64,000 bases of DNA from an uncultured Candidatus Saccharibacteria bacterium (lineage in GTDB: Bacteria; Patescibacteriota; Minisyncoccia; UBA6257; Colwellbacteraceae): NCBI GenBank assembly GCA_964643135.1, contig CAZXPC010000001.1, forward strand, positions 103,726 to 167,725, written 5' to 3'. Below, piece after piece: positions 1 through 64,000 of this stretch. The notes beneath the pieces were generated by a model. It saw only the letters and a list, made by a program, of their open reading frames with translations, was not told where the DNA came from and made no database searches. Positions within the stretch are counted from its first letter, which is position 1; the number at the start of each line of letters is the position of its first letter. The position numbers and the translations under genes were made by a program.

Positions 1-20
1 AATTATACTATCCTTTAGGG

Positions 21-1430
21 ATGAAACTAAATGACGTAAGGGTCAGAATGGCCCCGTCTCCAACAGGCTATTTGCACATCGGATCGGCCCGCACCACGCT
101 CTTCAACTGGCTTTTTGCCAAGGCTAATAACGGTAAATTCCTATTAAGGATTGAAGACACCGACAAGGAGCGTTCAAAAAAGGAATTCGAGGAAGACATC
201 GTTAACGGAATCAAGTGGTTGGGCTTGGAATTCGATGAGTTTTACCGGCAAAGCGAGCGGACGGCGATCTATAAGGAGCATTTAAAGAAACTTCTGGACG
301 AAGAGAAGGCTTATTATTGTTTCTGCACCAAAGAAGATTTGGAGGCCGAAAAGGCGAGTCTCGCCGCGGCTGGGCTTCCGACCAAATACGGCGGCCGCTG
401 CCGGGCTGTGACCCATGATGCGGCGCTGAAAAGAGTAATCAACGGCGAAACAGCCGTGATCCGGTTCAAAGTTCCCGAAAAGAAGATATCTTTTAAAGAC
501 ATGATCCGCGGCGAAATTGTTTTTGACGCCGGGTTAATCGGCGACCAAATTATCGCCAAAGATTTGGATAATCCTCTTTATAATTTTGTGGTTGTGGTTG
601 ACGATGCGCTGATGTCGATCAGCCACGTGATCCGGGCGGAGGACCATCTCTCCAACACGCCGAAGCAGATGCTTCTTTACGAAGCCTTCGGATGGAAGAT
701 ACCTCAATTTGCTCATTTACCTCTAATTTTGAATACAGACCGGAGCAAAATGTCGAAGCGGTATTTGGATACGGCCCTGCGCGATTACCGCGAAGAGGGA
801 TATCTCAAAGAGGCTCTGCTGAACTTTATGTCGTATCTCGGCTGGCATCCTAAAGAAGACAAGGAGATCATGTCGGTTGATGAAATTGTGAAAGAATTTA
901 CTCTGGAGCGCGTTCAGAAGGCGGGCGCGGTTTTTAATATCCAGAAATTGGAGTGGCTGAATGCTCACTACATCAACCAGATGGATGTAGATAAATTTAT
1001 AGAGATGTCTAAGGATTATCTTCCGCCTGATTGGAAGATGAACAAGGCCATGGCCCTATCGGTAAAAAGCCGGGTCAAGAGATTCGGCGAATTAAAAGAC
1101 TTGGTTGACTTTTATTTCAATCTGCCTGAATATTCGGCGGCCATCCTTAAATGGAAGGATATGGCGGCGAGCCAGGTTATCGCCAGCCTGGAAAAAGCAT
1201 CGGTGATTATTAAGCAAATCGGCGATCCGGTTTTTAATAAGGAAAGCATTGAGAAAATCCTCGTGCAGGAGAGCGCCGATATTAAAAAGGGCGAATTCTT
1301 CTGGCCGCTGCGGGTCGCTCTTTCCGGCAAGGAAAATTCACCGACGCCTTTTGAGATGATCGAAGCTTTGGGCCGTGATGAATCTCTCCGCCGGATTGAT
1401 GCCGCGATCGCAAAAATTCATCAATTATGA
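21..1430 (+). CDS. gltX: Glutamyl-tRNA synthetase (class I aaRS)
   Basis: 469 aa with HIGH-type motif (PSPTGYLHIGSARTT), KMSKR (KMSKS-type) motif and a GluRS-like anticodon-binding C-terminus. Confidence 0.9.
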   Translation: MKLNDVRVRMAPSPTGYLHIGSARTTLFNWLFAKANNGKFLLRIEDTDKERSKKEFEEDIVNGIKWLGLEFDEFYRQSERTAIYKEHLKKLLDEEKAYYCFCTKEDLEAEKASLAAAGLPTKYGGRCRAVTHDAALKRVINGETAVIRFKVPEKKISFKDMIRGEIVFDAGLIGDQIIAKDLDNPLYNFVVVVDDALMSISHVIRAEDHLSNTPKQMLLYEAFGWKIPQFAHLPLILNTDRSKMSKRYLDTALRDYREEGYLKEALLNFMSYLGWHPKEDKEIMSVDEIVKEFTLERVQKAGAVFNIQKLEWLNAHYINQMDVDKFIEMSKDYLPPDWKMNKAMALSVKSRVKRFGELKDLVDFYFNLPEYSAAILKWKDMAASQVIASLEKASVIIKQIGDPVFNKESIEKILVQESADIKKGEFFWPLRVALSGKENSPTPFEMIEALGRDESLRRIDAAIAKIHQL

Positions 1431-2737
1431 AGAAAATTAATTTATTAATTACAATTATTTTTTCGGCTTCGGCAATCGGCCAGTTTCTGTCGCCGGCTTT
1501 TGCTGAAACGACTGCCGGCTCAACACCAGCTCCCCAAACTGCGCCGGCGCCCTCTACTATTGATCCAAATAGTGAGCTCAATAAATCTATTACCGACAAA
1601 GCTAAACAGCTGGAAGAACTAAATAATCAGATAAAGCAAACCCACGATAACCTCAGCCAGTTAAACAGCCAGAAACGGACTCTGAACACCGAGTTGAAAA
1701 AGATCGACTATACGGTTAACCAGGTTGACCTCAGCATAAAAGCGAGCGAAATAAATATCAGCAAGTTAGGGCTGGAGCTTCAAAAGCTGAATCAAAAATC
1801 AGACGAGGTCGAGACAAGCATCGCGGAAAAGAAAGAAGCCATCAAGTCCGCTATCTATATGTTGAGTAAAGAAGATAAAAACAATCTACTTACGACATTC
1901 CTGAGGAGTCAGAGCTTGGTCAAAGGAGCTTTCGAAGCGCAAGCCCTCATAAATATCGAAAATCAACTAGCAACCAATGTTTCGGAGCTGGACGATTTAA
2001 ATCAGGCGCTGAACGATACGATTGACCAAGAAGCCGCGAAAAAACAGCAAGTTGAAAAAGAAAATCAGAATCTAAAAGTTAGAAGGGATTTAGCAGTGGC
2101 CGAGAGAAATGACCGAAGCGATCTGCTGGCTCAAACAAAAAACAAAGAACAAATTTATCAGGATCAGCTTCAGGCCTTGGAGAAACAGCAAGCCGACATT
2201 GCGGCTGAAATTGAAAAATTGGAATCAGTTTTGCGGGGGGAGATCGATGCCTCTAAGATCCCGCCAGCCCGGCCGGGACTTTTGGCTTTTCCGGTTCCGG
2301 GAGGAATAGTCAGCCAAGGCTATGGGCGCACCAGTTTCGCCAAAGTAACTTACGGCAGCCAGTGGCACAACGGCTATGACATCGCCAAATATTTGGGCGC
2401 TGAAATAGTGGCCGCCGACGATGGAACTGTGGTCGCAATGGGCAATCAGGATAAATATTGCCGGGGCGCAGCTTATGGCAAGTTCATTGTCATTAAGCAT
2501 CATAACGGACTCACCACCTTATATGGACATCTTTCAGTGCAAAATGTCTCATTGGGTCAAGAAGTGAGTCGCGGTGAGACAATCGGCTACATGGGCAAAA
2601 CCGGCTGGGCGACCGGACCCCATTTGCACTTTACTATTTTTGATTCGTCTACTTACTCGCTTGGCCCGAGCCGGACCTGCGGGCCGATGCCGGTCGGCGG
2701 AGATATTAACCCGGGCAACTATTTACCAAGCGCATAG
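1427..2737 (+). CDS. Secreted M23 family metallopeptidase with long N-terminal coiled coil (EnvC/LytM-like)
   Basis: Signal peptide followed by about 250 aa of heptad-rich coiled coil. C-terminal LytM/M23 domain (GYDIAKYLGAEIVAADDGTVV ... GPHLHFTIF). ATGA overlap with the gltX stop. Confidence 0.75.
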   Translation: MKKINLLITIIFSASAIGQFLSPAFAETTAGSTPAPQTAPAPSTIDPNSELNKSITDKAKQLEELNNQIKQTHDNLSQLNSQKRTLNTELKKIDYTVNQVDLSIKASEINISKLGLELQKLNQKSDEVETSIAEKKEAIKSAIYMLSKEDKNNLLTTFLRSQSLVKGAFEAQALINIENQLATNVSELDDLNQALNDTIDQEAAKKQQVEKENQNLKVRRDLAVAERNDRSDLLAQTKNKEQIYQDQLQALEKQQADIAAEIEKLESVLRGEIDASKIPPARPGLLAFPVPGGIVSQGYGRTSFAKVTYGSQWHNGYDIAKYLGAEIVAADDGTVVAMGNQDKYCRGAAYGKFIVIKHHNGLTTLYGHLSVQNVSLGQEVSRGETIGYMGKTGWATGPHLHFTIFDSSTYSLGPSRTCGPMPVGGDINPGNYLPSA

Positions 2738-2749
2738 ATTATCTTACCC

Positions 2750-3688
2750 ATGAAAGCAGATCTGGAGATGAAAAAAAAGGAGGGATCATTTCTCCAGTCG
2801 GACGACTGGGCTTTATTTCAAAAGCAGCTGGGCCGGCCTAATTTTCAGATCGAAAGATCTGACTTCAGGGCGCTCCTGATTGAATACCCGCTTAAGTTTT
2901 TCGGCAGCTACCTTTATGCGCCGCGCGTATATTTAAAAGATCTGGACGATTTGGAATTCCTGGTTAAGCAGGCGAAGGAGATCGCGCGCGGAAGAAAATC
3001 AATATTCCTCCGCCTCGAACCCCAGGAGACAATATCTCTGAGCCAATATGGTTTTAAAAAAATCAGCTCTTTGCAGCCCGACATGACGCTCGTCTCCGAT
3101 CTTTCGCAGACCCACGAAAGTATATTGAAAAATATGGATCACGATACCCGTTATGCCGTTAGGACCGCCGAAAAGAGGGGAGTGAAAACTGTCTCATCGC
3201 GAAAAATCGGGAAAGATGCCGCTTTTGCCATCTTTTGGGAAATGTTTTTAGAAACCAACAAACGTCAGAGTCTTGGCCACTACGGAGAAAAGTATTATAA
3301 AGAGCTCCTGGCTTTTGACAGCCGGTCGGGGAGCCGCATGGAGTCCGAAATACTTTTGGCCGAACTCGAAGGAGTCTATATTGCCGGCGCAATTATTCTT
3401 TACTATGAAGATACCGCGACTTACCTCTACGCCGCTTCGGTTTCGGGTTATGGCCGTTTTAACGCGCCTTCATACGTTATCTGGCGGGCCATGTCGGATG
3501 CTAAAGACAGGGGCATGAAATATTTCGATTTCTGGGGGATCAGCGATGAGAATAAAAAATGGGCAAAATTCAGCGCCTTCAAACGCAGTTTTGGCGGAGA
3601 GGAGGTCCATTATCCCGGAACTTTTGATTTGCCGTTAAATCGGTCTCTTTATTATCTCTACCAGACTGCTAAAAAGATAATCCGTTAG
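2750..3688 (+). CDS. FemAB-family peptidyltransferase-like protein (peptidoglycan interpeptide bridge formation, GNAT fold)
   Basis: 312 aa. Resembles FemAB/FemX architecture (YIAGAIILYYEDTATYLYAASVS; FSAFKRSFGG). Co-oriented with the Mur ligase gene, 2-nt gap. Confidence 0.5.
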   Translation: MKADLEMKKKEGSFLQSDDWALFQKQLGRPNFQIERSDFRALLIEYPLKFFGSYLYAPRVYLKDLDDLEFLVKQAKEIARGRKSIFLRLEPQETISLSQYGFKKISSLQPDMTLVSDLSQTHESILKNMDHDTRYAVRTAEKRGVKTVSSRKIGKDAAFAIFWEMFLETNKRQSLGHYGEKYYKELLAFDSRSGSRMESEILLAELEGVYIAGAIILYYEDTATYLYAASVSGYGRFNAPSYVIWRAMSDAKDRGMKYFDFWGISDENKKWAKFSAFKRSFGGEEVHYPGTFDLPLNRSLYYLYQTAKKIIR

Positions 3689-3689
3689 A

Positions 3690-4994
3690 ATGGTCAAAAA
3701 ACTTTTAAGAAAATTAACTCCCAAACGCGCGCTACTCTTCTACCATTATCTGAAAGCGGAGACGGCTTCGATTAAGCATGCCAATCCGTCGAAGGGAATG
3801 ATCGTAATCGGCGTCACGGGTACTAAGGGCAAGTCGTCGACGGCCAATTTTATCTGGGCCGGCCTCTCCGGCGCCGGAGTTAAAACAGGGCTCCAGAGCA
3901 CCGCTAACTTGAAGATTGGGACAGCCGAACTGGAAAATAGATATCATATGACTATGCCCAATCCTTTCGCAATTCAAGCTAATTTGAAGAGAATGGCCGC
4001 CGCCGGATGCAAAATTGCGATTGTTGAGACAACCTCCGAAGGAATCCTCCAATCCCGGCACAAGGGCATAAACTATGATATTTTAGTTTTCACCAACTTA
4101 ACTCCGGAGCACATCACTTCTCACGGCACATTTGAAAATTATAAAGCGACGAAACAAAGATTATTTAAAGAATTAAAAAAACAGCCCCATAAAACTCTGG
4201 CCGGTGTAGAAATCCCTAAAACAATCATTATCAACAGCGACTCGCCGCACGCCGATGACTTTCTTAAATTTCCGGCTGATCATAAGTTTACTTACGGGAT
4301 CAGCTCGAATGCCGATTTTAAAGCCGAAGATATCAGGGAAAATGAGCGAAATTTGAGTTTTGGAGTTTCAGGCAGAAGAGTCGAATTAAAAATTCCGGGA
4401 GTATTCAATGTTCTTAACGCTTTGCCGGTTTTCCCAATTTGTCGAATATTAGGCCTATCGGTTGAAGATGCGATTCGAGGCTTAGAAACCTTGACCGCAA
4501 TTCCCGGCCGAATGGAAACAATAATCGAAAAACCATTCCGGGTCATTGTCGACTACGCTCACGAAAAAGAAAGTATGACCGCGCTCATGGAAACAGCGCA
4601 GAAAATAAAAGGCGGCGGCAAGATCATTGTGCTTTTGGGCGCCGAAGGGGGAGGCCGGGATAAAACTAAGCGCCCGCTAATGGGTTCGATCGTCGGCCAA
4701 CAGGCTGATTATGTTGTCGTTTCAAATGTCGACCCGTATGAAGAGTCGCCGATGAATATTATTAATGATATCGCGGCAGCCGCCAAAGAAGAGGGCAAAA
4801 TTGAAAACCGGGATCTGTTCCTGATAGAGGACAGGCGGGCGGGAATAAAAAAATGTTTAGAATTGGCCGCGCCCGGCGATTTAGTGCTTATAACCGGCAA
4901 GGGCTCCGAACAATCGATGATCATCGGCAATCAAAGAATTGCTTGGGATGATCGAAGAGTAGTTAAAGAACTATTTGGTATAATTGAAAAATAG
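3690..4994 (+). CDS. Mur ligase family protein (MurE/MurT-like, central and C-terminal domains only)
   Basis: P-loop GVTGTKGKSST about 40 aa from the N-terminus, so no N-terminal UDP-binding Mur domain. Mur ligase C-terminal domain (DYAHEKESM ... LLGAEGGGRDKTKRP). Confidence 0.7.
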   Translation: MVKKLLRKLTPKRALLFYHYLKAETASIKHANPSKGMIVIGVTGTKGKSSTANFIWAGLSGAGVKTGLQSTANLKIGTAELENRYHMTMPNPFAIQANLKRMAAAGCKIAIVETTSEGILQSRHKGINYDILVFTNLTPEHITSHGTFENYKATKQRLFKELKKQPHKTLAGVEIPKTIIINSDSPHADDFLKFPADHKFTYGISSNADFKAEDIRENERNLSFGVSGRRVELKIPGVFNVLNALPVFPICRILGLSVEDAIRGLETLTAIPGRMETIIEKPFRVIVDYAHEKESMTALMETAQKIKGGGKIIVLLGAEGGGRDKTKRPLMGSIVGQQADYVVVSNVDPYEESPMNIINDIAAAAKEEGKIENRDLFLIEDRRAGIKKCLELAAPGDLVLITGKGSEQSMIIGNQRIAWDDRRVVKELFGIIEK

Positions 4995-5280
4995 CGTCAT
5001 GGAAATAAAAGAATTACTGCGAGAAGGGAAAGAAATTTGGACGGCCGAGAAGCGACTGACTTTAGCCGAAATTATTGTCAGAATGGGCAAAATTTACGGC
5101 GATATTTGCCGCTGGGAAAGGAATGCGTCCAAAGATTCATTGACCCACACCGACGAAGAGTTAAAGAAGGAATTAGGAAATATAATCTTCTCGACCGTCA
5201 GATGGTGCGATAATTTGGGTTATGATCCCGAGGATTGCATCGACCTCGCCATTGAATCTCAGAAGAAGTTTGTAAAGTAG
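4984..5280 (+). CDS. MazG-like nucleotide pyrophosphohydrolase (small single-domain form)
   Basis: 98 aa. EELKKELGNIIFSTVRWCDNLGYDPEDCIDLAIESQKKF matches the MazG/NTP-PPase helical fold signature (E-x2-E...D). 11-nt overlap with the Mur ligase gene. Confidence 0.6.
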   Translation: MKNSVMEIKELLREGKEIWTAEKRLTLAEIIVRMGKIYGDICRWERNASKDSLTHTDEELKKELGNIIFSTVRWCDNLGYDPEDCIDLAIESQKKFVK

Positions 5281-5303
5281 TTGGTTCGTGGTAAAATCGA
5301 AAT

Positions 5304-5450
5304 ATGAACGGAGAAGACTTCCTACATCAGATTCTAACCGAACTCCAAGCCCTAATTGACCCGGTGGTGGCAGTTATTAAGGGTTTATTCAACATAATGG
5401 CCCAAGTTTTCGTCTTTTTGGCAGACTTATTAAAGGGCATCCATTCATAA
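5304..5450 (+). CDS. Hypothetical 48-aa protein (MNGEDFLHQILTELQALIDPVVAVIKGLFNIMAQVFVFLADLLKGIHS), not in the ORF track
   Basis: Uninterrupted ATG...TAA ORF in an otherwise empty 300-nt gap. Preceded by extended -10 TGgTAAAAT (5289-5297) 6 nt before the ATG, the leaderless arrangement seen elsewhere in this window. Low coding certainty. Confidence 0.3.
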   Translation: MNGEDFLHQILTELQALIDPVVAVIKGLFNIMAQVFVFLADLLKGIHS

Positions 5451-5584
5451 TCATAAGAGGCGAGTAAGCGTATCGGAGTAACCATGCGTCGCATAAGATA
5501 CCTTTTCCGACGCATCCCGGCGACTCGCTAAGATTTGTTGACAAATCAATTCTCCTGTAATTAACTGTACCTGACGGTGGTTCG

Positions 5585-5815
5585 ATGGGATTGCACGAAA
5601 CGGAAGAAAAGCTCTTCATGGCCAGCATTCTGGTCTTGGTCGGAACGATCTGTGTGGCGCTGCTCTTCGGAGCTTTTGCCGTGGCGACTCAGTTCATTGC
5701 CCCTAAGCTCCTTGTAGCCCTGATCTTGGGGCTCGGCTTCAGCTGCTTCGGAGTTCTTCTGGGGGCTCTGTGGACCGTGAAAAAGAAACTTAAGGAGCTT
5801 CACGTCCGCGCCTAA
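5585..5815 (+). CDS. Small membrane protein, two predicted TM helices
   Basis: 76 aa with two hydrophobic stretches (ILVLVGTICVALLFGAFAV; LLVALILGLGFSCFGVLLGAL). No recognisable domain. Confidence 0.35.
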   Translation: MGLHETEEKLFMASILVLVGTICVALLFGAFAVATQFIAPKLLVALILGLGFSCFGVLLGALWTVKKKLKELHVRA

Positions 5816-5889
5816 CCTCGCTTGAGCATGTCCAACAAAGCGGACCTCTGCTCTATTTTTTTACCTAAATATATCTATAATTGGATCAA

Positions 5890-6651
5890 ATGGACAAGAA
5901 CGTCTCAAATTCCGAGGATTTTAAGAGCGCGCACGGCTACATTTTAAATGATGTTTGGTATCCGCGCGTCACGAGCATTGTTTCTATTAAGGCAAAGCCG
6001 GCCTTATATCGTTTCTATGGCGAGCTCAGCAGTTTTGCCGAAGGTGAAGCAATTAAGCAGAAGTCGGCTGATGAGGGCACATTGATTCATGAGGTGATCG
6101 AGAAGATTTTAATCGGCGAATCCCCTACTATTCCAGAATCAATTGCGCCGTCCATTAAAGCCGCCGTTAAATTTATTGACCAAAACGGCATTAAGGTCGA
6201 TAAAGATTATGTTGAAAAGCGAATTATAAACCATAAAGAAAGGTATACGGGCACAGTTGATGCTTTGGCCTTAATCGATGGCAAATTTGGCGTCCTGGAT
6301 ATTAAGACCTCTCAAGAAATTTACCGCGATTACAACTTGCAGACCGCGGCTTATTTTGGCTCGCTAATCGACGAACTGCCGAACCTCCAAACCAGGTGGA
6401 TTCTGCGGATCGACCAAATCCAAAAGTGTATGAAATGCGGTGCTAAGAGGCGCCTTAAGGGCGGCCGCGAAAAGATTAGAAAAGGCCCCAATTCAATCGA
6501 ATATTGTCGCCACGAGTGGAGCGAAATGGAGGGTGTCGTCGAGCTTAAAGAATTCCCGCATTGGAAACACGACTACGAAGCCTTTTTGGGAGCTAAAAAA
6601 CTTTGGGAATGGGAAAATTTGGGTTGGCTTAAAAAAATCGGCTACCTCTAA
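5890..6651 (+). CDS. PD-(D/E)xK nuclease superfamily protein (RecB/Cas4-like core) with C-terminal Cys/His zinc-ribbon-like segment
   Basis: Motif order GTLIHEVIE (I), VDALALID (II), VLDIKTS (III, D-x-K), QTAAYFGSL (QxxxY). C-terminal CMKCG...CRHEW. ATG at 5890; in-frame TTG at 5881 is an alternative start. Confidence 0.65.
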   Translation: MDKNVSNSEDFKSAHGYILNDVWYPRVTSIVSIKAKPALYRFYGELSSFAEGEAIKQKSADEGTLIHEVIEKILIGESPTIPESIAPSIKAAVKFIDQNGIKVDKDYVEKRIINHKERYTGTVDALALIDGKFGVLDIKTSQEIYRDYNLQTAAYFGSLIDELPNLQTRWILRIDQIQKCMKCGAKRRLKGGREKIRKGPNSIEYCRHEWSEMEGVVELKEFPHWKHDYEAFLGAKKLWEWENLGWLKKIGYL

Positions 6652-6911
6652 GCTCCCAACGCCCAAGCCTTGAACTCGCCGTAATCAGTTGAACCGCAAA
6701 GCCACTTACCGGTTTTAGTATTAATAAAGAATGGCACTCCCCCACAGTAATTCTTGTCGTAGTCTTCCATCTTACGGGCATTTTCTTCGCTGTGCCACGT
6801 CTCAAATCGATCCAATTCTAAACCCTCCTCTTTTTTCAGACGCTCAATCAGAGGTTCCATTTCCAAACAATGCGGACATTCTTTGCCATAGAATTCAATC
6901 AAGTAGTTCAT
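6648..6911 (-). CDS. Glutaredoxin-like / thioredoxin-fold protein (CPHC active site, NrdH/YruB-like)
   Basis: 87 aa from MNYLIEFYGKECPHCLEM (CxxC redox motif, thioredoxin-fold spacing). The longer 157-aa track ORF carries an implausible low-complexity N-terminal extension. Confidence 0.6.
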   Translation of the reverse strand: MNYLIEFYGKECPHCLEMEPLIERLKKEEGLELDRFETWHSEENARKMEDYDKNYCGGVPFFINTKTGKWLCGSTDYGEFKAWALGA

Positions 6912-7028
6912 ACTGCTATTATAACATTTGAGCCGACCCAAAACCGACAAGCTCTGAAGCAACATCCCGCAGGAGAGTGGAGCTAGGTGCGCCGTTTTAT
7001 ATCTACGGCGACCACTCTCCGAGGGCGA

Positions 7029-7053
7029 AGAAAAATCTCTCGCTGGAAGAGAT
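7029..7053 (-). terminator. Rho-independent terminator downstream of recQ (minus strand)
   Basis: Minus-strand hairpin ATCTCT-tccagcg-AGAGAT followed by UUUUUCUUC, immediately after the recQ stop codon. Confidence 0.5.
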
Positions 7054-7105
7054 TTATTCTGTTTGCTGAAGGGCTTGGCGGTGAGGGGGGGCTGAATTAT
7101 GAGGC

Positions 7106-8293
7106 CTAAGCCCTGAGACAAACATCACAAGACCTGCAATTTGAAGCGAGGTATTTCTCCCCAAAATAGCCAAGCAGCATTTTGCGGCGGCAATTATTCC
7201 TTGAGGCCAGATTGGTGATCGCATCAAGCTGATTTTGCGCGATTTTAACCTGATCCAAGTCATTTTTAAGCTTAATAAAATATTCATGCTTCATTCTGTC
7301 GCCGTAGCTGAAAAATAGTATGCAGTCGGCCGGCTTGCCGTCCCTTCCGGCCCGGCCCGTTTCCTGATAATACCCTTCCAAATTCCGCGGCAGGTCATAA
7401 TGGATCACAAACCTGACATCCGGCTTGTCGATGCCCATGCCGAACGCTATCGTTGCCACAATGATCTTGGCTTTGCCATTAATGAATTCTTCCTGGTTGT
7501 CTGCGCGCTCCTTGTTCCCGAGGCCGGCGTGGTAAGGCAGTGCCGCAACGCCGTCCATATTTAGGCTCGCCACCATCTGATCAACCGATGCGCGGCTGAC
7601 GCAGTAAATTATTCCGGAATAACCGGGGTTGTTGCGGATATACGAAATCATATTGGCGTAAGCATTAGTTTTACCGTAGACAAGATATCGGAGGTTCTTT
7701 CGGTCAAAGCTCGCAACATATGCGCCGTGGTTATAAAAACCAAGTTCGCGAACTATGTCTTCGCGGACCTTCTCTGTGGCAGTGGCGGTTAAGGCCAGAA
7801 CCGGCACGTCGGGGAAACTTTCGCGAAGGTCGCCGAGGGTTCGATAACTTGGTCTAAAATCGTGCCCCCATTCGGAGATGCAATGCGCTTCGTCGATAGC
7901 GATTAGAGACACGTTAAATGACTTAATATAATTTAGGAAACCGGTCTTGGTTAATCTCTCGGGAGCCACATAAAGCAACTTGATTTCGTTGTTGGCCAGG
8001 CGCCCTTTAATCAGCCGTTCTTCTTTAACGCCCAGCGAGCTGTTTAAATAAGCCGCGCCGATATTGTTCTCGGTTAAACCCATCACTTGATCTTTCATCA
8101 GAGAAATCAAGGGCGAGATAACAATCGTAATACCCGGCAGCATCAAGGCCGGCAATTGATAACAAAGCGATTTTCCCGCTCCGGTCGGCAGAACCGCCAG
8201 CACGTCCTTGCCCGATAAAATATCTGAAATGATCTCCCGCTGGAAAGGCAGGAATTGATCAAAACCAAAATGCTTCTTAAGAGTTTCTTGCAT
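7106..8293 (-). CDS. recQ: ATP-dependent DNA helicase RecQ (helicase core + Zn-binding RQC, no HRDC)
   Basis: FGFDQFLPFQREII, PTGAGKSLCYQLPAL (Walker A), DEAHCISEWGHDFRP (DEAH box), CRSCDVCL zinc motif. Start taken at MQETLKK. Confidence 0.85.
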   Translation of the reverse strand: MQETLKKHFGFDQFLPFQREIISDILSGKDVLAVLPTGAGKSLCYQLPALMLPGITIVISPLISLMKDQVMGLTENNIGAAYLNSSLGVKEERLIKGRLANNEIKLLYVAPERLTKTGFLNYIKSFNVSLIAIDEAHCISEWGHDFRPSYRTLGDLRESFPDVPVLALTATATEKVREDIVRELGFYNHGAYVASFDRKNLRYLVYGKTNAYANMISYIRNNPGYSGIIYCVSRASVDQMVASLNMDGVAALPYHAGLGNKERADNQEEFINGKAKIIVATIAFGMGIDKPDVRFVIHYDLPRNLEGYYQETGRAGRDGKPADCILFFSYGDRMKHEYFIKLKNDLDQVKIAQNQLDAITNLASRNNCRRKMLLGYFGEKYLASNCRSCDVCLRA

Positions 8294-8392
8294 CGGAATC
8301 AGTATAAACAATATTGGGAATAAGGAAAGGAGTATCGGAATCCCGCAGAGAAGCCTAATAACTTCGTTTTTTATCGTTGCTCTTAGGCCTTC

Positions 8393-8427
8393 AATTCTAG
8401 GGATATTTGTGAGATAATGGACAGATG
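8393..8427 (+). promoter_or_regulatory. 35-bp element AATTCTAGGGATATTTGTGAGATAATGGACAG+ATG containing extended -10 (TGaGATAAT, 8410-8418) 6 nt before the ybaB-like start codon; copy 1 of 2
   Basis: Perfect 35/35 identity with the reverse complement of 18167-18201. Confidence 0.6.
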
Positions 8428-8673
8428 TTTGATAAATTAAAGAAGCTAAACGAGCTCCGGAACCTGCAGAGTGAAATCAAAAAACAAAGCGCCGAGGCCT
8501 CGAAAGACGGCGTGCGGGTTGTTATAGACGGCGGTCTCGACATCGTTGAGCTGACTCTGAATCCGGCACTCGATATCAAAGCTCAGGAACGGGCTGTGAT
8601 CGGTGCTTTCGCCGAGGCCAAGACTAAAATACAAGCCGTAATCGCAAAGAATTTCGCCGGCAGCTTATTTTAA
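8425..8673 (+). CDS. ybaB: YbaB/EbfC family nucleoid-associated DNA-binding protein
   Basis: 82 aa. MFDKLKKLNELRNLQSEIKK...GVRVVIDGGLDIVELTLNPAL pattern typical of YbaB/EbfC. Confidence 0.65.
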   Translation: MFDKLKKLNELRNLQSEIKKQSAEASKDGVRVVIDGGLDIVELTLNPALDIKAQERAVIGAFAEAKTKIQAVIAKNFAGSLF

Positions 8674-8677
8674 AACC

Positions 8678-9730
8678 ATGAATAAACGCAATCTGGAACT
8701 ATTCTTCTTCTTCGCGGTTTTTATAATAGTTCTCATAGTTTCTTTTTATATCTTTCTCCCCTATCTTTATGCGCTGGTTCTTGCCATAACCTTCGCCATT
8801 ATTTTTAATCCTATTTATAACCGACTCTCGGCGCTCCTCAAGCATCAGAACTCTCTCTCGGCGCTCCTCACTCTTTTAATAGTTCTAATCACCGTCTTGA
8901 TCCCGCTCACTTTGCTCGGCGGGCAAATATTCCGGGAAGCTGAAACTGTCTACTCGTATCTCTCGACTTCGGACTCAACCAGTAATTTTTATTTGTTGGA
9001 AGATAATATAAATTCGTGGCTAAGCGCTAATCTAGGGATCAACTCCAACCCAGTCAATGTTCCTCTGGATCTAAATTTGTATCTTAAGTCAGCTCTAGCC
9101 TGGCTTTTCCAGAACGTCGGCTCGCTGCTCTCGAGCATCACGAGCATCACCCTAAACATTCTGATTTTCCTATTCGCTTTCTACTACTTGTTAAAGGACG
9201 GCAAGAAAATGCGCAAAGAACTCATTGAGCTGAGCCCGTTAGCAGACAGATACGACGAGGAAATCGCCGCCAAATTGGAACGCGCCGTTAATTCGATCAT
9301 CAAAGGCACTATTGTTCTCGCGATTCTACAAGGAATCGCTATCGGCTTCGGTTTCTATTTCTTCGGCATCCCCAATGCGGCCCTTTGGGGAGCGGCGGCC
9401 GCTTTGGCTTCTTTTATACCCGCCATTGGCGCGGCACTCGTTGTAATTGCCGCCGTCCTCTTCCTCATTTTTACCGGGCATGTCGCAGCGGGAGTAGGAT
9501 TAATGATCTGGGGAATACTCGCGATTGGATTTATCGGTAACTTTATCGGCCCCAAAATTGTCCAGCGAGGCGGCGTTCAGGTCCACTCTTTCTTCATCTT
9601 GCTCTTTGCGATTGGCGGGCTAAGTTTCTTTGGTCCGATTGGCTTCTTACTGGGACCGCTGGTCCTCAGCCTCCTTTTCTCCTTAATCGATGTGTATAAG
9701 CTAATCGGCCGCGAGGAAGTAACTCGCTAA
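8678..9730 (+). CDS. AI-2E family transporter (PerM/UPF0118 permease)
   Basis: 350 aa, about 8 TM helices. Topology and motifs (LIFLFAFYYLLKDG; GFIGNFIGPKIV) typical of the AI-2E family. Confidence 0.75.
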   Translation: MNKRNLELFFFFAVFIIVLIVSFYIFLPYLYALVLAITFAIIFNPIYNRLSALLKHQNSLSALLTLLIVLITVLIPLTLLGGQIFREAETVYSYLSTSDSTSNFYLLEDNINSWLSANLGINSNPVNVPLDLNLYLKSALAWLFQNVGSLLSSITSITLNILIFLFAFYYLLKDGKKMRKELIELSPLADRYDEEIAAKLERAVNSIIKGTIVLAILQGIAIGFGFYFFGIPNAALWGAAAALASFIPAIGAALVVIAAVLFLIFTGHVAAGVGLMIWGILAIGFIGNFIGPKIVQRGGVQVHSFFILLFAIGGLSFFGPIGFLLGPLVLSLLFSLIDVYKLIGREEVTR

Positions 9731-9739
9731 ATAGCAAAA

Positions 9740-9765
9740 CACCCTCTGCAACGGAGGGTGTTTTT
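9740..9765. terminator. Bidirectional rho-independent terminator between convergent genes
   Basis: CACCCTC-tgcaacg-GAGGGTG followed by TTTTT on plus, and TTTTGCT on minus. Confidence 0.65.
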
Positions 9766-9776
9766 ACTTTCCGATA

Positions 9777-10118
9777 TTAGAAGTGCTTTTTCAATGTCTT
9801 CCAAAGTTCTCGGCCGTGGCTCATTAAATCTTTAGCTTCGGCGGCTGAGATTTTCTTAGCCTTAGCGTAAGCATGAACCGTTTTGGTCATAAATTCGTGA
9901 TAATCTTTCTCGCTCAAGTGCTTAACAGCCTTGAACTTTACCGCGGCAAATTTATAGAAATCAGCGTATTTATGCTTGACGTCATTCTTGATGTCCTTCC
10001 GGAGTTCCTTGCCCGCTTTTGGTGCGAAGAGCATTCCTGCCGCTACGCCCAAAGCTCCCGCAATTAAAGCGCCTCCGATAACCTTTCCGGCGACTCCTCC
10101 TTGTTTTTTAGCTGCCAT
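9777..10118 (-). CDS. YtxH-like general stress protein (DUF948-associated)
   Basis: N-terminal TM helix followed by LFAPKAGKELRKDIKNDV, very close to the Bacillus YtxH signature. Confidence 0.65.
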   Translation of the reverse strand: MAAKKQGGVAGKVIGGALIAGALGVAAGMLFAPKAGKELRKDIKNDVKHKYADFYKFAAVKFKAVKHLSEKDYHEFMTKTVHAYAKAKKISAAEAKDLMSHGRELWKTLKKHF

Positions 10119-10128
10119 ATATTTATAG

Positions 10129-10407
10129 TTATTTGTTATTGGTCCGACCTTTCTTATGCGTATTTTTCTTTAATAGCTTCTCGGCGATTAAAGAAATAAT
10201 AGGCAAATTGGCGAGTTTCTCTAAGATCATCTGAACCTTTTCTTTGATTTCATCGGAGGCGGTATTAAGTTTATTCGAAAACACTTCAAGATTTTTTACG
10301 GTCCGGACCAGGTGATATAGGATCACCGCCAAAAAGCCGCCGACCACCAAAATAGCGACGGAAGAGACCAAGTAGAAAAGCGTCTGCGCAAATGTGTTGA
10401 TATCCAT
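10129..10407 (-). CDS. DUF948 (YtxG-like) membrane protein
   Basis: 92 aa. N-terminal TM helix plus charged helical tail. Paired with the YtxH-like gene downstream, as in Firmicutes. Confidence 0.5.
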   Translation of the reverse strand: MDINTFAQTLFYLVSSVAILVVGGFLAVILYHLVRTVKNLEVFSNKLNTASDEIKEKVQMILEKLANLPIISLIAEKLLKKNTHKKGRTNNK

Positions 10408-10512
10408 GGTTTATGTAGAAAAGTATAACATGTCGATATTTTGACACAAGAGGAAGAGTCTATCTTTGACTTAAGCGCTATTTAAAAGTATTCTTTATGA
10501 CTGCAATATATT

Positions 10513-11979
10513 ATGGCTAACGCAAGTGACAACCGAGAAGTAATCTTGAGATTTGAAAAAGTCTCATTCGGATTCGGACATAATAAACCGATTTTAATCG
10601 AGGCTGATTTCACCATTCGCCGCGGATCAAAAATCACTTTGATGGGCCAAAACGGCGCCGGCAAGAGTACTATTTTTCAGCTTATAACCAAAGGAGTCGT
10701 TCCTGAAGAAGGCCGCGTTATTATCAATAAAGATTTATCGATCGCGACAGCAAGGCAGGTCATCCCGCGCGATCAGATGGCTTTAACGGTTAAAGAATTC
10801 TTCGAAAAGGCTTTTCATAAGAAAATTTATGATATCGATCCTAGAATAGACAAAGTTCTTGAGGCGGTAAATTTGAACGCCCCTAAAGATAGAGTCGTTA
10901 AATCATTCTCCGGCGGCCAGCAAGCCAGGCTGCTATTGGCTTTTGCCCTAATTCAAAACCCGGACTTACTGCTCTTGGACGAGCCGACTAACAATTTGGA
11001 CAAAGGCGGCATTGAGCACCTCCGAAAATTCCTCCAGGAGTATCAAAAAACTGTAGTGGTTATTTCTCACGACTCTGAATTCTTAAATTCATTTACCGAG
11101 GGCGTGCTCTACCTTGATATCTTTACCAAAAAAGTTGAGCAATATGTCGGCAACTATTTCGATGTAGTGAAAGACATCTCCGACCGAAAAGAACGCGAAC
11201 GAGCTCGAAACGCGCGCCTGGAAGCAGATATCTCAAACCGCAAAGAACAGATGAACTTCTTTGCCCAAAAAGGCGGCCACATGCGAGACGTCGCCAAAAA
11301 GATGAGGCAAGCGATCGAAGTATTAGAGGAAGAAAAGGTTGAGGTGAGGGAAGAAGACAAAACTATCCGCAAATTCGTTATCCCCTGCCAGGAGGATATT
11401 GAAGGACAAATTGTAACCATAAATTCAATTTCAGTCATTAAAAATCACAAACCAACCGCCAAGAAAGTTAAGGTCGCCCTGACTCGAAAGAGAAAGATTT
11501 TGATCGCCGGGCCGAACGGCATCGGTAAAACCAGCTTTTTGGAATCGATCGTTAATGGCAAGGCTAAGGGCGTTGAAATTCAGCCCGGCATCCGCATCGG
11601 CTACTATCGCCAGGATTTTTCAACCTTGAATTTTGAAGACACGGTTTATAAATCGTTGGCCGAAATATCGGAAAAAGCGACCGAAGAGGAAATCCGCTCA
11701 GTCGCCGCCGGCTTTCTCTTGAATGCCGAGATCATGAAAACTAAAATCGGCAGTCTCTCGGAGGGCCAGAAGGGCTTGGTCGCCTTTGCGCGTTTGGTCT
11801 TGCAGCGCCCCGGGCTCTTAATTTTGGACGAACCGACCAACCACATCAACTTCCGCCATATTCCGATTATCGCCGAAGCATTAGACAAATACGATGGCCC
11901 GATGATTCTGATCAGCCACGTGCCCGACTTTGTCGAAAAGATCAGCATCGACGAGGTCATTGACTTAGAAAAAATCTAG
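10513..11979 (+). CDS. ABC-F family ATPase (two tandem ABC domains, no transmembrane domain)
   Basis: Two sets of Walker A (GQNGAGKST; GPNGIGKTS), signature (FSGGQQARL; LSEGQKGLVAF) and Walker B (LLLLDEPTNNLD; LLILDEPTNHIN), with a charged linker between them. Confidence 0.85.
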   Translation: MANASDNREVILRFEKVSFGFGHNKPILIEADFTIRRGSKITLMGQNGAGKSTIFQLITKGVVPEEGRVIINKDLSIATARQVIPRDQMALTVKEFFEKAFHKKIYDIDPRIDKVLEAVNLNAPKDRVVKSFSGGQQARLLLAFALIQNPDLLLLDEPTNNLDKGGIEHLRKFLQEYQKTVVVISHDSEFLNSFTEGVLYLDIFTKKVEQYVGNYFDVVKDISDRKERERARNARLEADISNRKEQMNFFAQKGGHMRDVAKKMRQAIEVLEEEKVEVREEDKTIRKFVIPCQEDIEGQIVTINSISVIKNHKPTAKKVKVALTRKRKILIAGPNGIGKTSFLESIVNGKAKGVEIQPGIRIGYYRQDFSTLNFEDTVYKSLAEISEKATEEEIRSVAAGFLLNAEIMKTKIGSLSEGQKGLVAFARLVLQRPGLLILDEPTNHINFRHIPIIAEALDKYDGPMILISHVPDFVEKISIDEVIDLEKI

Positions 11980-12004
11980 GCGCATACTTTCCCTCGGTGC
12001 AAAT

Positions 12005-12292
12005 TTGTTTTTGAACAAGTGGACACAACAACGCCTCGGCGGCATGCAGGCTCTGACCAGCACCAAGACCCTTTACCGGGATGACGGCCTGATCCTTCAC
12101 GTCGTCCCCGATCCGCGTTTCCGGGACACGCCTTTTGCACGGACCTTCGCGGCCCTCCAGAAGAATGACGGCAGTATCCTGCCGGAGTCTCTCTTCAAGG
12201 AGGCTGACCTTGAAAAGCTCATCTCGGATCTCAGGTTCGCGATGAAGCAAAACCAAGACAATCTGGCGGTCCAGGTCTTGCCCAAGCGCTAA
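12005..12292 (+). CDS. Hypothetical protein in a high-GC3, compositionally foreign segment
   Basis: 95-aa ORF with strong GC third-position bias (ctg acc agc acc aag acc ...) unlike neighbouring genes. No recognisable domain. Antisense ORFs here are by-products of GC richness. Confidence 0.35.
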   Translation: MFLNKWTQQRLGGMQALTSTKTLYRDDGLILHVVPDPRFRDTPFARTFAALQKNDGSILPESLFKEADLEKLISDLRFAMKQNQDNLAVQVLPKR

Positions 12293-12315
12293 GGCGCTTT
12301 TTCTTTTTGCATAGT

Positions 12316-13017
12316 CTATTTTGCTAGGGCCTTCAATTTAGAAACCTCCTGATCCGTCAAAATCCGAAATTCTCCCTCTTTCAAGCCTCTAAGATTAATA
12401 TTGCCGACCCGGACGCGCTTTAAGTTTTCAATAGTGAGATTCAATGCCGCGCACATTCGGCGGATTTGGTGGCGCTTGCCCTCCTTTAGGATCAATTTAA
12501 ATGAGTGGTCGCTAAAGAGTTCTCCTTTGGCCGGCAGAGTTGTTTCGTTGTTATCAATCGTCATGCCGCGTTCCATTATATCGATAACTCTTTGTTTAAC
12601 GCTTTCTCGGGTTTTGACATCATATTCTTTCTCTACTTTATGGTCGTCACCCGTGATCGATGCGGTAATAACTCCGTCGTTTGAAAGCAGAATTAAGCCC
12701 TCGCTTTCCTTGTCGAGCCGCCCCACGCAATTTAAATTGGAAAATTGAGGCAGAAGATCGAAGACAGTTTGGCCTTCGTTCTTGGCTTTGGCCGAAACTA
12801 TCCCGCGCGGCTTGTAATAAGCGACCGTGATTTTTTTGTCGTCGCCTTTCAATGCGCCCGATTTAGATAACTCAATTTTGTCTTTAACCGGATCCACTTG
12901 TCGGCCCAGGTCTCTAACAACTTCGCCGTTAACCTTAACTAAACCGGCTAAGATAGCCTTCTCAGTTTCACGGCGGGAGAGGATCCCCTGTTCGGACATG
13001 TATTTCTGGATGCGCAT
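12316..13017 (-). CDS. rRNA pseudouridine synthase, RsuA/RluB family (S4 domain + PseudoU_synth_2)
   Basis: N-terminal S4 RNA-binding domain (MRIQKYMSEQGILSRRETEKAILAGLVKVNGEVV) followed by a catalytic domain with the conserved Asp region (VGRLDKESEGLILLSNDG). Confidence 0.85.
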   Translation of the reverse strand: MRIQKYMSEQGILSRRETEKAILAGLVKVNGEVVRDLGRQVDPVKDKIELSKSGALKGDDKKITVAYYKPRGIVSAKAKNEGQTVFDLLPQFSNLNCVGRLDKESEGLILLSNDGVITASITGDDHKVEKEYDVKTRESVKQRVIDIMERGMTIDNNETTLPAKGELFSDHSFKLILKEGKRHQIRRMCAALNLTIENLKRVRVGNINLRGLKEGEFRILTDQEVSKLKALAK

Positions 13018-13071
13018 AGTTTAATAATTGCTTATTACCTTCTAAAACACAAATCCGCCATTGCTGGCGGA

Positions 13072-13489
13072 TGGTGTGGGTAATTCGTAAGCCGGATTCT
13101 GTAACCCAGCTTGTCCAATGGACAGGCTGGGCGGCAATAATTTATCTGGGACCTTGATTGCTCAAAGCCTCTAGCGATTCTCCAACCACTTGCGTGACTG
13201 GCGCGATCTTGCACCCGGTAAGGATTTGGAAACGTTTCACTTCAGCCTTTTAATCTCTATAGCTGAATTGGACCATCTAGCTTGAGAACTGGGTCCCGCT
13301 AATCTTTTCAGACCAGCGCGTCACTGTTCGCACCTCGCGCATTACTGCGTGCGGCCGTTAGCCGCTACCTTTTTATCCTGATTTGCACCAGGATGGTGTC
13401 CGGACTTTCCTCTCTTAAGTTGATCGGTATGAAGAACAGTCGTTGCTGAATAGTGATCATCTTTAGAGCTACTGCCAGAATTACCTGGG
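13072..13489 (-). ncRNA. rnpB: RNase P RNA (bacterial type A-like)
   Basis: Minus strand carries GAGAGGAAAGTCCGGAC (P4 5' strand, plus 13400-13410) and TTACAGAATCCGGCTTA (P4 3' strand, plus 13088-13102) about 300 nt apart. Internal segments resemble E. coli M1 RNA (GGTAGCGGCTAACGGCCGC; GCGAACAGTGACGCGC; CCCAGATAAATTATTGCC). Candidate P1 pairing CCCAGGTAATTC / GAATTACC. Ends approximate within about 15 nt. Confidence 0.85.
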
Positions 13490-13541
13490 CGTGATTATAG
13501 CATTAGGAAAGGCCTTGTCAAATTTATTTATCCGTGATCTT

Positions 13542-16484
13542 TCATTGAACCTTAACCGGGAACTTGGTCACGATTATTCTGCCGTTGTGCCGGAATTCGC
13601 CGAAGATATAATAATTGCCCGGGGTTGGAAATTTGAAATTGGCCGCTTCAATATCAGGTCCGAATTTATCAGGCAAATAAAGGTGCGACTGGTGAATAGT
13701 CTCCCCTAAAAGCTGCCCGATAAATGAAACCGGCAACAACCCGTGCGTATGCTTGAATGCTCCCAGGTCATCTCTGATTAGGCTAATGTGCATCGGCACA
13801 GCCAAGTATGGATTGAGGTCAGTCACGGGCTGGCCGTCTTTCTCAATATGATAATCGAGTACTGATGAGTAATTAGAATTTAGTTTCGAGGTATTGAGCG
13901 TAACATCATAGCCATCGAAATTTCCTTTAAGAACTTGCACGTCGCTAAAATTATCGGCCGGTTTGGGAATATCTGCCACGTGACCGATATTTTCGTAGAA
14001 TTGGAATGAGAAAATCTGCGCCCGGACAGTAAAATCAACCGAAACCATGTAATAGCCGGCAGCCGGGAAAGTGTAGCGGACCGGGAAAGTTGCCGTTTTT
14101 AACATTTCCGGTGTAACCGGACCGGCATCTTCGACATGGACATGCGAAAAGCTAGAAAAATCGCTGTTTACGATGACCGCGTGCAATATCCGATCGTGAT
14201 CGATCACCAAATCTTGCACCGGATTCCCCTGCTTGTCTTTAAACTTAAAAGTTAAAATCGCGGGAACGCCCGGCTGGATGGTTTTGGGGGAGACGTCTAG
14301 CGTCGCACTCGCCTCACTGGGACGGATAAAATATTTAAACTCTCTTTCATCAGCAAAGTGATATTGGCCGAGCCCCACCCCTAAGGTGCAGCCGGGCACT
14401 GAGATGTCAGACGTGGCCTTCCCGGCTCGTTCGGGCGCGCTCTCATGCCAAATATCCAAAATATTAAAGTTCTCGCACTCTCTCTCGAAGCCGCTGATCA
14501 AAACTGATCCATGAGCCGCATGTCCGCCGAACCAGGACGTCAGCGTTATTGCCGCGAAAATCAAGAGAATTACCCAAGAGTCGCGATTAACAAAAGTGAT
14601 TTCCGAACCCCCTTCCCGAGGACCGTCCTCGGCGGCTGACTCGAGCTGTCCTCGGTAACCGGCCTGTAATTTGCTGCTGCGTTTATAGAGATAGCCCGCT
14701 GCGGCAAAAATAAACATAGCGGTTATGACGTTAACCATCTCAAAAATCCCAAAACTGCGCTTTTCGGAATTGGCGTTGCTCGCCTTTATCTCGGTCGGAT
14801 AATTTAGCTTAAAAGATGTGACCGCGTTATAGGCTTTTTCCTGCTCAGCCGAAATATCTACTTTCCAGTTGCCCGCCGGAGACAAGAGACTCATGGGGAA
14901 AAGGTAGCCGCCGTAGAAAATCTGCTTGAGAGGCGCGGAAATCGGACCGATCCCCTGTTCGCTATTAGTCAACGTTACGCTCGGGTTAATCACCGATCGC
15001 GCGGCGCCGCTTTGCGTGTCGGCAAAAGTGAGCAAGAATTGACCGTCGTCATAAGGAGCCTCGGTTAATTCTATTTTTACATTCTGACTCACCGTCTCTC
15101 TAAGGAAGCTGTAGTTTCGTTCGATCGGCGGAGTCGTAATAATCATGAGCGAGGTTATACCAAGAACAATGATGCCGGCGGCTGCCTCGAGCATCAAAGT
15201 TGCGTGGAGCCAATTGAGTTTGCCTTTGGTTAACTTTGGTTCGATGTAAAACTCATGAAAAAGCCGCAAGCCGAGCAGGATAGCCGCAAAAATACTTAGC
15301 GCAATAAAGGTTTTGCCCCAGTCGGTTATAAGAACATTCGAAAAAGACTTAAGATGCAGCCAAACAACATAAACGCCCGTAACGCCGGCGATGGCGAATG
15401 AAACGTTGGCGACAGTCGAGAAAGAAGTTAGGCAAAAAGCCGCCATATTGATGCTTTTGATTCTCCGAACTATGGGAGAAAGTAGGAACAGCATCGCGAA
15501 TAGTCCGCCGATCCAGATATCTTTGAAAAAGAGATGGATAAAGTTTACGGCCACCGAAAAGTCGGGCGCAAAGTTAGATGCTGCCGCATGGCTGACCTTG
15601 GCGCGGGCGAGGTCAATCAGAGCTAAAACGATAAAAATGACCCATTCGGTTTCTATAATCTTATGACTCGCAAAAATAGATTTTTTTCTGAACTCAAAAA
15701 TGCCAACAACTAAAGCGGCGCCGACCATACGGTAAATCGTATAGAGCGCGGCGGTCGTGCTGAGGAAAGAAGAGAAAGCCTCTTGGAATGAAGTTTCCTG
15801 AAGATAGCTCAGATCATTGGCCTTATAGATCAAATACGATATGCCCCCCAAAAGAACTAAGACGAATCCGCCGATAACAGCCAGATTGAACCTTCGGCTG
15901 AAGATCGCGTCCTCTGCCGCGCCGATCCTGCCTGAATATTTCTTAGTCGGCCGCCAGATAAACGCGAGCACAATAAAGGAGCCAAGCAGGATCGCTTCGC
16001 CGATCATTTCGAGAGAAATCGCCGCCGCCTCAGGAATACTGGAACTGTGGACAATCTGGAATTCTTCGGAAGCGTTGCCCGCGCCGACCGGGCTCGCCGA
16101 TTTAACCGAAAAAATATAGGCGCCTTTGGTAAAGTGGCCGTCGTCGGCCGAAATAACATGCCACGAGACGGTATAACTCCCCTCCCCGCCGTCTTTAATG
16201 CCAATCGTTAGTCTGCGTTGATCGGCCGGGTCGGGCGAAGCCAGCCCCGGAGCGCCGTCTAAATTAACCTTCGAACCATCCGGACCAAAAACAGCTATGC
16301 CGGAGACTCTTGGCTCAACCCTCTCGCTGAAATCAATCGAGATTAAAGAAGGCGAAGCCTGCAAAAGGCTCGAAGCCGCCGGGCTGTATAAAACCGGGGT
16401 CGCATGCGCGCTTGCCCCGTGGATATTAGCCATCAAGGAAATTAAGAATGCCGCCCCGATTATTCTCTTCCAAATTTTTATCAT
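13542..16484 (-). CDS. Fused CopC-CopD copper-transport protein with two additional C-terminal extracytoplasmic His-rich domains (YcnJ-like, extended)
   Basis: Signal peptide then CopC domain (HATPVLYSPA ... YTVSWHVISADDGHFTKGAYIFSV), then about 8 TM helices (CopD-like). About 430 aa C-terminal region with two similar segments containing HVHVED and HTHG. ATGA overlap with the upstream gene; start set at MIKIWKR rather than the 1007-aa track ORF start. Confidence 0.7.
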   Translation of the reverse strand: MIKIWKRIIGAAFLISLMANIHGASAHATPVLYSPAASSLLQASPSLISIDFSERVEPRVSGIAVFGPDGSKVNLDGAPGLASPDPADQRRLTIGIKDGGEGSYTVSWHVISADDGHFTKGAYIFSVKSASPVGAGNASEEFQIVHSSSIPEAAAISLEMIGEAILLGSFIVLAFIWRPTKKYSGRIGAAEDAIFSRRFNLAVIGGFVLVLLGGISYLIYKANDLSYLQETSFQEAFSSFLSTTAALYTIYRMVGAALVVGIFEFRKKSIFASHKIIETEWVIFIVLALIDLARAKVSHAAASNFAPDFSVAVNFIHLFFKDIWIGGLFAMLFLLSPIVRRIKSINMAAFCLTSFSTVANVSFAIAGVTGVYVVWLHLKSFSNVLITDWGKTFIALSIFAAILLGLRLFHEFYIEPKLTKGKLNWLHATLMLEAAAGIIVLGITSLMIITTPPIERNYSFLRETVSQNVKIELTEAPYDDGQFLLTFADTQSGAARSVINPSVTLTNSEQGIGPISAPLKQIFYGGYLFPMSLLSPAGNWKVDISAEQEKAYNAVTSFKLNYPTEIKASNANSEKRSFGIFEMVNVITAMFIFAAAGYLYKRSSKLQAGYRGQLESAAEDGPREGGSEITFVNRDSWVILLIFAAITLTSWFGGHAAHGSVLISGFERECENFNILDIWHESAPERAGKATSDISVPGCTLGVGLGQYHFADEREFKYFIRPSEASATLDVSPKTIQPGVPAILTFKFKDKQGNPVQDLVIDHDRILHAVIVNSDFSSFSHVHVEDAGPVTPEMLKTATFPVRYTFPAAGYYMVSVDFTVRAQIFSFQFYENIGHVADIPKPADNFSDVQVLKGNFDGYDVTLNTSKLNSNYSSVLDYHIEKDGQPVTDLNPYLAVPMHISLIRDDLGAFKHTHGLLPVSFIGQLLGETIHQSHLYLPDKFGPDIEAANFKFPTPGNYYIFGEFRHNGRIIVTKFPVKVQ

Positions 16485-16999
16485 TGCTTCTTTTTCTGCC
16501 AGATCGATACCAGGATAGCAACTAAAACCATGATTATAGGAACCGCCAATTCGAGCGCCTGCCATGGATTTAAACCGGTACTCACCGGCGCCCCGATTTG
16601 GATCTGGAAAGAGGCGCTGGTGGCGCTTTTGTTGTCCTTAAAAATATTAACATCCATCGTATAAAGGCCGGCCTTCGGAAAAACAACCGTTAAGGCGGTG
16701 AACCCGTCCTGAGATTCGGGCAGATCCTTTTTTAGCAAATCGCCGCTGTCTGGATTCTTGATCTCAACCGCAACATGATCGAAAGAAAGATACTCGCGCG
16801 TACTGCTGGAGAGAAGATTGAAATCGAACTGGATTGGAGTGCCCGGCTCGGGCGCGGCGAATTGGTCGGTGCCGATATCGATAATGTACGGCCCTACGAC
16901 TTTTTCCAAACGCAAGCCCGCCAGACCGTTGGCCTCCGCCCCGTGGCCCGATAAGAATGTTAGCGTGAGAATAATTAAGCCAAGGGCAGCCTTCTTCAT
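16481..16999 (-). CDS. Secreted, C-terminally membrane-anchored beta-rich protein (possible YtkA/cupredoxin-like copper-handling accessory)
   Basis: Signal peptide, about 120 aa beta-rich domain, C-terminal TM helix (LAVPIIMVLVAILVSIW). Operonic between the YcnI-like and CopC-CopD genes. Function inferred from context only. Confidence 0.35.
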   Translation of the reverse strand: MKKAALGLIILTLTFLSGHGAEANGLAGLRLEKVVGPYIIDIGTDQFAAPEPGTPIQFDFNLLSSSTREYLSFDHVAVEIKNPDSGDLLKKDLPESQDGFTALTVVFPKAGLYTMDVNIFKDNKSATSASFQIQIGAPVSTGLNPWQALELAVPIIMVLVAILVSIWQKKKQ

Positions 17000-17002
17000 T
17001 GG

Positions 17003-17737
17003 TTAGGCCTTTTCTTGCGAATGAGGCTTCCTCGAAGTGAAAACCAATCCGATTGCAATAATTCCCAAAATTAACCCCCCGACGGCCAGATTTCTGGCGA
17101 AGTTGATATTGTTGGCCATCGCGATAACGTCATTCTGGGCGATCAGATTGTTTTGATTTAGATCGGCAGCGGTGTAAGCCGGCTCAGGAAAACCATAATC
17201 GCTTCGTCCGGCCGGGCATCCGAAAGCTCCGACTTTATGGACCCTCGTCACATTAGTCCCAACCGAAACTTGTGCCTTGTCTTCGGCCGTTTCCGAAAAA
17301 TCGCCTTGGACGCAGCTAAATTTTAAATCAACGGGCGCGCCCTCCAACTCTCCGAATATTCGATACGTATAGGTCGTCTCAACTGTCGGGATAAAGGCGG
17401 CGGTATAAGCCCCGGGGCCGGCTTCGTCTGACGGATCAAGGGAAAGCGTTCTGGCTTGGTCGCCGGCGCTCAATTCAACTTTTAGGGTGTCCTCGAGTCC
17501 GGTTACCGGCTCTCCGTTCGTAACGCCCGGACCGGCCACCCTGGTTACGGCGAGTTCCAGGCCAGATTTATCGTCAACCAAAACAGGCTCATTCAGCGAG
17601 CCGACTTTAAAATCATAATAGGTGTTGTTAACCTTAAAAGTATCGTGCTCGTGAGCGGACGCTGAGTTTATCAAGCCCAAAGTCATAAATAAGGACATAA
17701 GAGCGAAGGACGCGGCTAAAATAAGTTTAATTTTCAT
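17003..17737 (-). CDS. YcnI-like (DUF1775) copper-binding membrane-anchored protein
   Basis: Signal peptide ending SASA followed immediately by HEHD (mature N-terminal His as in YcnI). C-terminal TM anchor (GGLILGIIAIGLVF). First gene of the copper cluster. Confidence 0.55.
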   Translation of the reverse strand: MKIKLILAASFALMSLFMTLGLINSASAHEHDTFKVNNTYYDFKVGSLNEPVLVDDKSGLELAVTRVAGPGVTNGEPVTGLEDTLKVELSAGDQARTLSLDPSDEAGPGAYTAAFIPTVETTYTYRIFGELEGAPVDLKFSCVQGDFSETAEDKAQVSVGTNVTRVHKVGAFGCPAGRSDYGFPEPAYTAADLNQNNLIAQNDVIAMANNINFARNLAVGGLILGIIAIGLVFTSRKPHSQEKA

Positions 17738-17758
17738 AAGTAAAATTATATCGAATCT

Positions 17759-18169
17759 CTACTTATTTAGCCAATAAACAGCTTCTTCGCGGCTAGAGAA
17801 CCAACTGACTCGCCGGTTGAAGGTTTTAATCAGGAAAAAAGCGAATTCCAGGATCGCATTCTGAAAGTCGGTGTTGCCCACGATAGCAATCTTGTTGATT
17901 TGCTTGTTCGCAGCCAGATCGCGGTAAACCTCGCCGCCTCCCTTGGAGACATAGCCCAACTTCCCCATAGGAGTGATATCGACTATGCAATTATAAATTT
18001 TGTCGGGCTTTAAGCTTAATAATCTCAAGCACTCGTCGCGAAATAGTTCGGCTTGGCGAGTGTTGCTCTCATCGTCGTACTCAGGAATCAGAAAAGCCAT
18101 GTTTAACAAACCTTCGGCATCATCGGCGGAAATGGTAAAAGTTTTTTTAAGATCGACATCCGAAGTCAT
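17759..18169 (-). CDS. Hypothetical protein, possibly STAS/SpoIIAA-like fold
   Basis: 136 aa. C-terminal [21 protein letters not shown]...SREEAVYWL resembles the STAS-domain C-terminus. Weak. Confidence 0.3.
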
Positions 18170-18201
18170 CTGTCCATTATCTCACAAATATCCCTAGAAT
18201 T
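18167..18201 (-). promoter_or_regulatory. Copy 2 (inverted) of the 35-bp promoter+ATG element; extended -10 at 18176-18184 (minus), 6 nt before the start codon of the 17759-18169 gene
   Basis: Reverse complement is identical to 8393-8427. Confidence 0.6.
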
Positions 18202-18232
18202 AAATAAAATCAATCTGGTGTATAATTCAAAT

Positions 18233-18784
18233 ATGGCCAAAGAAATCGCAGTATTCGGGGGCGGATGCTTCTGGTGCACCGAAGCGGTTTTTAAGGATCT
18301 CCGAGGCGTCACTGGAACGATGCCGGGTTATGCCGGCGGATCCAAGCCCGACCCGACTTACGAGGCGGTCTGCGGCGGAAAAACCGGCCACGCCGAAGTT
18401 ACTAAAATAGAATTCGACCCGTCCTTAATTTCTTTTGAAGATCTACTCACGGTCTTTTTCGCCGTTCACGACCCGACCACTTTAAACCGCCAAGGCAATG
18501 ATGTCGGTACGCAGTACCGCTCAATCATTCTCTACACGAGCGACAGCCAGAAAAAACAAGCCGAAGAATTTATCAGGAAGCTTGATCAAGACGAACCGGC
18601 CGCGGAGAAAACCGCGCCACGAGTGGTGACCGAGTTGAAGTCTCTCGATAAATTTTATCCGGCCGAAGATTATCACCGCGATTATTTTGCTAAGAACCCC
18701 AACCAGCCCTATTGCCAGTTGGTGATCAGCCCCAAGCTTAAGAAGCTAAAGGAGAGGTTTGGCGCGCTTTTAGCCAAAGAATAA
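18233..18784 (+). CDS. msrA: Peptide methionine sulfoxide reductase MsrA
   Basis: GGGCFWC active-site motif. Start set at the ATG ([14 protein letters not shown]); TATAAT (18221-18226) lies 6 nt upstream, so probably leaderless. Confidence 0.9.
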
Positions 18785-19030
18785 CCTCGGTCGTCTTCAT
18801 AAAATCTTTAGAAGTTCTTCATCTCCGATTCTTTACCATTAATGGTAAAGGTCGACTAGTAACCATTTAATATAAAAGTGAAAAAACTCATTAAGAAGAT
18901 TCTCACCGATAAAAAGGCGAGAAACGCTGAGGCGGCGGAAGCCTTTGCGCAGACCACCGCAGATGTAGGCGTGGCCTGGGACTAATAGCGCTTAGGACAT
19001 AAGTGTATTAGAATACGGAAGAATCCCAAA

Positions 19031-20446
19031 ATGATTTTTTTGTCTTTCTTGTACAATAAACTGATCGAGCCGAGATCCCAAAATGAAGATTCGGCGCGGC
19101 GAGAATTTATTTTGAATATCTTTCTCATTGCCTCAACGGTTCTTCTGTCTTTCGCGGTTTTCCTGGCTCTAAAAAGTTCTATTGTGAATGGCAAAAATTA
19201 TCAGGGGGATTCTCCTGTTTATGTCTTCAGTATCTGGCTGTTTTTTGTGCTGCTGCTCCTACTTTCAAGACGAGGATTCTTTAGGATAGTTTCCTACATT
19301 TTTGTAGGTGTATATTTCCTGGCGGTTTCTTACGGACTTTACCGTCTGGGAGTAGACCAGCCGGAAACACTCTTGGGCCTTGCCCTCGTGATTGTCATAT
19401 CCGGCGTGTTGGTAGGATCCAAATTTGCATTTCTAACCACCATTCTGTCTTCAGCGGTCTTGATCACTCTCGGATATCTGCAGATTGACGGAGTCTACAC
19501 GGTCCATTCGTATTGGAAAGACCTGCCGGCCAAGAAAACGGACGCTATTATTTTTTCCATAACTTTGGCGATAATCGCCATAGCTTCCTGGCTTTCCAAC
19601 CGAGAAATTGAAAAATCTCTCCGCCGGGCCCGAAAATCAGAAACTGAGCTCAAGAAAGAGCGCGACTCACTCGAGATCACAGTTCAGAGAAGAACCAAGG
19701 AACTTAAAGAAGCTCAAGCGGAGAAAATGTCCCAGCTTTATCGCTTTGCCGAATTCGGCCGGCTCAGTTCAGGCATGTTCCACGACCTTATCAATCCCCT
19801 TAACGCTGTTTCTCTGAATATGGAGAAAATAAAAAGCAGAGAAGCGTCGAGCTACGTCGACAAGGCAATCAGCGCGGCGCAGAAATTAGAAGAGATGGTT
19901 GGGGCGGTGCGTAAACAGCTGAACCGGGAAGAGAATAGGAGCCTCTTCTCCCTGAATAAGGAGATCGAATACGTCATCGATGTCCTTTCACACAAAGCCA
20001 AGAAGGCTCATGTGATAATAAATTTCTCATCGGAACACGAGATCCAAATCTTCGGAGACGCCATAAAATTTAATCAGGTAGTTCTCAACTTGATCGCGAA
20101 CGCTATTGATTCTTATCCGCCCGCGACTGGCAAAGGCGGCGAAAGAACTGTTTCAGTTACGATGCGCCAAAACCAAAACAACATCACTTTAGAAGTAAAA
20201 GATCGCGGCGCAGGTATACCTGAAGCCAACCTGAATAAGATATTTGAACCTTTCTTCACAACCAAGCCAGAGGGGCAAGGCATAGGCCTGGGCCTTTCGA
20301 TGACCAAGCGAATCATTGAAAAAGATTTCGGCGGAGATATCAGCGTTCAAAGCAAGATCGGCAGCGGCGCAGTTTTCACTATAAAAATTCCCCTAAAAAA
20401 TGAGGCAGCAGCGAGTCCAAGCGAAGGTCAGCAGCGCGCTCAATAA
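19031..20446 (+). CDS. Membrane sensor histidine kinase (HisKA + HATPase_c)
   Basis: About 5 N-terminal TM helices, coiled-coil, H-box FHDLINPLNAV, N/G boxes (DRGAGIP; GQGIGLGLSM). Confidence 0.85.
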   Translation: MIFLSFLYNKLIEPRSQNEDSARREFILNIFLIASTVLLSFAVFLALKSSIVNGKNYQGDSPVYVFSIWLFFVLLLLLSRRGFFRIVSYIFVGVYFLAVSYGLYRLGVDQPETLLGLALVIVISGVLVGSKFAFLTTILSSAVLITLGYLQIDGVYTVHSYWKDLPAKKTDAIIFSITLAIIAIASWLSNREIEKSLRRARKSETELKKERDSLEITVQRRTKELKEAQAEKMSQLYRFAEFGRLSSGMFHDLINPLNAVSLNMEKIKSREASSYVDKAISAAQKLEEMVGAVRKQLNREENRSLFSLNKEIEYVIDVLSHKAKKAHVIINFSSEHEIQIFGDAIKFNQVVLNLIANAIDSYPPATGKGGERTVSVTMRQNQNNITLEVKDRGAGIPEANLNKIFEPFFTTKPEGQGIGLGLSMTKRIIEKDFGGDISVQSKIGSGAVFTIKIPLKNEAAASPSEGQQRAQ

Positions 20447-22367
20447 TGGATTGAGGTTTTTAGCCGGCGAACAGGAAAAAGACGGCAGCTTCATGTGCCT
20501 CGTGTCGACTAAATTAGATGACTATAGCCAGGCTAAGACAGTACCGGCGATCGTCCCCACTAATATTGTTCTGTCGTCGCTTATCCACATCGAGAGCAAT
20601 CTCAGCGCCACTATTAAAAAGAAGGCGGCTGGTTTTTTACTCGGCGAGCGAAACGAATATTGGTCGTTCAACTATTGGTTCAAAAAGTCTAATTGGTTTA
20701 AGAAAGAACCCTATCCCGATGATCTGGACGACACCTTTTGCGCTCTCTCCGCTCTCTATGAATATAAGCCGGGCTTATTTAACGGCGAAGTCATGGCCAA
20801 GATTGTGACTATGCTCACCTCAGCTGAGAAGCAGGAAGGCGGACCTTATGATATGTGGCTCGTTCCCGAGGAGGGCCGAAGCACGTGGAACGACACCGAC
20901 TTAGTCGTGAACAGCAATGTGGCCTTCTTCCTCGCGCTTCAAGATATTTCTTTGCCGAAGGTCAACGCATTTATCGAAAAATCGATCGACGAAGAGGACT
21001 ATGAGTTTCCCTATAACAAAATTTATCCGGCCGTCTATTTCATTTCGAGATTCTATAAAGGAAGAAAAACGGACCGTATGATAAAACTTCTCCTTTCTAA
21101 ACAAGAGCAAAACGGCAAGTGGGAGAATCCCCTTCGCACTTCTCTAGCGATCTCAGCGCTGATAAATTTATCCGGTCATAAATATCAAGCCGAGCTGGAG
21201 AAAGGCATCGAATATCTATTACGAAATCAAAACCGTGACGGCGGCTGGAAGCCCGCATCTTTCTATTTTCAAATGAGAACTTCAAAGAAAACTCTCTATG
21301 CCGGGTCAGCCTCCATCACCACCGCTTTATGTTTGGAAGCGATCAACAAGTGGCAGAATAAGTTCAAGGCGCCCAAAATAGCCGTCCCGAAAAAAGAGAG
21401 AGCCGTGAAGGCAGCCGAAATATATGAGGCAGCCTCTAAAGTAGTCAAAACTAGATTTTCAACTTGCGATTCTGATCTAAGGAGAGAAGCTTCAAAAGTA
21501 GTCGCGAAAACACTGAAAGGCGACCGGGACAAACAGATCGTGCTGCTCCCCTACTTTTTTGCAGCGGCTCTACGGGAGTCCAGCCAAAAAATCATCGCAA
21601 AAAGAGATTTTCTGACCAACCTCGGAGCGGCCAACACATTCGGATGGATAGCCTACACTATTTACGATGATTACTTCGATGGCGAGAGCGGCGCTAAATC
21701 GCTGGCACTTCTTTCGGTTGCTAACGTGGCCCTGCGGGAGTCATCTGAGATATTCGGCAATATTCTGCCGCCCAGGGACGGCCTAAAGAGTGCATTTGCC
21801 GAATTTTCCAAGAAAATATTCGACACTATAGACGGCGCCAATGCCTGGGAAATCAACCACTGCCGGGGCGAAAAGCTGCCTGATTACGGCAATTATGCGC
21901 AGCTGGCGGAGAAGTCACTGGGACATTCGCTGGGGCCTATGGCCATCCTCTTCGCGCTCGGCTACAGAGAAAACTCGGCCGAAGTTCAAACTATGATGGA
22001 CTTCTTCCGTCACTACCTAATTGCGCGCCAACTGAATGACGATGCTCATGATTGGGAAAACGACCTGAAACGGGGCCATATCAACGCAGCCGCGATCCAA
22101 ATACTTAAGAAAATCAAGATACTCCCAGGCCGGCCTTCAGATAAACAACTCGGAGAACTGCGTAAATTATTTTGGGCCGATGCGGTGGTTCAGGTATGCA
22201 ATGATATTCTAAAACACGCGCAAATGGCCAGGAATAGCGTTGGTAGGTCGGCCCTCATCAAAGATGTATCTCTTTTCGAAAATTTGCTCGCGCCAATCGA
22301 GGAGTCGGCTCTAAAAGCGCTTAAGGAACGCGAAGAAACAATCAAGTTCGTCAAATCCTATCGATAA
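20400..22367 (+). CDS. Terpene-cyclase-like two-domain protein: N-terminal alpha/alpha-toroid with QW repeats and DxDDT motif, C-terminal helical domain with DDxxD motif
   Basis: QW-type repeats LRFLAGEQEKDGSF, EKQEGGPYDMW, LLLSKQEQNGKWEN, KGIEYLLRNQNRDGGWK. DDLDDTF (DxDDT). C-terminal AYTIYDDYFDGE plus acidic NDDAHDWEND about 120 aa later. 47-nt overlap with the kinase gene; start uncertain. Confidence 0.4.
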   Translation: MRQQRVQAKVSSALNNGLRFLAGEQEKDGSFMCLVSTKLDDYSQAKTVPAIVPTNIVLSSLIHIESNLSATIKKKAAGFLLGERNEYWSFNYWFKKSNWFKKEPYPDDLDDTFCALSALYEYKPGLFNGEVMAKIVTMLTSAEKQEGGPYDMWLVPEEGRSTWNDTDLVVNSNVAFFLALQDISLPKVNAFIEKSIDEEDYEFPYNKIYPAVYFISRFYKGRKTDRMIKLLLSKQEQNGKWENPLRTSLAISALINLSGHKYQAELEKGIEYLLRNQNRDGGWKPASFYFQMRTSKKTLYAGSASITTALCLEAINKWQNKFKAPKIAVPKKERAVKAAEIYEAASKVVKTRFSTCDSDLRREASKVVAKTLKGDRDKQIVLLPYFFAAALRESSQKIIAKRDFLTNLGAANTFGWIAYTIYDDYFDGESGAKSLALLSVANVALRESSEIFGNILPPRDGLKSAFAEFSKKIFDTIDGANAWEINHCRGEKLPDYGNYAQLAEKSLGHSLGPMAILFALGYRENSAEVQTMMDFFRHYLIARQLNDDAHDWENDLKRGHINAAAIQILKKIKILPGRPSDKQLGELRKLFWADAVVQVCNDILKHAQMARNSVGRSALIKDVSLFENLLAPIEESALKALKEREETIKFVKSYR

Positions 22368-22368
22368 A

Positions 22369-23052
22369 TTATCTTTGGAGGTCAATTTTGTAGCCCCGTC
22401 CTGGCACCGAATGGATAAGTTTTTTCCTAAAACCAACGTCGATCTTCTTTCTAAGATTTAAAACATGCGCTTCGATGGTATTTGAGAACAGATCCCCGTC
22501 GGAATTCCAGACGTGTTCCATAATCATCCCCCGGGACAAAACCCGGCCTTTGTTCCTCAAAAAATATTCGAGCAATATGAATTCTTTCCGAGTCAGATAC
22601 ACTCGTTTCTCGCCCCGCGTAACTGCCTGCTTCTGGGTATCAAGCCTGAGGTTGTCGATCGAGAGCTCCTCTTCTTTGATCTCCGGAGGCCGCCTCAGAA
22701 TTGTCCTAATCCGCGCCAGCAATTCTTTGAAGGAAAACGGCTTGGTCAGATAATCATCGGCCCCCACCATAAGCAGTTTTACTTTTTGGTCAACGTCGGT
22801 TTTAACCGAGAGCATCATGATCGGCGTCTGTTTCACCTTCTGCTTGCCGCTTTCCCGGATCGTTTTGCAGATCTCAAAGCCGTTCTTGCCGGGCAAAATA
22901 TAGTCGAGAATGATCAAATCATAATTATTGGTCAGCGCCAGATACTCGCCCTCTTCGCCGTTTTCCGCGGCATCCACGGCAAAACACTCCTCTTCGAGCG
23001 AAGATTTAAGAAAGTCCCTGATCTCGGCCTCGTCCTCAATAACAAGAATGCG
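22369..23052 (-). CDS. OmpR-family response regulator (REC + winged-helix)
   Basis: MRILVIEDE...DLIILDYILPGKNGFE receiver domain. C-terminal trans_reg_C (LTRKEFILLEYFLRNKGRVLSR...VPGRGYKI). Start moved to MRILVIEDE. Confidence 0.85.
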   Translation of the reverse strand, partial: RILVIEDEAEIRDFLKSSLEEECFAVDAAENGEEGEYLALTNNYDLIILDYILPGKNGFEICKTIRESGKQKVKQTPIMMLSVKTDVDQKVKLLMVGADDYLTKPFSFKELLARIRTILRRPPEIKEEELSIDNLRLDTQKQAVTRGEKRVYLTRKEFILLEYFLRNKGRVLSRGMIMEHVWNSDGDLFSNTIEAHVLNLRKKIDVGFRKKLIHSVPGRGYKIDLQR

Positions 23053-23166
23053 CATGGAAGCGATGTTTAAACTATAACTCATTATAGAAAAATGAAGAAA
23101 ATATAAAAGGCCGGCCGAAAACAAATCTTCATAATTATTTCATCTTGCCCTTCGATCCCAGACAAT

Positions 23167-23212
23167 CAAAAGATCCGCCTCGATAACTTCAGGGGGCGGA
23201 TCTTTTGATTTT
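23167..23212. terminator. Bidirectional rho-independent terminator
   Basis: Perfect 13-bp stem CAAAAGATCCGCC / GGCGGATCTTTTG with a 15-nt loop. T-runs on both strands. Separates the ATPase transcript from the regulator promoter. Confidence 0.6.
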
Positions 23213-23219
23213 AGGCAGC

Positions 23220-23291
23220 TTACATCGTGCAATCACACATTGGGCACTTCCCCATGTGTTTGTCATGAGGACAATTCGGACACTTTTCCAT
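23220..23291 (-). CDS. Putative 23-aa Cys-rich mini-protein MEKCPNCPHDKHMGKCPMCDCTM
   Basis: ATG...TAA ORF 43 nt downstream of the P-type ATPase stop and upstream of the terminator. 6 Cys + 2 His in CPxCP / CPMCDC arrangement. TATAAA box 5 nt upstream of the ATG, no SD. Coding status unproven. Confidence 0.3.
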   Translation of the reverse strand: MEKCPNCPHDKHMGKCPMCDCTM

Positions 23292-23333
23292 AGTAATTTA
23301 TATTTTTTAATAAGGCGACCTTTGACTCGTTTA

Positions 23334-25892
23334 TTATATCATTTTGAGACGATCCCTAAACTTGGCATACATTAATTTGATGACTTCATTCATGAATAAG
23401 TAAGCGATCAAGATTCCTCCTATAATCTCGACTTGATTAATATCAAGGGCTACAAAATGGAACAGCTGGCCCAGCGGCGGGTAAAAAATCAGCGCAGCTC
23501 CAATGAAACAGGAAAGAATGGAGAAGACGATCATGTTGACAGCGGGAATTCCTCCGCGATAAATCGGCAAGAGCGTGCGCAACGATAGGAAGGCCAGCAC
23601 TTCCTGGAAAACACTGAACAAAAACCAGCCCGACTGGAGAACGCTTTCCCCGTACGAGAAGAATGATCTGAAGAAGATGAAGTCAAAAGGAACGCTTAAA
23701 AGGCCGAAGAGAATTATAAAAATATAGAGATTCCGAAGGTCGTATTTCTGAGGCTTCTGCATTTCTGCCTCGGGCACATTGTCGAGCGAAATCGTCACCA
23801 TGGGCAAATCGGTGATGAGGTTCAGTATCAAAATCTGGACGGAAAGCATCGGCAGAAACGGCAAAAGGAAAGATGCAATCACCATCGTAAAAAAATTTCC
23901 GACGTTGGCCGCGAAAGTAGTCCGGATATATTTAATGACATTGGCGAATATTTTTCGGCCCTCCTCAATCCCCCGCCCGATCACGATCAGCTCGCTTTTT
24001 AGGAGCACAATGTCGGCGGCATCCCGAGCTACGTCCGAGGCATTATCGACAACCAGGGCTAGGTCGGCGATCTTCAAGGCCGGCACATCGTTAAAGCCTT
24101 CGCCCAAAAATCCAACGGTGTGGCGCTTCTTTAACGACTCAATAATCAAGTATTTATGGTTGGGCATAGTCCGGCCGAACACATTGTACTTATCGACGGC
24201 GACGAGCCTCTCATTTTCGGTCATTTTTTCGAATTCTTCGCCGGCTAAGACATCATGAGGGTCAGCGATAAGGCCCAGCTGATGCGCCACCGCGCCGGCC
24301 ACCTCGTTGGAGTCGCCGGTAACAATTTTAAGCTTTACGTTAAGCTTATTGATCAGCTGGGCGGCGGCTTGCGAGGTTTCTTTAAGAGGATCGGTGAAAG
24401 AAATCATGCCGGCGAAAATCAACCCCTGAGCTTCTTCTTTCTTCAAATCAAGAGATCCTCCTTGGCCTGCGGTTTCTTTAAAGCCGATAGCAATGGCCCG
24501 CTCTCCTCTTTCGCCGGCCTGTTTAAACCAGGCCAGAGCCTCATCTTTAGTTTCTTGGCTGATTTTATCTGTTTTGCCCCCGATCCCTAGCGAACCTACC
24601 GAAGACTCAAGAATAATTTCCGGAGCGCCGCGCGCGAGTAAAATCTGGCGCGAATCCATTCTATAAAGTGCTGAATTGACCTTCCTGATGGCATCGAAGG
24701 GCAGAGACTCCAAAAATTCGATCCGCTGCGCATCTTCAGCCATCTTCTTAGTGCCTACATTTAAAATTGCGGCGTCAAACGAGCCGTGCATTTTATTAAG
24801 CTTCTTGCTGGCGATAGAACTTACAAATGCCAGACGCAAAATCTCGGCGTGATCTTCGCCGAAATATTGGGCAATTGCCAATTTATTCTCGGTAATTGTG
24901 CCTGTCTTGTCCGTACAAAGAACATCAACGTTGCCGAGATCTTCCAGCGCCGTCAATCTCTTGATAACGACGCTGTTCTTGGCCAGAATCAGAGAGCCTT
25001 TAGAAAAAGCGAGAGTAGCGACCAGAGGCAGAGCTTCAGGAACCACGGCGACGACCAACGCAACAACGAAGACAAAAAACCCCAGATCAATGTGTCCAAC
25101 TGTGATGAATTTGATCAGGAATATCAACATAGCGATTAGGAAAAAAAGAAAAGTGGCGAACTCCCCGATCTTTTTCAAATTAACTTCGAATTTGCTCGGA
25201 CGCTCGATAGAGTTCAATTTCTCGAAGATGCCGGCGAAATAAGTGTGCTCACCCGTTGCGATAACGACCGCTTCGCCCCAGCCCCCGATGACACTCGAAC
25301 CGGAAAATCCAAGATTGCGGGCGTCCAAATCATTTTCGATCGACTCCGAAACCGGCGCAGAATTTTTAGGAACCTCCATCGATTCGCCGGTCAAGATCGA
25401 TTCATCAATGGTTAAATTCCTGGTTCGCAGGAATCTGACGTCGGCCGGTATCAGATCTCCCTCTTCCAAGAAAATGAGGTCGCCGGGGACGAGGTCTTGG
25501 GTGTTCATCTTTTTGATCTCATCATTCCTTTTGGTCCGAACATAACGAGTCAGGAATTTGCGTAAATTGAAGACCGACTTCTCCGCGTTGAACTCCTGGT
25601 AGAAACCCGACCCGACATAGATACAGATAAACGCGAAAATAAAAGAAGCGTCCAAGATTTCCCGGGTGATGAGATCAACGGCGGCGGCGAAAAACAGCAG
25701 GTAGATAAAGAAGGATGTAAATTGCCTTAAGAGAATACCCTTCCAATCAGGCTTTTTATACTCTATTAAATTCAATCCGTCTTTTTCGGCTCGAGTCTTG
25801 GCTTCAGCCGAGGAGAGCCCGTCCAGAGTCACATTAAAAGAGCGCAAAACTTCTTCGCCGGATTTTGAAAAGTAATCCTTGTATTTGAACAT
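23334..25892 (-). CDS. Cation-transporting P-type ATPase (P2/P3-type, Ca2+/Mg2+-like; not heavy-metal type)
   Basis: DKTGTITEN phosphorylation motif, TGES, PEALPLVAT in M4, GDGFNDVPALK hinge, 10 predicted TM. No CPC motif or N-terminal metal-binding domain. Confidence 0.85.
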   Translation of the reverse strand: MFKYKDYFSKSGEEVLRSFNVTLDGLSSAEAKTRAEKDGLNLIEYKKPDWKGILLRQFTSFFIYLLFFAAAVDLITREILDASFIFAFICIYVGSGFYQEFNAEKSVFNLRKFLTRYVRTKRNDEIKKMNTQDLVPGDLIFLEEGDLIPADVRFLRTRNLTIDESILTGESMEVPKNSAPVSESIENDLDARNLGFSGSSVIGGWGEAVVIATGEHTYFAGIFEKLNSIERPSKFEVNLKKIGEFATFLFFLIAMLIFLIKFITVGHIDLGFFVFVVALVVAVVPEALPLVATLAFSKGSLILAKNSVVIKRLTALEDLGNVDVLCTDKTGTITENKLAIAQYFGEDHAEILRLAFVSSIASKKLNKMHGSFDAAILNVGTKKMAEDAQRIEFLESLPFDAIRKVNSALYRMDSRQILLARGAPEIILESSVGSLGIGGKTDKISQETKDEALAWFKQAGERGERAIAIGFKETAGQGGSLDLKKEEAQGLIFAGMISFTDPLKETSQAAAQLINKLNVKLKIVTGDSNEVAGAVAHQLGLIADPHDVLAGEEFEKMTENERLVAVDKYNVFGRTMPNHKYLIIESLKKRHTVGFLGEGFNDVPALKIADLALVVDNASDVARDAADIVLLKSELIVIGRGIEEGRKIFANVIKYIRTTFAANVGNFFTMVIASFLLPFLPMLSVQILILNLITDLPMVTISLDNVPEAEMQKPQKYDLRNLYIFIILFGLLSVPFDFIFFRSFFSYGESVLQSGWFLFSVFQEVLAFLSLRTLLPIYRGGIPAVNMIVFSILSCFIGAALIFYPPLGQLFHFVALDINQVEIIGGILIAYLFMNEVIKLMYAKFRDRLKMI

Positions 25893-25947
25893 CTTGATGT
25901 CTAAATTATATGTGAAAAAATCGAATTAACGAAATCGATGATGTATA

Positions 25948-27501
25948 ATGATAGCTATGAACGCTCCGAAAAACTTTTGGATCATCCTCGCGGGAACTGC
26001 CGGTTTGGCCTTGATAGCCTTTTTAATTTATAAGGCTAACACGGTCTCGGTTACCCAGGCCGCCTATACGGTCGCGAACCAGGATGTCCGGGAAACAGTG
26101 CTTGCGACCGGCGCCGTTACTTCAGAATATGATTTAAACCTAAGCTTCAAAAATAGCGGCCGGCTCGACAAGATCAGCGCCGCGGTGGGAGAAAATGTTA
26201 AAGCCGGAGCCCGGCTCGCCATACTCGACGAGAGCGATGCGAACATAGCAGTGGCTAAAGCTACCGCCAGCTTGGCGAGCGCGGAAGCGAGCTATACCAA
26301 GCTTGCAGCCGGCTCTTCTGCGGAGGAAATCGCCGTTGCCCAGGCCGCAGTTTCGAGCGCCCAGGTGGCTCTGGACAACGCGAAAAAGAATTATGACATA
26401 GTCGTGAGCCAGCAAAATGTGGCAGTCAAAAATGCTTACTCGGCGCTTTTGAACTCGGGGCTCACGGTCATCCCCGCTGCTAACAATCATTCTACCGGCA
26501 CGGTCACCCTAAGCGGAACCTACACCGGCGCTCAATCAGGATCATACACCATAACCGTTTTTGCGTCCGGCATTAATGATATTAATTTTGAAATAAAGGG
26601 GCTGGAAGACGTTCCCGGCCGCGTCAATAGAGGAGCCTTGATCCCTTTCGGAACAAAAGGTCTCTCAATCACCTTCAGCAGCAGCGGAGTATTCAACTAC
26701 AACGATCAATGGACGGTGGCTATTCCCGATACTAGCGCCGCGAGCTATGTCTCAAATTATAACGCTTATCAAACTGCGCTTCAGAACCAAAACCAGGCCG
26801 TCGCCTCGGCATCGAATGCTATCTCGACCGCGCAAGCCGCCTTAAATGAGGCGCAGGCAAAGCTCAATCTCCAAAAGGCGCCTCCGCGAGCGGAAGATAT
26901 TGCGGCCGCGCAAGCCACAATCGCAACAGCTAAAGCGGCCCTGGATTCAGCTCAGAATGATTACAACAATAATATAATTTTTGCGCCGCTTTCAGGGACC
27001 ATCGGCAGCGTGGATGCCAAAATCGGAGAGAATGTCGCGGCGGGCCGAGCGATTATCACTCTTTTGAACAAGAGCCTGCTCCACGTTGAATCAAATATTT
27101 CTGAATCTTCAATCGCGAAGGTTGAAGTTGGCCAAGATGTCGACATGACCTTGGATGCGCTTTCCCCGGACCGGCATTTCAGCGGCAAAATAATTTCTAT
27201 CGACCCCGCCTCAACGGTTGTCTCGGGCGTTATAAACTATCGCGTTTTATCTTCGATCCCGGCCGACCCTAATATCCGGCCCGGCATGAGCGTCAACATG
27301 ATGATCGTGATTTCTGACAAGCCGAATGTTCTGGCTGTTCCCAACCGCCTCATCAGGAATATTAACGGCCAGAAAGTCGTGGACGTTTTGAAGAACGGCC
27401 AGGCGGTAGAAACCGAGATTACAATCGGAGCGACCGGCGACAGCTTTACCGAAGTCACTTCGGGTCTGCAAATCGGGGATCAGATAGTTTCATCTAAATA
27501 A
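25948..27501 (+). CDS. Efflux transporter periplasmic adaptor subunit (HlyD/MacA family)
   Basis: N-terminal TM anchor, long Ala/Gln-rich coiled-coil hairpins, C-terminal beta-barrel domain. Directly upstream of a MacB-type ATPase and FtsX-like permease. Confidence 0.75.
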   Translation: MIAMNAPKNFWIILAGTAGLALIAFLIYKANTVSVTQAAYTVANQDVRETVLATGAVTSEYDLNLSFKNSGRLDKISAAVGENVKAGARLAILDESDANIAVAKATASLASAEASYTKLAAGSSAEEIAVAQAAVSSAQVALDNAKKNYDIVVSQQNVAVKNAYSALLNSGLTVIPAANNHSTGTVTLSGTYTGAQSGSYTITVFASGINDINFEIKGLEDVPGRVNRGALIPFGTKGLSITFSSSGVFNYNDQWTVAIPDTSAASYVSNYNAYQTALQNQNQAVASASNAISTAQAALNEAQAKLNLQKAPPRAEDIAAAQATIATAKAALDSAQNDYNNNIIFAPLSGTIGSVDAKIGENVAAGRAIITLLNKSLLHVESNISESSIAKVEVGQDVDMTLDALSPDRHFSGKIISIDPASTVVSGVINYRVLSSIPADPNIRPGMSVNMMIVISDKPNVLAVPNRLIRNINGQKVVDVLKNGQAVETEITIGATGDSFTEVTSGLQIGDQIVSSK

Positions 27502-27509
27502 GAAAAAAG

Positions 27510-28214
27510 GTGATGCCTTTAATCAAGATGGAAAATATCCGGAAAACCTACGGGTCCGGAAAAGACAACGCCGTGTTGGCAATCAAAAACCTGTCAGTCG
27601 AAATCGAGTCGGGCGAATTTGTCGCGATCATGGGCGCCTCCGGCTCGGGAAAATCCACGATTATGCATATCATGGGGTTTTTGGACCGGCCGACCGGCGG
27701 GAAATATATTTTTGAAGGCCAAGATGTGACCTCGCTGGACGATGACCGGCTTTCCGAGATCAGAAACACAAAAGTGGGCTTTGTTTTCCAATCCTTTAAT
27801 CTGCTGGCTCGGACCTCGGCCTTGGATAATGTGGCCCTGCCCATGCTTTATGCGCATCAATTTAACCAAGCCCAAATGGCCGAGAAAGCTAAAAAAATGC
27901 TCGATCAGGTCGGCCTTTCGGAAAGAACCGGCCATATGCCTTCGGAACTTTCAGGCGGGCAGCAGCAGCGCGTGGCAATCGCCCGAGCATTAATTAATAA
28001 ACCGGCCGTAATTTTCGCCGACGAACCGACCGGCAACTTGGATACCAAGTCTTCGGAAGAAATCATGGAGATTTTTAAAACCCTCAATGAAGACGGCCAC
28101 ACAATCGTCTTTGTCACTCACGAAGAAAGCGTGGCCAAATACGCCAAACGAGTTATTAAAATCAAGGACGGAGAAATCATTAGCGACGAAAAGCGTCATC
28201 ATAAAAAAGCCTAA
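27510..28214 (+). CDS. MacB/LolD-type ABC transporter ATP-binding protein
   Basis: GASGSGKST Walker A, LSGGQQQRVAIARAL signature, IFADEPTGNLD Walker B. Confidence 0.85.
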   Translation: MMPLIKMENIRKTYGSGKDNAVLAIKNLSVEIESGEFVAIMGASGSGKSTIMHIMGFLDRPTGGKYIFEGQDVTSLDDDRLSEIRNTKVGFVFQSFNLLARTSALDNVALPMLYAHQFNQAQMAEKAKKMLDQVGLSERTGHMPSELSGGQQQRVAIARALINKPAVIFADEPTGNLDTKSSEEIMEIFKTLNEDGHTIVFVTHEESVAKYAKRVIKIKDGEIISDEKRHHKKA

Positions 28215-28215
28215 A

Positions 28216-29448
28216 ATGTTCATTCAATCTGTCAAAATAGCCCTCAACGCTCTTCTCCTTAATAAGACACGGTCGTTCTTAACCATGCTCGGGATCGTGA
28301 TCGGTATTACGGCGGTAATTATTTTGAGTTCGGCCGGGGCGGGCGCTCAGTCTTTGATACTCGGCGCCGTGAAAGGCATCGGTTCCAATTTAATCTTTGT
28401 CGTCCCCGGCGGCACCGGCAATAACAAATTTGCCCCGCCGGCCTCGTCTCAGGGAGCGGTTATCACCACGCTTGTTGATGCTGATGTCAGATCTCTCCGG
28501 AATAAAGCGCTCGCGCCCGACTTGGCCTACGTGAGCCCTGAAGCGCGCGGACAATTTACCGTGGCCCGCGGCAGTGATAACGAGCTGGCGCTGGTTTCCG
28601 GCGAAGACGAAAATTATTTTACGGTAAGAGACATCACTCTCTCCGAGGGCGACTGGTTCACTAAAAATGACGTCGACGGACTAACCCAGGTCGCCATCTT
28701 GGGGTCAAAGATCAAAGACAATCTTTTCGGCGAAGAAGATCCAATCAATAAAATCATCAAAATCCATGAAATCAGCTTCCGAGTTATCGGCGTGATGGCG
28801 CCCAAGGGCATCGGCCCTTTTGGCGTTGATCAAGATAGCCAGGTGATTGTTCCGGTCTCGACCGCGCAGAAAATACTCTTGGGCATCAATTATTATAATC
28901 TGATCCAAATCGAGGCGGTCAGCGCCGACGCTATTCCGGCCGCCGAAGATGAGATCACCGCTATTCTAATGAATAACCATAGGATTAACGATCCGGCCAA
29001 AAACGACTTCACCGTCCGTAACACCGGCGATGCTTTGAATTTACTCACGACCATTACTGGCACTTTGACGCTCTTTTTGGCTGCGGTCGCCGGCATTTCG
29101 CTCCTCGTGGGCGGAATCGGCATTATGAACATAATGCTCGTTGCGGTAACCGAACGCACGCGAGAGATCGGCCTCCGGAAAGCTATCGGCGCGAAACGCA
29201 AAGATATTCTCCTTCAGTTCATAATCGAGGCCCTGGTCTTAACTATCTTGGGGGGCCTCTTCGGCATAGTTTTCGGAATTATCGGTTCTTACATTATTGC
29301 GCAGTTCGGCGGCTGGAGCTCAGCTGTTTCGATAAACTCGATCATTCTAGCCTTCGGCGTTTCCGCTCTTTTCGGCATAGTTTTCGGCATTTATCCGGCT
29401 AATAAAGCCTCTAAGCTCGATCCGATCGATGCCTTGCGTTATGAGTAG
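28216..29448 (+). CDS. MacB-type ABC permease (MacB periplasmic core domain + FtsX 4-TM)
   Basis: Start at MFIQSVKIAL, immediately after the ATPase stop. N-terminal TM, large periplasmic domain, C-terminal FtsX-like helices (TERTREIGLRKAIGAKRKDIL). Confidence 0.8.
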   Translation: MFIQSVKIALNALLLNKTRSFLTMLGIVIGITAVIILSSAGAGAQSLILGAVKGIGSNLIFVVPGGTGNNKFAPPASSQGAVITTLVDADVRSLRNKALAPDLAYVSPEARGQFTVARGSDNELALVSGEDENYFTVRDITLSEGDWFTKNDVDGLTQVAILGSKIKDNLFGEEDPINKIIKIHEISFRVIGVMAPKGIGPFGVDQDSQVIVPVSTAQKILLGINYYNLIQIEAVSADAIPAAEDEITAILMNNHRINDPAKNDFTVRNTGDALNLLTTITGTLTLFLAAVAGISLLVGGIGIMNIMLVAVTERTREIGLRKAIGAKRKDILLQFIIEALVLTILGGLFGIVFGIIGSYIIAQFGGWSSAVSINSIILAFGVSALFGIVFGIYPANKASKLDPIDALRYE

Positions 29449-30186
29449 CTATATCTCAATTCGCGAGAATAGATAGCTGCCTAAAGCTAGGAAAATGGCG
29501 GTGAGTCCCCCTAGAACCAAAAAGTCGGTCCAGATATTAAACTGCGCGATACCGGTGAAGGCAAACCGCAAGCCATCCACTCCGTAGCTTAGCGGGTCAA
29601 ATTTAGCGACAGCTGCAATGGCCCCCTCGCCGATCGGGAAGAGCGCACCCGACAAAAAGAAAAGCGGCATAATCAGAAAATTCATAATAAGAGGAAATGA
29701 CTCCATGTCATCGAGCTTGGAAGCGATGGCCGTGCCTATAGCGGTAAAAATCAGGGCCATGAGCGCCATAAAAATGATTCCCAAAGGCCACGATGATAAT
29801 TCCGGCCTGAAACCTATAAACCAGGCGATCACAAATATGACCAGCCCCTGGAAAAGAGCCGTCGTGGCTCCGCCCAAGGTTCGGCCGAGCATTATTTCAA
29901 AACGGGAAACCGGCGCAACCAGCGTCTCTTTTAGAAACCCGAATTGTTTATCCCAAATTATGCCGAGGCCCGACATAAGCGCGGTCGTCATGATGCTCAT
30001 AGCCATGATCCCGGGCGCCAGAAATTCAATATAACTGCCTCCTTCGGCTTTGGCGTAAATTGACCCGAATCCATATCCAAAAGCAACTAGATACAGCAAA
30101 GGCTGGCCGATCGCGCTTAAAATTCTGGGTTTAGACCGAAAATATCTTTTTATCTGACGCAGCCAAAGGATATAAATAATTTCCAT
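29449..30186 (-). CDS. ABC-2 type transporter permease
   Basis: 6 TM helices. Start set at MEIIYILWLRQIKRYFRSKPR, typical of ABC-2 permeases. Directly downstream of the ATPase gene. Confidence 0.7.
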   Translation of the reverse strand: MEIIYILWLRQIKRYFRSKPRILSAIGQPLLYLVAFGYGFGSIYAKAEGGSYIEFLAPGIMAMSIMTTALMSGLGIIWDKQFGFLKETLVAPVSRFEIMLGRTLGGATTALFQGLVIFVIAWFIGFRPELSSWPLGIIFMALMALIFTAIGTAIASKLDDMESFPLIMNFLIMPLFFLSGALFPIGEGAIAAVAKFDPLSYGVDGLRFAFTGIAQFNIWTDFLVLGGLTAIFLALGSYLFSRIEI

Positions 30187-30188
30187 GG

Positions 30189-30998
30189 TTATTTTCTTGT
30201 TCCTCCTCCCCACATCTGCCGCTGTTTTCGGAGGGCATCCAGCGAACTAGCGCCTTCTTCGCGGATAGTCCGGCCGGTTAATTTAATAAAAGCGTCTTCA
30301 AGAGTTGCCGCGCCGGCGGAAGCCTTGATCTCAGCCACCGTCCCCTGCTTCACAACTTGACCATGATCGATCACCGCCACTTTTGACGCTGCCTTTTCCG
30401 CCTCTTGCATATAGTGAGTCGTAAAGAAAACCGTTATGCCTTCTTTTTTGTTCAAGCCCTCAATATAAGTCCAGATATGGTTGCGTGTTTGCGGGTCGAG
30501 GCCGAGCGTCGGCTCATCCATGAATAATATTTTGGGGTGGTGCAAAAGCCCGCGCGCAATTTCGAGCCGCCGCTTCATGCCGCCCGAGAAAGTCTTAACC
30601 AAATTATCGCGGCGATCCCAGAGCTCGACGAACGTCATCAGCTCTTCGATTCTCTTCTGGCGTAAGTCTCGGTCTAACCCATAAAGCACGCCGTGAAAAT
30701 CCATGTTTTCATAAGCAGTTAATTCGTCGTCGAGGCTTGGATCCTGAAAAATTATGCCAAAAGATTTTCTAACGGCATCGCGAGCCCGGCTAACGTCATG
30801 GCCATTAACTTGAATGCCGCCGCCGGTGGGCGTAAGCAAAGTCGTGAGCATTTTGATCGTGGTGGTCTTACCCGCTCCATTCGGACCCAGAAAAGCAAAA
30901 ATATCGCCTTTTTCGACGTCAAAAGAGACGTTATCCACGGCCTTGATTTGACCGAAGGTTTTAACCAAGTTTCTAACCTCAATAATCTTTTCCGCCAT
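30189..30998 (-). CDS. ABC transporter ATP-binding protein (ABC-2/DrrA-like)
   Basis: GPNGAGKTT, FSGGMKRRLEIARGL, LFMDEPTLGLD. Confidence 0.85.
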   Translation of the reverse strand: MAEKIIEVRNLVKTFGQIKAVDNVSFDVEKGDIFAFLGPNGAGKTTTIKMLTTLLTPTGGGIQVNGHDVSRARDAVRKSFGIIFQDPSLDDELTAYENMDFHGVLYGLDRDLRQKRIEELMTFVELWDRRDNLVKTFSGGMKRRLEIARGLLHHPKILFMDEPTLGLDPQTRNHIWTYIEGLNKKEGITVFFTTHYMQEAEKAASKVAVIDHGQVVKQGTVAEIKASAGAATLEDAFIKLTGRTIREEGASSLDALRKQRQMWGGGTRK

Positions 30999-31010
30999 CC
31001 AGATTTTAAA

Positions 31011-31550
31011 TTATGCGAATTTCTTGTGGTAAGCGGCCATAGCTTCTTTGATTAGCGCATGTGCTTTTTCAGGGCCATGAAAATCCCCGACTTTGACGCT
31101 GTCGCGGCCGGTTTGCGGAATCTTATAGGTTTCAAAAAATGATTTTAAGTCTTTCATCTCGTAGGGCGTTAGGTCGGTAACAGTTTTAACATGGTCATAG
31201 CGCGGATCTTTCTTATTGACACAGATGATTTTGTTGTCGGTCTCGCCGTTATCGATCATCTCCATCACGCCGACGACGCGGCCGTGGACTAGAGTGCCCG
31301 GCAAAATTGGACCAGTCGAGAAAACAACGGCATCTAAGGGGTCGTTGTCCCCTTCGTTCCAAGTATTGGGCACATCGCAGTAATTAACCGGATAATGCAT
31401 CGGGCCATACAAAACGCGGTCGAGCTCTAAGATGCCGAGCTCCTTATTGTATTCATATTTATTAAAGTCTCCTTTTGAGATCTCAACGATCAAGTTTAAT
31501 TCATCCGGCGCCTTGTCCTGCTTAATGGTGTGGAAATGTGATTTCTCCAT
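31011..31550 (-). CDS. ppa: Inorganic pyrophosphatase, family I
   Basis: 179 aa. DNDPLDAVV and family I PPase Asp cluster. Size and motifs typical. Confidence 0.85.
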   Translation of the reverse strand: MEKSHFHTIKQDKAPDELNLIVEISKGDFNKYEYNKELGILELDRVLYGPMHYPVNYCDVPNTWNEGDNDPLDAVVFSTGPILPGTLVHGRVVGVMEMIDNGETDNKIICVNKKDPRYDHVKTVTDLTPYEMKDLKSFFETYKIPQTGRDSVKVGDFHGPEKAHALIKEAMAAYHKKFA

Positions 31551-31593
31551 TGGTTTATAAATTTAATTTGTTCTGAAAGTATAGTATTTCTAT

Positions 31594-31635
31594 GATTTAA
31601 AATCAAAACAGCCGAGCCATGTGCGCCCGACTGTT
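31594..31635 (-). terminator. Rho-independent terminator after the anti-sigma-like gene (minus strand)
   Basis: 11-bp stem AACAGUCGGGC / GCUCGGCUGUU with loop GCACAUG, followed by UUUUGAUUUUAAAU on the minus strand. Confidence 0.55.
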
Positions 31636-31658
31636 AAAATGCTTTAACCCCCTCTCTA

Positions 31659-32534
31659 CTATTTTATACTACCGTCTATCTTCAGAGCCGCGCTGCCGGT
31701 AAGAGGTACGCCGTCGGATGAAACAGCGGCATCCGCGCCAACCTGTTCTTCGGCGGCTGCGGGGGCCAGTTCGGCTCCCCTTAGGACTTCGAGCTGGTTG
31801 ATGAGAGTGCCCGAAACAATAACTTCAGTTGCCGGAGCCTGTTCTGCCCCAATCACAGCCTTAGCTGAAATCGCATCATCACTATTAATAGTAGTTGTCA
31901 CCGGAAGAGTATCAGATGTCGTAGGAGCCGGTGAAGCGGCGCGGGCCGTCAAGATCCCCTTAAGAACTTTGGCGTGAGCTTTGATAGCGGCCTCAAAATT
32001 TGAACTGACCGCTACAGCCGCAGCAGCATGATTGCTCGCTTTGATCGCTTCGACAGTTTTTACCGCCTCGCTGGACTGAACTTCAAAATTCGCTTTTACT
32101 TCGGCTTCGGTTCTGGCATCCAGCCGGCCGGCGGCGGCCAATTGCTCCGCTTCTTCCAGCCTCCTCGTCGCAAATTCTGTCTGAGCCTTTGCCTTAGCTT
32201 CAGTGCTAAGAGACAATGCCACCCGGGCTCCCTCAGTCACGTTCTTAATTGGATATAAAATATCTCCCGGCAACGAACTTTCGGCGGCAAAAGCAGCAGC
32301 TCCCCCTCCTCCCAACAACAGCATCACGGCTAAAAATATTGGCATAAATTTTAGTTTAATTAATAATTGTTTCTTGCCTGTCTGCCGGGCCAAATCAGCA
32401 TTTCTTACAGGTCCGTTTTTAATAAAATACACAATATTCTCTCGGATCAAAGATTTTTTTGATTCTGAAAGCCGGACGCTTTGGGCTTCCCGAATCATCT
32501 CTTCAAAGATCTTATGATTGTTGTTATTTGTCAT
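31659..32534 (-). CDS. Putative anti-sigma factor (single-pass membrane protein, DUF5667-like)
   Basis: Short cytoplasmic N-terminus, one TM (FMPIFLAVMLLLGGGGAAAFAA), Ala-rich extracytoplasmic region. Overlaps the ECF sigma gene by 11 nt. Confidence 0.5.
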   Translation of the reverse strand: MTNNNNHKIFEEMIREAQSVRLSESKKSLIRENIVYFIKNGPVRNADLARQTGKKQLLIKLKFMPIFLAVMLLLGGGGAAAFAAESSLPGDILYPIKNVTEGARVALSLSTEAKAKAQTEFATRRLEEAEQLAAAGRLDARTEAEVKANFEVQSSEAVKTVEAIKASNHAAAAVAVSSNFEAAIKAHAKVLKGILTARAASPAPTTSDTLPVTTTINSDDAISAKAVIGAEQAPATEVIVSGTLINQLEVLRGAELAPAAAEEQVGADAAVSSDGVPLTGSAALKIDGSIK

Positions 32535-33051
32535 TGGCTTTTGTATTTAATAGCTCTCTCATTTGCTTCAAGGCCCGGTTCAACCTAACCGAAACATTGT
32601 TCTCGCTCTCTCCGATCATTTGGCTTATCTCCTGGGGCGAGAATTCATTAATGTATCTCATGACGATCACTTCCCGATATTTATGATCCAGACCGTCTAG
32701 CAGTTTCAGCATATCTTTAGCTTCGATGCCGGTTTCGATAACCGACGCGCTATCCCGGCCTCCCTCCGAAGAACTTAAGTCAAAGCCCTGATCTCTCAAT
32801 TCATCCAGCGATAGAGCCTTCTTGCGCCGATATTCATCAATAATCATATCGTTGGCAATCTTGTAGAGAAGCGCTCTCAGATTTTTCACTTCGTTGCCCT
32901 TCTCGAGATATTCCCAGGCCTTGATAAATATATTTTGGACCATATCTTCAGCCGTAGACCGATCTGAGATACGGAAATAACAATGCCTGAAAAGAGCATC
33001 CGAAAAATCCTCGTAGGTTGTCAAAAAATCCTGTTCGTTAATGGTTTTCAT
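32524..33051 (-). CDS. ECF-subfamily RNA polymerase sigma-70 factor
   Basis: Region 2 (DMVQNIFIKAWEYL) and region 4 HTH (VIVMRYINEFSPQEISQMIGESENNVSVRLNRALKQMRE). Confidence 0.85.
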   Translation of the reverse strand: MKTINEQDFLTTYEDFSDALFRHCYFRISDRSTAEDMVQNIFIKAWEYLEKGNEVKNLRALLYKIANDMIIDEYRRKKALSLDELRDQGFDLSSSEGGRDSASVIETGIEAKDMLKLLDGLDHKYREVIVMRYINEFSPQEISQMIGESENNVSVRLNRALKQMRELLNTKANDK

Positions 33052-33086
33052 ATGTGAGCCGTGAGTATTAGGCGAATCTTACAGAG

Positions 33087-34001
33087 CTAGACCGCCAATC
33101 GAAATAAGGTGGCCAACCGGCCCTTCGCCCGGCAGATTATATTACAATAACCGCCGTTTTTACCGCAACAATCTACACAAGCAATAAAGTGTCTGTGGCA
33201 ATTATCGTACCGGCAATTGATGTAATTTTCGGATTTAGATCCGCAGAGCTCGCAAGCGGCGACAATTTCGTGCTTCACATCCTCGGTATTAAAGCCGACT
33301 AGGATCCGGTTATCAAAAACATAGAGCTTACCTTTAAAGTCTTCATTCGGATATTGTTCCATGTAAGTATGTATGCCGCCTTCTAATTGGTAAACATTTT
33401 TAAAACCATTTTCGATTAAGAGTCCCGAAGCTTTTTCGCAGCGCACACCGCCAGTGCAGACCGGCACAACTTCCTTATCTTTCAAATGCGAGATTTTGGG
33501 CAAAAACTTGGGTAAATCGCGAAAGTTATCTACTCCGGAAAGAATTGAGCCTTCAAAATAGCCGCTCTTGGTTTCGTAATTATTGCGCATGTCGACGATG
33601 TAGAATTCGCGGCCCGATTTGATCCAAGCTTTCAGATCTTCGGGCTTCAAATATTTTCCCGTTACCCGCTTCTCTGGGTCGCTAAGCGCGCCGAAACCGC
33701 TCGTTACGATTTCATCTCTAACCTTAACTATTAACTTCGGAAACGACTTGCCTCCTCCCTCACTTCGCTTAAACACAATGTCGCTAAATTCCGGCAGTGC
33801 TCGCAAGGCTTCGCAGTACTTCTGAACATCCTCTTTTCGACCTTCCAGCGTGCCATTGATACCCTCTTTAGCAATCAAAATCCGGCCCTTAAGGCCAAGA
33901 GACATGCATAATTCACGCTGAGCCTTACAGAGCTCGGCGGGATCGTTAATAGCCACATATTTGTAATACAAAATCACCTCGAATTGCTGCTCCATAGCCA
34001 T
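33087..34001 (-). CDS. trhO: Rhodanese-domain tRNA U34 hydroxylase TrhO (YceA/UPF0176 family)
   Basis: N-terminal acylphosphatase-like region, rhodanese domain with active Cys loop (CTGGVRCE), C-terminal Cys cluster (CELCG...CRYDNCHRHFIACVDCC). Confidence 0.75.
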   Translation of the reverse strand: MAMEQQFEVILYYKYVAINDPAELCKAQRELCMSLGLKGRILIAKEGINGTLEGRKEDVQKYCEALRALPEFSDIVFKRSEGGGKSFPKLIVKVRDEIVTSGFGALSDPEKRVTGKYLKPEDLKAWIKSGREFYIVDMRNNYETKSGYFEGSILSGVDNFRDLPKFLPKISHLKDKEVVPVCTGGVRCEKASGLLIENGFKNVYQLEGGIHTYMEQYPNEDFKGKLYVFDNRILVGFNTEDVKHEIVAACELCGSKSENYINCRYDNCHRHFIACVDCCGKNGGYCNIICRAKGRLATLFRLAV

Positions 34002-34650
34002 GAATATTAGCAGAATCAGCCGGCTTGTCGACTGTTTGACGCTATTGTGCCTTGGTGGTATAACTCATATCGGAGTTGTACAGTTCATGGATGGGAACGC
34101 AACCAACAAGGCAGTCAGAGTATTCAGGCCAGTCTCCAAGAACCGCGTGATCGGCATCTACTTCCAACTCTTTTTCATGTGGATGAAGATGCCCCGCATG
34201 AAGCGAGCCCACTCGAAGCGCGGCAATCCGATCCCTCACGACGCCTTGATCTTTCACAAGGCGATCTGGGACACGTTCAAGATCTGCGGCATGAACATCT
34301 ACTTCGGGCCGTTTGCCACGACGAATCGCCGGACCGCATGGTTCCACTTCGTTACGACAGACGGTGACGAGATCATCATAGACATGATGCCTCTCGCCAT
34401 GCCGAGTGGATCGTTCATGTCATGTCCGATCCTCGTGATGAAGAGCCAAGATCCGGACTGGTTCAACCGGTACAAGCCGGGCGAGATGACGCCGCAGGAA
34501 GAGTATGTGATGTTCAGCCCCTCATATCTTCTGGAGACGCGAGCGATCAACAACGAAATGATCCGAGCTCTCCCCAATGAAGAAGAGTGGGAAGCCGTCC
34601 AGCAAGAATACTCCTGGCTTGTGACGCAGCCGAGCTACGCCTCGGCCTGA
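34000..34650 (+). CDS. Hypothetical protein encoded in a high-GC3 foreign-composition island
   Basis: 216-aa ORF with strong GC3 bias (atc ggc atc tac ttc caa ctc ...). All six frames are open here because of GC richness. No recognisable domain. Own terminator downstream. True start may be internal (MDGNATNK or MWMKMPR). Confidence 0.45.
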   Translation: MNISRISRLVDCLTLLCLGGITHIGVVQFMDGNATNKAVRVFRPVSKNRVIGIYFQLFFMWMKMPRMKRAHSKRGNPIPHDALIFHKAIWDTFKICGMNIYFGPFATTNRRTAWFHFVTTDGDEIIIDMMPLAMPSGSFMSCPILVMKSQDPDWFNRYKPGEMTPQEEYVMFSPSYLLETRAINNEMIRALPNEEEWEAVQQEYSWLVTQPSYASA

Positions 34651-34664
34651 AGCACACCGCAGTC

Positions 34665-34693
34665 GCACCTCCCGGCAAGAGGTGCTATTTTTT
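34665..34693 (+). terminator. Rho-independent terminator of the foreign-composition gene
   Basis: GCACCTC-ccggcaa-GAGGTGC followed by TATTTTTT. Confidence 0.7.
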
Positions 34694-34695
34694 AC

Positions 34696-35118
34696 CTAAA
34701 AATTCTCGTCTAGGGCCTGGTTAACCAGCGCATCAGCGGCCGAATTTTCTTCGCGGGGAATGTGATTGAACTTAATATTTTTGAAATTATTTTTAAGAAC
34801 CTCAACTTCTTTGAAAAGCATTTTCAAATTGGCGTCTTTCACTTTGTACTGCCCAATAATTTGCCGGTGCATTAACTCGCTGTCGGTTCGGACCTCGATC
34901 GCATCGCTTGGCTTGGCTAACTGCTTTAGCTCGGTCAAGGCCAAGATCATAGCTTGATACTCAGCTGTGTTGTTAGTCCCCTCGCCCAGATATTTCTTAA
35001 ATTTCTTTTGCCATGAGATCTTGCCGCTCTCATGATTTTCGATTACAACCCCGCTGGCCGACGGCCCCGGGTTACCGCGCGAACCGCCATCAGTATATAC
35101 TATGATCTTACTTTCCAT
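34696..35118 (-). CDS. rnhA: Ribonuclease HI
   Basis: IVYTDGGSRGNPGPSASG (DEDD catalytic Asp region), TNNTAEYQAMILAL, HIPREENSAADALVNQA. Confidence 0.85.
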   Translation of the reverse strand: MESKIIVYTDGGSRGNPGPSASGVVIENHESGKISWQKKFKKYLGEGTNNTAEYQAMILALTELKQLAKPSDAIEVRTDSELMHRQIIGQYKVKDANLKMLFKEVEVLKNNFKNIKFNHIPREENSAADALVNQALDENF

Positions 35119-35990
35119 GGATATGGTTCGCTTATTTTAATCTGAAAACCAGCCGCAGCCTTGTGTCCGCCCCCGCCGTATTTTTGAGCAATTTTGGCCA
35201 CGTCAACTGTCCCGTCCGAACGCAGAGAAACTTTAAGCGAATCGCCTTTACGCCGATAAACAATGCCCAAAGGCGGCATTTTTTTGACCAGCGCATTGCC
35301 TAGTTCGGAATGAATCGTCGTTGGAGAATTAGCAATGAGGGTTCGATAGCCCTCGAATTCGGCCTCCTCGGCTCCCTCAACCATTTCTTTGATGATTCTG
35401 TTTTTGAAATTAAGAATCGCGCGCCCCTCGCCAACAATTCTCTTTCTCAGCTCAGCTTTTTCCAGGTCTTTGGCCAATTTGTCCCATGTTTTGAAGTCCA
35501 TACTGTAGACCGACAAGGCTGAAGCGATTTCGGGCGATTCTTTCAAATTAAATTTCCAGAGATCGACGTCCTGTACGTAGAGCAGCAATTTGGGAATAGT
35601 TTTTCCGGGGTGAAAATATTTCCAAGCGAGGACAGCGCCAGACTGATCAATCGCAAAGGAATGATGCGGAATAGATTCAACCAGGCTTTGCGCAGTCACA
35701 TGATGGTCGATCACGGTCAACGACTTAGATTTGCTCGCGATATAAGTCATTGCCTCCTCCGGGAAACAAAAATCGAGCAGATATATATCTTTCCCGGCCA
35801 AATCGGCCGGAGGCGGCGTATGATGCTCCTGAGGAATATAGTCGGCCTTATTCTTAAACTTCTTCCAGGCAGCATAAGCGGCGCCGAAGCCGTCGGGGCA
35901 ATTACCATGGTAGATAACAACAGCTTTGAGCTTTGAGCTTTGAGCTTTGAGAGATGCTGAACTATTGATTTCTAAAGTCTTCTTTCTCAT
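35100..35990 (-). CDS. DHH-family phosphoesterase, NrnA-like nanoRNase / pAp phosphatase (DHH + DHHA1)
   Basis: DHH domain (KAVVIYHGNCPDGFGAAYAAW; VIDHHV) and DHHA1 with GGGH (YGGGGHKAAAGF). N-terminal 24 aa include the heptanucleotide tandem repeat. Confidence 0.75.
   Translation of the reverse strand: MRKKTLEINSSASLKAQSSKLKAVVIYHGNCPDGFGAAYAAWKKFKNKADYIPQEHHTPPPADLAGKDIYLLDFCFPEEAMTYIASKSKSLTVIDHHVTAQSLVESIPHHSFAIDQSGAVLAWKYFHPGKTIPKLLLYVQDVDLWKFNLKESPEIASALSVYSMDFKTWDKLAKDLEKAELRKRIVGEGRAILNFKNRIIKEMVEGAEEAEFEGYRTLIANSPTTIHSELGNALVKKMPPLGIVYRRKGDSLKVSLRSDGTVDVAKIAQKYGGGGHKAAAGFQIKISEPYPWKVRS
35922..35951. repeat. Heptanucleotide tandem repeat (AGCTTTG)x4.3 inside the 5' coding region of the NrnA-like gene
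   Basis: agctttg agctttg agctttg agctttg ag, read directly from the sequence. Unit length not a multiple of 3. Confidence 0.9.
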
Positions 35991-36007
35991 TTTCTATAAG
36001 CTAAAAG

Positions 36008-37078
36008 CTATAAGCTATGCCTAAGCGCTTCGATAGCCGGCATCTTTTCACCGGCTAAGAAATCGAGCATCGCTCCCCCGCCCGTCGAAACCAAATCTAT
36101 CCTGCTATTTAACTTAAGTTCGGTAATAATCTGAGCAGTCTCGCCGCCGCCGACTATCGAAAGGGCGCGCGATTTGGCGATGGCTCTAGCAATTGTTTTA
36201 GAACCTTCCGCAAACTTTTTGTCTTCAATATAGCCCATCGGACCGCCCCAGATGACCGTTCCGGCCTTTAGAATTCTGTCGGCATAAAGTTTAGCCGTTC
36301 TGGGACCGATGTCTAATATCCTGCCTTCATTATTTTTGGCGTAATCAACAGGGGTGACGATTTTTTCATTAACCGACAGTTTTTTAGCCTCTTCAATCAT
36401 TTCTGCTTCGAAAAGAGATCCGCCGATATCAACACCGCTGGCCTTAAGAAAGGTATTGGCAACGCCGCCGCCGACTAAAATATAATCTATTTTTGAAATA
36501 AGGTTTTTGATGACTCCCATTTTGTCGGCCATCTTGGCCCCGCCCAGAATTAGTAGAAACGGCGACTTGGGACTCTGCATCGCCCGCGTCAAATGAGCCA
36601 CTTCGCGCTTAAAATTAGGCCCCATGCGGCTGGGAATGAATTTAGTAACGCCCACATTTGAGGCATTTTCCCGGTGCGCGGTCGCAAAATCATCGTTGAT
36701 GTAGACGTTGCCCAGCGAGGCTATTGTTTTAGCCAAGCCGGCATCGTTCTCGGATTCGCCCTTCAAAAACCTGGTATTTTCGAGCAAGAAAATAGAACCC
36801 GGCCTTCCCAGGCGAATTATTTCCGCGGCTCTTGGCAGATCTTTGTTGTCGACAAAGACAACCCTTTTCTTGAGCTTCTTTTCGAAAAGCTTGGCAAAAC
36901 GCTTAAGACTGAACTTAAGATCTCTCCCCTCGGGCCGCCCTTCGTGGCTTAAAATCACAACCTTGTTCTTCGAAGACGCGAACTTCTTAATTCCGTTTAC
37001 GGCCGTCAAAAATCTGAGCGATTTAGATTCATCTTTGGCATCTTTGATATCGAGGTTCGTTCCAAAAAGGTATGTCAT
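36008..37078 (-). CDS. pgk: Phosphoglycerate kinase
   Basis: N-domain (VILSHEGRP; LLENTRF), hinge and C-domain (ILGGAKMADKMGVI; GGGETAQ ... STGGGAMLDFL). Confidence 0.85.
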   Translation of the reverse strand: MTYLFGTNLDIKDAKDESKSLRFLTAVNGIKKFASSKNKVVILSHEGRPEGRDLKFSLKRFAKLFEKKLKKRVVFVDNKDLPRAAEIIRLGRPGSIFLLENTRFLKGESENDAGLAKTIASLGNVYINDDFATAHRENASNVGVTKFIPSRMGPNFKREVAHLTRAMQSPKSPFLLILGGAKMADKMGVIKNLISKIDYILVGGGVANTFLKASGVDIGGSLFEAEMIEEAKKLSVNEKIVTPVDYAKNNEGRILDIGPRTAKLYADRILKAGTVIWGGPMGYIEDKKFAEGSKTIARAIAKSRALSIVGGGETAQIITELKLNSRIDLVSTGGGAMLDFLAGEKMPAIEALRHSL

Positions 37079-37755
37079 ACATTAATAATTGTTTCTTTTA
37101 GACTAGCAAACTTCTCTTTAATAAGAGTATCCCTAACCACTTCAAAAACAAAGCGGTAGCCCTTTTGGTTCAAATGCAGGCCGTCCTCAAAATAATTCTC
37201 CCAATTAGGCCGGGCCATCATAATCGAATAAATATCTATAAACAAAGCGCCGGTGTGGTCGCATAAATCCTTGATCAAGCCGTTATACTTCACCGCATAC
37301 TGGTTTTTATAGACCAGGTCTTTGCTCCAATAGACCGGGTTAGTCTTCGACTCGTCAACCGGCAAGAGCGACATAAAGGCTATCTTTTTGCTGAAAATAT
37401 TAGTCAGGCCATGGATCTCGTTGAGGTTCCGGGCAAAAACAGACGGCAGAACATTAAAGTCGCCGGACGCTTTAGAGACCGAAGAATCGTTCTTGCCGAT
37501 ATCGAAAATGATAATATTGTCTGCATCTATGTTGACCCGCTTGCGTAATTCAAACTGAACGCGTTCCAAAACACTCTGCGAATTACTGGACGGAATACCC
37601 AGATTATAGACAATATAATTTATGTAATGTCTCGATATGCCGGAATTCTCGGCTGAGCTCGCTTCGAGATAAGAACGCAGTCGCTGCACCCATCCGCCCT
37701 CGTTATCCCAGACTCCGTAGACATTGCTGCCTCCAAAAACCAAAATATTAGCCAC
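37075..37755 (-). CDS. SGNH/GDSL-family hydrolase
   Basis: Block I GDS-like (ILVFGGSNVYG), block III (DIGKNDS), C-terminal DGLHLN (DxxH). Confidence 0.7.
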   Translation of the reverse strand: MANILVFGGSNVYGVWDNEGGWVQRLRSYLEASSAENSGISRHYINYIVYNLGIPSSNSQSVLERVQFELRKRVNIDADNIIIFDIGKNDSSVSKASGDFNVLPSVFARNLNEIHGLTNIFSKKIAFMSLLPVDESKTNPVYWSKDLVYKNQYAVKYNGLIKDLCDHTGALFIDIYSIMMARPNWENYFEDGLHLNQKGYRFVFEVVRDTLIKEKFASLKETIINV

Positions 37756-37839
37756 GTTAATATCTCAACAATTAAATCTTAAAACTCAAAACTTTTAATA
37801 GTGTAGCATTTTACAGACTGAGCCGCTAGATAGTAGTAT

Positions 37840-39642
37840 ATGGATATGAAAAGTCTTAAGTGGGATCTTGACGACATATTGCCAGTCGGTAAATTCGACC
37901 ACCTTTACCAAGAAACGGCTTTGGCGATAGGGCGGATCGATGAACTATTAAAGAAGCTCAGCCCGGATATGCCGGAGGCCGAGTTTGCAGAAATAATTAA
38001 CTTTGAAGAAAATCTGACAAGCAAATTGATGCGGCTCTATGAGCTGCCGAGCTTGATGGAATCGGTTGATGAGAAATCAGAAAAAGCTAAATTCCTAAAA
38101 AATCGCGCCAAAGACCTTTACCTCCAATTCATTGATAAAAAGCGCCCCCTCGAGCACTGGATCAAAGGGAAAGAAGTCTCCGGTTTCAAAAAACTGGATG
38201 ATGCGAATGCCCAACGTCTTTTCGCGGCTCTCCCCGACCTCGCATATGTACTGGGCTATGAAAGAGAAGCGGCCAAGCATACTTTAACCGAACGCGAAGA
38301 AAAAATAATGACCGAAAAATCCGCGAACGGCGAAGACGTGCTGATCGATCTCCGCGAACTGCTGGAAACTGAGTTGTCTTTTTCGTTTAAACCTTACAAA
38401 AATAAGCCCGCCCGGATCATAAAACGGCCGGAATTGATGTCGCATGTTTCAAGTAAAATTCCAGCGTTTAGAAAAGCGGCTTACGAAGCGCTTTTCTCTA
38501 AATACAAAGATAACTTGGATAAATTCTTCATGATTTATCAGGGCGTGGTTAAAAATTGGGTTAATGAAGCCAAGCTCAGGGGCTTTAAATCCCCGATTGC
38601 GATGCGTAATTTTGCCAATCACATTCCTGACCGGGCAATCGAGGCGCTGCTAGATGTGTCCGCCAAGAATGCCGATGTTTTTCAGAGATACTTTAAATGG
38701 AAAGGCAGGGAGTTAGCTTTGGAGCTTGGTCAAAAAAGGAAGACGGTGAAACTTTCGAGATTCGATCTTTATGCACCGATACACAAAACTGACCGGAAAA
38801 TTACCCTGCCGGAAGCTATTAAGCTTGTTCTTAATACATTTCAGGAATTTTCTCCCAAGTTTGCCGGCTTAGCTAAGCAAATCATCGACGAAAAGCATGT
38901 CGACTCAAACCCCGGACCGACCAAACGAGACGGCGCTTTTTGCGCTACGGTCGGACCTGAGATCACCCCCTATGTTCTTTTGAATTACACCGGCCGAAGC
39001 CGCGATGTTTCAACCTTAGCGCACGAATTGGGCCATGGCGTTCATTCTTTGTATGCAAATTCGCATTCAATCAGTTCCCAGCACGCCAATTTGCCGCTCT
39101 CTGAAACAGCTTCGACGCTGGGCGAGCTGATCTTGTTTGAAAAAATGCTCGCGCGAGAAAAAAATCCTAAAATCAGGAAGGGTATGCTTTCGGACAAAAT
39201 CAGCGAGGCATATGCGACCATTCTCCGCCAAAATTATTTTGTGAGGTTCGAAATCAAAGCTCACGATGAGATTACGAAAGGAATATCGTCGGAAGATCTA
39301 TCGAATCTTTGGCTGGATACTTTGAAAGAACAATTCGGTGATTCGGTTAAAGTTGATCCGGTATTCAAATATGAATGGGCTAATATCCCCCATATTGTGA
39401 GCACGCCGTTTTATTGCTACGCCTATAATTTCGGCGAGCTTTTGTCGCTGGCCCTTTTTAAAAAGTATAAAGTTGAGGGCGCCTTATTCGCGAAGAAGAT
39501 TGAAAAACTCTTAGCCTACGGCGGATCAAAGAACCCGGTTGACGCGCTCCAAGAGATCGGCGTAGATATTTCCTCGCCGGATTTTTGGCAAGACAGTTTT
39601 GAGACTATCAAAAAGTGGCAGGAAGAATTGGAGAAGTTATAG
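37840..39642 (+). CDS. pepF: Oligoendopeptidase F (peptidase M3B)
   Basis: 600 aa. HELGHGVHS zinc-binding HExxH with downstream Glu, and M3B family architecture. Confidence 0.8.
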   Translation: MDMKSLKWDLDDILPVGKFDHLYQETALAIGRIDELLKKLSPDMPEAEFAEIINFEENLTSKLMRLYELPSLMESVDEKSEKAKFLKNRAKDLYLQFIDKKRPLEHWIKGKEVSGFKKLDDANAQRLFAALPDLAYVLGYEREAAKHTLTEREEKIMTEKSANGEDVLIDLRELLETELSFSFKPYKNKPARIIKRPELMSHVSSKIPAFRKAAYEALFSKYKDNLDKFFMIYQGVVKNWVNEAKLRGFKSPIAMRNFANHIPDRAIEALLDVSAKNADVFQRYFKWKGRELALELGQKRKTVKLSRFDLYAPIHKTDRKITLPEAIKLVLNTFQEFSPKFAGLAKQIIDEKHVDSNPGPTKRDGAFCATVGPEITPYVLLNYTGRSRDVSTLAHELGHGVHSLYANSHSISSQHANLPLSETASTLGELILFEKMLAREKNPKIRKGMLSDKISEAYATILRQNYFVRFEIKAHDEITKGISSEDLSNLWLDTLKEQFGDSVKVDPVFKYEWANIPHIVSTPFYCYAYNFGELLSLALFKKYKVEGALFAKKIEKLLAYGGSKNPVDALQEIGVDISSPDFWQDSFETIKKWQEELEKL

Positions 39643-39652
39643 CCGATGACGT

Positions 39653-40702
39653 TTAGTATATTCGGTCTAAGAAGAACAAAACGAGGCCGAGGCCGGAGCC
39701 TACGATTGAAATAATCCAAAAACGCATAGTGACTTGGGACTCGGGCCAACCGATCGCTTCGAAGTGATGATGGAGCGGAGTTGAGAGGAATATTTTCCTC
39801 TTGAAGAGCTTTTTGCTGGTGAGCTGAAGAAGAACCGAGATTGATTCAATAACGGGAACGGCGAAAAAGAAAGGCAGCAGGAAGACCGTGTCGGTTAACA
39901 TGGCCATTACTCCCAACACCATGCCGAGCGCCATTGAACCGGTATCGCCCATAAAGAATTTAGCCGGGTGGACGTTGAACCAGAGAAAAGCTAAGAGACA
40001 GCCGACGATAGCTCCGCTCATAACCGATAAGTTGTATTTTTGGAGAACAAAAGCGATCACGGTATAAGAAACAAAAGAGAAGAGGGATACTCCGCCCAAA
40101 AGACCGTCCAGACCATCTGTCTCATTAGCCGAGAAAGTGGCCGCAATAATAATAAAGGCGAAAATCGGAAAATAGAGCCAGCCGAAATCAATCGCGCCGA
40201 AAAAAGGAATGCTGATCGTCGTTTTCTGAAGAATAAAGTAAAACCACCATGCCCCCAAAAGCCCCAAAATAGTGTAAGCCACCAGCTTGTGTTTTATCTT
40301 GAGCCCTCCGCCAAAAGGACCGATCCGAAAAACGCCGAGCAAGTCGTCAAAGAGGCCCAAAACGGCGGCAATGCCCAGGGCCGCGAGCGGAATATACGTT
40401 TGCGAACGGCTTATAAAGTTTAAGAAATGCAGCGACCCGGCCGATAAATAATCCGCCAGAGCAAAGACTACGGCAAAAACCAGCACGGTGCCCCAGATAA
40501 TGATGCCTCCCATAGTCGGAGTCCCCTCCTTCTTCTTGTGGAGAGCCGAAAAAACCGGTGTCGATCCGTCTTCGCGGATTTGCTTGCCGAAATTGAGGCG
40601 CTTCAAGGCCCTGATAAGCGGCGAAGTCATGATCATGGCTACCGCAAAAGCTGCGATTGTAAATCCGAGTACTCTAATCGCTTCTCCTACTTGTGATTCC
40701 AT
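39653..40702 (-). CDS. mraY: Phospho-N-acetylmuramoyl-pentapeptide transferase
   Basis: 10 TM helices, ANETDGLDGL (NxxNxxDGxDGL), FMGDTGS, PLHHHFE His box. Confidence 0.85.
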   Translation of the reverse strand: MESQVGEAIRVLGFTIAAFAVAMIMTSPLIRALKRLNFGKQIREDGSTPVFSALHKKKEGTPTMGGIIIWGTVLVFAVVFALADYLSAGSLHFLNFISRSQTYIPLAALGIAAVLGLFDDLLGVFRIGPFGGGLKIKHKLVAYTILGLLGAWWFYFILQKTTISIPFFGAIDFGWLYFPIFAFIIIAATFSANETDGLDGLLGGVSLFSFVSYTVIAFVLQKYNLSVMSGAIVGCLLAFLWFNVHPAKFFMGDTGSMALGMVLGVMAMLTDTVFLLPFFFAVPVIESISVLLQLTSKKLFKRKIFLSTPLHHHFEAIGWPESQVTMRFWIISIVGSGLGLVLFFLDRIY

Positions 40703-41601
40703 GAGTTGAGAATATTGTTGGTTTCGTTAAATCGGTCGGCCGTACCTAGTAGAATTATAACTTTATTCGGAGTTTTGCCGGCGCCGATAAAAATGGAGAT
40801 TAGGTTGCCGATGGCTTCGGGCGTAGTGCCGGTTTTGCCGCCTAAGAAATCGCTGCGGCCGGCGAACTGGTTGATATTACTTAACGTTCTCCGCTTGCCG
40901 CTCTTATAATTATAAACCGTATCCGTTTTTTCGCGCGTAAATTTGAATAAGTCCGGTTTATTGTTAAATATGTAGGTCACAAGTTTGTCTAGATCCTCGA
41001 CGGTCGATTGGTTCTGATATGATAAACCAGTCGGGTCGGCAAAATAAGTATTGCGCATGCCGATCTTATAGGCGTAGCTATTCATGGTGTCGACGAATCT
41101 TTGCCGGCCGTAATAATCGGCGATCGCATCGCCGGCGACATTACTGGAAACGATCAAGAGCGCTTTTTCTAAGTCTCGCTCGGAATACGTTTCGCCAACC
41201 GAGAAGTTACCCGCGAAACCCTCAACTTCCGGGTCAATTTGTTTAATCTCGATTTTGTCATTCGGTAAGGTTACGTCGCGGGCGACCAAAGCAGTCATAA
41301 GCTTAGTAAGCGATGCGATTGGCCAGCGGCGGTTCTCGCTCGAGGATTCCAGCTTGGCCCCGCCGGTTGTATAAACGCCGTAAGCCGCGGCGGTAGTCTG
41401 GGGCTCGTCGCTCGCTGAGGCCAAAGAGACGACGCTGCCGTTTGATCTCGCTATCGAAGTTTGGTTAAATTGCGCTGTTTGATTTGTCAGGCTGCTCGAA
41501 ATTCCGGCTACAGATTGCCTCCCGAATTCTTTAGTCAGAAATACTCCGCCTAAAATGATGGCCAAAGACAATAATGCTAATTTTCTTGAGAGCTCGAACA
41601 T
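40687..41601 (-). CDS. D-alanyl-D-alanine carboxypeptidase (S11, PBP5-like, low-molecular-weight PBP)
   Basis: Signal peptide. SLTKLMT (SxxK), VSSNVAGD (SxN), GGKTGTT (KTG). Confidence 0.75.
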   Translation of the reverse strand: MFELSRKLALLSLAIILGGVFLTKEFGRQSVAGISSSLTNQTAQFNQTSIARSNGSVVSLASASDEPQTTAAAYGVYTTGGAKLESSSENRRWPIASLTKLMTALVARDVTLPNDKIEIKQIDPEVEGFAGNFSVGETYSERDLEKALLIVSSNVAGDAIADYYGRQRFVDTMNSYAYKIGMRNTYFADPTGLSYQNQSTVEDLDKLVTYIFNNKPDLFKFTREKTDTVYNYKSGKRRTLSNINQFAGRSDFLGGKTGTTPEAIGNLISIFIGAGKTPNKVIILLGTADRFNETNNILNSWNHK

Positions 41602-42167
41602 TAGTTTTTGATTATTTTTTCTTCAACAACGGGTTCTGAGAATTTCTTGATCAAACCGTTGAACTTTAGGAAATCAGGAAGTTCGCTCTGAGAATTTAAA
41701 CCTAAATATTTCCAAAAATCAAACGTAACTGTGTAAAGAGCGCTGCCCGATTTATCTTTTTCATTTTCTTTTTGGATTAAACCCCGCACTAAAAGGTTCC
41801 GGAGGATAAAGCTTGAGTTAACGCCGCGGATATAATCAATTTGCGCTCTTGGAACCGGCGCCAAATACGCGATGATGGCCAGGGTTTCCAGGCTGGCCGG
41901 CGAGAGGTCAGAATCAAGTTCTTCTTTTACCACCTTTCTAACTGCCTCCTGAAGCTCCGGCTTGGTCGTAAGAGTCGCTTTATCTTCCAAGATCATTAAA
42001 TTCAAGCCGCGATTGGCCGCTTTTAGATCCTCCGCCAATACTAAGAGGCTTTCGCGGACTTTTTTCTCATCAACTTCGAGTATCTCAGCCAACTTTTTGA
42101 TTTTAACCGGTTCGCCGTAAATAAATAATATGGCTTCCAGGCTGGCGGTTAGATTTGTTTCACTCAT
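41601..42167 (-). CDS. scpB: Segregation and condensation protein B
   Basis: EAILFIYGEPVKIKKLAEIL winged-helix N-terminus typical of ScpB. Directly downstream of scpA. Confidence 0.8.
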   Translation of the reverse strand: MSETNLTASLEAILFIYGEPVKIKKLAEILEVDEKKVRESLLVLAEDLKAANRGLNLMILEDKATLTTKPELQEAVRKVVKEELDSDLSPASLETLAIIAYLAPVPRAQIDYIRGVNSSFILRNLLVRGLIQKENEKDKSGSALYTVTFDFWKYLGLNSQSELPDFLKFNGLIKKFSEPVVEEKIIKN

Positions 42168-42177
42168 TGGTCAATAT

Positions 42178-42876
42178 TTAAACTTTAGCGATCTTAATAT
42201 CTTTGAAATCCTCTGTTTGATCAACTTTGATTAAACTATCCTTCAGAAGATGCAAAATTGCAAGGAAGATGACTACTATCTCCGTCCGGTCTTTGCCCCG
42301 GGCGACCTCAGAAAAGTTTGTCGAAGCCATTTGAGTCACTCTTCGGAGCAACTCTTTCATTTTTTCTTCAAAATTTATCAGCGTAACTTTGCCGGTTTCC
42401 ATCTTAGGGAAAATAACGGTTAGTTCATTCGCCAGATTTTCGACGATCGTCTTCAGATCATCAGCCGAGAGAGCCTGGCTAAAGAAAAAGCCTTTTTCCG
42501 CTTGCAGGAAAAAATCACGGCTATAGGAAACTTTCTTAGCCCAGAGATTCTTTATATTTTTCTCAGCCTGTTTAAATTCTTTGTATAAACGCAGCCGATC
42601 TTCAAGATCTTTAATTTCTTCCTGCTCTTCATTCGAGAGCTCGAGATTGGGCAGAAGCGTGTGCGATTTAATAAGAATAAGTTTCGAGGCGACTGATACA
42701 AAATCGGCCAGAACCTTAGGATGAACGTTGGTAAGAGTATTTAAATAATTTAAAAAATCAGCCGTTACCTCGGCGAGATTAACTTTGGTGATCTCCAGGT
42801 CTTTGCCCTCGATTAACTCCAGGAGCTTATCGAGCGGGCCGGAAAACTCGGCGGTTTTCAGTTCATAGGCGTTCAT
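42178..42876 (-). CDS. scpA: Segregation and condensation protein A (kleisin)
   Basis: FSGPLDKLLELIEGKDLEITKVNLAEVTADFL N-terminal kleisin motif; size 232 aa. Confidence 0.8.
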   Translation of the reverse strand: MNAYELKTAEFSGPLDKLLELIEGKDLEITKVNLAEVTADFLNYLNTLTNVHPKVLADFVSVASKLILIKSHTLLPNLELSNEEQEEIKDLEDRLRLYKEFKQAEKNIKNLWAKKVSYSRDFFLQAEKGFFFSQALSADDLKTIVENLANELTVIFPKMETGKVTLINFEEKMKELLRRVTQMASTNFSEVARGKDRTEIVVIFLAILHLLKDSLIKVDQTEDFKDIKIAKV

Positions 42877-42884
42877 CGGGCTCT

Positions 42885-44228
42885 TTAATTGCCTTCGGCT
42901 TGAAGCGAAGCTTTGATGTAATTATTCCGCGGGTCCCACAACATCCAACCGTTATATATCTTATTTATTTCAGCTTGGCTGAGCGATTCGCAGGTTTTAG
43001 TAGTGGTGGTTTTCTTAGTCTTCGGGTCGGTTGTCGCGCCATAAACATACTTGCAAAGGGAATCAGTTGTAGCCGTGATTTGAGCCTTTATTTTGGCGGC
43101 ATCATAAGTTGCCCCTAGGTCGAAACTTTGGAGCCACGGCCGGAGCTTGGCACTAATCGGCAATTTATCACTAATAGCTGATGAGGAACTCGCCTGGCCG
43201 GCATCTGCTAATGTTATTTGTTTTTGGTTATAAGTTATCAGTCTATTATAGGCGCTCTCCATCGAAGCTTGGATGATTTCATATGGGTATTGCGCCGGAT
43301 TTTTGTAGCCGAAAAGCCCGGGCCCGAAATGCGACGGGTAAACCATCGGGGCGACATAATCAAAATTTTCGAAGGCATATTCAATAACTTGCCCAATGCC
43401 CATATCGTCGGTATTGACCGTCGTGAGTCCGAAAACATCGGCCGAAATCTTCGTATTCGACATATTGGCATGCAAATATTGGAAGAAACTCCTGATAACG
43501 TCACTCTTTTTCTCTTTAGTTAAATCAGTGTGCGGATATTGCATGAGGCTCAGGTTGCCGTCAGATGGGAAGCGCAGATAATCGAAATTGATTTCGTCGA
43601 ATCCCCTTGCCGTTGCGTCTTGCGCAATTGAGACAATGTATTTCCACGCATCTTGGCTACCCGGATCAATCCAAGCTAATCCGCTCTTGTCGGTCCAGGT
43701 TTTACCGGTGGCGCTATTTTTAATCGCCAAATCCGGCCGCGCTTTGGCTAAAATCGGGTCTTGAAAATCAGTGACGCGGCCGATCACATAAATGTTGTTG
43801 TCGTGAAGTTTCTTGATGAGTGCATTTATTTTAGGAATGCGAACTTGCCGCGCGCCGGCCTTAACAACTTCGGGAAGCTTGATGTCATAAGTAACTGTGC
43901 CTGAAAAATCTTTGAGGTCAATTACAATCGCATTAAGCTCGGTCGTTTTGATCAGATTAATCAAATAATCCATCTTGGCGGAGCTTCCAGCCGACCAAGA
44001 AGTCGCATAAACCGCTTTTATAAGCTTGGGCGGATTAGCTAGATGCGGTTGGTTGGGCAAATCTGTCTTAGGGTCGATAATTTCTGTGGGCGTCACAGCC
44101 GGGCTTGGGCTCGTCTCCCCGATGCTCGCAACTTCAGGGGTTAAATTGACCTCGTTGTGTCTCGAAAAGGCAAAGATTCCGGCACCCAAAACCAGCACAG
44201 CAATTGTCGGCAGGACAAATCTTCTCAT
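42885..44228 (-). CDS. Secreted putative glycoside-hydrolase-like TIM-barrel protein (DUF4015/GHL-type)
   Basis: Signal peptide / TM. Pro-rich linker. Conserved block YATSWSAG ... ELNAIVIDLKD ... RFPSDG typical of the uncharacterised GH-like family (COG1306). Confidence 0.45.
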   Translation of the reverse strand: MRRFVLPTIAVLVLGAGIFAFSRHNEVNLTPEVASIGETSPSPAVTPTEIIDPKTDLPNQPHLANPPKLIKAVYATSWSAGSSAKMDYLINLIKTTELNAIVIDLKDFSGTVTYDIKLPEVVKAGARQVRIPKINALIKKLHDNNIYVIGRVTDFQDPILAKARPDLAIKNSATGKTWTDKSGLAWIDPGSQDAWKYIVSIAQDATARGFDEINFDYLRFPSDGNLSLMQYPHTDLTKEKKSDVIRSFFQYLHANMSNTKISADVFGLTTVNTDDMGIGQVIEYAFENFDYVAPMVYPSHFGPGLFGYKNPAQYPYEIIQASMESAYNRLITYNQKQITLADAGQASSSSAISDKLPISAKLRPWLQSFDLGATYDAAKIKAQITATTDSLCKYVYGATTDPKTKKTTTTKTCESLSQAEINKIYNGWMLWDPRNNYIKASLQAEGN

Positions 44229-44297
44229 TGATTTTATATTACGCTTTTAAACTTATGAAAGCAATGGAAATCGAGGAATACTAGGTGTATAATCCTG

Positions 44298-45407
44298 TTG
44301 ATGTCACTCGCCATATACCGGAAATATCGGCCGCAGTCATTTGAGGATTTGATCGGCCAGGAAACGGCCGTTGAGGTGTTAAGAAATGCGGCAATTAAAG
44401 ATAAAATCAGCCATGCTTATTTGTTCTACGGCCCGCGGGGAACGGGCAAAACTACAGCCGCGCGCTTGCTTGCCAAAATCGCTAACTGCGAAACCCGCCG
44501 CGACGACCCCAAGTTCAAAGCTAAGGGCGAACCCTGCAACGAATGCCGGCCCTGCAAAGAAATCGAGGAAGGCCGCGCGCTCGACGTTGTTGAAATAGAC
44601 GCGGCTTCCAACCGCGGAATTGATGAAATTCGAAACATTAAAGAAGGCATTCGCCTCTCCCCCAGTTCTTATACTTATAAGGTCTATATTATCGACGAGG
44701 CTCATCAGCTAACCAAAGCCGCCGCTGACGCGCTTTTAAAAACCTTGGAAGAACCGCCGGCTCATGCGATCTTCATTCTCGCTACGACCGAATATGAAAA
44801 AATCCAGCCAACTATAACTTCACGAACTCAACGAATTCACTTTAAGCGCTTGGCCATTTCAAAAGTTGTTGAGAAACTAAAGAAAATAGCTGCCTCCGAA
44901 AAGAAAGTAAAAATTTCTGACGACGCGCTTGACCTCATCGCCGTTACTTCCGAAGGCAGTTTACGCGACGCCGAATCGTTATTAGACCAAGTGATCTCGC
45001 TTGGTGATAATCTAGAGCTCGAAAGAATCGAAAATATTTTAGGCAAAGTTGGCTTTGTCCGCACTTCTTCGCTTGTTAGCCGCCTTATTGCCAATGACAT
45101 CGCCGGCTCGCTCGAATATCTGGCCGAGATTCAAGAGGCCGGGTTTAATATTATCGACCTAACCAAAGACGTCATCCACTATCTCCGCCGAGTACTGGCG
45201 CTAAAGTTTGATCCAAAATTAGAAGAGATATTTAAAACCGAGCTGACCGAGAATGAAATTAAAGAATTAAAAAATCACGCCAAGCAAGCTGACGGCGATA
45301 AAACTATTGCACTCTTAAAAAATCTTATTCGCGCCTACAGCGAAATGCGCTACTCGCCTTTTGCCATCGTGCCGTTAGAGGTCGCGATTATAGAATCCCT
45401 AAAATAA
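44298..45407 (+). CDS. dnaX: DNA polymerase III subunit gamma/tau (short form)
   Basis: YRPQSFEDLIGQE, GPRGTGKTT Walker A, zinc module CNECRPC, DEAHQLT, SRTQRIHF sensor-2. Confidence 0.9.
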   Translation: MMSLAIYRKYRPQSFEDLIGQETAVEVLRNAAIKDKISHAYLFYGPRGTGKTTAARLLAKIANCETRRDDPKFKAKGEPCNECRPCKEIEEGRALDVVEIDAASNRGIDEIRNIKEGIRLSPSSYTYKVYIIDEAHQLTKAAADALLKTLEEPPAHAIFILATTEYEKIQPTITSRTQRIHFKRLAISKVVEKLKKIAASEKKVKISDDALDLIAVTSEGSLRDAESLLDQVISLGDNLELERIENILGKVGFVRTSSLVSRLIANDIAGSLEYLAEIQEAGFNIIDLTKDVIHYLRRVLALKFDPKLEEIFKTELTENEIKELKNHAKQADGDKTIALLKNLIRAYSEMRYSPFAIVPLEVAIIESLK

Positions 45408-45540
45408 GCCAATCCTCGGCTTTGCCTCGGCAACAGGGTTGGCTTGCTTGTATAAGAGTCTCCAGAAGACTAATTGGGCAGACTTCAACCTCACTGCTCG
45501 TCTTCTCCGCGCTAATGCGCTCGAAGATCGATCTCAAGTA

Positions 45541-45571
45541 AAAAAGAAAGACGATCCCCGGAGGAATCGTC
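45541..45571 (-). terminator. Rho-independent terminator immediately downstream of the tRNA-like gene (minus strand)
   Basis: GACGAUUCCUCCGGGGAUCGUC hairpin followed by UUUCUUUUUU on the minus strand. Confidence 0.6.
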
Positions 45572-45576
45572 GTGAA

Positions 45577-45650
45577 TGCGGGTGTCTGGATTTGAACCAA
45601 AGAGCTACTCACTGCTAGAGAGACGCTCTAACCAACTGAGCTACACCCGC
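45577..45650 (-). tRNA. tRNA-like gene with canonical acceptor, D and T arms but non-pairing anticodon stem (isotype undetermined; possible pseudo-tRNA or unusual tRNA)
   Basis: GCGGGTG / CACCCGC acceptor. D-arm GCTC-AGTTGGTTA-GAGC and T-arm TTTGG-TTCAAAT-CCAGA resemble tRNA-Ile/Ala. Anticodon arm TCTCT-CTAGCAG-TGAGT has U:U at both stem ends and would give anticodon AGC. No CCA encoded. Confidence 0.45.
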
Positions 45651-46136
45651 GTTATGTGATGGCTGGTTACCCGGCCATCGATGATTAGAGGGCCCGCGGA
45701 CGGAAACTGGATGGGGCGGCGAGGCCCGCGGTGCCCAGAAGGTACTCATCCCGACAGCTCTTGCGAACCACCAAGGAAGGTTTTTATAATAATCCCACCT
45801 TTATTCTGTGTCAACATCAAAAAAAGACAACTCCACGCCAGGAGTTGTATGAAATGTTGGCCTCGGCTGGTGTTACCCAATTATCGAAGAGAACGATGCG
45901 CGCGTGTTCTCTTAGTGTCGCTTTACCTTGCTACCGCTCCAGTTACCCGGATTGGGACAAAGCGAGGAACCTACATCCCAAGGACGGCCGCATACTGCTC
46001 TTTGCGAAAGAGTGGTCCCCACACAAGCTCTGGCGAGAACCGCGCGGTGATCCTTGGGGTATCCGATATTGACCGAGGCCGGAAGGAACGACTACTGACT
46101 TGCTTCTATTTTTAGTATATCATATCGGCACAAACC

Positions 46137-46766
46137 ATGGACATAATTAAGAAACTCAGTTGGCGTTACGCGGTGCAGAAATTTGATCCGACTAAAAAAG
46201 TCTCGGACAAAGATTTTGATGTCTTGATTGAAGCTCTGCGCCTCTCGCCTTCTTCATTCGGCCTACAGCCGTGGAAATTTGTGGTCGTGAAAGATCCGGC
46301 TATCCGGCAGAAACTTCATGAGGCCGCCTACAATCAGTCGAAGGTGATCGACGCTTCGCACTTTATTGTTCTCTGTTCCATGGAAAATATCACGCCCGAG
46401 CTGGCCGACCGATACGTTGAATCGGTCGCTAAGGCTCGCAATGTGTCTATGGAGTCTCTCGCCGCGCTCTTAAAGAGCCGCCGCGGGTTCATAGAAGGGT
46501 CAACTAAAGAAGAACTGTCTACATGGGCCTCAAACCAAGTTTTTATCGCCTTGGGAGTGCTTTTAACCACGGCAGCGGCCATGAATATCGATGCCGGACC
46601 AATGGGCGGCTTTGATGACGAAAAATTTGATGAAATATTGGGCTTGAAAGAACTTGGCCTAAAATCCCGCGTTGCTTGCGCCATCGGCTACCGCGCGGCC
46701 GACGATCATGCGGCCAACCACCCAAAAGCCCGCTTTGATAAGCCAGAAGTTGTAATCGAAATCTAA
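46137..46766 (+). CDS. Nitroreductase-family NAD(P)H flavin oxidoreductase
   Basis: KKLSWRYAVQKFDP...LRLSPSSFGLQPWKFVVV, nitroreductase fold signature. 209 aa. Confidence 0.75.
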   Translation: MDIIKKLSWRYAVQKFDPTKKVSDKDFDVLIEALRLSPSSFGLQPWKFVVVKDPAIRQKLHEAAYNQSKVIDASHFIVLCSMENITPELADRYVESVAKARNVSMESLAALLKSRRGFIEGSTKEELSTWASNQVFIALGVLLTTAAAMNIDAGPMGGFDDEKFDEILGLKELGLKSRVACAIGYRAADDHAANHPKARFDKPEVVIEI

Positions 46767-46816
46767 CTTCTTCTTTATCTTTTCTTCATCGAACATAAGT
46801 TACTCTTAATGTAACT

Positions 46817-47515
46817 ATGAAAAACGGTGCATACGATCAAAGTATTCGAGAAAGAGCCATTTTCCTAAGAAAGAACGGTTATACATATTCTGAAATTCTC
46901 CAGCGAATACCAATTGTTAAATCAACTCTATCTCTGTGGTTAAAAAATGTTGGCTTAAGTAAAAGCCAAAACCAAAGATTAACTAAAAAGAAACTTGAGG
47001 CGGCCAAACGCGGAGGATTAGCGCGTAGAAATCAACGCATAGAATTAACCAAGAGGATTCATCAAGAAGCACAAAAAGATATTGGAAAAATCACTCAGCG
47101 CGAATTATGGCTTATTGGAGTAATGCTCTATTGGGCCGAAGGGTCCAAAGAAAAAGAATACCGTCCTGGTTCTGGAGCAAACTTCACCAATTCCGATCCT
47201 AGAATGATTAAGATATTCTTAAAATGGCTGACTGAAATATGCATGATCGGGAAAGATCGAATATTTCTAGATATCTATATCCACATTGACAGGAGAAGTA
47301 AGTTAGAAAAAGTAATAGAATATTGGGCCGAAACCACAGGCTTCCCGAAAGATCACTTTACCAGAATCTATTTTAAAAAGGGCAACCGAAATACTAAAAG
47401 GAAGAATATCGGCAAAGTTTATTTCGGAGTTCTGAGAATCAATGTTAGAGCAAGTTCCTCATTAAATCGCAAAATTGCAGGCTGGACCGAGGGTGTGGTA
47501 AAGTATCTGTCGTAA
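46817..47515 (+). CDS. HTH-domain DNA-binding protein with possible LAGLIDADG-like endonuclease-type C-terminal domain (AT-rich island)
   Basis: N-terminal HTH (RERAIFLRKNGYTYSEILQRIPIVKSTLSLWLKNVG). LWLIGVMLYWAEGSKE resembles a degenerate LAGLIDADG block. About 35% GC versus about 50% surroundings. Stop codon abuts the tRNA-Gln 5' end. Confidence 0.3.
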   Translation: MKNGAYDQSIRERAIFLRKNGYTYSEILQRIPIVKSTLSLWLKNVGLSKSQNQRLTKKKLEAAKRGGLARRNQRIELTKRIHQEAQKDIGKITQRELWLIGVMLYWAEGSKEKEYRPGSGANFTNSDPRMIKIFLKWLTEICMIGKDRIFLDIYIHIDRRSKLEKVIEYWAETTGFPKDHFTRIYFKKGNRNTKRKNIGKVYFGVLRINVRASSSLNRKIAGWTEGVVKYLS

Positions 47516-47590
47516 TTGCGGGGTGGTGCAATGGTAGTCACGCCGGACTTTGAATCCGGAAATTCTGGTTCGAGCCCAGACCCCGCAGCC
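47516..47590 (+). tRNA. tRNA-Gln (anticodon UUG), CCA encoded
   Basis: U1:A72 acceptor (TGCGGGG / CCCCGCA), 3-bp D-stem, anticodon arm CCGGA-CTTTGAA-TCCGG, T-arm TCTGG-TTCGAGC-CCAGA, discriminator G, CCA. Confidence 0.85.
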
Positions 47591-47640
47591 AACACGTGCT
47601 AGCTCTTGTGTCAAGACGAGCTCGAGCGCACGAGATATCC

Positions 47641-48009
47641 TTAATATTTGATCCTGTCCGCTTTTTCAGCGGAACAGATAGCTAATATCTTAACTTTGGA
47701 TCTGGTTTTGTTTTCGATAAAGTATTTCTTTTTGCCATTTGGCTTGAACCCAATAAAATCGCCTTGTTTAAGTTGTTTCGATTTGTCCCCGATGTGAATA
47801 ATTGGTTTGCCAGACAAGACTAAAAACATTTCCTCAATCTTTGAATGATAATGTGGTGAGGCATTCCGTCTACCCGGTGGAATTATCTCTTGATGTACAA
47901 ATAACTTTTTAAAGCCTAGAAGGGCGGTTAAGATTCCTGACTTCGAAAATTGCTCTTTCTTATTAGAAAGCTCAATATGTTTTAGATTATATAGACTTAA
48001 GATTCTCAT
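47641..48009 (-). CDS. Cupin-domain protein
   Basis: PHYHSKIEEMFLVLSG cupin motif 1, downstream His-containing motif 2. 122 aa, AT-rich island. Confidence 0.55.
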   Translation of the reverse strand: MRILSLYNLKHIELSNKKEQFSKSGILTALLGFKKLFVHQEIIPPGRRNASPHYHSKIEEMFLVLSGKPIIHIGDKSKQLKQGDFIGFKPNGKKKYFIENKTRSKVKILAICSAEKADRIKY

Positions 48010-48368
48010 TACTCCATAGTCTTCCTAATCCTCTTGGGGATCATCACTACCCCTGGATTTAGATCTATACGAGACTTAGATCCTCGCTCACCGCGATCTT
48101 CAAGACATTCGTTCCAAAATTCTTGATGCTTGATATCAACTTCGTGCTTGGAATCTTTGCTATTAGTTCCGCCTTCCCCGCGAATATCAAACCAATATAA
48201 ATATTCGTCTTCGCCGTCAAACTCGCGGAAGATACATTCTACATACATTTTCTCTTCGTCGAGGATCGGGATCTGCTTTTCCATTGTATCGTTAATAAAC
48301 TTAAGCCATTCAGTGACTCGATCAGACTTCCCCTTCTTAACTTTTACGCGTGTAAGTTCGATTTTCAT
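48009..48368 (-). CDS. Hypothetical protein (AT-rich island)
   Basis: 119 aa, no confident domain. Confidence 0.3.
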   Translation of the reverse strand: MKIELTRVKVKKGKSDRVTEWLKFINDTMEKQIPILDEEKMYVECIFREFDGEDEYLYWFDIRGEGGTNSKDSKHEVDIKHQEFWNECLEDRGERGSKSRIDLNPGVVMIPKRIRKTME

Positions 48369-48369
48369 A

Positions 48370-49287
48370 TTAATTTAATTTTAATAACTCTCTTATGATC
48401 TCTTTTCTAAGCCAGTGATGATCTGTTGTGCCGACATTATCTACGAATTTAGCTTTGATAGATCTGGTCAGAACCTCTTTAACTCTATCATTTTCTGCAT
48501 AGATATAATTTATGTTTTCTTTGCGGCTGGATAGATTCATAAACCAATACGGAGTATCAAAACCGTTAAAAGAAGCCTTGATCTCTGCTAAAGATTTATT
48601 CAGAAATTCCGGAATGTCCCACAATTCTAATTGACCTATGACCACTGGCTTATCAAACCCTGGCAAATTTTGAACTTTGATATCATTTCGGATTGCTTCT
48701 TCTATGTTTTGGCTAATTTCTTTTTCTCGGTCGCTGTAGTAGATTTCAGCCCAGTTTTTGGGAACGCTGATGTGTTTTGATAACTCTTTGAAAGCATTCT
48801 CATCTCTTTCGTTAGCGAGCTTGGCATTAAAATTCAATGTATTCTGGATGATTGCCGTATAGAGCAGATTAGCGCTCACTTTTGAAATTTTATTAGCAAA
48901 GCCTCTTTTTCTAAATTCTTCCCAAATCTGGGTAGCACAGGCTCCAACTGGCTCAATTTTTGATCGGTCCCCTATTTTATTCCTCCAATATTCTTCAAAA
49001 CCGAAATGATGATCATAAACTTCAATTATCTTTTCTTGGGTAGCTGCTTTTGCAATATGATCTGGATCAGAAATATCGACGATTACAAATTGATTATCTT
49101 TGCTATCTATCTTCTTTGTAAAATCTAGCCCCCAACCCTTTATAACTTCGGTAATGGTATTATTGAGCACTCCTGGTATATAAGCGTTAGCACTACGACC
49201 TTCTAAGCTCAGAAGTTCGGCATAGGCAATAGCGCAGGCTAAGGCATCGATATCCACATATTTTTCACCGGATGTAACTAGAATCAT
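48370..49287 (-). CDS. DHH-family phosphoesterase (DHH + DHHA2-like; family II pyrophosphatase / phosphodiesterase-like)
   Basis: Start at MILVTSGEKYVDIDALACAIAYAELL (DxD motif), EVYDHHFG (DHH). Second DHH protein in the window. Confidence 0.55.
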   Translation of the reverse strand: MILVTSGEKYVDIDALACAIAYAELLSLEGRSANAYIPGVLNNTITEVIKGWGLDFTKKIDSKDNQFVIVDISDPDHIAKAATQEKIIEVYDHHFGFEEYWRNKIGDRSKIEPVGACATQIWEEFRKRGFANKISKVSANLLYTAIIQNTLNFNAKLANERDENAFKELSKHISVPKNWAEIYYSDREKEISQNIEEAIRNDIKVQNLPGFDKPVVIGQLELWDIPEFLNKSLAEIKASFNGFDTPYWFMNLSSRKENINYIYAENDRVKEVLTRSIKAKFVDNVGTTDHHWLRKEIIRELLKLN

Positions 49288-49306
49288 ATTAGTTAATTTT
49301 TCTATC

Positions 49307-50554
49307 TCAATTGCCGATCTTTCTAAAAGCGTTTTTGATGGCTCCGCCGAATAGTTCCCGTAAATAATCACCTGCCTTCTTCCATAACTGTTTCAGACTC
49401 AGGGTTCTTTTGGGGTTATAAAGATCTGCCCACGGGTTTGCTTTGCCGACCACAAGATCGTTAATCAAAAGGCCGGAGATTATCGCGTAGGTCATGCCGT
49501 TTCCGGAAAAGGCTGTCGCGAGATATAAATTCGGTTTTACTTCGCCGATGAAAGGCAGGCCATCGACAGATTCTATAATTGGACCCGACCATTGCCTGGC
49601 TATCTTATAATCGTTTAGGTTAAAAGTTGAGCGGAAGCTCTCTTTAAGCGCCGAGAAATTCTTTGCGGGGTTAATCTTGATATCTCTTCGGTGGTCTTCT
49701 CCGCCGAATAGCACCCTATCAGTCTCTCTATCCGCAATCTGATCGACTCGGAAATAATGGTACGGGCTCTGCAAATCGATATAGCTTCCCTCTTTTAGTA
49801 ATCCTTGCGGAATTTCCGCCTCCAACACGTAGCTCTTATACAGCGCTTTTTTCATAAAGACTGTCCGAGGATTGGTAAACGGCTGATGAGTCGTGATAAT
49901 AACTTTCCCGGCGGTTATCTTGCCGCCCTTAAACGCAACATCGTACAGGCCATTTTCCTCTTTAATTTCTAAGGCTTCGGTTTTTTCAAAAATCATTCCG
50001 CCGGATTTTGTAAAACGCTTGGCCAATTCAGTTATGAATTTAAGCGGGTGAAACTTGGCTTGATTATCGATCTTTAGATAGCCAGAAGTTTTGATGCCTA
50101 GATCAGGATTTTTCGAAAATTCGGCCGCGCCTTGCAATTGATCAATAGCTTCTTTCTCTTTTTCCAGAAATCTCATGTCGCGTTCCGAGTTCGCATATAA
50201 GTAAAGCGGGCACCTCATAAAGTCGCAGGCGATCTTCTCAGCGGCTTGAATACTTTGAATCTGGTCTATCGCCGCTCCGCCCGATTCCCAAATCTGCCGG
50301 GTTTTCTCGAGTCCGCAAACCTTTATTAGTACGGCCGCGGCGGTGTCGATATATTGAGTTATGATGGCAGTCGTGTGATATGTCGCGCCGCTGCCGATTT
50401 TTTGAGCCTCAACAACTGCGACCCGTTTCCCGGATTTGTTTAAAAGATAAGCTGACCATATTCCGGCCAATCCCCCGCCGATAACAAGGACGTCAACTTT
50501 CAGGTCGGAAACGAGTTCCGGGTAATCAGACTGGTTAATACTCCATGTTGTCTC
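49307..50554 (-). CDS. FAD-dependent oxidoreductase (DAO/glycine-oxidase-like)
   Basis: VDVLVIGGGLAGIWSAYLL Rossmann dinucleotide motif and C-terminal DAO-family region. Start set at METTWS downstream of the upstream gene's stop. Confidence 0.65.
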   Translation of the reverse strand, partial: ETTWSINQSDYPELVSDLKVDVLVIGGGLAGIWSAYLLNKSGKRVAVVEAQKIGSGATYHTTAIITQYIDTAAAVLIKVCGLEKTRQIWESGGAAIDQIQSIQAAEKIACDFMRCPLYLYANSERDMRFLEKEKEAIDQLQGAAEFSKNPDLGIKTSGYLKIDNQAKFHPLKFITELAKRFTKSGGMIFEKTEALEIKEENGLYDVAFKGGKITAGKVIITTHQPFTNPRTVFMKKALYKSYVLEAEIPQGLLKEGSYIDLQSPYHYFRVDQIADRETDRVLFGGEDHRRDIKINPAKNFSALKESFRSTFNLNDYKIARQWSGPIIESVDGLPFIGEVKPNLYLATAFSGNGMTYAIISGLLINDLVVGKANPWADLYNPKRTLSLKQLWKKAGDYLRELFGGAIKNAFRKIGN

Positions 50555-50573
50555 CATGGTTAATATTATAGCA

Positions 50574-52067
50574 TCAGCCGCCCCTCTGTTCCGGCTGGCC
50601 TCCGCGTATTTTGTGGTATTGGTCTTTATATTTTTCGATGGTCGCTTCAACTTCGTTGTGGGGAATCTCGACTCTCAGAAGGTCGATGGAATTTATGGTG
50701 TCGTAGATGTCTAACTTGTGTTCGAGCTTGAAAATCGCGTCACGCCAAAGAATTGCCTTTTCGTACTCGCCTTTGCCGGCCGCTTCTTTCTGAAGCCGAG
50801 TCATCATATCTATAAAAGCATGATAAACGCCTTCCTCAGCCCCGCCGCGGCTGACCGTCCGGTCCTTGAAAGGAATCCTCAGAATGGATCGCTGCTCTTT
50901 CATCATCTCGCGGATCTTGCCGGTCCTTTGCCAATTGAAAGCGGTCGAGATTATTTTTTCATAATAAGAACTCGCTTTCTTAAGTTTTTCTTCCGAAACT
51001 CCGGGAATCATGCGTATGGTTTGCAAAAGCTTGAACGCTCCCGCTTCGATCATCTCGACGCTCCACCAGGGCTTGGCGGAAGCCCACCAAAAGTGATCAG
51101 AAGCCAGGCCGAGGTCCATTTCATGGCGAACTAATTTATAAGTCGGTCCGCTTTTATCCATGGCGTAAACTTCGTTTAAAACCAGAGTCAGCAGCTCCCA
51201 TTGCCATTTATGGATGGCGTTTTCCGGGTCAGACCAGGAGAGAAACTGAATATTTTGATCGATATCTTCCTTGCTCGAGGCCCAAGTCGAACGAACCGGC
51301 GAGACCTCTTCGACCTCTTTGAAATATTTAGGCAGATCGGAAACTTGCGCCATATTAAAGTCATCGGAGCGCAAAATATCCAAAAGCATCTTTTCCAAAC
51401 CGGGGCGGTGGTGGCCGAAAGTTTCGCCGTCCATGGCCGTAAAAACATAACGGCTGCTTTTTAGGTCGTCCTTCATGGCTTCAAAAAGGGTTTCTTTTGA
51501 TCGGACAACCGCACTCATAATAAGGTTGCTAAGCCGTCGCTCGCGGAAGAAAACCAAGAGCTTGGAATTCTTAATGCGATAAAGTTTTGAATAGTCGACT
51601 GAGCCGGGCGCGCCGCCTTTGGCGATCTCGTCCAAGATTACCCACTCGAATCCGAGAGACTCGAGAGCGGGAGCCAGGTTTTCGCTGTAAGCCATCTCGG
51701 GCGGAAAAAACCCCTTAGGCTTGTAGGCCTTGCCCAGAAAGAATTTGTTGGTCTCGTCGTTGATTTTGATCTGGCGGATAATTTCGTCAGCGCTTAGAAA
51801 AGGCAAAAAAGCATGATATTTAGCCGAACTGGTAAATTCCGCACGACCGCTCGCGCCGAGCTCGCGAAGAGAATCAAGAATGTCCTTATAGCCATACTTG
51901 TCGAAAAGTTCGAGCAGGGCGCCGCTGAAATTGAGGGTCAGGCGCAGCTTGGGATTATTTTTAAAGCCTTCGAGAAGCGGCCGATAGCTTTGGTTCGCGA
52001 TCGCCTCCAAGATATCGGGCTGCTGTGCCGCGGGCTGATAGATGTGGAGAAAATTAGCCCAATACAT
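50574..52067 (-). CDS. Glycoside hydrolase family 57 alpha-glucan enzyme (branching-enzyme-like)
   Basis: N-terminal ANFLHIYQP (GH57 HxHQP), FTAMDGETFGHH catalytic region. Adjacent to glgA. Confidence 0.65.
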   Translation of the reverse strand: MYWANFLHIYQPAAQQPDILEAIANQSYRPLLEGFKNNPKLRLTLNFSGALLELFDKYGYKDILDSLRELGASGRAEFTSSAKYHAFLPFLSADEIIRQIKINDETNKFFLGKAYKPKGFFPPEMAYSENLAPALESLGFEWVILDEIAKGGAPGSVDYSKLYRIKNSKLLVFFRERRLSNLIMSAVVRSKETLFEAMKDDLKSSRYVFTAMDGETFGHHRPGLEKMLLDILRSDDFNMAQVSDLPKYFKEVEEVSPVRSTWASSKEDIDQNIQFLSWSDPENAIHKWQWELLTLVLNEVYAMDKSGPTYKLVRHEMDLGLASDHFWWASAKPWWSVEMIEAGAFKLLQTIRMIPGVSEEKLKKASSYYEKIISTAFNWQRTGKIREMMKEQRSILRIPFKDRTVSRGGAEEGVYHAFIDMMTRLQKEAAGKGEYEKAILWRDAIFKLEHKLDIYDTINSIDLLRVEIPHNEVEATIEKYKDQYHKIRGGQPEQRGG

Positions 52068-52072
52068 AGAAT

Positions 52073-53587
52073 TTAAGAAAGGCTTTTAGGGATACTGTGC
52101 GCTCCGATGGCTTTCTCGATAAGTTTTTCGTATTTATGAGCCGAGGCGTCCCATGAAAAATCAACCGCCATGGCCCTTCTCTGCAGAGCCCTCCAGGGTA
52201 TCTTATATTTATAGGCTTCTACGGCTCGGATCATAGTGCCAAAAAGTGCATATTGGTCGAATTTCTCGAAAACAAAACCGGTGCCGGCGTTATGCTCCGG
52301 ATCGTAGTCAATGACGCTTTCGGCCAGCCCGCCGGTCGCGCGGACGATCGGAATGGCGCCATAACGCATGGCCTCCATCTGGACTAGGCCGCACGGCTCG
52401 AATTTGGAAGGAATCAGCACAGCGTCGCAGCCGGCCAGAATAAGATGTGAGAATGCCTCCTCATAGTTAAAATGGGCCACCACATTTTTCGGATATTTTT
52501 GCTGCAAACTTTTAAAGAAATCCATATATTTCGAATCGCCGGCGCCGAGAACAATAAGCTGGGCATTAAAATTCCTGAAAAACGCGTCGGCCGAATCCAT
52601 CATCAGGTCAAAGCCTTTCTGGTCGGTTAAGCGCGAAACTATTCCGAATAGGAAAGTTTTCTCATCTTTGGGCAGATTTACTTTGTCTTGAATAAAAAGC
52701 TTGTTTTGAATGCGTAGATCGAGCGAGTTTGCTCCGAATTTAACTTCAAGAAAAGGATCGGTCTCGGAATTCCGGGTGGTATAATCTATGCCGTTCAAGA
52801 TTCCGAAGAGCCGGCTCCGGCGTTCGCGGAGTAAGTCGTCTAAGAGCTCGCCGTACTCGGGCGTGGTGATTTCTTTAGCGTAATTTTCGGAAACCGTATT
52901 GATGGCGTCGGCATACATTATGCCCCGGCGCATGAAATTGGTCTTGAGAAGTTTCGGGTCGCTCACATCCGGCACCGCGCCCTGGCCTGAATCGTAGTCC
53001 ATCTCTGAAACAAATCTGTGGTTGAACATGCCTTGGAAATAGAGATTATGGATGGAAAAAACAATCGGAATCCGGCTAAGAACCGGATCGTCTTTATAGT
53101 TGGTGTGTATATAGTTCGGAATAAGCCCGGTCTGCCAATCGGAAGCGACGATGACGTCCGGCGTCCAGTCGGAATATTTTCTCAAAAATTCCAGAACCCC
53201 CCGCGACAAGAGCGCCCACCTAACGGGATCATCCGTGTAGCCGTAAATATTGCTTCTTTTTTCGTAATATTCTTGATTCTCGAGAAAATACGTCGTGACC
53301 GGCGAATCATCGGTCCTAAGGCTGCGGAACATTTTAACATTACAGACCAGCGCCTCCTTAGCGCCGCTCGGCACCTCTAAGCCTCCCAGAACCGTTTCCA
53401 TCGGAAATTTTTGGGCATCAATGCCGATATATTTCGGGATCATCACCCGCGCATCATGTCCAAGCCGGGCAAGCGCGCGCGGCAAAGAGTACATGACTTC
53501 GCCTAATCCGCCCGCCTTCGCGAACGGCGCGGCTTCGGAGGCGACAAAAAGTATCTTAAGCGGCTTCTTTTTGGCGAAAAACTTCAT
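52073..53587 (-). CDS. glgA: Glycogen/starch synthase (GT5)
   Basis: KILFVASEAAPFAKAGGLGEV (K-x-GGL signature), C-terminal GT-B domain. Confidence 0.8.
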   Translation of the reverse strand: MKFFAKKKPLKILFVASEAAPFAKAGGLGEVMYSLPRALARLGHDARVMIPKYIGIDAQKFPMETVLGGLEVPSGAKEALVCNVKMFRSLRTDDSPVTTYFLENQEYYEKRSNIYGYTDDPVRWALLSRGVLEFLRKYSDWTPDVIVASDWQTGLIPNYIHTNYKDDPVLSRIPIVFSIHNLYFQGMFNHRFVSEMDYDSGQGAVPDVSDPKLLKTNFMRRGIMYADAINTVSENYAKEITTPEYGELLDDLLRERRSRLFGILNGIDYTTRNSETDPFLEVKFGANSLDLRIQNKLFIQDKVNLPKDEKTFLFGIVSRLTDQKGFDLMMDSADAFFRNFNAQLIVLGAGDSKYMDFFKSLQQKYPKNVVAHFNYEEAFSHLILAGCDAVLIPSKFEPCGLVQMEAMRYGAIPIVRATGGLAESVIDYDPEHNAGTGFVFEKFDQYALFGTMIRAVEAYKYKIPWRALQRRAMAVDFSWDASAHKYEKLIEKAIGAHSIPKSLS

Positions 53588-53602
53588 TTGGCTTTTTGTT
53601 TT

Positions 53603-53959
53603 CTAGCCTAGAGCCTTTTTGACTTCGCTCAAGACTTGGCTGGGATCAAACGGTTTATTAACAAAGCCTAAGGCGCCATATTGATTAGCCTCTGCAATCA
53701 TGCTCTCCTGGCCAATCGCGCTGATTACAAGAACCTTGGCGGTTGTGCCGATCTTTTTCAGAACTTCGAAGCCATCCATCTCGGGCATAATCAAATCTAG
53801 CAGAACCAAGTCCGGCTTTTCGGCTTCGTATTGGGCGACCGCCTCTTTGCCGTTCGTGGCCTCGATAATATTGGTATAGCCGGCGGTAGCCAAAATATCT
53901 TTCAGGATCTTTCTCATAAACATCGAGTCGTCTGAGATCAAAATTTTTGGATTAGTCAT
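53603..53959 (-). CDS. cheY: Chemotaxis response regulator CheY (single REC domain)
   Basis: 118 aa receiver. DD...D phosphoacceptor (LVLLDLIMPEMDG), K near the C-terminus (FVNKPF). Confidence 0.8.
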   Translation of the reverse strand: MTNPKILISDDSMFMRKILKDILATAGYTNIIEATNGKEAVAQYEAEKPDLVLLDLIMPEMDGFEVLKKIGTTAKVLVISAIGQESMIAEANQYGALGFVNKPFDPSQVLSEVKKALG

Positions 53960-53987
53960 AATATTGGTTAATTTATTTTTAATAACT

Positions 53988-54575
53988 TTATTTTAATAGG
54001 TTGGCCAGTTCTTCATTGAAGATCAAATAAACATTAACTCCCAGTTTGTGGTCGCCTAGAACCAGCGCCGTATCGAAAAAGACAACGACATCGCCGGCAC
54101 CGGCGCCTTTCTGCAAAATCGGGTTGATCATATCCCTCATGCGCGCTGAGGTGGCCATATTGGGAACGCTCGAAACCAAGATCATCTGCAAATTTTTGGC
54201 CAGGACGGTCATATAAACATTAGCTAAGATGTTCAATGTTTCTTTAATAGCCGACCGATCCATATCTTTTAATATTCCGGTAGTGCCGAGCGGCTGCTGA
54301 TTCAAAATATCGACCAAAGCCAGCGCATTTTCACGCGACATAATGAGCATGCCGACACCGTCGGCTGTGCCGGAAATAATTTGAGTGTAAACTACGACGG
54401 CCTCCTGTTCGAGCGGCTCTAGAATCTCAAAAATCTTGTTTAGAGGTATCAAATCCGAAGACGCCTCTTTCAGGCTGACCGGCTGACCCGCCAACTTAGT
54501 AAAGGCTTTCGCCACATTCTCCGATGCTTCGTGGGAAATCTTATCCAACGTCTCCCTTTTAATATCGATGGCCAT
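53988..54575 (-). CDS. CheC/CheX-family chemotaxis phosphatase
   Basis: 195 aa. CheC-like repeats (EASENVAKAF; DRSAIKETLNILANV). Lies between cheW and cheY. Confidence 0.5.
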   Translation of the reverse strand: MAIDIKRETLDKISHEASENVAKAFTKLAGQPVSLKEASSDLIPLNKIFEILEPLEQEAVVVYTQIISGTADGVGMLIMSRENALALVDILNQQPLGTTGILKDMDRSAIKETLNILANVYMTVLAKNLQMILVSSVPNMATSARMRDMINPILQKGAGAGDVVVFFDTALVLGDHKLGVNVYLIFNEELANLLK

Positions 54576-54604
54576 AGCTATTATTATAGTATACTTTTCG
54601 AAAA

Positions 54605-55147
54605 TTATTGAGTCTCCCTGATTACTTGGCCGGCCTTCATCAATTCTTTCTCCTGAAGCAGCTTCGGCAGATCAAGAATTATCAGTAGTCTTTCCGCGCC
54701 GGGCTTTCCCAAAACCGCCTCGCCTTTCAGATAGTCGGCGTGAATCTTTGACGCGATCACCCCCGGCGTCGGCCTCACAGTCGAAATCGGCAGCATAATT
54801 ACCTCCTTCACCCGGTCGACCATAACCCCAAAAGTGTTGCCATTCGATTCGGTAATCACGATATGTTCGGGTTTAACAGAATGAGCGGGCAAATGGAATC
54901 TTTTTTCAAGATCGATCACGACCACGATCTTCCCCCGCAGATTCAAAATTCCGGCGATAAATTCCGGCGCGTTGGGGATCGGCGTAATGTCAGGCAATTT
55001 GATGATCTCCTGAAGCTCGTTGATATCAACCGCATATTCTTCGTGGTCGATTTCGAGAACCAGATACTGTTTCAGAACCTCGGGCGGAGCCTGGTCTATT
55101 TTAGTTTTGATCCGACGGACCGCTTCTTGGATATCTTTTTCCTCCAT
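54605..55147 (-). CDS. cheW: Chemotaxis coupling protein CheW
   Basis: YLVLEIDHEEYAVDINELQEII...GILNLRGKIVVVIDL CheW-domain signature. Confidence 0.8.
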   Translation of the reverse strand: MEEKDIQEAVRRIKTKIDQAPPEVLKQYLVLEIDHEEYAVDINELQEIIKLPDITPIPNAPEFIAGILNLRGKIVVVIDLEKRFHLPAHSVKPEHIVITESNGNTFGVMVDRVKEVIMLPISTVRPTPGVIASKIHADYLKGEAVLGKPGAERLLIILDLPKLLQEKELMKAGQVIRETQ

Positions 55148-55150
55148 GCC

Positions 55151-56647
55151 CTAGGTTTTATTTTCGCCTTTATTTTCTTTGTCTTCAGGCTTCTTCAGAT
55201 TCAGCGTCGATTTAGCAGCCGCTGTTTTTTGCGAGAGAGGCTTAACCAGCCTAGGCCGTTCAAAGCGAAATGTCTCCGCGCTGGAAACGCCGGCAATGCT
55301 TTGCAAAGCAGTATATAGCGTCTGGAGCTGCTGGCTCGTTGCGGCGATTTGCTGGGCGTTGCTCGAGAGCTGCTGGACCGAAGCGGATAATTGATCGGCT
55401 CCGGCGGCGTTTTGGGTGGCGACTGAGGCGATTGAATCAATGAGCCGGCTAACGTTTTGAATACTGCCGGATTGCTGGTTAATGCCGGCCGAAATTTCTT
55501 CGATCTTGGTTGAAACCTGTTCGGTTGATCTAACCGTCCTGATAATTTTCCCGTTAACGTCTTTAACCAGCGTTTTAATTTCTTCAGCTGATTTGGCTGA
55601 ATTCTCGGCCAGTTTCCTAACCTCTTCGGCAACGACCGCGAAACCGCGGCCGGCCTCGCCGGCGCGAGCCGCCTCAATCGCCGCATTTAGCGCCAATAAA
55701 TTAGTTTGCTCGGCGATATTGGTTATAGTTTGAACAATGAGACCGATTTTTTCAGAGCTCCCGCCGGTATCCTGGGCCGCGTCAGATGCCTGGCTTGCTG
55801 CGATTGCCACCTGGCGGGCAGAGCTGGTCATCTGCTGGATCGCTGTTGAAACTTCGGCAATAAGCTTAGCCATGTTCTCAGCGCTTTGCGATTGATCGGT
55901 CGCGCCGGAGGCCACCTTTTGAGCAATCACGACGTTTTGCTGTGAAGCGGCAGAAATTTGTTCAGCCGAAGATGAAAATTGGTTGAGAGACCCGCCAATT
56001 AACCGCGTCGAAGCCCGCAAGCCCGGAATCGTGGTCATATATGTTGATCCAAAAACTGCGAGAAGAATCAGAGCTAGTAAGATAGCCGCTATAGTCAGGC
56101 CGTTAAAAATACTTGACTGCAGCGCTCCTGCCGCGCTGATGTTTTGGTCGATCGCCTTTTGCTCGGCATCTACAATAGCCCTTAGGTGGGTTCTAATCTG
56201 GGCATCGATTTGAATAAGATCTGCGAGATCCTTCGACCCGACAACCTGGGCGCCGGCTTGAATAGAACCGACTACCTTATCTCCCAAAGCTAGCTCTTGA
56301 GGCATCAGGCCTTCGAAAGCATCCAAATCAATCAGCACTTGATTGATCCTAGTATATTGCCGAAGATTGGCCCGGCTCTTATCAACCAGTTTTATATTTT
56401 CGGCCAGATCGTTTAGGTAATTCTGGCTGCGCGTAAAAATGTAGTTATTGCGGTCGTTCATGACTCTAAGCTCTCCAACATCTAAGAGCGAGGCCGCTTC
56501 GGCAGCCTGCGTAACTCGGATCTCATCGGCGGTTTTCTGAGATACCCCGAGACTGTAGAATAAATAGTATCCCATCGCCCCCAAAATCAGGAAAATAGAA
56601 ACCGAACCTAAGATTATTTTATTACCCAAAGATAATTTTCTGGCCAT
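55151..56647 (-). CDS. Methyl-accepting chemotaxis protein
   Basis: N-terminal TM, second TM + HAMP, highly conserved signalling domain (EQTNLLALNAAIEAARAGEAGRGFAVVAEEVRKLAE). Confidence 0.85.
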   Translation of the reverse strand: MARKLSLGNKIILGSVSIFLILGAMGYYLFYSLGVSQKTADEIRVTQAAEAASLLDVGELRVMNDRNNYIFTRSQNYLNDLAENIKLVDKSRANLRQYTRINQVLIDLDAFEGLMPQELALGDKVVGSIQAGAQVVGSKDLADLIQIDAQIRTHLRAIVDAEQKAIDQNISAAGALQSSIFNGLTIAAILLALILLAVFGSTYMTTIPGLRASTRLIGGSLNQFSSSAEQISAASQQNVVIAQKVASGATDQSQSAENMAKLIAEVSTAIQQMTSSARQVAIAASQASDAAQDTGGSSEKIGLIVQTITNIAEQTNLLALNAAIEAARAGEAGRGFAVVAEEVRKLAENSAKSAEEIKTLVKDVNGKIIRTVRSTEQVSTKIEEISAGINQQSGSIQNVSRLIDSIASVATQNAAGADQLSASVQQLSSNAQQIAATSQQLQTLYTALQSIAGVSSAETFRFERPRLVKPLSQKTAAAKSTLNLKKPEDKENKGENKT

Positions 56648-56676
56648 ATTGAATAAAGTATAACATAATTATTCAT

Positions 56677-57759
56677 ATGGCTATGATAAAGAAGATTAGG
56701 GTGCTCGTTGCCGATGACTCATTTTTTATGCGCAAAGTTTTGCGCGAACTTTTGGGATATGAATTCGATATTGAAGTTGTAGGCGAAGCCAAGGACGGCG
56801 CCGAGGCGGTTAAGGAAGCGATCCGGCTAAAACCGAACGTGATTACCATGGATTATAATATGCCGATCGCCGACGGCGCGGTGGCAACCGAAGAAATCAT
56901 GCGGGCCGTTGATCCCCCGCCCGCGGTAATCATGCTTTCGGCTTATGCCCAGAAAGACGCCGAAGCAACCTTAAAGGTTCTCCGAGCCGGCGCGGTTGAT
57001 TTTATCCTCAAGCCTTCCGGCGAAGTTTCGGTCGACCTTGAAAAAATAAAAGACGAGCTGATCGCTAAAATTCGCGCCGCGGCCGAAGCCACGGTGAAAA
57101 AATACCCCGAACTCCAGAGCAGACTCCAAGTTAAAAAAGAGATCCCCGCGGAGATAGCTACTAAAATAGTTGTCATCGGAGCCTCAACCGGCGGCCCGCC
57201 CCTGTTGGAAAATTTAATTGCGGAACTGCCGACCGACCTCAAAGCGGCGGTGGTGGTGGTCCAGCATATGCCCGCGGGCTTTACGCGTATTTTCGCCGAC
57301 CGGCTAAATCGCAACTCGAAAATCCTGGTTAAAGAAGCCGAGGAGGGAGACTTGCTTAGGAATGGCATGGTTTTTGTCGCGCCGGGAGACCTGAACATGA
57401 CTCTTAGCAAGGCCTATGAAGATCCGAATAAAAAGATAGTCCATCTTTCGACCGAACCGGCTGATGTTACTTTGCGGCCCTCGATCGACATCTTTATGAT
57501 GTCGGCCGCGCACCAATATCCGCGCAATATGGTGAGCGTGCTTTTGACCGGCATGGGCGACGACGGAGTCGAAGGTTTGCGCGGAACTAAAACGATTCAC
57601 GGTTCAACCATTGCCCAGGACCCGTCAACCGCCGCAATTCCCTCTATGCCCCGGGCGGCCATTAAAGAAAAATTGGCTGACGAAATTTTAAAACCCGACC
57701 AGATAGTCAATCGACTAGTTCAGCTTGTCAACGCACAATCCAATGCCAATGGACATTAA
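56677..57759 (+). CDS. cheB: Chemotaxis response regulator protein-glutamate methylesterase CheB
   Basis: REC domain + linker + methylesterase domain (VVIGASTGGP; GMGDDG; catalytic Ser/His/Asp). Confidence 0.85.
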   Translation: MAMIKKIRVLVADDSFFMRKVLRELLGYEFDIEVVGEAKDGAEAVKEAIRLKPNVITMDYNMPIADGAVATEEIMRAVDPPPAVIMLSAYAQKDAEATLKVLRAGAVDFILKPSGEVSVDLEKIKDELIAKIRAAAEATVKKYPELQSRLQVKKEIPAEIATKIVVIGASTGGPPLLENLIAELPTDLKAAVVVVQHMPAGFTRIFADRLNRNSKILVKEAEEGDLLRNGMVFVAPGDLNMTLSKAYEDPNKKIVHLSTEPADVTLRPSIDIFMMSAAHQYPRNMVSVLLTGMGDDGVEGLRGTKTIHGSTIAQDPSTAAIPSMPRAAIKEKLADEILKPDQIVNRLVQLVNAQSNANGH

Positions 57760-59398
57760 CGAATTCAAAGAATTCATGGATGTTTCAGAATTCAAAAGTT
57801 ATTTCGTAGCCGAAGCCGGTGAACACCTTCAAAAGATGAATGACAATTTGCTGGCGCTAGAGAAAGACCCTGCCAATAAAAGCCTCTTAAAAGAGCTCAT
57901 GCGATCGTCGCATACGATTAAGGGATCGGCCGCAACTATGGCCTATAATAAGGTCGCTTACCTCGCCCACATTCTGGAAGACGTTTTCGACAGCGCCTCG
58001 AACGATGATATTCAAATTACTCCGGCACTGATTGCCGAACTTCTGAAAGGAGCCGATGCTATTGAAAACTCGGTCAGATCGATCGACCAAACCGGCCGGG
58101 AAATTGACCTAACCGACATCTCAGAGAAAATAAAAAAGTTAACCGGCGTATCAACGGAGGGCGTCGGCAAATCTCTTCGCCAGACTAAAGAAGTCCCGGT
58201 AGCCGCTTCGGCCGCGAAAATTCCGACAGTCGAAACTATTTCTCACGTTAAAGTTCCGGTAAGCCGGCTTGATTCTCTACTCTCGCTCGCCGAAGAAATT
58301 ATGCTTATCCGCATGCAGCTGGATCAGCTTAAGAATAATTACCTCCCGCTTAAAAATGTTGCCGAACGATTCGGACGACTGGTCTCCGAGCTCCAATACC
58401 AGGTCATGAAAGCTCGCCTCATCGCGCTCGACCAAGTTTTTGCGCGCTTTCCAAGGATGGTTCACGACCTGGCCTCTTCGACGGGGAAAACAGTGAATTT
58501 TGAAATCAGCGGCGGCGAAATTGAACTGGACCGGACCATCGTTGATGAACTAGGCGAACCGCTCATTCATCTTTTGAGAAACGCGGTCGACCACGGCATA
58601 GACAAAACCGGCACCGTAACCTTGAGCGCTGTCCGCGTGAAAGATCGGGCCCTGATTAGCGTCGAAAACAGCGGGAATGTCATTGATTTTAATAAGGTTA
58701 GGGAAAAGGCCGTCGAGAAAGGCATTGTGAGCGCCGAGACGGCGGCCAAGATGACTCAAGATCAGCTAACCGCCCTGCTTTTTGCGAACCGCTTATCGAC
58801 AAGCCGGGAGATAACTGAAATTTCCGGCCGCGGCGTGGGCCTGGGAATTGTCAAAAATTTTGCCGATGAAATCGGCGGCCGCGTTATTGTGACGTCACCC
58901 GTTAAGAACGGCCAAAATCCGACTGGAGCCCGCTTTACCCTCGAACTGCCGCTTACAATCGCGATTATCAAGGCTCTGCTCGTTAAAGTGGCCGGCCGCA
59001 TCTTCGCTCTTCCCTTTGCCGATATCGCGCGCTCGGTTTCAATCAATCCCTCGGATATCAAGACGCTGGGAGGTGAAGAAGTCGCTATTATTGATCAAGA
59101 GGATGTTCCTCTTTTAAGGCTGGATAAGATTTTTAACCTGGGAGGCTCGCCGAATCCAGCGCCTTCGGCCCCGGCTTCGGTTACGGCGGTTATGGTCGAA
59201 CGGGGCGATGATGTCGCCGCGCTCACGGTTGACGGGTTGGTTAATAAAGAAGAGCTTATTGTTAAGCCCCTGGCGCCGATTCTGCGCCAAAGTAAAGGAT
59301 TCTCGGGCTCGGCCATTCTGGGTAATGGCGAAACGATCTTGATTATCGACGTCGCCAATATCTTGGAAATTTCCAAAAAATCTAAAATTAAATTATGA
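57725..59398 (+). CDS. cheA: Chemotaxis histidine kinase CheA (short form)
   Basis: P1/Hpt (HTIKGSAATMAYNKVA), dimerisation and HATPase_c domains (GRGVGLGIV), C-terminal CheW-like P5 domain. Start ambiguous (57725/57743/57749). Confidence 0.85.
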   Translation: MSTHNPMPMDINEFKEFMDVSEFKSYFVAEAGEHLQKMNDNLLALEKDPANKSLLKELMRSSHTIKGSAATMAYNKVAYLAHILEDVFDSASNDDIQITPALIAELLKGADAIENSVRSIDQTGREIDLTDISEKIKKLTGVSTEGVGKSLRQTKEVPVAASAAKIPTVETISHVKVPVSRLDSLLSLAEEIMLIRMQLDQLKNNYLPLKNVAERFGRLVSELQYQVMKARLIALDQVFARFPRMVHDLASSTGKTVNFEISGGEIELDRTIVDELGEPLIHLLRNAVDHGIDKTGTVTLSAVRVKDRALISVENSGNVIDFNKVREKAVEKGIVSAETAAKMTQDQLTALLFANRLSTSREITEISGRGVGLGIVKNFADEIGGRVIVTSPVKNGQNPTGARFTLELPLTIAIIKALLVKVAGRIFALPFADIARSVSINPSDIKTLGGEEVAIIDQEDVPLLRLDKIFNLGGSPNPAPSAPASVTAVMVERGDDVAALTVDGLVNKEELIVKPLAPILRQSKGFSGSAILGNGETILIIDVANILEISKKSKIKL

Positions 59399-60024
59399 AT
59401 CTAGAATTAACTGATATCCAGGCCGATCAGCTTCGCGAAACGCTCCATATCGCCGCGAGCCGCGCGACCGTCGCTCTTTCCAAGCTGACTAATCAAAAAA
59501 TAACGGTCGGATTGCCGGAAATTTTAATCGACCGGATTGAAAATATTGCCCCCCGCGAAGATGGCGGCGAGCAACTGTCAGCCGGCATAGTTTTTAGACT
59601 CTCGGGCGAGTTGCCCGGAGCGATGCTAATCGACTTGCCGGAGCAAAACGCTTTGGCGCTAGCCGGACTTATGACTCAGCATGCCAAAACGCATGTGCGC
59701 GACCTTGATCGCTTGGATATCTCGGCCTTGGAAGAGATGGGTAATATTGTGGCCGGCCACGCCATTACGGCTCTCTGGAATTTCTTGGGCACGCCGATAC
59801 GCTATTCCCCTCCCGCCAGCGCCGTTGACCTGACAACCGCAATTATCGAGCAAGTTGTTACCGACATCGGATCGAAAACCAGCGAAGCGATGGTTTTTAA
59901 CGCTTCCTTTTCTTTGGCTGATAATGTCGCGCCCAACCGGCTCATTTTTATTTTTACTCCCGCTGCCAGCCGTCGAATTCTCGAGATAATCAAAACCAGA
60001 TTTGATGCAGGAAAAAATCATTGA
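59395..60024 (+). CDS. cheC: Chemotaxis phosphatase CheC
   Basis: Two CheC repeats, including DISALEEMGNIVAGHAITAL. Followed by cheD, as in Bacillus cheC-cheD. Confidence 0.7.
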   Translation: MNLELTDIQADQLRETLHIAASRATVALSKLTNQKITVGLPEILIDRIENIAPREDGGEQLSAGIVFRLSGELPGAMLIDLPEQNALALAGLMTQHAKTHVRDLDRLDISALEEMGNIVAGHAITALWNFLGTPIRYSPPASAVDLTTAIIEQVVTDIGSKTSEAMVFNASFSLADNVAPNRLIFIFTPAASRRILEIIKTRFDAGKNH

Positions 60025-60511
60025 TACCGGCGGACTCGTTATTTTTGACCATCTCATGAAAACCAACGGCGTGGGTTCGTGCGTCGTCATTATATTTTTT
60101 GACCGAAAAAAGAAGCTGGGCGGAATGGCGCACTCAATGCTCCCGGAGCGATTAACCGGCGACTCTGACTACTTCAGCGCCCCGGGCAAATACGTGAACG
60201 AAGCCATCGATAACCTTTTCGAGCGTTTTTTAAAGCGCGGATCGAACGCCGCAGACCTCGCCGCGGTTTTAGTCGGCGGAGCGGAAATGTTTCCTTCTTT
60301 GTCCGGAGACTACTTTACCGTTGGCTACCAGAACCTGCAAACCGCCAAGCGATGCCTGGCGGAAACAGGTGTGGCGCTGATCGATGAATCGGTCGGCGGC
60401 CACTTCGGCCGCTCAGTCTCATTGGATCCCCAGTCGGGCAAGTTAATCATCACCGCGAGAAACCCGAATGCTCCTTTCTCGACCAAGATTATAAACCTCC
60501 TGCAGTCTTAA
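60002..60511 (+). CDS. cheD: Chemoreceptor glutamine deamidase CheD
   Basis: GVGSCVVIIFFD (catalytic Cys region), GGMAHSMLPE. 169 aa. Confidence 0.8.
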   Translation: MMQEKIIDTGGLVIFDHLMKTNGVGSCVVIIFFDRKKKLGGMAHSMLPERLTGDSDYFSAPGKYVNEAIDNLFERFLKRGSNAADLAAVLVGGAEMFPSLSGDYFTVGYQNLQTAKRCLAETGVALIDESVGGHFGRSVSLDPQSGKLIITARNPNAPFSTKIINLLQS

Positions 60512-61458
60512 ATTCGGATGCTGGTATCCCGAATAACCGTGGCGTTAATGGTCGTACCGTTAACCGAACCGTAAACCCTAATATTATCGCCGACTCTAAA
60601 ATTGGTCAGAGAAGATCTGCCCCAAAGCGAGCTCAATATACTGGTATCAGAAGCAACATTAACCGTGTAATCTACGCCGCCGACTGTAATCGTGAGCGTG
60701 GCCGGCAAAGTGGTTCCGGAAACAGCTTTCAAAGTACCCTCGAAAGTTGTCTTTTCGGACACCATCAAAATCATAACTTTGTTGGCGGCGATAACATGCG
60801 TATTCAGATCAAGCACGCCCGAGACTTTAACTCGACTGCCAACGCTTAAGTCGGCGAAAGTTGCTGATGCTGTATCGTTCTTCAAAAATACTGTTCCGTC
60901 TGAAACGCTAACTGTAATGTTGCCCTTTTCTGAAGCTGTGACAACAAATGTCTTAGCCGATGCATCAATGCTCGCTACTGTTCCTGAAACGGCCGCGTTC
61001 TGCTTCTGGATGGACCAATCCTTGAGAGTCGATGCCTTAACCGTCAATGTTGCGGCCGTCATGTCCAATGATCCCGTCACGCTGATAAGATCGCCGACTG
61101 AAACCTCGGACACAGCCGACACTCCGCCGAATTTTCGGGCGAACCTGGTGTTGCTATCGGTATTGATAACCCAAGCTAAAGAAGTTGACCCAAAAGTTGT
61201 CGAGGCATTGATAGTACTGCCGGAGACCGCAGTTACTTTAGCTCCCCTCACGAGCACAGTACCGTTGTCGTTCAAGTGAATCTCAAGAGTCGTGCCATTT
61301 TTGTGCGCCTCGTCTCTGTCGCCGTGATCTCCCAAACCTACGCTGACGCCCAGCCTAAGGCCGCTATCTTCACCGGCATTATTGTTTGCCCAGGCGTAGC
61401 CGATCGACAAACCAGTTCCTATAACTATTGCTGCCAAACCTGCAATTATTTTTTTCAT
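60508..61458 (-). CDS. Secreted beta-rich repeat protein (three about 75-aa repeats, DUF5666-like)
   Basis: Signal peptide. Three internal repeats with pattern G(T)V..V...T.F.....F.VGD.I.V.GS. Confidence 0.45.
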   Translation of the reverse strand: MKKIIAGLAAIVIGTGLSIGYAWANNNAGEDSGLRLGVSVGLGDHGDRDEAHKNGTTLEIHLNDNGTVLVRGAKVTAVSGSTINASTTFGSTSLAWVINTDSNTRFARKFGGVSAVSEVSVGDLISVTGSLDMTAATLTVKASTLKDWSIQKQNAAVSGTVASIDASAKTFVVTASEKGNITVSVSDGTVFLKNDTASATFADLSVGSRVKVSGVLDLNTHVIAANKVMILMVSEKTTFEGTLKAVSGTTLPATLTITVGGVDYTVNVASDTSILSSLWGRSSLTNFRVGDNIRVYGSVNGTTINATVIRDTSIRI

Positions 61459-61602
61459 GATTTTTTTACTTAATTTATAATGTATTCATTATCTTCCAGC
61501 CTCTACCAAAAAACCAGCCCGACCTTTGCCGTTAATTTTAATGATCTGCCCTACCTAGACGAGAAAGCCTCGTATATCTTTCAAGCGCTTTTCCTGAGAG
61601 AG

Positions 61603-62133
61603 CTATTTGAGTGAAATTTTTGCAGTTTCCGGCTCTCGTACCGTAATAAATCTCCTTTTCCAGCCTTTCAAAAAATCAGCAATCGAGATCTGGCTGCCGC
61701 CCGGCGTTCTCAAGGCCGGATTATTGTAATAAACATTTTGCTCGTCTAAACCGGTTACCACCACAATATGGCCCAGGGTTGCTTTGGGATCAAACTTGTT
61801 ATGAATCGAGACAATGACCGGCCCGTCATTTAAGAGATCCTTTAGCTCGGCAAAAGCGGTTTGATTGCTGGTTTTAGAAAAGTCATAAGTTTTCCCGACA
61901 AGGCCGTATTTACCGGCTAAGGCCGCCAACTCGGTGTGCTTCCAGCCGACATTCGGGACATAAGCACCCGAAACAATGGCTTGCGTAAGCAGCTTGTTAA
62001 CCGACACCGTATTAGGCTTGTAATAGTCGATCGCCATAGCTAAACTGGCGATTCCGCAGCCCTGCTGCTGCCATTCGTATGTCTTTATTTCAGTCAGTTG
62101 CGAATGAAAAGGAACGTTGTAAAAATCAATCAT
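61603..62133 (-). CDS. Standalone papain-like C39-like cysteine peptidase (Peptidase_C39_2-type)
   Basis: VPFHSQLTEIKTYEWQQQGCGIASLAMAIDYY (catalytic Cys), GHIVVVTG (His). 176 aa, no transporter fusion. Confidence 0.6.
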   Translation of the reverse strand: MIDFYNVPFHSQLTEIKTYEWQQQGCGIASLAMAIDYYKPNTVSVNKLLTQAIVSGAYVPNVGWKHTELAALAGKYGLVGKTYDFSKTSNQTAFAELKDLLNDGPVIVSIHNKFDPKATLGHIVVVTGLDEQNVYYNNPALRTPGGSQISIADFLKGWKRRFITVREPETAKISLK

Positions 62134-62246
62134 GTCGGCGATTATAACACAAGGTTGGCTATAGTGTCAATAAAGAGGAAGCTAATAGAGCGCTCCATAC
62201 TGGTAAGCTCCGCTAAAAGCATTTATAATGGATATATTGATTTCAT

Positions 62247-62609
62247 ATGGATGCCTCAAGCTTAAAATCTAGCCAGCTGGGCGCTAATTGGGAACTCGAC
62301 GCGGAACATAAAATCATCCGGGGATCAGACGCTTTCTATACCCTCTATGGTTTGAAACCTCAAGATTTCGGCCTCAAGCTCGATTATTTTCTTAGTTTCA
62401 TAGAGCCGGCCGACTTGGCCCGGGTCAAGCATATTTTTGAAGACTCGATTAAAGACCAGGCACCCTTCAACTTTATCTACAAAATCAAGGGCGCGGACGG
62501 CGCATCGCGGACCTTGATCTGCCACATCCGGCTTTTCGAACCAAATCCGATTACGCACCAAACCGCCAAGATCATAGGCACCATTGAACAGTCCCCCAAC
62601 CTGGATTAA
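62247..62609 (+). CDS. Standalone PAS-domain protein
   Basis: 120 aa with PAS fold pattern (FYTLYGLKP ... FIEPADLARVKHIFEDSI ... FNFIYKIKGADGASRTLICHIRL). Confidence 0.55.
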   Translation: MDASSLKSSQLGANWELDAEHKIIRGSDAFYTLYGLKPQDFGLKLDYFLSFIEPADLARVKHIFEDSIKDQAPFNFIYKIKGADGASRTLICHIRLFEPNPITHQTAKIIGTIEQSPNLD

Positions 62610-62631
62610 ATTGCTGAACTAAATTGATACC

Positions 62632-63564
62632 GTGTTAAAATTTATAAAAGTTTTTCTCTTCATTTCCGCAGTGGCCGTAACAGGCTATATATTCCGCGGT
62701 CCGATCGGGAACGTCATCGTAAGCCTCCGGATCTCATTATTTCCGTGCTCGCAGCCGATCCAATATTCGCTCGGTTCTTTCGACCCCAGATTCGGCATCT
62801 CCAAGGCTGACTTCTTAAATGCGGCTAATCAGGCGGTCGACATTTGGGAAAAAGGAATCAACCGGAACCTCTTCAGGTACACAACCGACGGACCTCTTAA
62901 AATAAATCTCATTTTTGATTACCGGCAGGAAGCGACGATCGCTCTTCAAAAAGTAGGCATAACTTACGGTGACGACAAGGCCTCCTATGATAGGCTAAAA
63001 GCCAAATATGATTCTCTGCAAGCCGACTATCAATCCAAAAAATCTGCCTTAGACGCCAAGATAGCCGTTTTTAATACTCAAAAAGCCGCCTATGAGAAAG
63101 AGGTTAGTTATTGGAATGCCCGCGGCGGCGCTCCCCCCTCAACTTACGATCAGCTCAATTCGGAAAAAGCTTCGCTCGACACGCAGATCGCCGAAATTAA
63201 TGCCCTGCAAAAAGAAATCAACGCTGAAGTAGATGAGATCAACGCCTTGGTTGTGGCGCTAAACCAACTGGTCCAGACGCTCAATTTAGAGGCGGCGCAA
63301 TATAATCAGATCGGAAAAACCGAGGGCGATGAATTCAGCGAAGGCATTTACCAAAGCTCGATCGCCGGCCGGGAAATAGACATCTACCAATTCGACAGCC
63401 GCGCTAAGCTGGTGAGGGTCCTCGCCCACGAGTTAGGCCACGCGCTCGGCCTCGGCCACCTCGACGACCCGAAAGCGATCATGTACCGGTTAAACCAGGG
63501 CACCAACGAGAAACTCACCTCCGCCGACCTAAATGCTTTAAAACATCTTTGCGGAATTAAATAG
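62632..63564 (+). CDS. Membrane-anchored metzincin-type zinc metalloprotease (HExxHxxGxxH + Met-turn) with about 110-aa coiled-coil insertion
   Basis: N-terminal TM; VLAHELGHALGLGHLDDPKAIMY. Long heptad-rich segment (aa about 105-215) between the N-terminal part of the catalytic domain and the zinc site. Confidence 0.6.
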   Translation: MLKFIKVFLFISAVAVTGYIFRGPIGNVIVSLRISLFPCSQPIQYSLGSFDPRFGISKADFLNAANQAVDIWEKGINRNLFRYTTDGPLKINLIFDYRQEATIALQKVGITYGDDKASYDRLKAKYDSLQADYQSKKSALDAKIAVFNTQKAAYEKEVSYWNARGGAPPSTYDQLNSEKASLDTQIAEINALQKEINAEVDEINALVVALNQLVQTLNLEAAQYNQIGKTEGDEFSEGIYQSSIAGREIDIYQFDSRAKLVRVLAHELGHALGLGHLDDPKAIMYRLNQGTNEKLTSADLNALKHLCGIK

Positions 63565-63674
63565 CCCCAGTCCGACATGATTAAGAGAGTTATCCGTCTA
63601 TGATATAATGCAGAAAAGGTCGAAAGCAAAAAAAGATATTACAAACAAAAAAAATAAAAACTAATCATTCTCTA

Positions 63675-64000
63675 TGAATAAGAATCTTCTCGTCGGTTTA
63701 GGAATCGCTGTGCTCATTGTGCTCGCCGGGTGGATCGTTTTCTCGTCTATGACTCCGGCTCCGGCTCCAGTGGCTCCTATTCCGGTTCCTACGCCAGTTC
63801 CAGTTCCAACTCCTGTCCCAACTCCTCCAGCGCCTCCATCAGCCGGCGCGCCGACCGTGCAAACCAGCACGAACACAGTGCCGACAAGTTCAACCGTGGT
63901 TGTTACCGGCAACGTAACCCCGAACGGCGCCCTAACCAGTTACTGGTATGAGTACGGCGCTTCCACCGCTTTGGGCACTCAAACTAACGCTTTCAATATC
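63675..64000 (+). CDS. Partial (5' end) membrane-anchored protein with Pro/Thr/Val-rich linker; continues beyond window
   Basis: ATG at 63675, TM helix (LLVGLGIAVLIVLAGWIVF), PAPAPVAPIPVPTPVPVPTPVPTPPAPP linker, then beta-rich region (SYWYEYGASTALGTQ). No stop before the window end. Absent from the ORF track. Confidence 0.5.

Follow-up and report, generated by a model that had tools for sequence, protein, structure and literature searches.

The window analysed here, a stretch of 64,000 nucleotides, carries three genes that probably form an extracytoplasmic copper capture and import unit, similar to the YcnJ/YcnI system and built partly from undescribed domains. This three-gene cluster recurs in many uncultured bacteria. 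Its largest product, P3, would make it a variant of the known YcnJ-type CopC-CopD system with two further His-lined outer domains, and the other two products, P1 and P2, would be helper proteins of undescribed families.

According to the ORF list, the three co-directional genes encode P1 (17003-17737, 244 aa), P2 (16481-16999, 172 aa), and P3 (13542-16484, 980 aa from a MIKIW start), all on the minus strand, to which all coordinates below also refer. The longest ORF for P3 extends to 16565, and the 980-aa gene was called in 2 independent assemblies. The genes had been described as overlapping, which holds for P2 and P3 only, where the start codon of P3 lies over the stop codon of P2 (4 nt, ATGA); P1 and P2 are separated by a gap of 3 nt without overlap. 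The motifs quoted in the preliminary description were all found, namely SASA followed by HEHD, YTVSWHVISADDGHFTKGAYIFSV, HVHVED (P3 residues 781-786), and HTHG (P3 residues 912-915). A promoter-like site (TTGGCT, 18 nt, TATAAT; 17745..17774) lies just upstream of P1 according to a consensus scan only, in which such sites were no more numerous than expected by chance in this region.

From its N-terminus, P3 has a signal peptide followed by a CopC domain and the 8-TM core of CopD; beyond these come a beta domain, a TM hairpin, a subdomain with two Cys, and finally two beta-sandwich modules. The signal peptide comprises residues 1-26 (16407..16484) with predicted cleavage after GASA, and in the alignment of relatives A26 was conserved at 97% and H27 at 100%. 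The adjoining CopC domain (residues 27-128; 16101..16406) matched Pfam CopC (PF04234) with an E-value of 1.7e-17 and 64.7 bits against a cut-off of 23.3, aligned over residues 27-127 in the 980-aa numbering, and it also matched CopC chains in the PDB (best E 4.9e-9), YcnJ-CopC (9C14) among them. The CopC and CopD profile searches were run on a 981-aa translation of P3, in which residue numbers are higher by one (CopC 28-128, NCBIfam CopD 192-453). H27, D114, D115, and H117 were 100% conserved among 69-72 relatives; H27 comes directly after GASA, and D115-G-H117 corresponds to the D-x-H motif. No Met occurs in residues 27-128, and the Met-rich Cu(I) site that defines the C1-x subtypes is absent, so that a C0-1-like domain for Cu(II) only is predicted, such as YcnJ also has.

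Hydropathy places eight hydrophobic segments of the CopD core (residues ~150-455; 15120..16037) at residues 158-449, and its H299 and H317 were conserved at 99% and 94%, respectively. It scored 33.9 bits with Pfam CopD (PF05425), where the cut-off is 32.1. NCBIfam copper_CopD aligned to residues ~191-452 (980-aa numbering) with 56 bits against a cut-off of 195, and for this reason P3 is not an equivalog of that family. With CopC and CopD both above their Pfam thresholds, and the N-terminal domain matching CopC in Pfam and the PDB alike, the earlier proposal of a CopC-CopD fusion was borne out, and the predicted Cu(II) histidine-brace motif of this fusion (H27/D115/H117) is intact.

Hydropathy gave 8+2 TM segments for P3, which places every soluble domain outside the membrane, as had been supposed for the extension beyond CopD. 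This extension of ~430 residues had been described as two modules; the modules were confirmed, but it also includes a beta domain, a TM hairpin, and a two-Cys subdomain. The beta domain (residues 456-576; 14757..15119) follows TM8 directly, is predicted to lie outside the membrane, and has a weak FixH match (E 0.016). It showed no YtkA match, YtkA-like matches being found in the distal modules only, no conserved His, Cys, or Met and hence no conserved metal ligands, and no relation to modules A and B by hhalign. The TM hairpin (residues 577-656; 14517..14756), which is made up of TM9, a basic cytoplasmic loop, and TM10 and is also present in relatives, brings the chain back outside according to hydropathy. 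Residues 657-722 (14319..14516), which may be described as a disulfide-type subdomain, carry invariant C670 and C699 together with W679 (99%), H680 (74%), and H709 (85%), and were modelled with low confidence (pLDDT 49-69).

The two similar modules reported at the C-terminus, A (residues 723-835; 13980..14318) and B (residues 845-980; 13545..13952, with a weak Pfam YtkA match at its start), were found by hhalign to be homologous beta-sandwiches (99.4% probability, E 1.9e-21). Each has a near-invariant His triad, consisting of an H-x-H on one strand and a His on the neighbouring strand, to which module A adds one more His (Met in some sequences), the geometry of these clusters being that given by secondary structure only. 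In module A, H763 was conserved at 93% and, in the aligned family sequences, replaced only by Met, next to H768 (100%), D775 (94%), H781 (99%), and H783 (100%). The corresponding values in module B were 87% for M898, 99% for H899, 87% for D906, 98% for H912, and 97% for H914. These His clusters (H763/H768/H781/H783 and H899/H912/H914) were conserved in ~195 relatives, and the seven His at fixed positions were 93-100% conserved although overall identity among the sequences is only 30-40%. All ligands, HHHH in module A and MHHH in module B, were present in 138 of 210 aligned family sequences, fused and standalone forms included, and most of the others are fragments.

With Pfam YtkA (PF13115), the P3 modules scored 21.7 bits, below the cut-off of 25.9. 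YtkA matches with E <0.1 occurred in 20 of 34 module-family members (best E 1.8e-6); most of these were partial, covering positions 2-40 out of 85 in the profile, and most fell short of the cut-off, which two individually inspected members exceeded with 28.9 and 27.1 bits. This agrees with the suggestion that the modules may be YtkA-like, and we regard them as distant, putatively and weakly YtkA-like domains. Foldseek searches of the PDB with the modules returned only generic Ig/FnIII matches (TM ~0.2).

Bacillus subtilis YcnJ (CopC-CopD-YtkA), a putative Cu importer, likewise begins with a CopC domain that lies outside the cytoplasm and has the Cu(II) histidine brace, continues with a CopD core, and has extracytoplasmic YtkA-like beta domains after CopD, and a membrane-anchored N-terminal-His protein is encoded alongside it, as P1 is alongside P3. 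In contrast, YcnJ has ~540 aa and one YtkA domain, whereas P3 has 980 aa, two YtkA-like modules with His triads, and, after CopD, the ligand-free beta domain, the extra TM hairpin, and the two-Cys subdomain. Unlike the ycnJ locus, the P3 cluster has no adjacent YcnK-type regulator, and its partner P1 is not a DUF1775 protein. CtaK, a YtkA (PF13115) protein with conserved His and Met that supports CuA assembly (PMC9145763), resembles the modules as an extracytoplasmic, membrane-tethered small beta-sandwich implicated in copper delivery, but the modules are a tandem duplication, and an H...HxH triad is not described for CtaK. In Corynebacterium CtiP, CopD is fused to a Caa3_CtaG assembly-factor domain (PMC9145763), which is a precedent for a CopD core joined to a domain serving cuproenzyme assembly, although that domain is membrane CtaG and not an extracytoplasmic beta-sandwich.

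P1 consists of a signal peptide with cleavage after SASA, a beta-sandwich of ~150 residues, and a C-terminal TM anchor (segment at residues 217-235). His29 (codon 17651..17653), its predicted first mature residue and a candidate Cu(II) ligand, lies immediately behind an A-x-A signal-peptidase site and did not vary in any of the 33 aligned homologues. H29, E30, D32, C142, and C174 were all invariant in the family, giving an N-terminus of the pattern H-E-(H/R)-D and two invariant Cys. No Pfam domain was found among >273 P1 homologues, and the family appears to be unannotated and undescribed.

P1 had been called DUF1775/YcnI-like, but neither family membership nor the fold was borne out, and its likeness to YcnI lies in the His that begins the mature protein and in the anchor at its C-terminus. 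Pfam DUF1775 was matched by 0 of 33 members even at E up to 1, and hhalign against the 7ME6 sequence gave a probability of 0.17%. YcnI was not found by a search of the PDB with the P1 family profile, nor among the top 50 Foldseek matches of the P1 model (pLDDT 80.5). What P1 does have in common with YcnI/DUF1775, a mono-histidine-brace Cu(II) protein (PDB 7ME6, 7MEK), is a signal peptide whose removal exposes an invariant His at the N-terminus, an ectodomain folded as a beta-sandwich, a TM anchor at the C-terminus, and a gene beside a CopC-CopD gene. P1 differs in its lack of sequence or profile similarity, in its two invariant Cys and H-E-(H/R)-D N-terminus, and in the absence from the family alignment of any invariant or near-invariant Trp equivalent to YcnI W137. 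P1 is thus at most a functional analogue of YcnI. The best PDB matches of its model were copper proteins, all weak (FetP/P19, CrdA, and DUF4426), with P19/FetP/FtrA at the top (E 6e-3, TM 0.27/0.41, rmsd 8 A). P19/FetP/FtrA proteins are copper-binding partners of Ftr1-type permeases; the P1 family had no Pfam match to them, and no Ftr1-type permease gene adjoins the cluster.

P2 was correctly described as a secreted, membrane-anchored, beta-rich protein: its signal peptide is followed by a single beta-sandwich module and then by a TM anchor at the C-terminus. It aligned with module A at 96% and with module B at 91% probability (hhalign), and no conserved His, Cys, or Met was found in its family. 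These profile comparisons make P2 a paralogue of the P3 modules that lacks their His.

The P3 architecture is common to at least 70 protein clusters and ~45 species genomes from Acidobacteriota and several Patescibacteria lineages, so the two-module extension, whose spread the preliminary description had proposed to survey, is a common and conserved arrangement and not an oddity of one genome. P1 immediately precedes P3 in ~42 of the 45 loci with the full architecture, and P2 lies between P1 and P3 in ~30 related loci. In Nitrospirota, a direct fusion of CopD with the module pair is encoded beside genes for CopC, NosL, and Redoxin, and a standalone module pair occurs within a CsoR-CopZ-X-CopA operon. 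Gammaproteobacterial standalone homologues are found in a DUF1302-DUF1329 cluster without an obvious copper link. Some Patescibacteria loci have neighbours that, judged by their sequence alone, resemble a regulator of the Fur family and an ABC ATPase of the Znu kind. No copper-responsive regulator of the CsoR, CopY, CueR, or YcnK type adjoins the cluster, and no gene for a cuproenzyme, a need for which had been suggested in the preliminary description, was seen among ~45 scanned ORFs, out of 60 in the window with a length of 150 aa or more.

By sequence analysis, cleavage of the P3 signal peptide on export makes His27 the N-terminus of the CopC domain, and we propose that each module may bind one copper ion. 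The modules could then be tethered capture or chaperone sites that feed CopC and CopD. Alternatively, they may pass copper to extracytoplasmic cuproenzymes, like CtaK and the YtkA domain of YcnJ, the latter having a part in Cta function (PMC13344008). Exchange of Cu(II) takes place between YcnI and YcnJ-CopC (PMC12362106), and membrane-anchored P1 might play this YcnI role with the CopC domain of P3, while P2 could be a scaffold or spacer. The net direction would be import and supply, not detoxification. For CopD itself, the literature offers the direction of transport as an inference only.

It is unlikely, in our view, that the cluster serves copper tolerance, with the modules, CopC, and P1 sequestering surface excess and CopD used for sensing or redistribution instead of nutritional uptake. 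CopC and CopD first became known from a resistance operon, and copper resistance conferred by CopD-containing proteins is reported for several species (PMC8424229). Several binding sites per polypeptide would suit buffering, and the CsoR-CopZ-X-CopA operon holding the standalone module pair is an efflux operon. However, genes for a CopA ATPase, a multicopper oxidase, or CusCBA-type proteins neither adjoin the cluster in the window nor are conserved neighbours in 66 loci, and Bacillus requires its CopC-CopD fusion, YcnJ, when copper is limiting (PMC13344008).

Rather improbable is a reading in which the modules bind Zn, Ni, or Fe, or are promiscuous buffers like DUF4198/Zcp, leaving copper specificity to CopC. 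In Zcp (PDB 9MHL), a periplasmic metal-capture protein, an H-x-H and a distant His form a triad on a beta-sandwich that binds one metal ion, a Zn site also binding Cu, Co, and Ni (PMC12663993). Zcp was among the weak structural matches of the modules, at fold level only (Foldseek E 1.6e-4, TM 0.2-0.3), and the Fur-like and Znu-like neighbours would point in the same direction. Like the role proposed for the modules, that of Zcp is the role of a periplasmic buffer or chaperone and not of a transporter; it differs in being a zinc-regulated homodimer without transporter fusion. Against this reading, at least 70 protein clusters have the modules covalently joined to CopC-CopD, and in Nitrospirota they are joined to CopD alone. 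Copper is further favoured by the CsoR-CopZ-CopA and NosL contexts, by the resemblance to YtkA/CtaK, and by the exchange of H763 for Met only, a typical copper ligand.

We give little credence to a non-coupled two-copper redox centre, formed by the modules as facing beta-sandwiches (His4 and His3(+Met)) and acting as a cupric reductase or other oxidoreductase, with the P1 family as a new class of N-terminal-His copper proteins. Its ligand logic is reminiscent of the CuH/CuM pair of peptidylglycine monooxygenase. If true, this tethered centre could act as the missing cupric reductase, turning CopC- or P1-bound Cu(II) into Cu(I) for passage through CopD, and the P1 class would be unrelated to CopC, YcnI, or LPMOs.

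A purely structural role of the modules, as Ig-like spacers or adhesion domains with no part in metal handling and with His that serve folding or protein contacts, is hardly credible: they are generic tandem beta-sandwiches with Ig, FnIII, and MG domains as best PDB matches, an intimin Big domain matches their profile, and P2 shows that the module can exist without His, but the seven fixed His are retained in fused and standalone forms alike, and to our knowledge ordinary spacer domains do not show such His conservation. The host of the cluster is a Patescibacteria-type organism, which is consistent with the reduced genome that had been assumed for it.

At the sequence level, the cluster is a combination of known CopC-CopD parts with three unannotated domain families. 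Its three genes are co-directional on the minus strand and encode P1 (17003-17737, 244 aa), P2 (16481-16999, 172 aa), and P3 (13542-16484; 980 aa, counted from the MIKIW start), and every motif quoted in the preliminary description was found in these ORFs. The overlaps reported there were confirmed for P2 and P3 (4 nt, ATGA), but P1 and P2 are separated by a 3-nt gap. An alternative ATG farther upstream would lengthen P3 to 1007 aa, but would run into P2. The P1 and P2 genes are identical in two independent public assemblies, of which one calls P3 over its full 980 aa and the second ends inside P3 (688 residues). A fusion artefact of assembly or frameshift was ruled out, because the gene was seen in other assemblies and also because the same architecture recurs across at least 70 clusters of proteins and some 45 genomes; it is common and not special to this genome. 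A 136-aa ORF (17759-18169) lies on the same strand 21 nt upstream of P1; its SpoIIAA/STAS-like matches were weak (E about 2e-3), and it is not kept beside the cluster at other loci. Just past the P3 stop codon, a perfect sigma-70 consensus on the minus strand (13494-13521; TTGACA, 16 nt, TATAAT, with TG upstream) would drive a pseudouridine synthase gene (12316-13017).

The proposed CopC-CopD fusion in P3 was borne out by Pfam matches to both domains (CopC, E 1.7e-17; CopD, 33.9 bits against a cut-off of 32.1). NCBIfam CopC and CopD models also aligned, with scores below their equivalog cut-offs, and P3 matched solved CopC structures, among them that of B. subtilis YcnJ (9C14). Among 69-86 relatives, the signal-peptidase site between A26 and H27 and the CopC residues H27, D114, D115, and H117 are 100% conserved, as are CopD H299 (99%) and H317 (94%) nearly so. 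Since Met is absent from the CopC domain, it is of the Cu(II)-only type, the same as that of YcnJ (PMC12362106). By hydropathy, P3 has a signal peptide followed by ten further segments, of which eight fall in the CopD region and two at residues 578-596 and 636-656. With CopC outside, the regions after TM8 and after TM10 would both be extracytoplasmic, and the basic loop at 600-635 would be cytoplasmic.

The extension of about 430 residues had been read as two similar modules. The homologous pair stood, but the extension also includes a beta domain, a TM hairpin, and a Cys subdomain. The beta domain (residues 456-576) matched FixH weakly (E 0.016) and contains no conserved His, Cys, or Met; the idea that it is a third such module, alongside A and B, was ruled out (hhalign at most 6.5%, without conserved ligands). 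The Cys subdomain (657-722), which follows the TM hairpin, has invariant C670 and C699, together with W679 (99%), H680 (74%), and H709 (85%). An AlphaFold model of residues 656-980, built from 34 homologues (pLDDT 83, pTM 0.81), contained both modules, A (723-835) and B (845-980), as confident beta-sandwiches, with the Cys subdomain poorly modelled. Profile-profile comparison of the two modules gave a probability of 99.4% (E 1.9e-21) and paired H768/H781/H783 with H899/H912/H914. Across about 195 family members, mostly 50%-identity cluster representatives, module A conserves H763 (93%, otherwise Met), H768 (100%), D775 (94%), H781 (99%), and H783 (100%), and module B conserves M898 (87%), H899 (99%), D906 (87%), H912 (98%), and H914 (97%). 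The whole ligand pattern is present equally in fused and standalone module proteins. In the predicted structure, a lone His is on one strand and the H-x-H on the neighbouring strand of the hairpin, as in the metal triad of Zcp (PMC12663993), with the geometry of the module sites itself inferred; Zcp was also the sole metal-binding protein recognised among the top 50 Foldseek matches listed for the modules. As for the suggestion that the modules are YtkA-like, 20 of 34 family members matched Pfam YtkA (best E 1.8e-6, 28.9 bits against a cut-off of 25.9). Because P3 itself scored 21.7 bits and most family matches span half of the model, its modules are, by these scores, distant YtkA-like domains rather than clear members.

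P2 combines a signal peptide with a single beta domain and an anchor at the C-terminus. Its family conserves no His, Cys, or Met, and it is homologous to module A (hhalign 96%) and module B (91%). These alignments identify P2 as a ligand-free paralogue of the P3 modules.

P1 had been taken for a DUF1775/YcnI-like protein, an assignment that did not survive comparison. None of its more than 273 homologues carries a Pfam domain, and DUF1775 was found in none of 33 family members at E up to 1. The family profile did not retrieve YcnI from the PDB, hhalign against the YcnI sequence (identical to 7ME6) gave 0.17%, and YcnI was absent from the top 50 Foldseek matches; on these four grounds the assignment was ruled out. 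The leading Foldseek matches were weak and fell on the copper proteins FetP/P19/FtrA (E 6e-3), CrdA, and DUF4426. Divergent CopC and a copy of the P3 modules were likewise ruled out (hhalign 0.1-4.5%), and P1 showed no profile relation to P2 or to the middle domain of P3. By profile comparison, P1 is a separate, undescribed family. The N-terminal His anticipated for the mature protein was confirmed in an alignment of 33 members, where the signal peptide ends in A-x-A and the mature start H29-E30-(H/R)-D32 is invariant; C142 and C174 are also invariant, and no Trp is conserved. P1 ends in a C-terminal TM helix, and its predicted structure is a ten-strand beta-sandwich (pLDDT 80.5). It has in common with YcnI only the N-terminal His, the membrane anchor, and the genomic partner.

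A word-indexed search with the P3 extension returned 49 relatives, against 5375 cluster representatives at E <=1e-3 (680 at E <=1e-30) from an exhaustive profile search, so that the apparent rarity of the extension was a search artefact and its status as a rare novelty was ruled out. Among the best 150 of the 5375, about 70 have the full order of CopC, CopD, beta domain, Cys subdomain, module A, and module B (900-1000 aa), and about 60 are the module pair standing alone. A genome scan with one genome per species gave 66 loci, many of them from Acidobacteriota/Terriglobia, others from Nitrospirota and from single bins labelled Verrucomicrobiia and Ignavibacteriota, and, within Patescibacteria, from Saccharibacteria, Peribacteria, Peregrinibacteria, Doudnabacteria, Nomurabacteria, and Paceibacterota. 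P1 is immediately upstream in about 42 of 45 full-architecture loci, that is, wherever the contig permits, and P2 lies between P1 and P3 in about 30 of the 45, being missing from the more distant Patescibacteria versions. Besides P1 and P2, no recurring neighbour that could name a client enzyme was found in the 66 loci. In four Acidobacteriota bins (L007, L008, L016, L021), the P3 homologue is broken into two or three ORFs, probably by assembly frameshift errors and not by true gene fission.

Several of these loci carry further genes of possible relevance to metals. A secreted protein of about 110 aa with a His-rich stretch (e.g. SHSHGAHSHEG) is encoded directly upstream of P1 in distant Patescibacteria versions without P2 (L044, L049, L060, L061, L065, at about 3000-3400), and may be a further accessory metal-binding protein. 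In several Peribacteria and Saccharibacteria, a Fur-family-like ORF (L027, L071, L061-L063) or a Znu-like metal ABC ATPase with a His-rich tail (L023, L027, L028, L032, L037) was recognised near the cluster, judged by sequence alone, which hints at a metal-homeostasis island whose regulation is not obviously copper-specific. Two contexts tie the module pair to copper independently. In Nitrospirota-type proteins, the pair is joined straight to CopD, and CopC is encoded by its own gene upstream of the fusion; one such locus also has an adjoining thioredoxin-like gene, and another has genes for Redoxin and NosL close by. In the second context, the gene of one standalone homologue of actinobacterial type follows csoR and is flanked by copZ and copA. 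Standalone homologues of Gammaproteobacteria (L072, L073, L074, L076) occur in a conserved DUF1302-DUF1329-X-DUF5667 gene order, at which no copper link was evident. A DUF5667 protein also adjoins an ECF-type sigma factor in the window (31659-33051), unlinked to the copper cluster.

The reading of the cluster as copper-handling holds up, as do the fusion of CopC with CopD and the conservation of the His modules; domain composition, predicted topology, and residue conservation come from the sequence analyses. [quoted passage not shown] Cu(II) is exchanged between YcnI and YcnJ-CopC (PMC12362106), CtaK has conserved His/Met and is inactive as a His118Tyr mutant, and CtiP is a CopD fused to an oxidase assembly factor (PMC9145763). 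By analogy, we infer metal binding, the identity of the metal, the direction of transport, and a client enzyme: P1 and CopC would take up Cu(II) outside the cell and pass it to CopD, which would import it, the pair of His-triad modules would be tethered copper sites feeding the CopC/CopD path or supplying extracytoplasmic enzymes, and P2 would be a scaffold.

Surface sequestration of copper for tolerance is the foremost alternative, and we consider it unlikely. Binding of another metal by the modules is distinctly improbable. We give even less credence to a two-copper redox pair, such as a cupric reductase feeding CopD, for which the paired triads would supply the sites. A purely structural role is very improbable, for although Foldseek against the PDB gave nothing more than generic matches to tandem Ig, FnIII, and MG domains (TM about 0.2) and the family profile found only an intimin Big domain there, the module His residues are conserved at 93-100%.

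Bacterial copper acquisition is poorly understood, and here many uncultured soil and groundwater lineages, including Acidobacteriota, Nitrospirota, and several Patescibacteria groups, join the same CopC-CopD core with two families, undescribed and strongly conserved, that are candidates for copper binding. One, the P1 family, is marked by an N-terminal His; the other is the tandem His-triad module, which also occurs in CopD-only fusions and standalone in a csoR-copZ-copA operon. The chief interest of the cluster is as a source of such testable candidate domains. Both families are candidates for new extracytoplasmic copper chaperones, and would give annotation to thousands of proteins now without domain assignment. 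Since Patescibacteria with small genomes carry them as well, the supply of copper would seem to be important even there.

The glutamyl-tRNA synthetase (GltX) of the window is nearest, at up to 69% identity, to unnamed metagenome proteins, and its best named matches (53-61%) are from Colwellbacteria, Wolfebacteria, Paceibacterota, and other Patescibacteria. The host thus resembles Patescibacteria of the Paceibacteria type, and a reduced genome is plausible because of these named matches. Among about 45 window ORFs scanned, there was no cuproenzyme, copper ATPase, or copper regulator; an 852-aa P-type ATPase belongs to the cation N/C-terminal type rather than to the HMA type. The copper cluster is about 60% identical to versions from large-genome Acidobacteriota, but only 31-37% identical to many other Patescibacteria versions. 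In a neighbour-joining tree of the module pair, drawn without support values, it stands beside a bin of Saccharibacteria and a compact clade of Acidobacteriota, both within a wider Patescibacteria group and apart from a second Patescibacteria clade. Nesting of the Acidobacteriota clade among Patescibacteria versions suggests lateral transfer between the phyla, in either direction.

A methionine sulfoxide reductase A gene (18218-18784) adjoins the cluster divergently, and MsrA genes lie within 6 kb of it in four other loci of different lineages (L015, L019, L061, L063), which could be chance or a link to oxidative stress. A 655-aa ORF (20400-22367), without Pfam matches at E <=1e-5, overlaps the end of the histidine-kinase gene before it. 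The window also contains a chemotaxis set (54605-59398) of CheW, a methyl-accepting protein, a CheB-type methylesterase, and a CheA-type kinase, in an apparent Patescibacteria genome.

Follow-up and report, generated by a model that had tools for sequence, protein, structure and literature searches.

A lineage-specific non-coding insert with two putative RNA genes, one of them leading to an odd tRNA, between dnaX and a nitroreductase gene

Variable regions of genomes are already known to harbor orphan candidates for small RNAs as well as tRNA paralogues that depart from the standard, and several described systems can be set beside the locus reported here. A duplicated tRNA 3' end at a site is a typical integration scar, and 3'ETS-leuZ of Escherichia coli is a small RNA released from the spacer of a tRNA precursor. 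In the mistranslating tRNA-ProX family (e.g., tRNA-ProA, with anticodon AGC), the anticodon and the identity signals disagree, and the marks of the family are C1:G72, A33, A34, A15:A48, G21, and a neighboring ProRSx gene (PMC10404621). As for the bacteria of the Candidate Phyla Radiation (CPR), their RNase P RNAs are reported to be so diverged that Rfam cut-offs miss them (PMC8172020).

We have analyzed a 64-kb stretch of DNA (64,000 nucleotides, hereafter the window) from an uncultured CPR bacterium that is placed by its DnaX homologues among Candidatus Colwellbacteria (Patescibacteria), focusing on the segment that lies between dnaX and a nitroreductase gene. The explanation that we favor, with modest confidence, is that this segment is a lineage-specific non-coding insert with two independent minus-strand RNA genes, namely a small RNA (unit 1) and a leader followed by a tRNA (unit 2).

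Coding tests and transcription signals in the dnaX–nitroreductase segment

The dnaX gene (44301-45407, plus strand), recognized by Pfam DNA_pol3_delta2 and related domains, and the nitroreductase gene (46137-46766, plus strand), identified by a Pfam search, are separated by a gap of 730 nt, in a window of which ~94% is covered by long ORFs according to a crude count. The locus is present in identical copies (L081 and L082) in two sequencing runs, SRR8931233 and SRR8931234. The two ORFs that the initial annotation had found not credible (45681-46115 and 45731-46072) do exist, and a public assembly annotates one of these two long plus-strand ORFs as a gene. Neither has a Pfam match, and 45651-46136 has none in its six frames. 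For the 144-aa ORF, nothing but the ORF itself came up among 5.8 billion clustered proteins or, in an exhaustive HMMER search, among 1.84 billion representatives. Similarity between the reading frames of the insert and the proteins encoded at the same site in relatives was not found either. These searches brought up no protein family, and the segment is non-coding. Its GC content is 0.55-0.56 in the core of unit 1 and 0.62 in the tRNA leader, compared with a mean of 0.47 over the window (220-nt windows across the 64 kb have an sd of 0.05), and is 0.28 in the spacer between the two units. The GC content previously described as clearly above that of the flanking DNA is therefore indeed raised, but the rise is only moderate.

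The features of the segment, together with the RNase P RNA gene used below as a point of comparison, are the following.

46095-46123, plus strand: match to a promoter for the nitroreductase gene (consensus scan)
46122-46114, minus strand: extended -10-like element TGATATACT, candidate promoter of unit 1, without a -35 (sequence reading)
~46107-45820, minus strand: putative unit 1, ~260-285 nt (candidate promoter and terminator, fold)
46080-45859, minus strand: core of unit 1, with a multi-branched predicted fold (MFE folding)
45848-45820 (stem 45848-45827), minus strand: intrinsic terminator of unit 1, ACAACUCC-UGGCGU-GGAGUUGU then CUUUUUU (consensus scan)
45814-45786, minus strand: sigma-70-type promoter for unit 2, TTGACA-17-TATTAT, matching 11/12 (consensus scan)
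45779-45651, minus strand: 5' leader of the tRNA, 129 nt (fold)
45650-45577, minus strand: non-canonical tRNA gene (ARAGORN tRNA-Ala(AGC); Rfam tRNA)
45571-45540, minus strand: intrinsic terminator of unit 2, GACGAUUCC-UCCG-GGGAUCGUC then UUUCUUUUUU (consensus scan)
13073-13487, minus strand: RNase P RNA, class A (Rfam in E-value mode, 96.3 bits)

The hairpin of the unit 1 terminator has eight pairs, of which four are G-C, and is followed by a U-run that extends to 45820. When 45848-45820 is viewed on the plus strand, an A-rich run precedes the hairpin, so this terminator is predicted to work for minus-strand transcripts only. Six bases past it starts the near-consensus promoter of unit 2. The terminator that had been noticed after the tRNA-like gene was found again (45571-45550 plus a T-run) and has nine pairs, five of them G-C. 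Since both terminators are predicted to function on the minus strand only, we assign the two units to that strand. Promoter matches of at least 11/12 are three in the 64-kb window, unit 2 and the RNase P RNA gene having one each; mononucleotide shuffles yield a mean of 1.5 such sites, and the count of three is by itself not significant.

As for the promoter of unit 1, the extended -10 element TGATATACT put forward by the initial annotation is present, but its coordinates were 2 nt off, it has no -35, and it overlaps the -10 of the nitroreductase promoter (TATCAT, 46118-46123, plus strand) as its mirror image. The consensus scan does not list this minus-strand site because it lacks a -35, and the unit 1 promoter could be a mere mirror image of the nitroreductase -10.

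The same annotation had pictured a single unit, in which a promoter, a long RNA, the tRNA-like gene and a terminator follow one another and the RNA runs directly into the tRNA. This picture had to be abandoned since the terminator at 45848-45820 and the promoter at 45814-45786 intervene, and together they split the segment. With a terminator and an 11/12 promoter between the GC-rich RNA and the tRNA, the insert reads as two separate minus-strand RNA genes, not one unit.

We infer that both units may be transcribed and processed, and may have a function, along the following lines. Transcription of unit 1 would start near 46107, at the extended -10 that shares bases with the divergent nitroreductase promoter, and would give a multi-branched RNA of ~260-285 nt ending at its own terminator; since the candidate promoter and the nitroreductase -10 overlap, the two promoters could be mutually exclusive, each blocking the other when it fires. 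Transcription of unit 2 would start at ~45779, and the transcript would consist of the 129-nt GC-rich leader, the tRNA and the terminator at 45571-45540. RNase P would cut this transcript at G1 (45650), which would free the leader, displaying a hairpin with an exposed 22-nt C-rich loop, and a tRNA-shaped RNA.

The odd tRNA gene and its leader

The tRNA-like gene was initially described as aberrant, with canonical acceptor, D and T arms and an anticodon stem unable to pair, and this description stands. ARAGORN calls a tRNA-Ala(AGC) at 45577-45650, while Rfam family RF00005 matches with 56.6 bits (gathering score 29) and flags the pairs 27:43 and 31:39 as non-standard. No pair is broken in the acceptor (7/7), D (4/4) and T (5/5) stems, whose 16 pairs are all standard or G·U, and the bases making tertiary contacts are kept (U8, A14, G18G19, the T-loop UUCAAAU and G15:C48). 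The gene therefore has the cloverleaf and the tertiary bases of an RF00005 member, but not its paired anticodon stem with an open 7-nt loop. The anticodon arm, UCUCU-CUAGCAG-UGAGU, contains the mismatches U27·U43 and U31·U39, and a reading of the sequence indicates that C32 and G38 can pair, leaving a 5-nt anticodon loop. Two of the five pairs of the anticodon stem are thus mismatched versus none of the 16 in the other stems, which suggests a concentration of mismatches in this stem at a marginal level (p ~0.05, by our own count). The gene encodes no CCA.

The identity of this tRNA is equally ambiguous. The identity element of tRNA-Ala is G3:U70, and the acceptor here (GCGGGUG/CACCCGC) has G:C at 3:70; the AGC anticodon would read alanine codons, and the tRNA-Ala label comes from this anticodon only. 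The usual bacterial A34 tRNA is tRNA-Arg(ACG), A34 being otherwise rare in bacteria, and its identity elements are A20 in the D-loop and C35. Both are missing here, the D-loop, AGUUGGUUA, having U20 and the AGC anticodon G35. The nearest tRNA matches, a plasmid tRNA-Ile(GAU) (82.5% over 57 nt) and a tRNA-Arg(ACG) (75% over 56 nt), are not decisive for its origin. With the tRNA-ProX family, the window tRNA has in common a disagreement between anticodon and identity (AGC without G3:U70) and, among the marks, A34 only. In contrast to the members of that family, it has G1:C72, U33, G15:C48 and A21, and its mismatched anticodon stem is not a ProX feature. We have therefore excluded it from the family, the marks other than A34 being absent and no ProRS gene being found nearby.

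The anticodon arm and the identity signals of this tRNA thus fit no amino acid cleanly, and the tRNA-shaped RNA would consequently be either a paralogue gone from normal decoding or a young pseudogene. In contrast to tRNA pseudogenes and scars, the gene is full length, its stems other than the anticodon stem are intact, and it has its own predicted promoter and terminator.

The leader is predicted to fold into three hairpins. Hairpin A (45777-45749) is followed by hairpin B (45736-45690), which carries a 22-nt C-rich loop, CUCGCCGCCCCAUCCAGUUUCC, at 45723-45702. A GNRA hairpin C, GAUGGCCGG-GUAA-CCAGCCAUC (45679-45658), lies 7 nt 5' of the tRNA, and the stretch UCUAAUCAUC is predicted to be single-stranded. 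The fold of unit 2 (45545-45780) has a z of -3.69 compared with dinucleotide shuffles. Like spacer RNAs of the 3'ETS-leuZ type, the leader is a structured piece (129 nt, with a C-rich loop) that RNase P cleavage would free; in contrast to them, it is a 5' leader and is far longer than usual. No homologue of the leader was found in the collections searched.

Fold and orphan status of unit 1

In the predicted multi-branched fold of the unit 1 core, the closing helix, GGCCUCGGU/GCCGAGGCC, is 9 bp long and pairs 46080-46072 with 45867-45859. The fold further contains an inner 9-bp helix, CCCAAGGAU/GUCCUUGGG, and predicted hairpins that include CUCUUU-CGC-AAAGAG, a hairpin with a GUAA tetraloop (45951-45938) and AGAGAAC/GUUCUCU. 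Unit 1 as a whole (45820-46108) has an MFE of -104.5 kcal/mol, which corresponds to a z of -3.06 vs dinucleotide shuffles, while the core alone has an MFE of -89.9, compared with -73.2 +/- 4.9 in shuffles. The background was defined with 160 windows of 289 nt across the 64-kb window, for which the mean z is -0.23 (sd 1.05). Only 1.9% of these windows, i.e., three, have a z of -3 or below, and they correspond to unit 2 itself and to both strands of a bidirectional terminator near 9740. With folding z within the lowest 2% of the genome's distribution, both units have a real folding signal, above chance though not overwhelming. The plus-strand complement of unit 1 has a z of -2.5 (-3.3 with 30 shuffles), and the fold has 12 G·U pairs on the minus strand vs 11 on the plus strand. 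Since both z and G·U counts are similar on the two strands, folding energy does not tell the strand of unit 1.

No known RNA family accounts for unit 1. A search of the whole window against Rfam 15 at gathering score returned nothing but tRNA, and so did a search at E<=10 of an 851-nt slice on both strands; 311 nt of unit 1 gave zero match on either strand at E<=10, the filters being set at their most permissive. On this basis we have rejected SRP RNA, tmRNA, 6S RNA and 5S rRNA (no match on either strand, at gathering score or at E<=10), GOLLD, ROOL, raiA, OLE, HEARO and riboswitches (cobalamin, TPP, FMN and others; no match at E<=10), and group I and group II introns (no Rfam match). ARAGORN found no tmRNA either. 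The initial annotation had seen no fit to tmRNA, 5S rRNA, group II domain V, or the cobalamin and TPP riboswitches, which the Rfam search at E<=10 bears out, and the same search extends this absence to the other families that it had listed for comparison (SRP, GOLLD, ROOL, raiA and OLE). Group II domain V is a 34-nt hairpin whose 9-bp lower helix (beginning with GAGC) is followed by a 2-nt bulge and then by an upper helix that ends in a GNRA loop; here, GAGCAGUAU and GGUUC pair over 4 bp only, and the 17 nt between them contain no hairpin. The stretch that had been likened to SRP helix 8, GGCCGGAAGGAAC, is present, but it lies at 46077-46089 (1 nt away from where it had been placed), on the plus strand, and has no pairing partner before the nitroreductase start.

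The kinship with the large structured RNAs found near tRNAs, which had been proposed for this segment, likewise found no support, GOLLD, ROOL, raiA and OLE giving no Rfam match. Unit 1 resembles GOLLD, ROOL, HEARO, OLE and raiA in being GC-richer than its surroundings, in folding well and in adjoining a tRNA gene. It differs from them in that it has no Rfam match, measures only ~260-285 nt, has a terminator and a promoter between itself and the tRNA, and has no relatives that we could find.

How much weight such negative results carry can be judged from the RNase P RNA of the window, which came up during the listing of strong promoters, when GAGGAAAGUCCGG and ACAGAAUCCGGCUUA were noticed at 13073-13487. 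Its 96.3 bits are below the gathering score of 100. Because a true RNase P RNA is missed in this way, a negative Rfam search at gathering score counts for little in the CPR group; because E-value mode does recover this diverged RNA, the silence of unit 1 at E<=10 carries some weight. Unit 1 itself is not an RNase P RNA, the real gene being at 13073-13487 and the two having no similarity. It is of a similar size class to class A RNase P RNA, the gene of which is also preceded by a strong promoter, but the P4 strands GAGGAAAGUCC and ACAGAAnnnGGCUUA are not in the right places.

Searches of phage, plasmid and viral-contig collections, and of 290 fetched loci, recovered no homologue of unit 1. When the insert was compared by blastn with the phage and plasmid collections, the tRNA part was the only one matched, and k-mer scans of viral contigs gave chance seeds only. 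Unit 1 is thus an orphan and most likely a stand-alone small RNA.

A variable site and the competing explanations

The loci compared here were reached by exact look-ups of the closer DnaX relatives, dnaX-based scans of genome and metagenome collections having listed mostly distant bacteria. Upstream of dnaX, gene order is constant in every relative fetched (peptidase S11 gene, scpB, scpA and DUF4015 gene), whereas downstream of dnaX six loci (L088, L172, L173, L286, L287 and L289) each have different genes. In L171, whose DnaX is 80% identical, the dnaX stop is only 2 nt away from the nitroreductase ATG. In L083, whose DnaX is 89% identical, a different insert of 1091 nt occupies the same site; it consists of a promoter, a ~115-nt leader, a tRNA-like gene, a terminator and an HD-domain-like ORF, and no counterpart of unit 1 was found in it. 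The L083 tRNA-like gene, to which ARAGORN gives a four-base anticodon in an 8-nt loop, has no Rfam tRNA match at E<=1, and the nitroreductase gene of L083 is preceded by ~70 nt of upstream sequence instead of the unit 1 complement. Because the gap is 2 nt in L171 and both the insert and its odd tRNA-like gene are different in L083, the 730 nt are best described, at the level of sequence comparison, as a lineage-specific insert at a variable insertion site. In addition, four short contigs end ~40 nt past dnaX, which suggests between-strain variation.

Whether the inserts are related to one another was assessed by alignment vs shuffles, and the non-coding pieces of the relatives' inserts have no significant similarity to one another or to the window. 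Homology between the leader–tRNA cassettes of the window and L083 was rejected for the same reason (alignment z < 1). The two share CUAAUYAUC, a promoter and a terminator, a 9-mer with one mismatch being expected by chance. ORF232 as a homing endonuclease was unsupported by Pfam, NCBIfam, PHROGs and solved-structure sequences.

A remnant of integration into a tRNA gene had been suggested at the outset. In its favor, the 730 nt are absent from L171; against it, no att-like duplicate of a tRNA end, including the tRNA-Gln 3' end, was found in the 64-kb window, and no integrase was found in it by Pfam. The comparison with tRNA-associated integration scars is accordingly mixed. The segment differs between close relatives and lies near a recurrent tRNA-Gln(UUG), which in the window, L088 and L286 follows dnaX at a distance of 1-3 kb, and the site in L088 (DnaX 73% identical) contains a duplicated tRNA-Gln 3' end as well as tRNA-Gln itself. 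In contrast, the window has neither a duplicated tRNA end nor an integrase. The L088 site also contains a rod-shaped orphan RNA candidate of ~150-180 nt (z of -3.6).

These observations bear directly on the most serious competitor of the two-gene explanation, which we consider possible but doubtful: the insert might be debris, i.e., the decaying remnant of DNA that arrived at a hot spot of recombination in the dnaX–tRNA-Gln interval, with the tRNA as a pseudogene, unit 1 as a functionless spacer, and promoter- and terminator-like signals that are left over or due to chance. An insert without relatives, even in the sister lineage with an 89% identical DnaX, would fit, as would a site whose content differs in every lineage sampled, the duplicated tRNA-Gln 3' end in L088, the still more degenerate tRNA-like gene of L083 and the short contigs ending just past dnaX. 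The density of the window speaks against it, since small genomes usually shed useless DNA, and so does the state of the insert itself: apart from its anticodon arm, the tRNA keeps 16/16 stem pairs, and it has lost none of the bases that make tertiary contacts; an 11/12 promoter and two clean terminators stand where they should, and both units fold with a z in the lowest 2% of the genome distribution.

A bolder proposal, improbable in our view, is that the site is a cradle for working non-decoding RNAs, with unit 1 as the first of a new class of structured RNAs, and with the AGC tRNA of the window and the tRNA-like gene of L083 kept for non-decoding jobs. Such tRNA-shaped RNAs could serve in deliberate mistranslation, as decoys or substitutes vs tRNA-cutting toxins, or as RNase P handles that release the C-rich leader as a regulator.

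It is very unlikely that the segment encodes one large structured RNA of ~450 nt, running from the extended -10 to the final terminator, in which the internal hairpin is merely part of the fold. The whole 455 nt do fold on the minus strand with a z of -3.38, and transcription might in principle continue past the internal terminator, but a hairpin, a U-run and then TTGACA-17-TATTAT in a spacer with a GC of 0.28 are the signature of a gene boundary. Moreover, the two parts fold separately, neither needing the other, and L083 has the leader and tRNA-like part without a counterpart of unit 1.

We give very little credence to a reading on the opposite strand, in which the complement of unit 1 is a riboswitch-like 5' UTR of the nitroreductase mRNA transcribed from a promoter-like site at 45761-45790. 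That site (TTGCGA-18-TATAAT, plus strand, 10/12) exists, and the plus strand folds almost as well as the minus strand, yet no riboswitch or leader family matches either strand in Rfam, no terminator or attenuator is predicted on the plus strand, and the internal hairpin with its U-run would function on the minus strand only. Furthermore, the orthologous nitroreductase genes of L171 and L083 have merely 2 nt and ~70 nt upstream, respectively.

Hardly any chance is left for unit 1 being a strongly diverged housekeeping RNA (SRP, 6S or similar) that the Rfam models miss. Such misses do happen, CPR RNase P RNAs falling below the cut-offs (PMC8172020), as does the one in the window, and SRP RNA adjoins dnaX in some bacteria (L009). 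However, RNase P RNA still reaches 96 bits whereas unit 1 has zero match at E<=10, its predicted fold is multi-branched and not the rod of SRP or 6S RNA, and the same place in close relatives bears no trace of similarity, which is unexpected for a housekeeping RNA. A decayed protein-coding gene is just as implausible, the two long plus-strand ORFs, even with one annotated as a gene, being outweighed by the lack of a Pfam match in six frames, a 144-aa product with no match but itself in either of the very large protein collections and the lack of similarity to proteins at the site in relatives.

Two independent minus-strand RNA genes in a lineage-specific insert thus remain our preferred explanation, and its meaning depends on expression. 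If the units are not expressed, the insert would be an example of integration debris in such genomes. If both are, an uncultured bacterium whose genome is very small would be devoting 730 nt to two private RNAs, the tRNA with disagreeing anticodon and identity signals would add to the short list of those outside standard decoding, and the interval between dnaX and tRNA-Gln would be a place where new RNA genes appear.

RNA genes at the site 3' of dnaX in relatives

Two relatives carry RNA genes or candidates downstream of dnaX, both on the minus strand:

L083 4908-4984, minus strand: tRNA-like gene
L088 4772-4950, minus strand: rod-shaped orphan RNA candidate, roughly 150-180 nt

The tRNA-like gene of L083, a locus from a sister lineage whose DnaX shares 89% identity, occupies the same site as the insert in the window and is found in identical copies in two further loci, L084 and L085. 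None of the acceptor, D and T arms of this gene is damaged, while additional bases lie between the D and anticodon stems and the anticodon loop consists of 8 nt (UAACCAAU), in which ARAGORN reads a four-base anticodon, acca. Features including the A1:U72 pair and the CCA in the loop are reminiscent of tRNA-Trp, and an Rfam tRNA search with this gene returned no match at E<=1.

The candidate in L088, a more distant relative, has a folding z-score of -3.6 and lies between a TTGACA promoter and a terminator of its own. One side of the rod exhibits a C/U-rich bulge, within which lies a CCUCC motif. The adjoining segment (L088 5000-5201) shows a duplication of the tRNA-Gln 3' end, with taccccggcaac present twice, which resembles the scars left by integration.

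RNase P RNA and other elements of the window

Elsewhere, the window contains an RNase P RNA gene and several signals:

13073-13487, minus strand: class A RNase P RNA gene (Rfam, 96.3 bits)
13521-13494, minus strand: perfect promoter, TTGACA-16-TATAAT, directly 5' of that gene
9735-9765, both strands: bidirectional intrinsic terminator, AAAACACCCUCUGCAACGGAGGGUGUUUUU, between convergent genes
62170-62141, minus strand: last of three near-perfect promoters in the window, a 12/12 match in promoter matching (TTGACA-18-TATAAT)

The RNase P RNA gene of this genome was overlooked by the standard Rfam scan because its score falls below the gathering score of 100; in the alignment, its P3 region displays a long insertion. 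The bidirectional terminator accounts for the lowest z-scores in the genome-wide folding background. By a crude count, two segments, 5281-5880 (600 nt) and 8312-8677 (366 nt), are devoid of ORFs of at least 90 aa.

Possible mobility and variation around the insert

A protein search in which six frames were linked by runs of X gave zero matches, missing even P0121, the identical database copy of the 144-aa ORF of the insert, and negatives from such chimeric queries are therefore not trustworthy. Downstream of the nitroreductase gene lies another ORF:

46817-47515, plus strand: ORF of 232 aa with a low GC content (0.38), stopping 1 nt short of tRNA-Gln (47517-47591)

This ORF, which has no relatives among the fetched loci, shows only a weak N-terminal helix-turn-helix match (Pfam HTH_23; IS3 transposase N-terminus, 20 bits) and could be part of a mobile element. 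In four independent short assemblies from relatives (L086, L087, L089 and L090), the contig ends ~40-50 nt past the dnaX stop codon, and these breaks suggest strain-level variation or repeats at the site 3' of dnaX.
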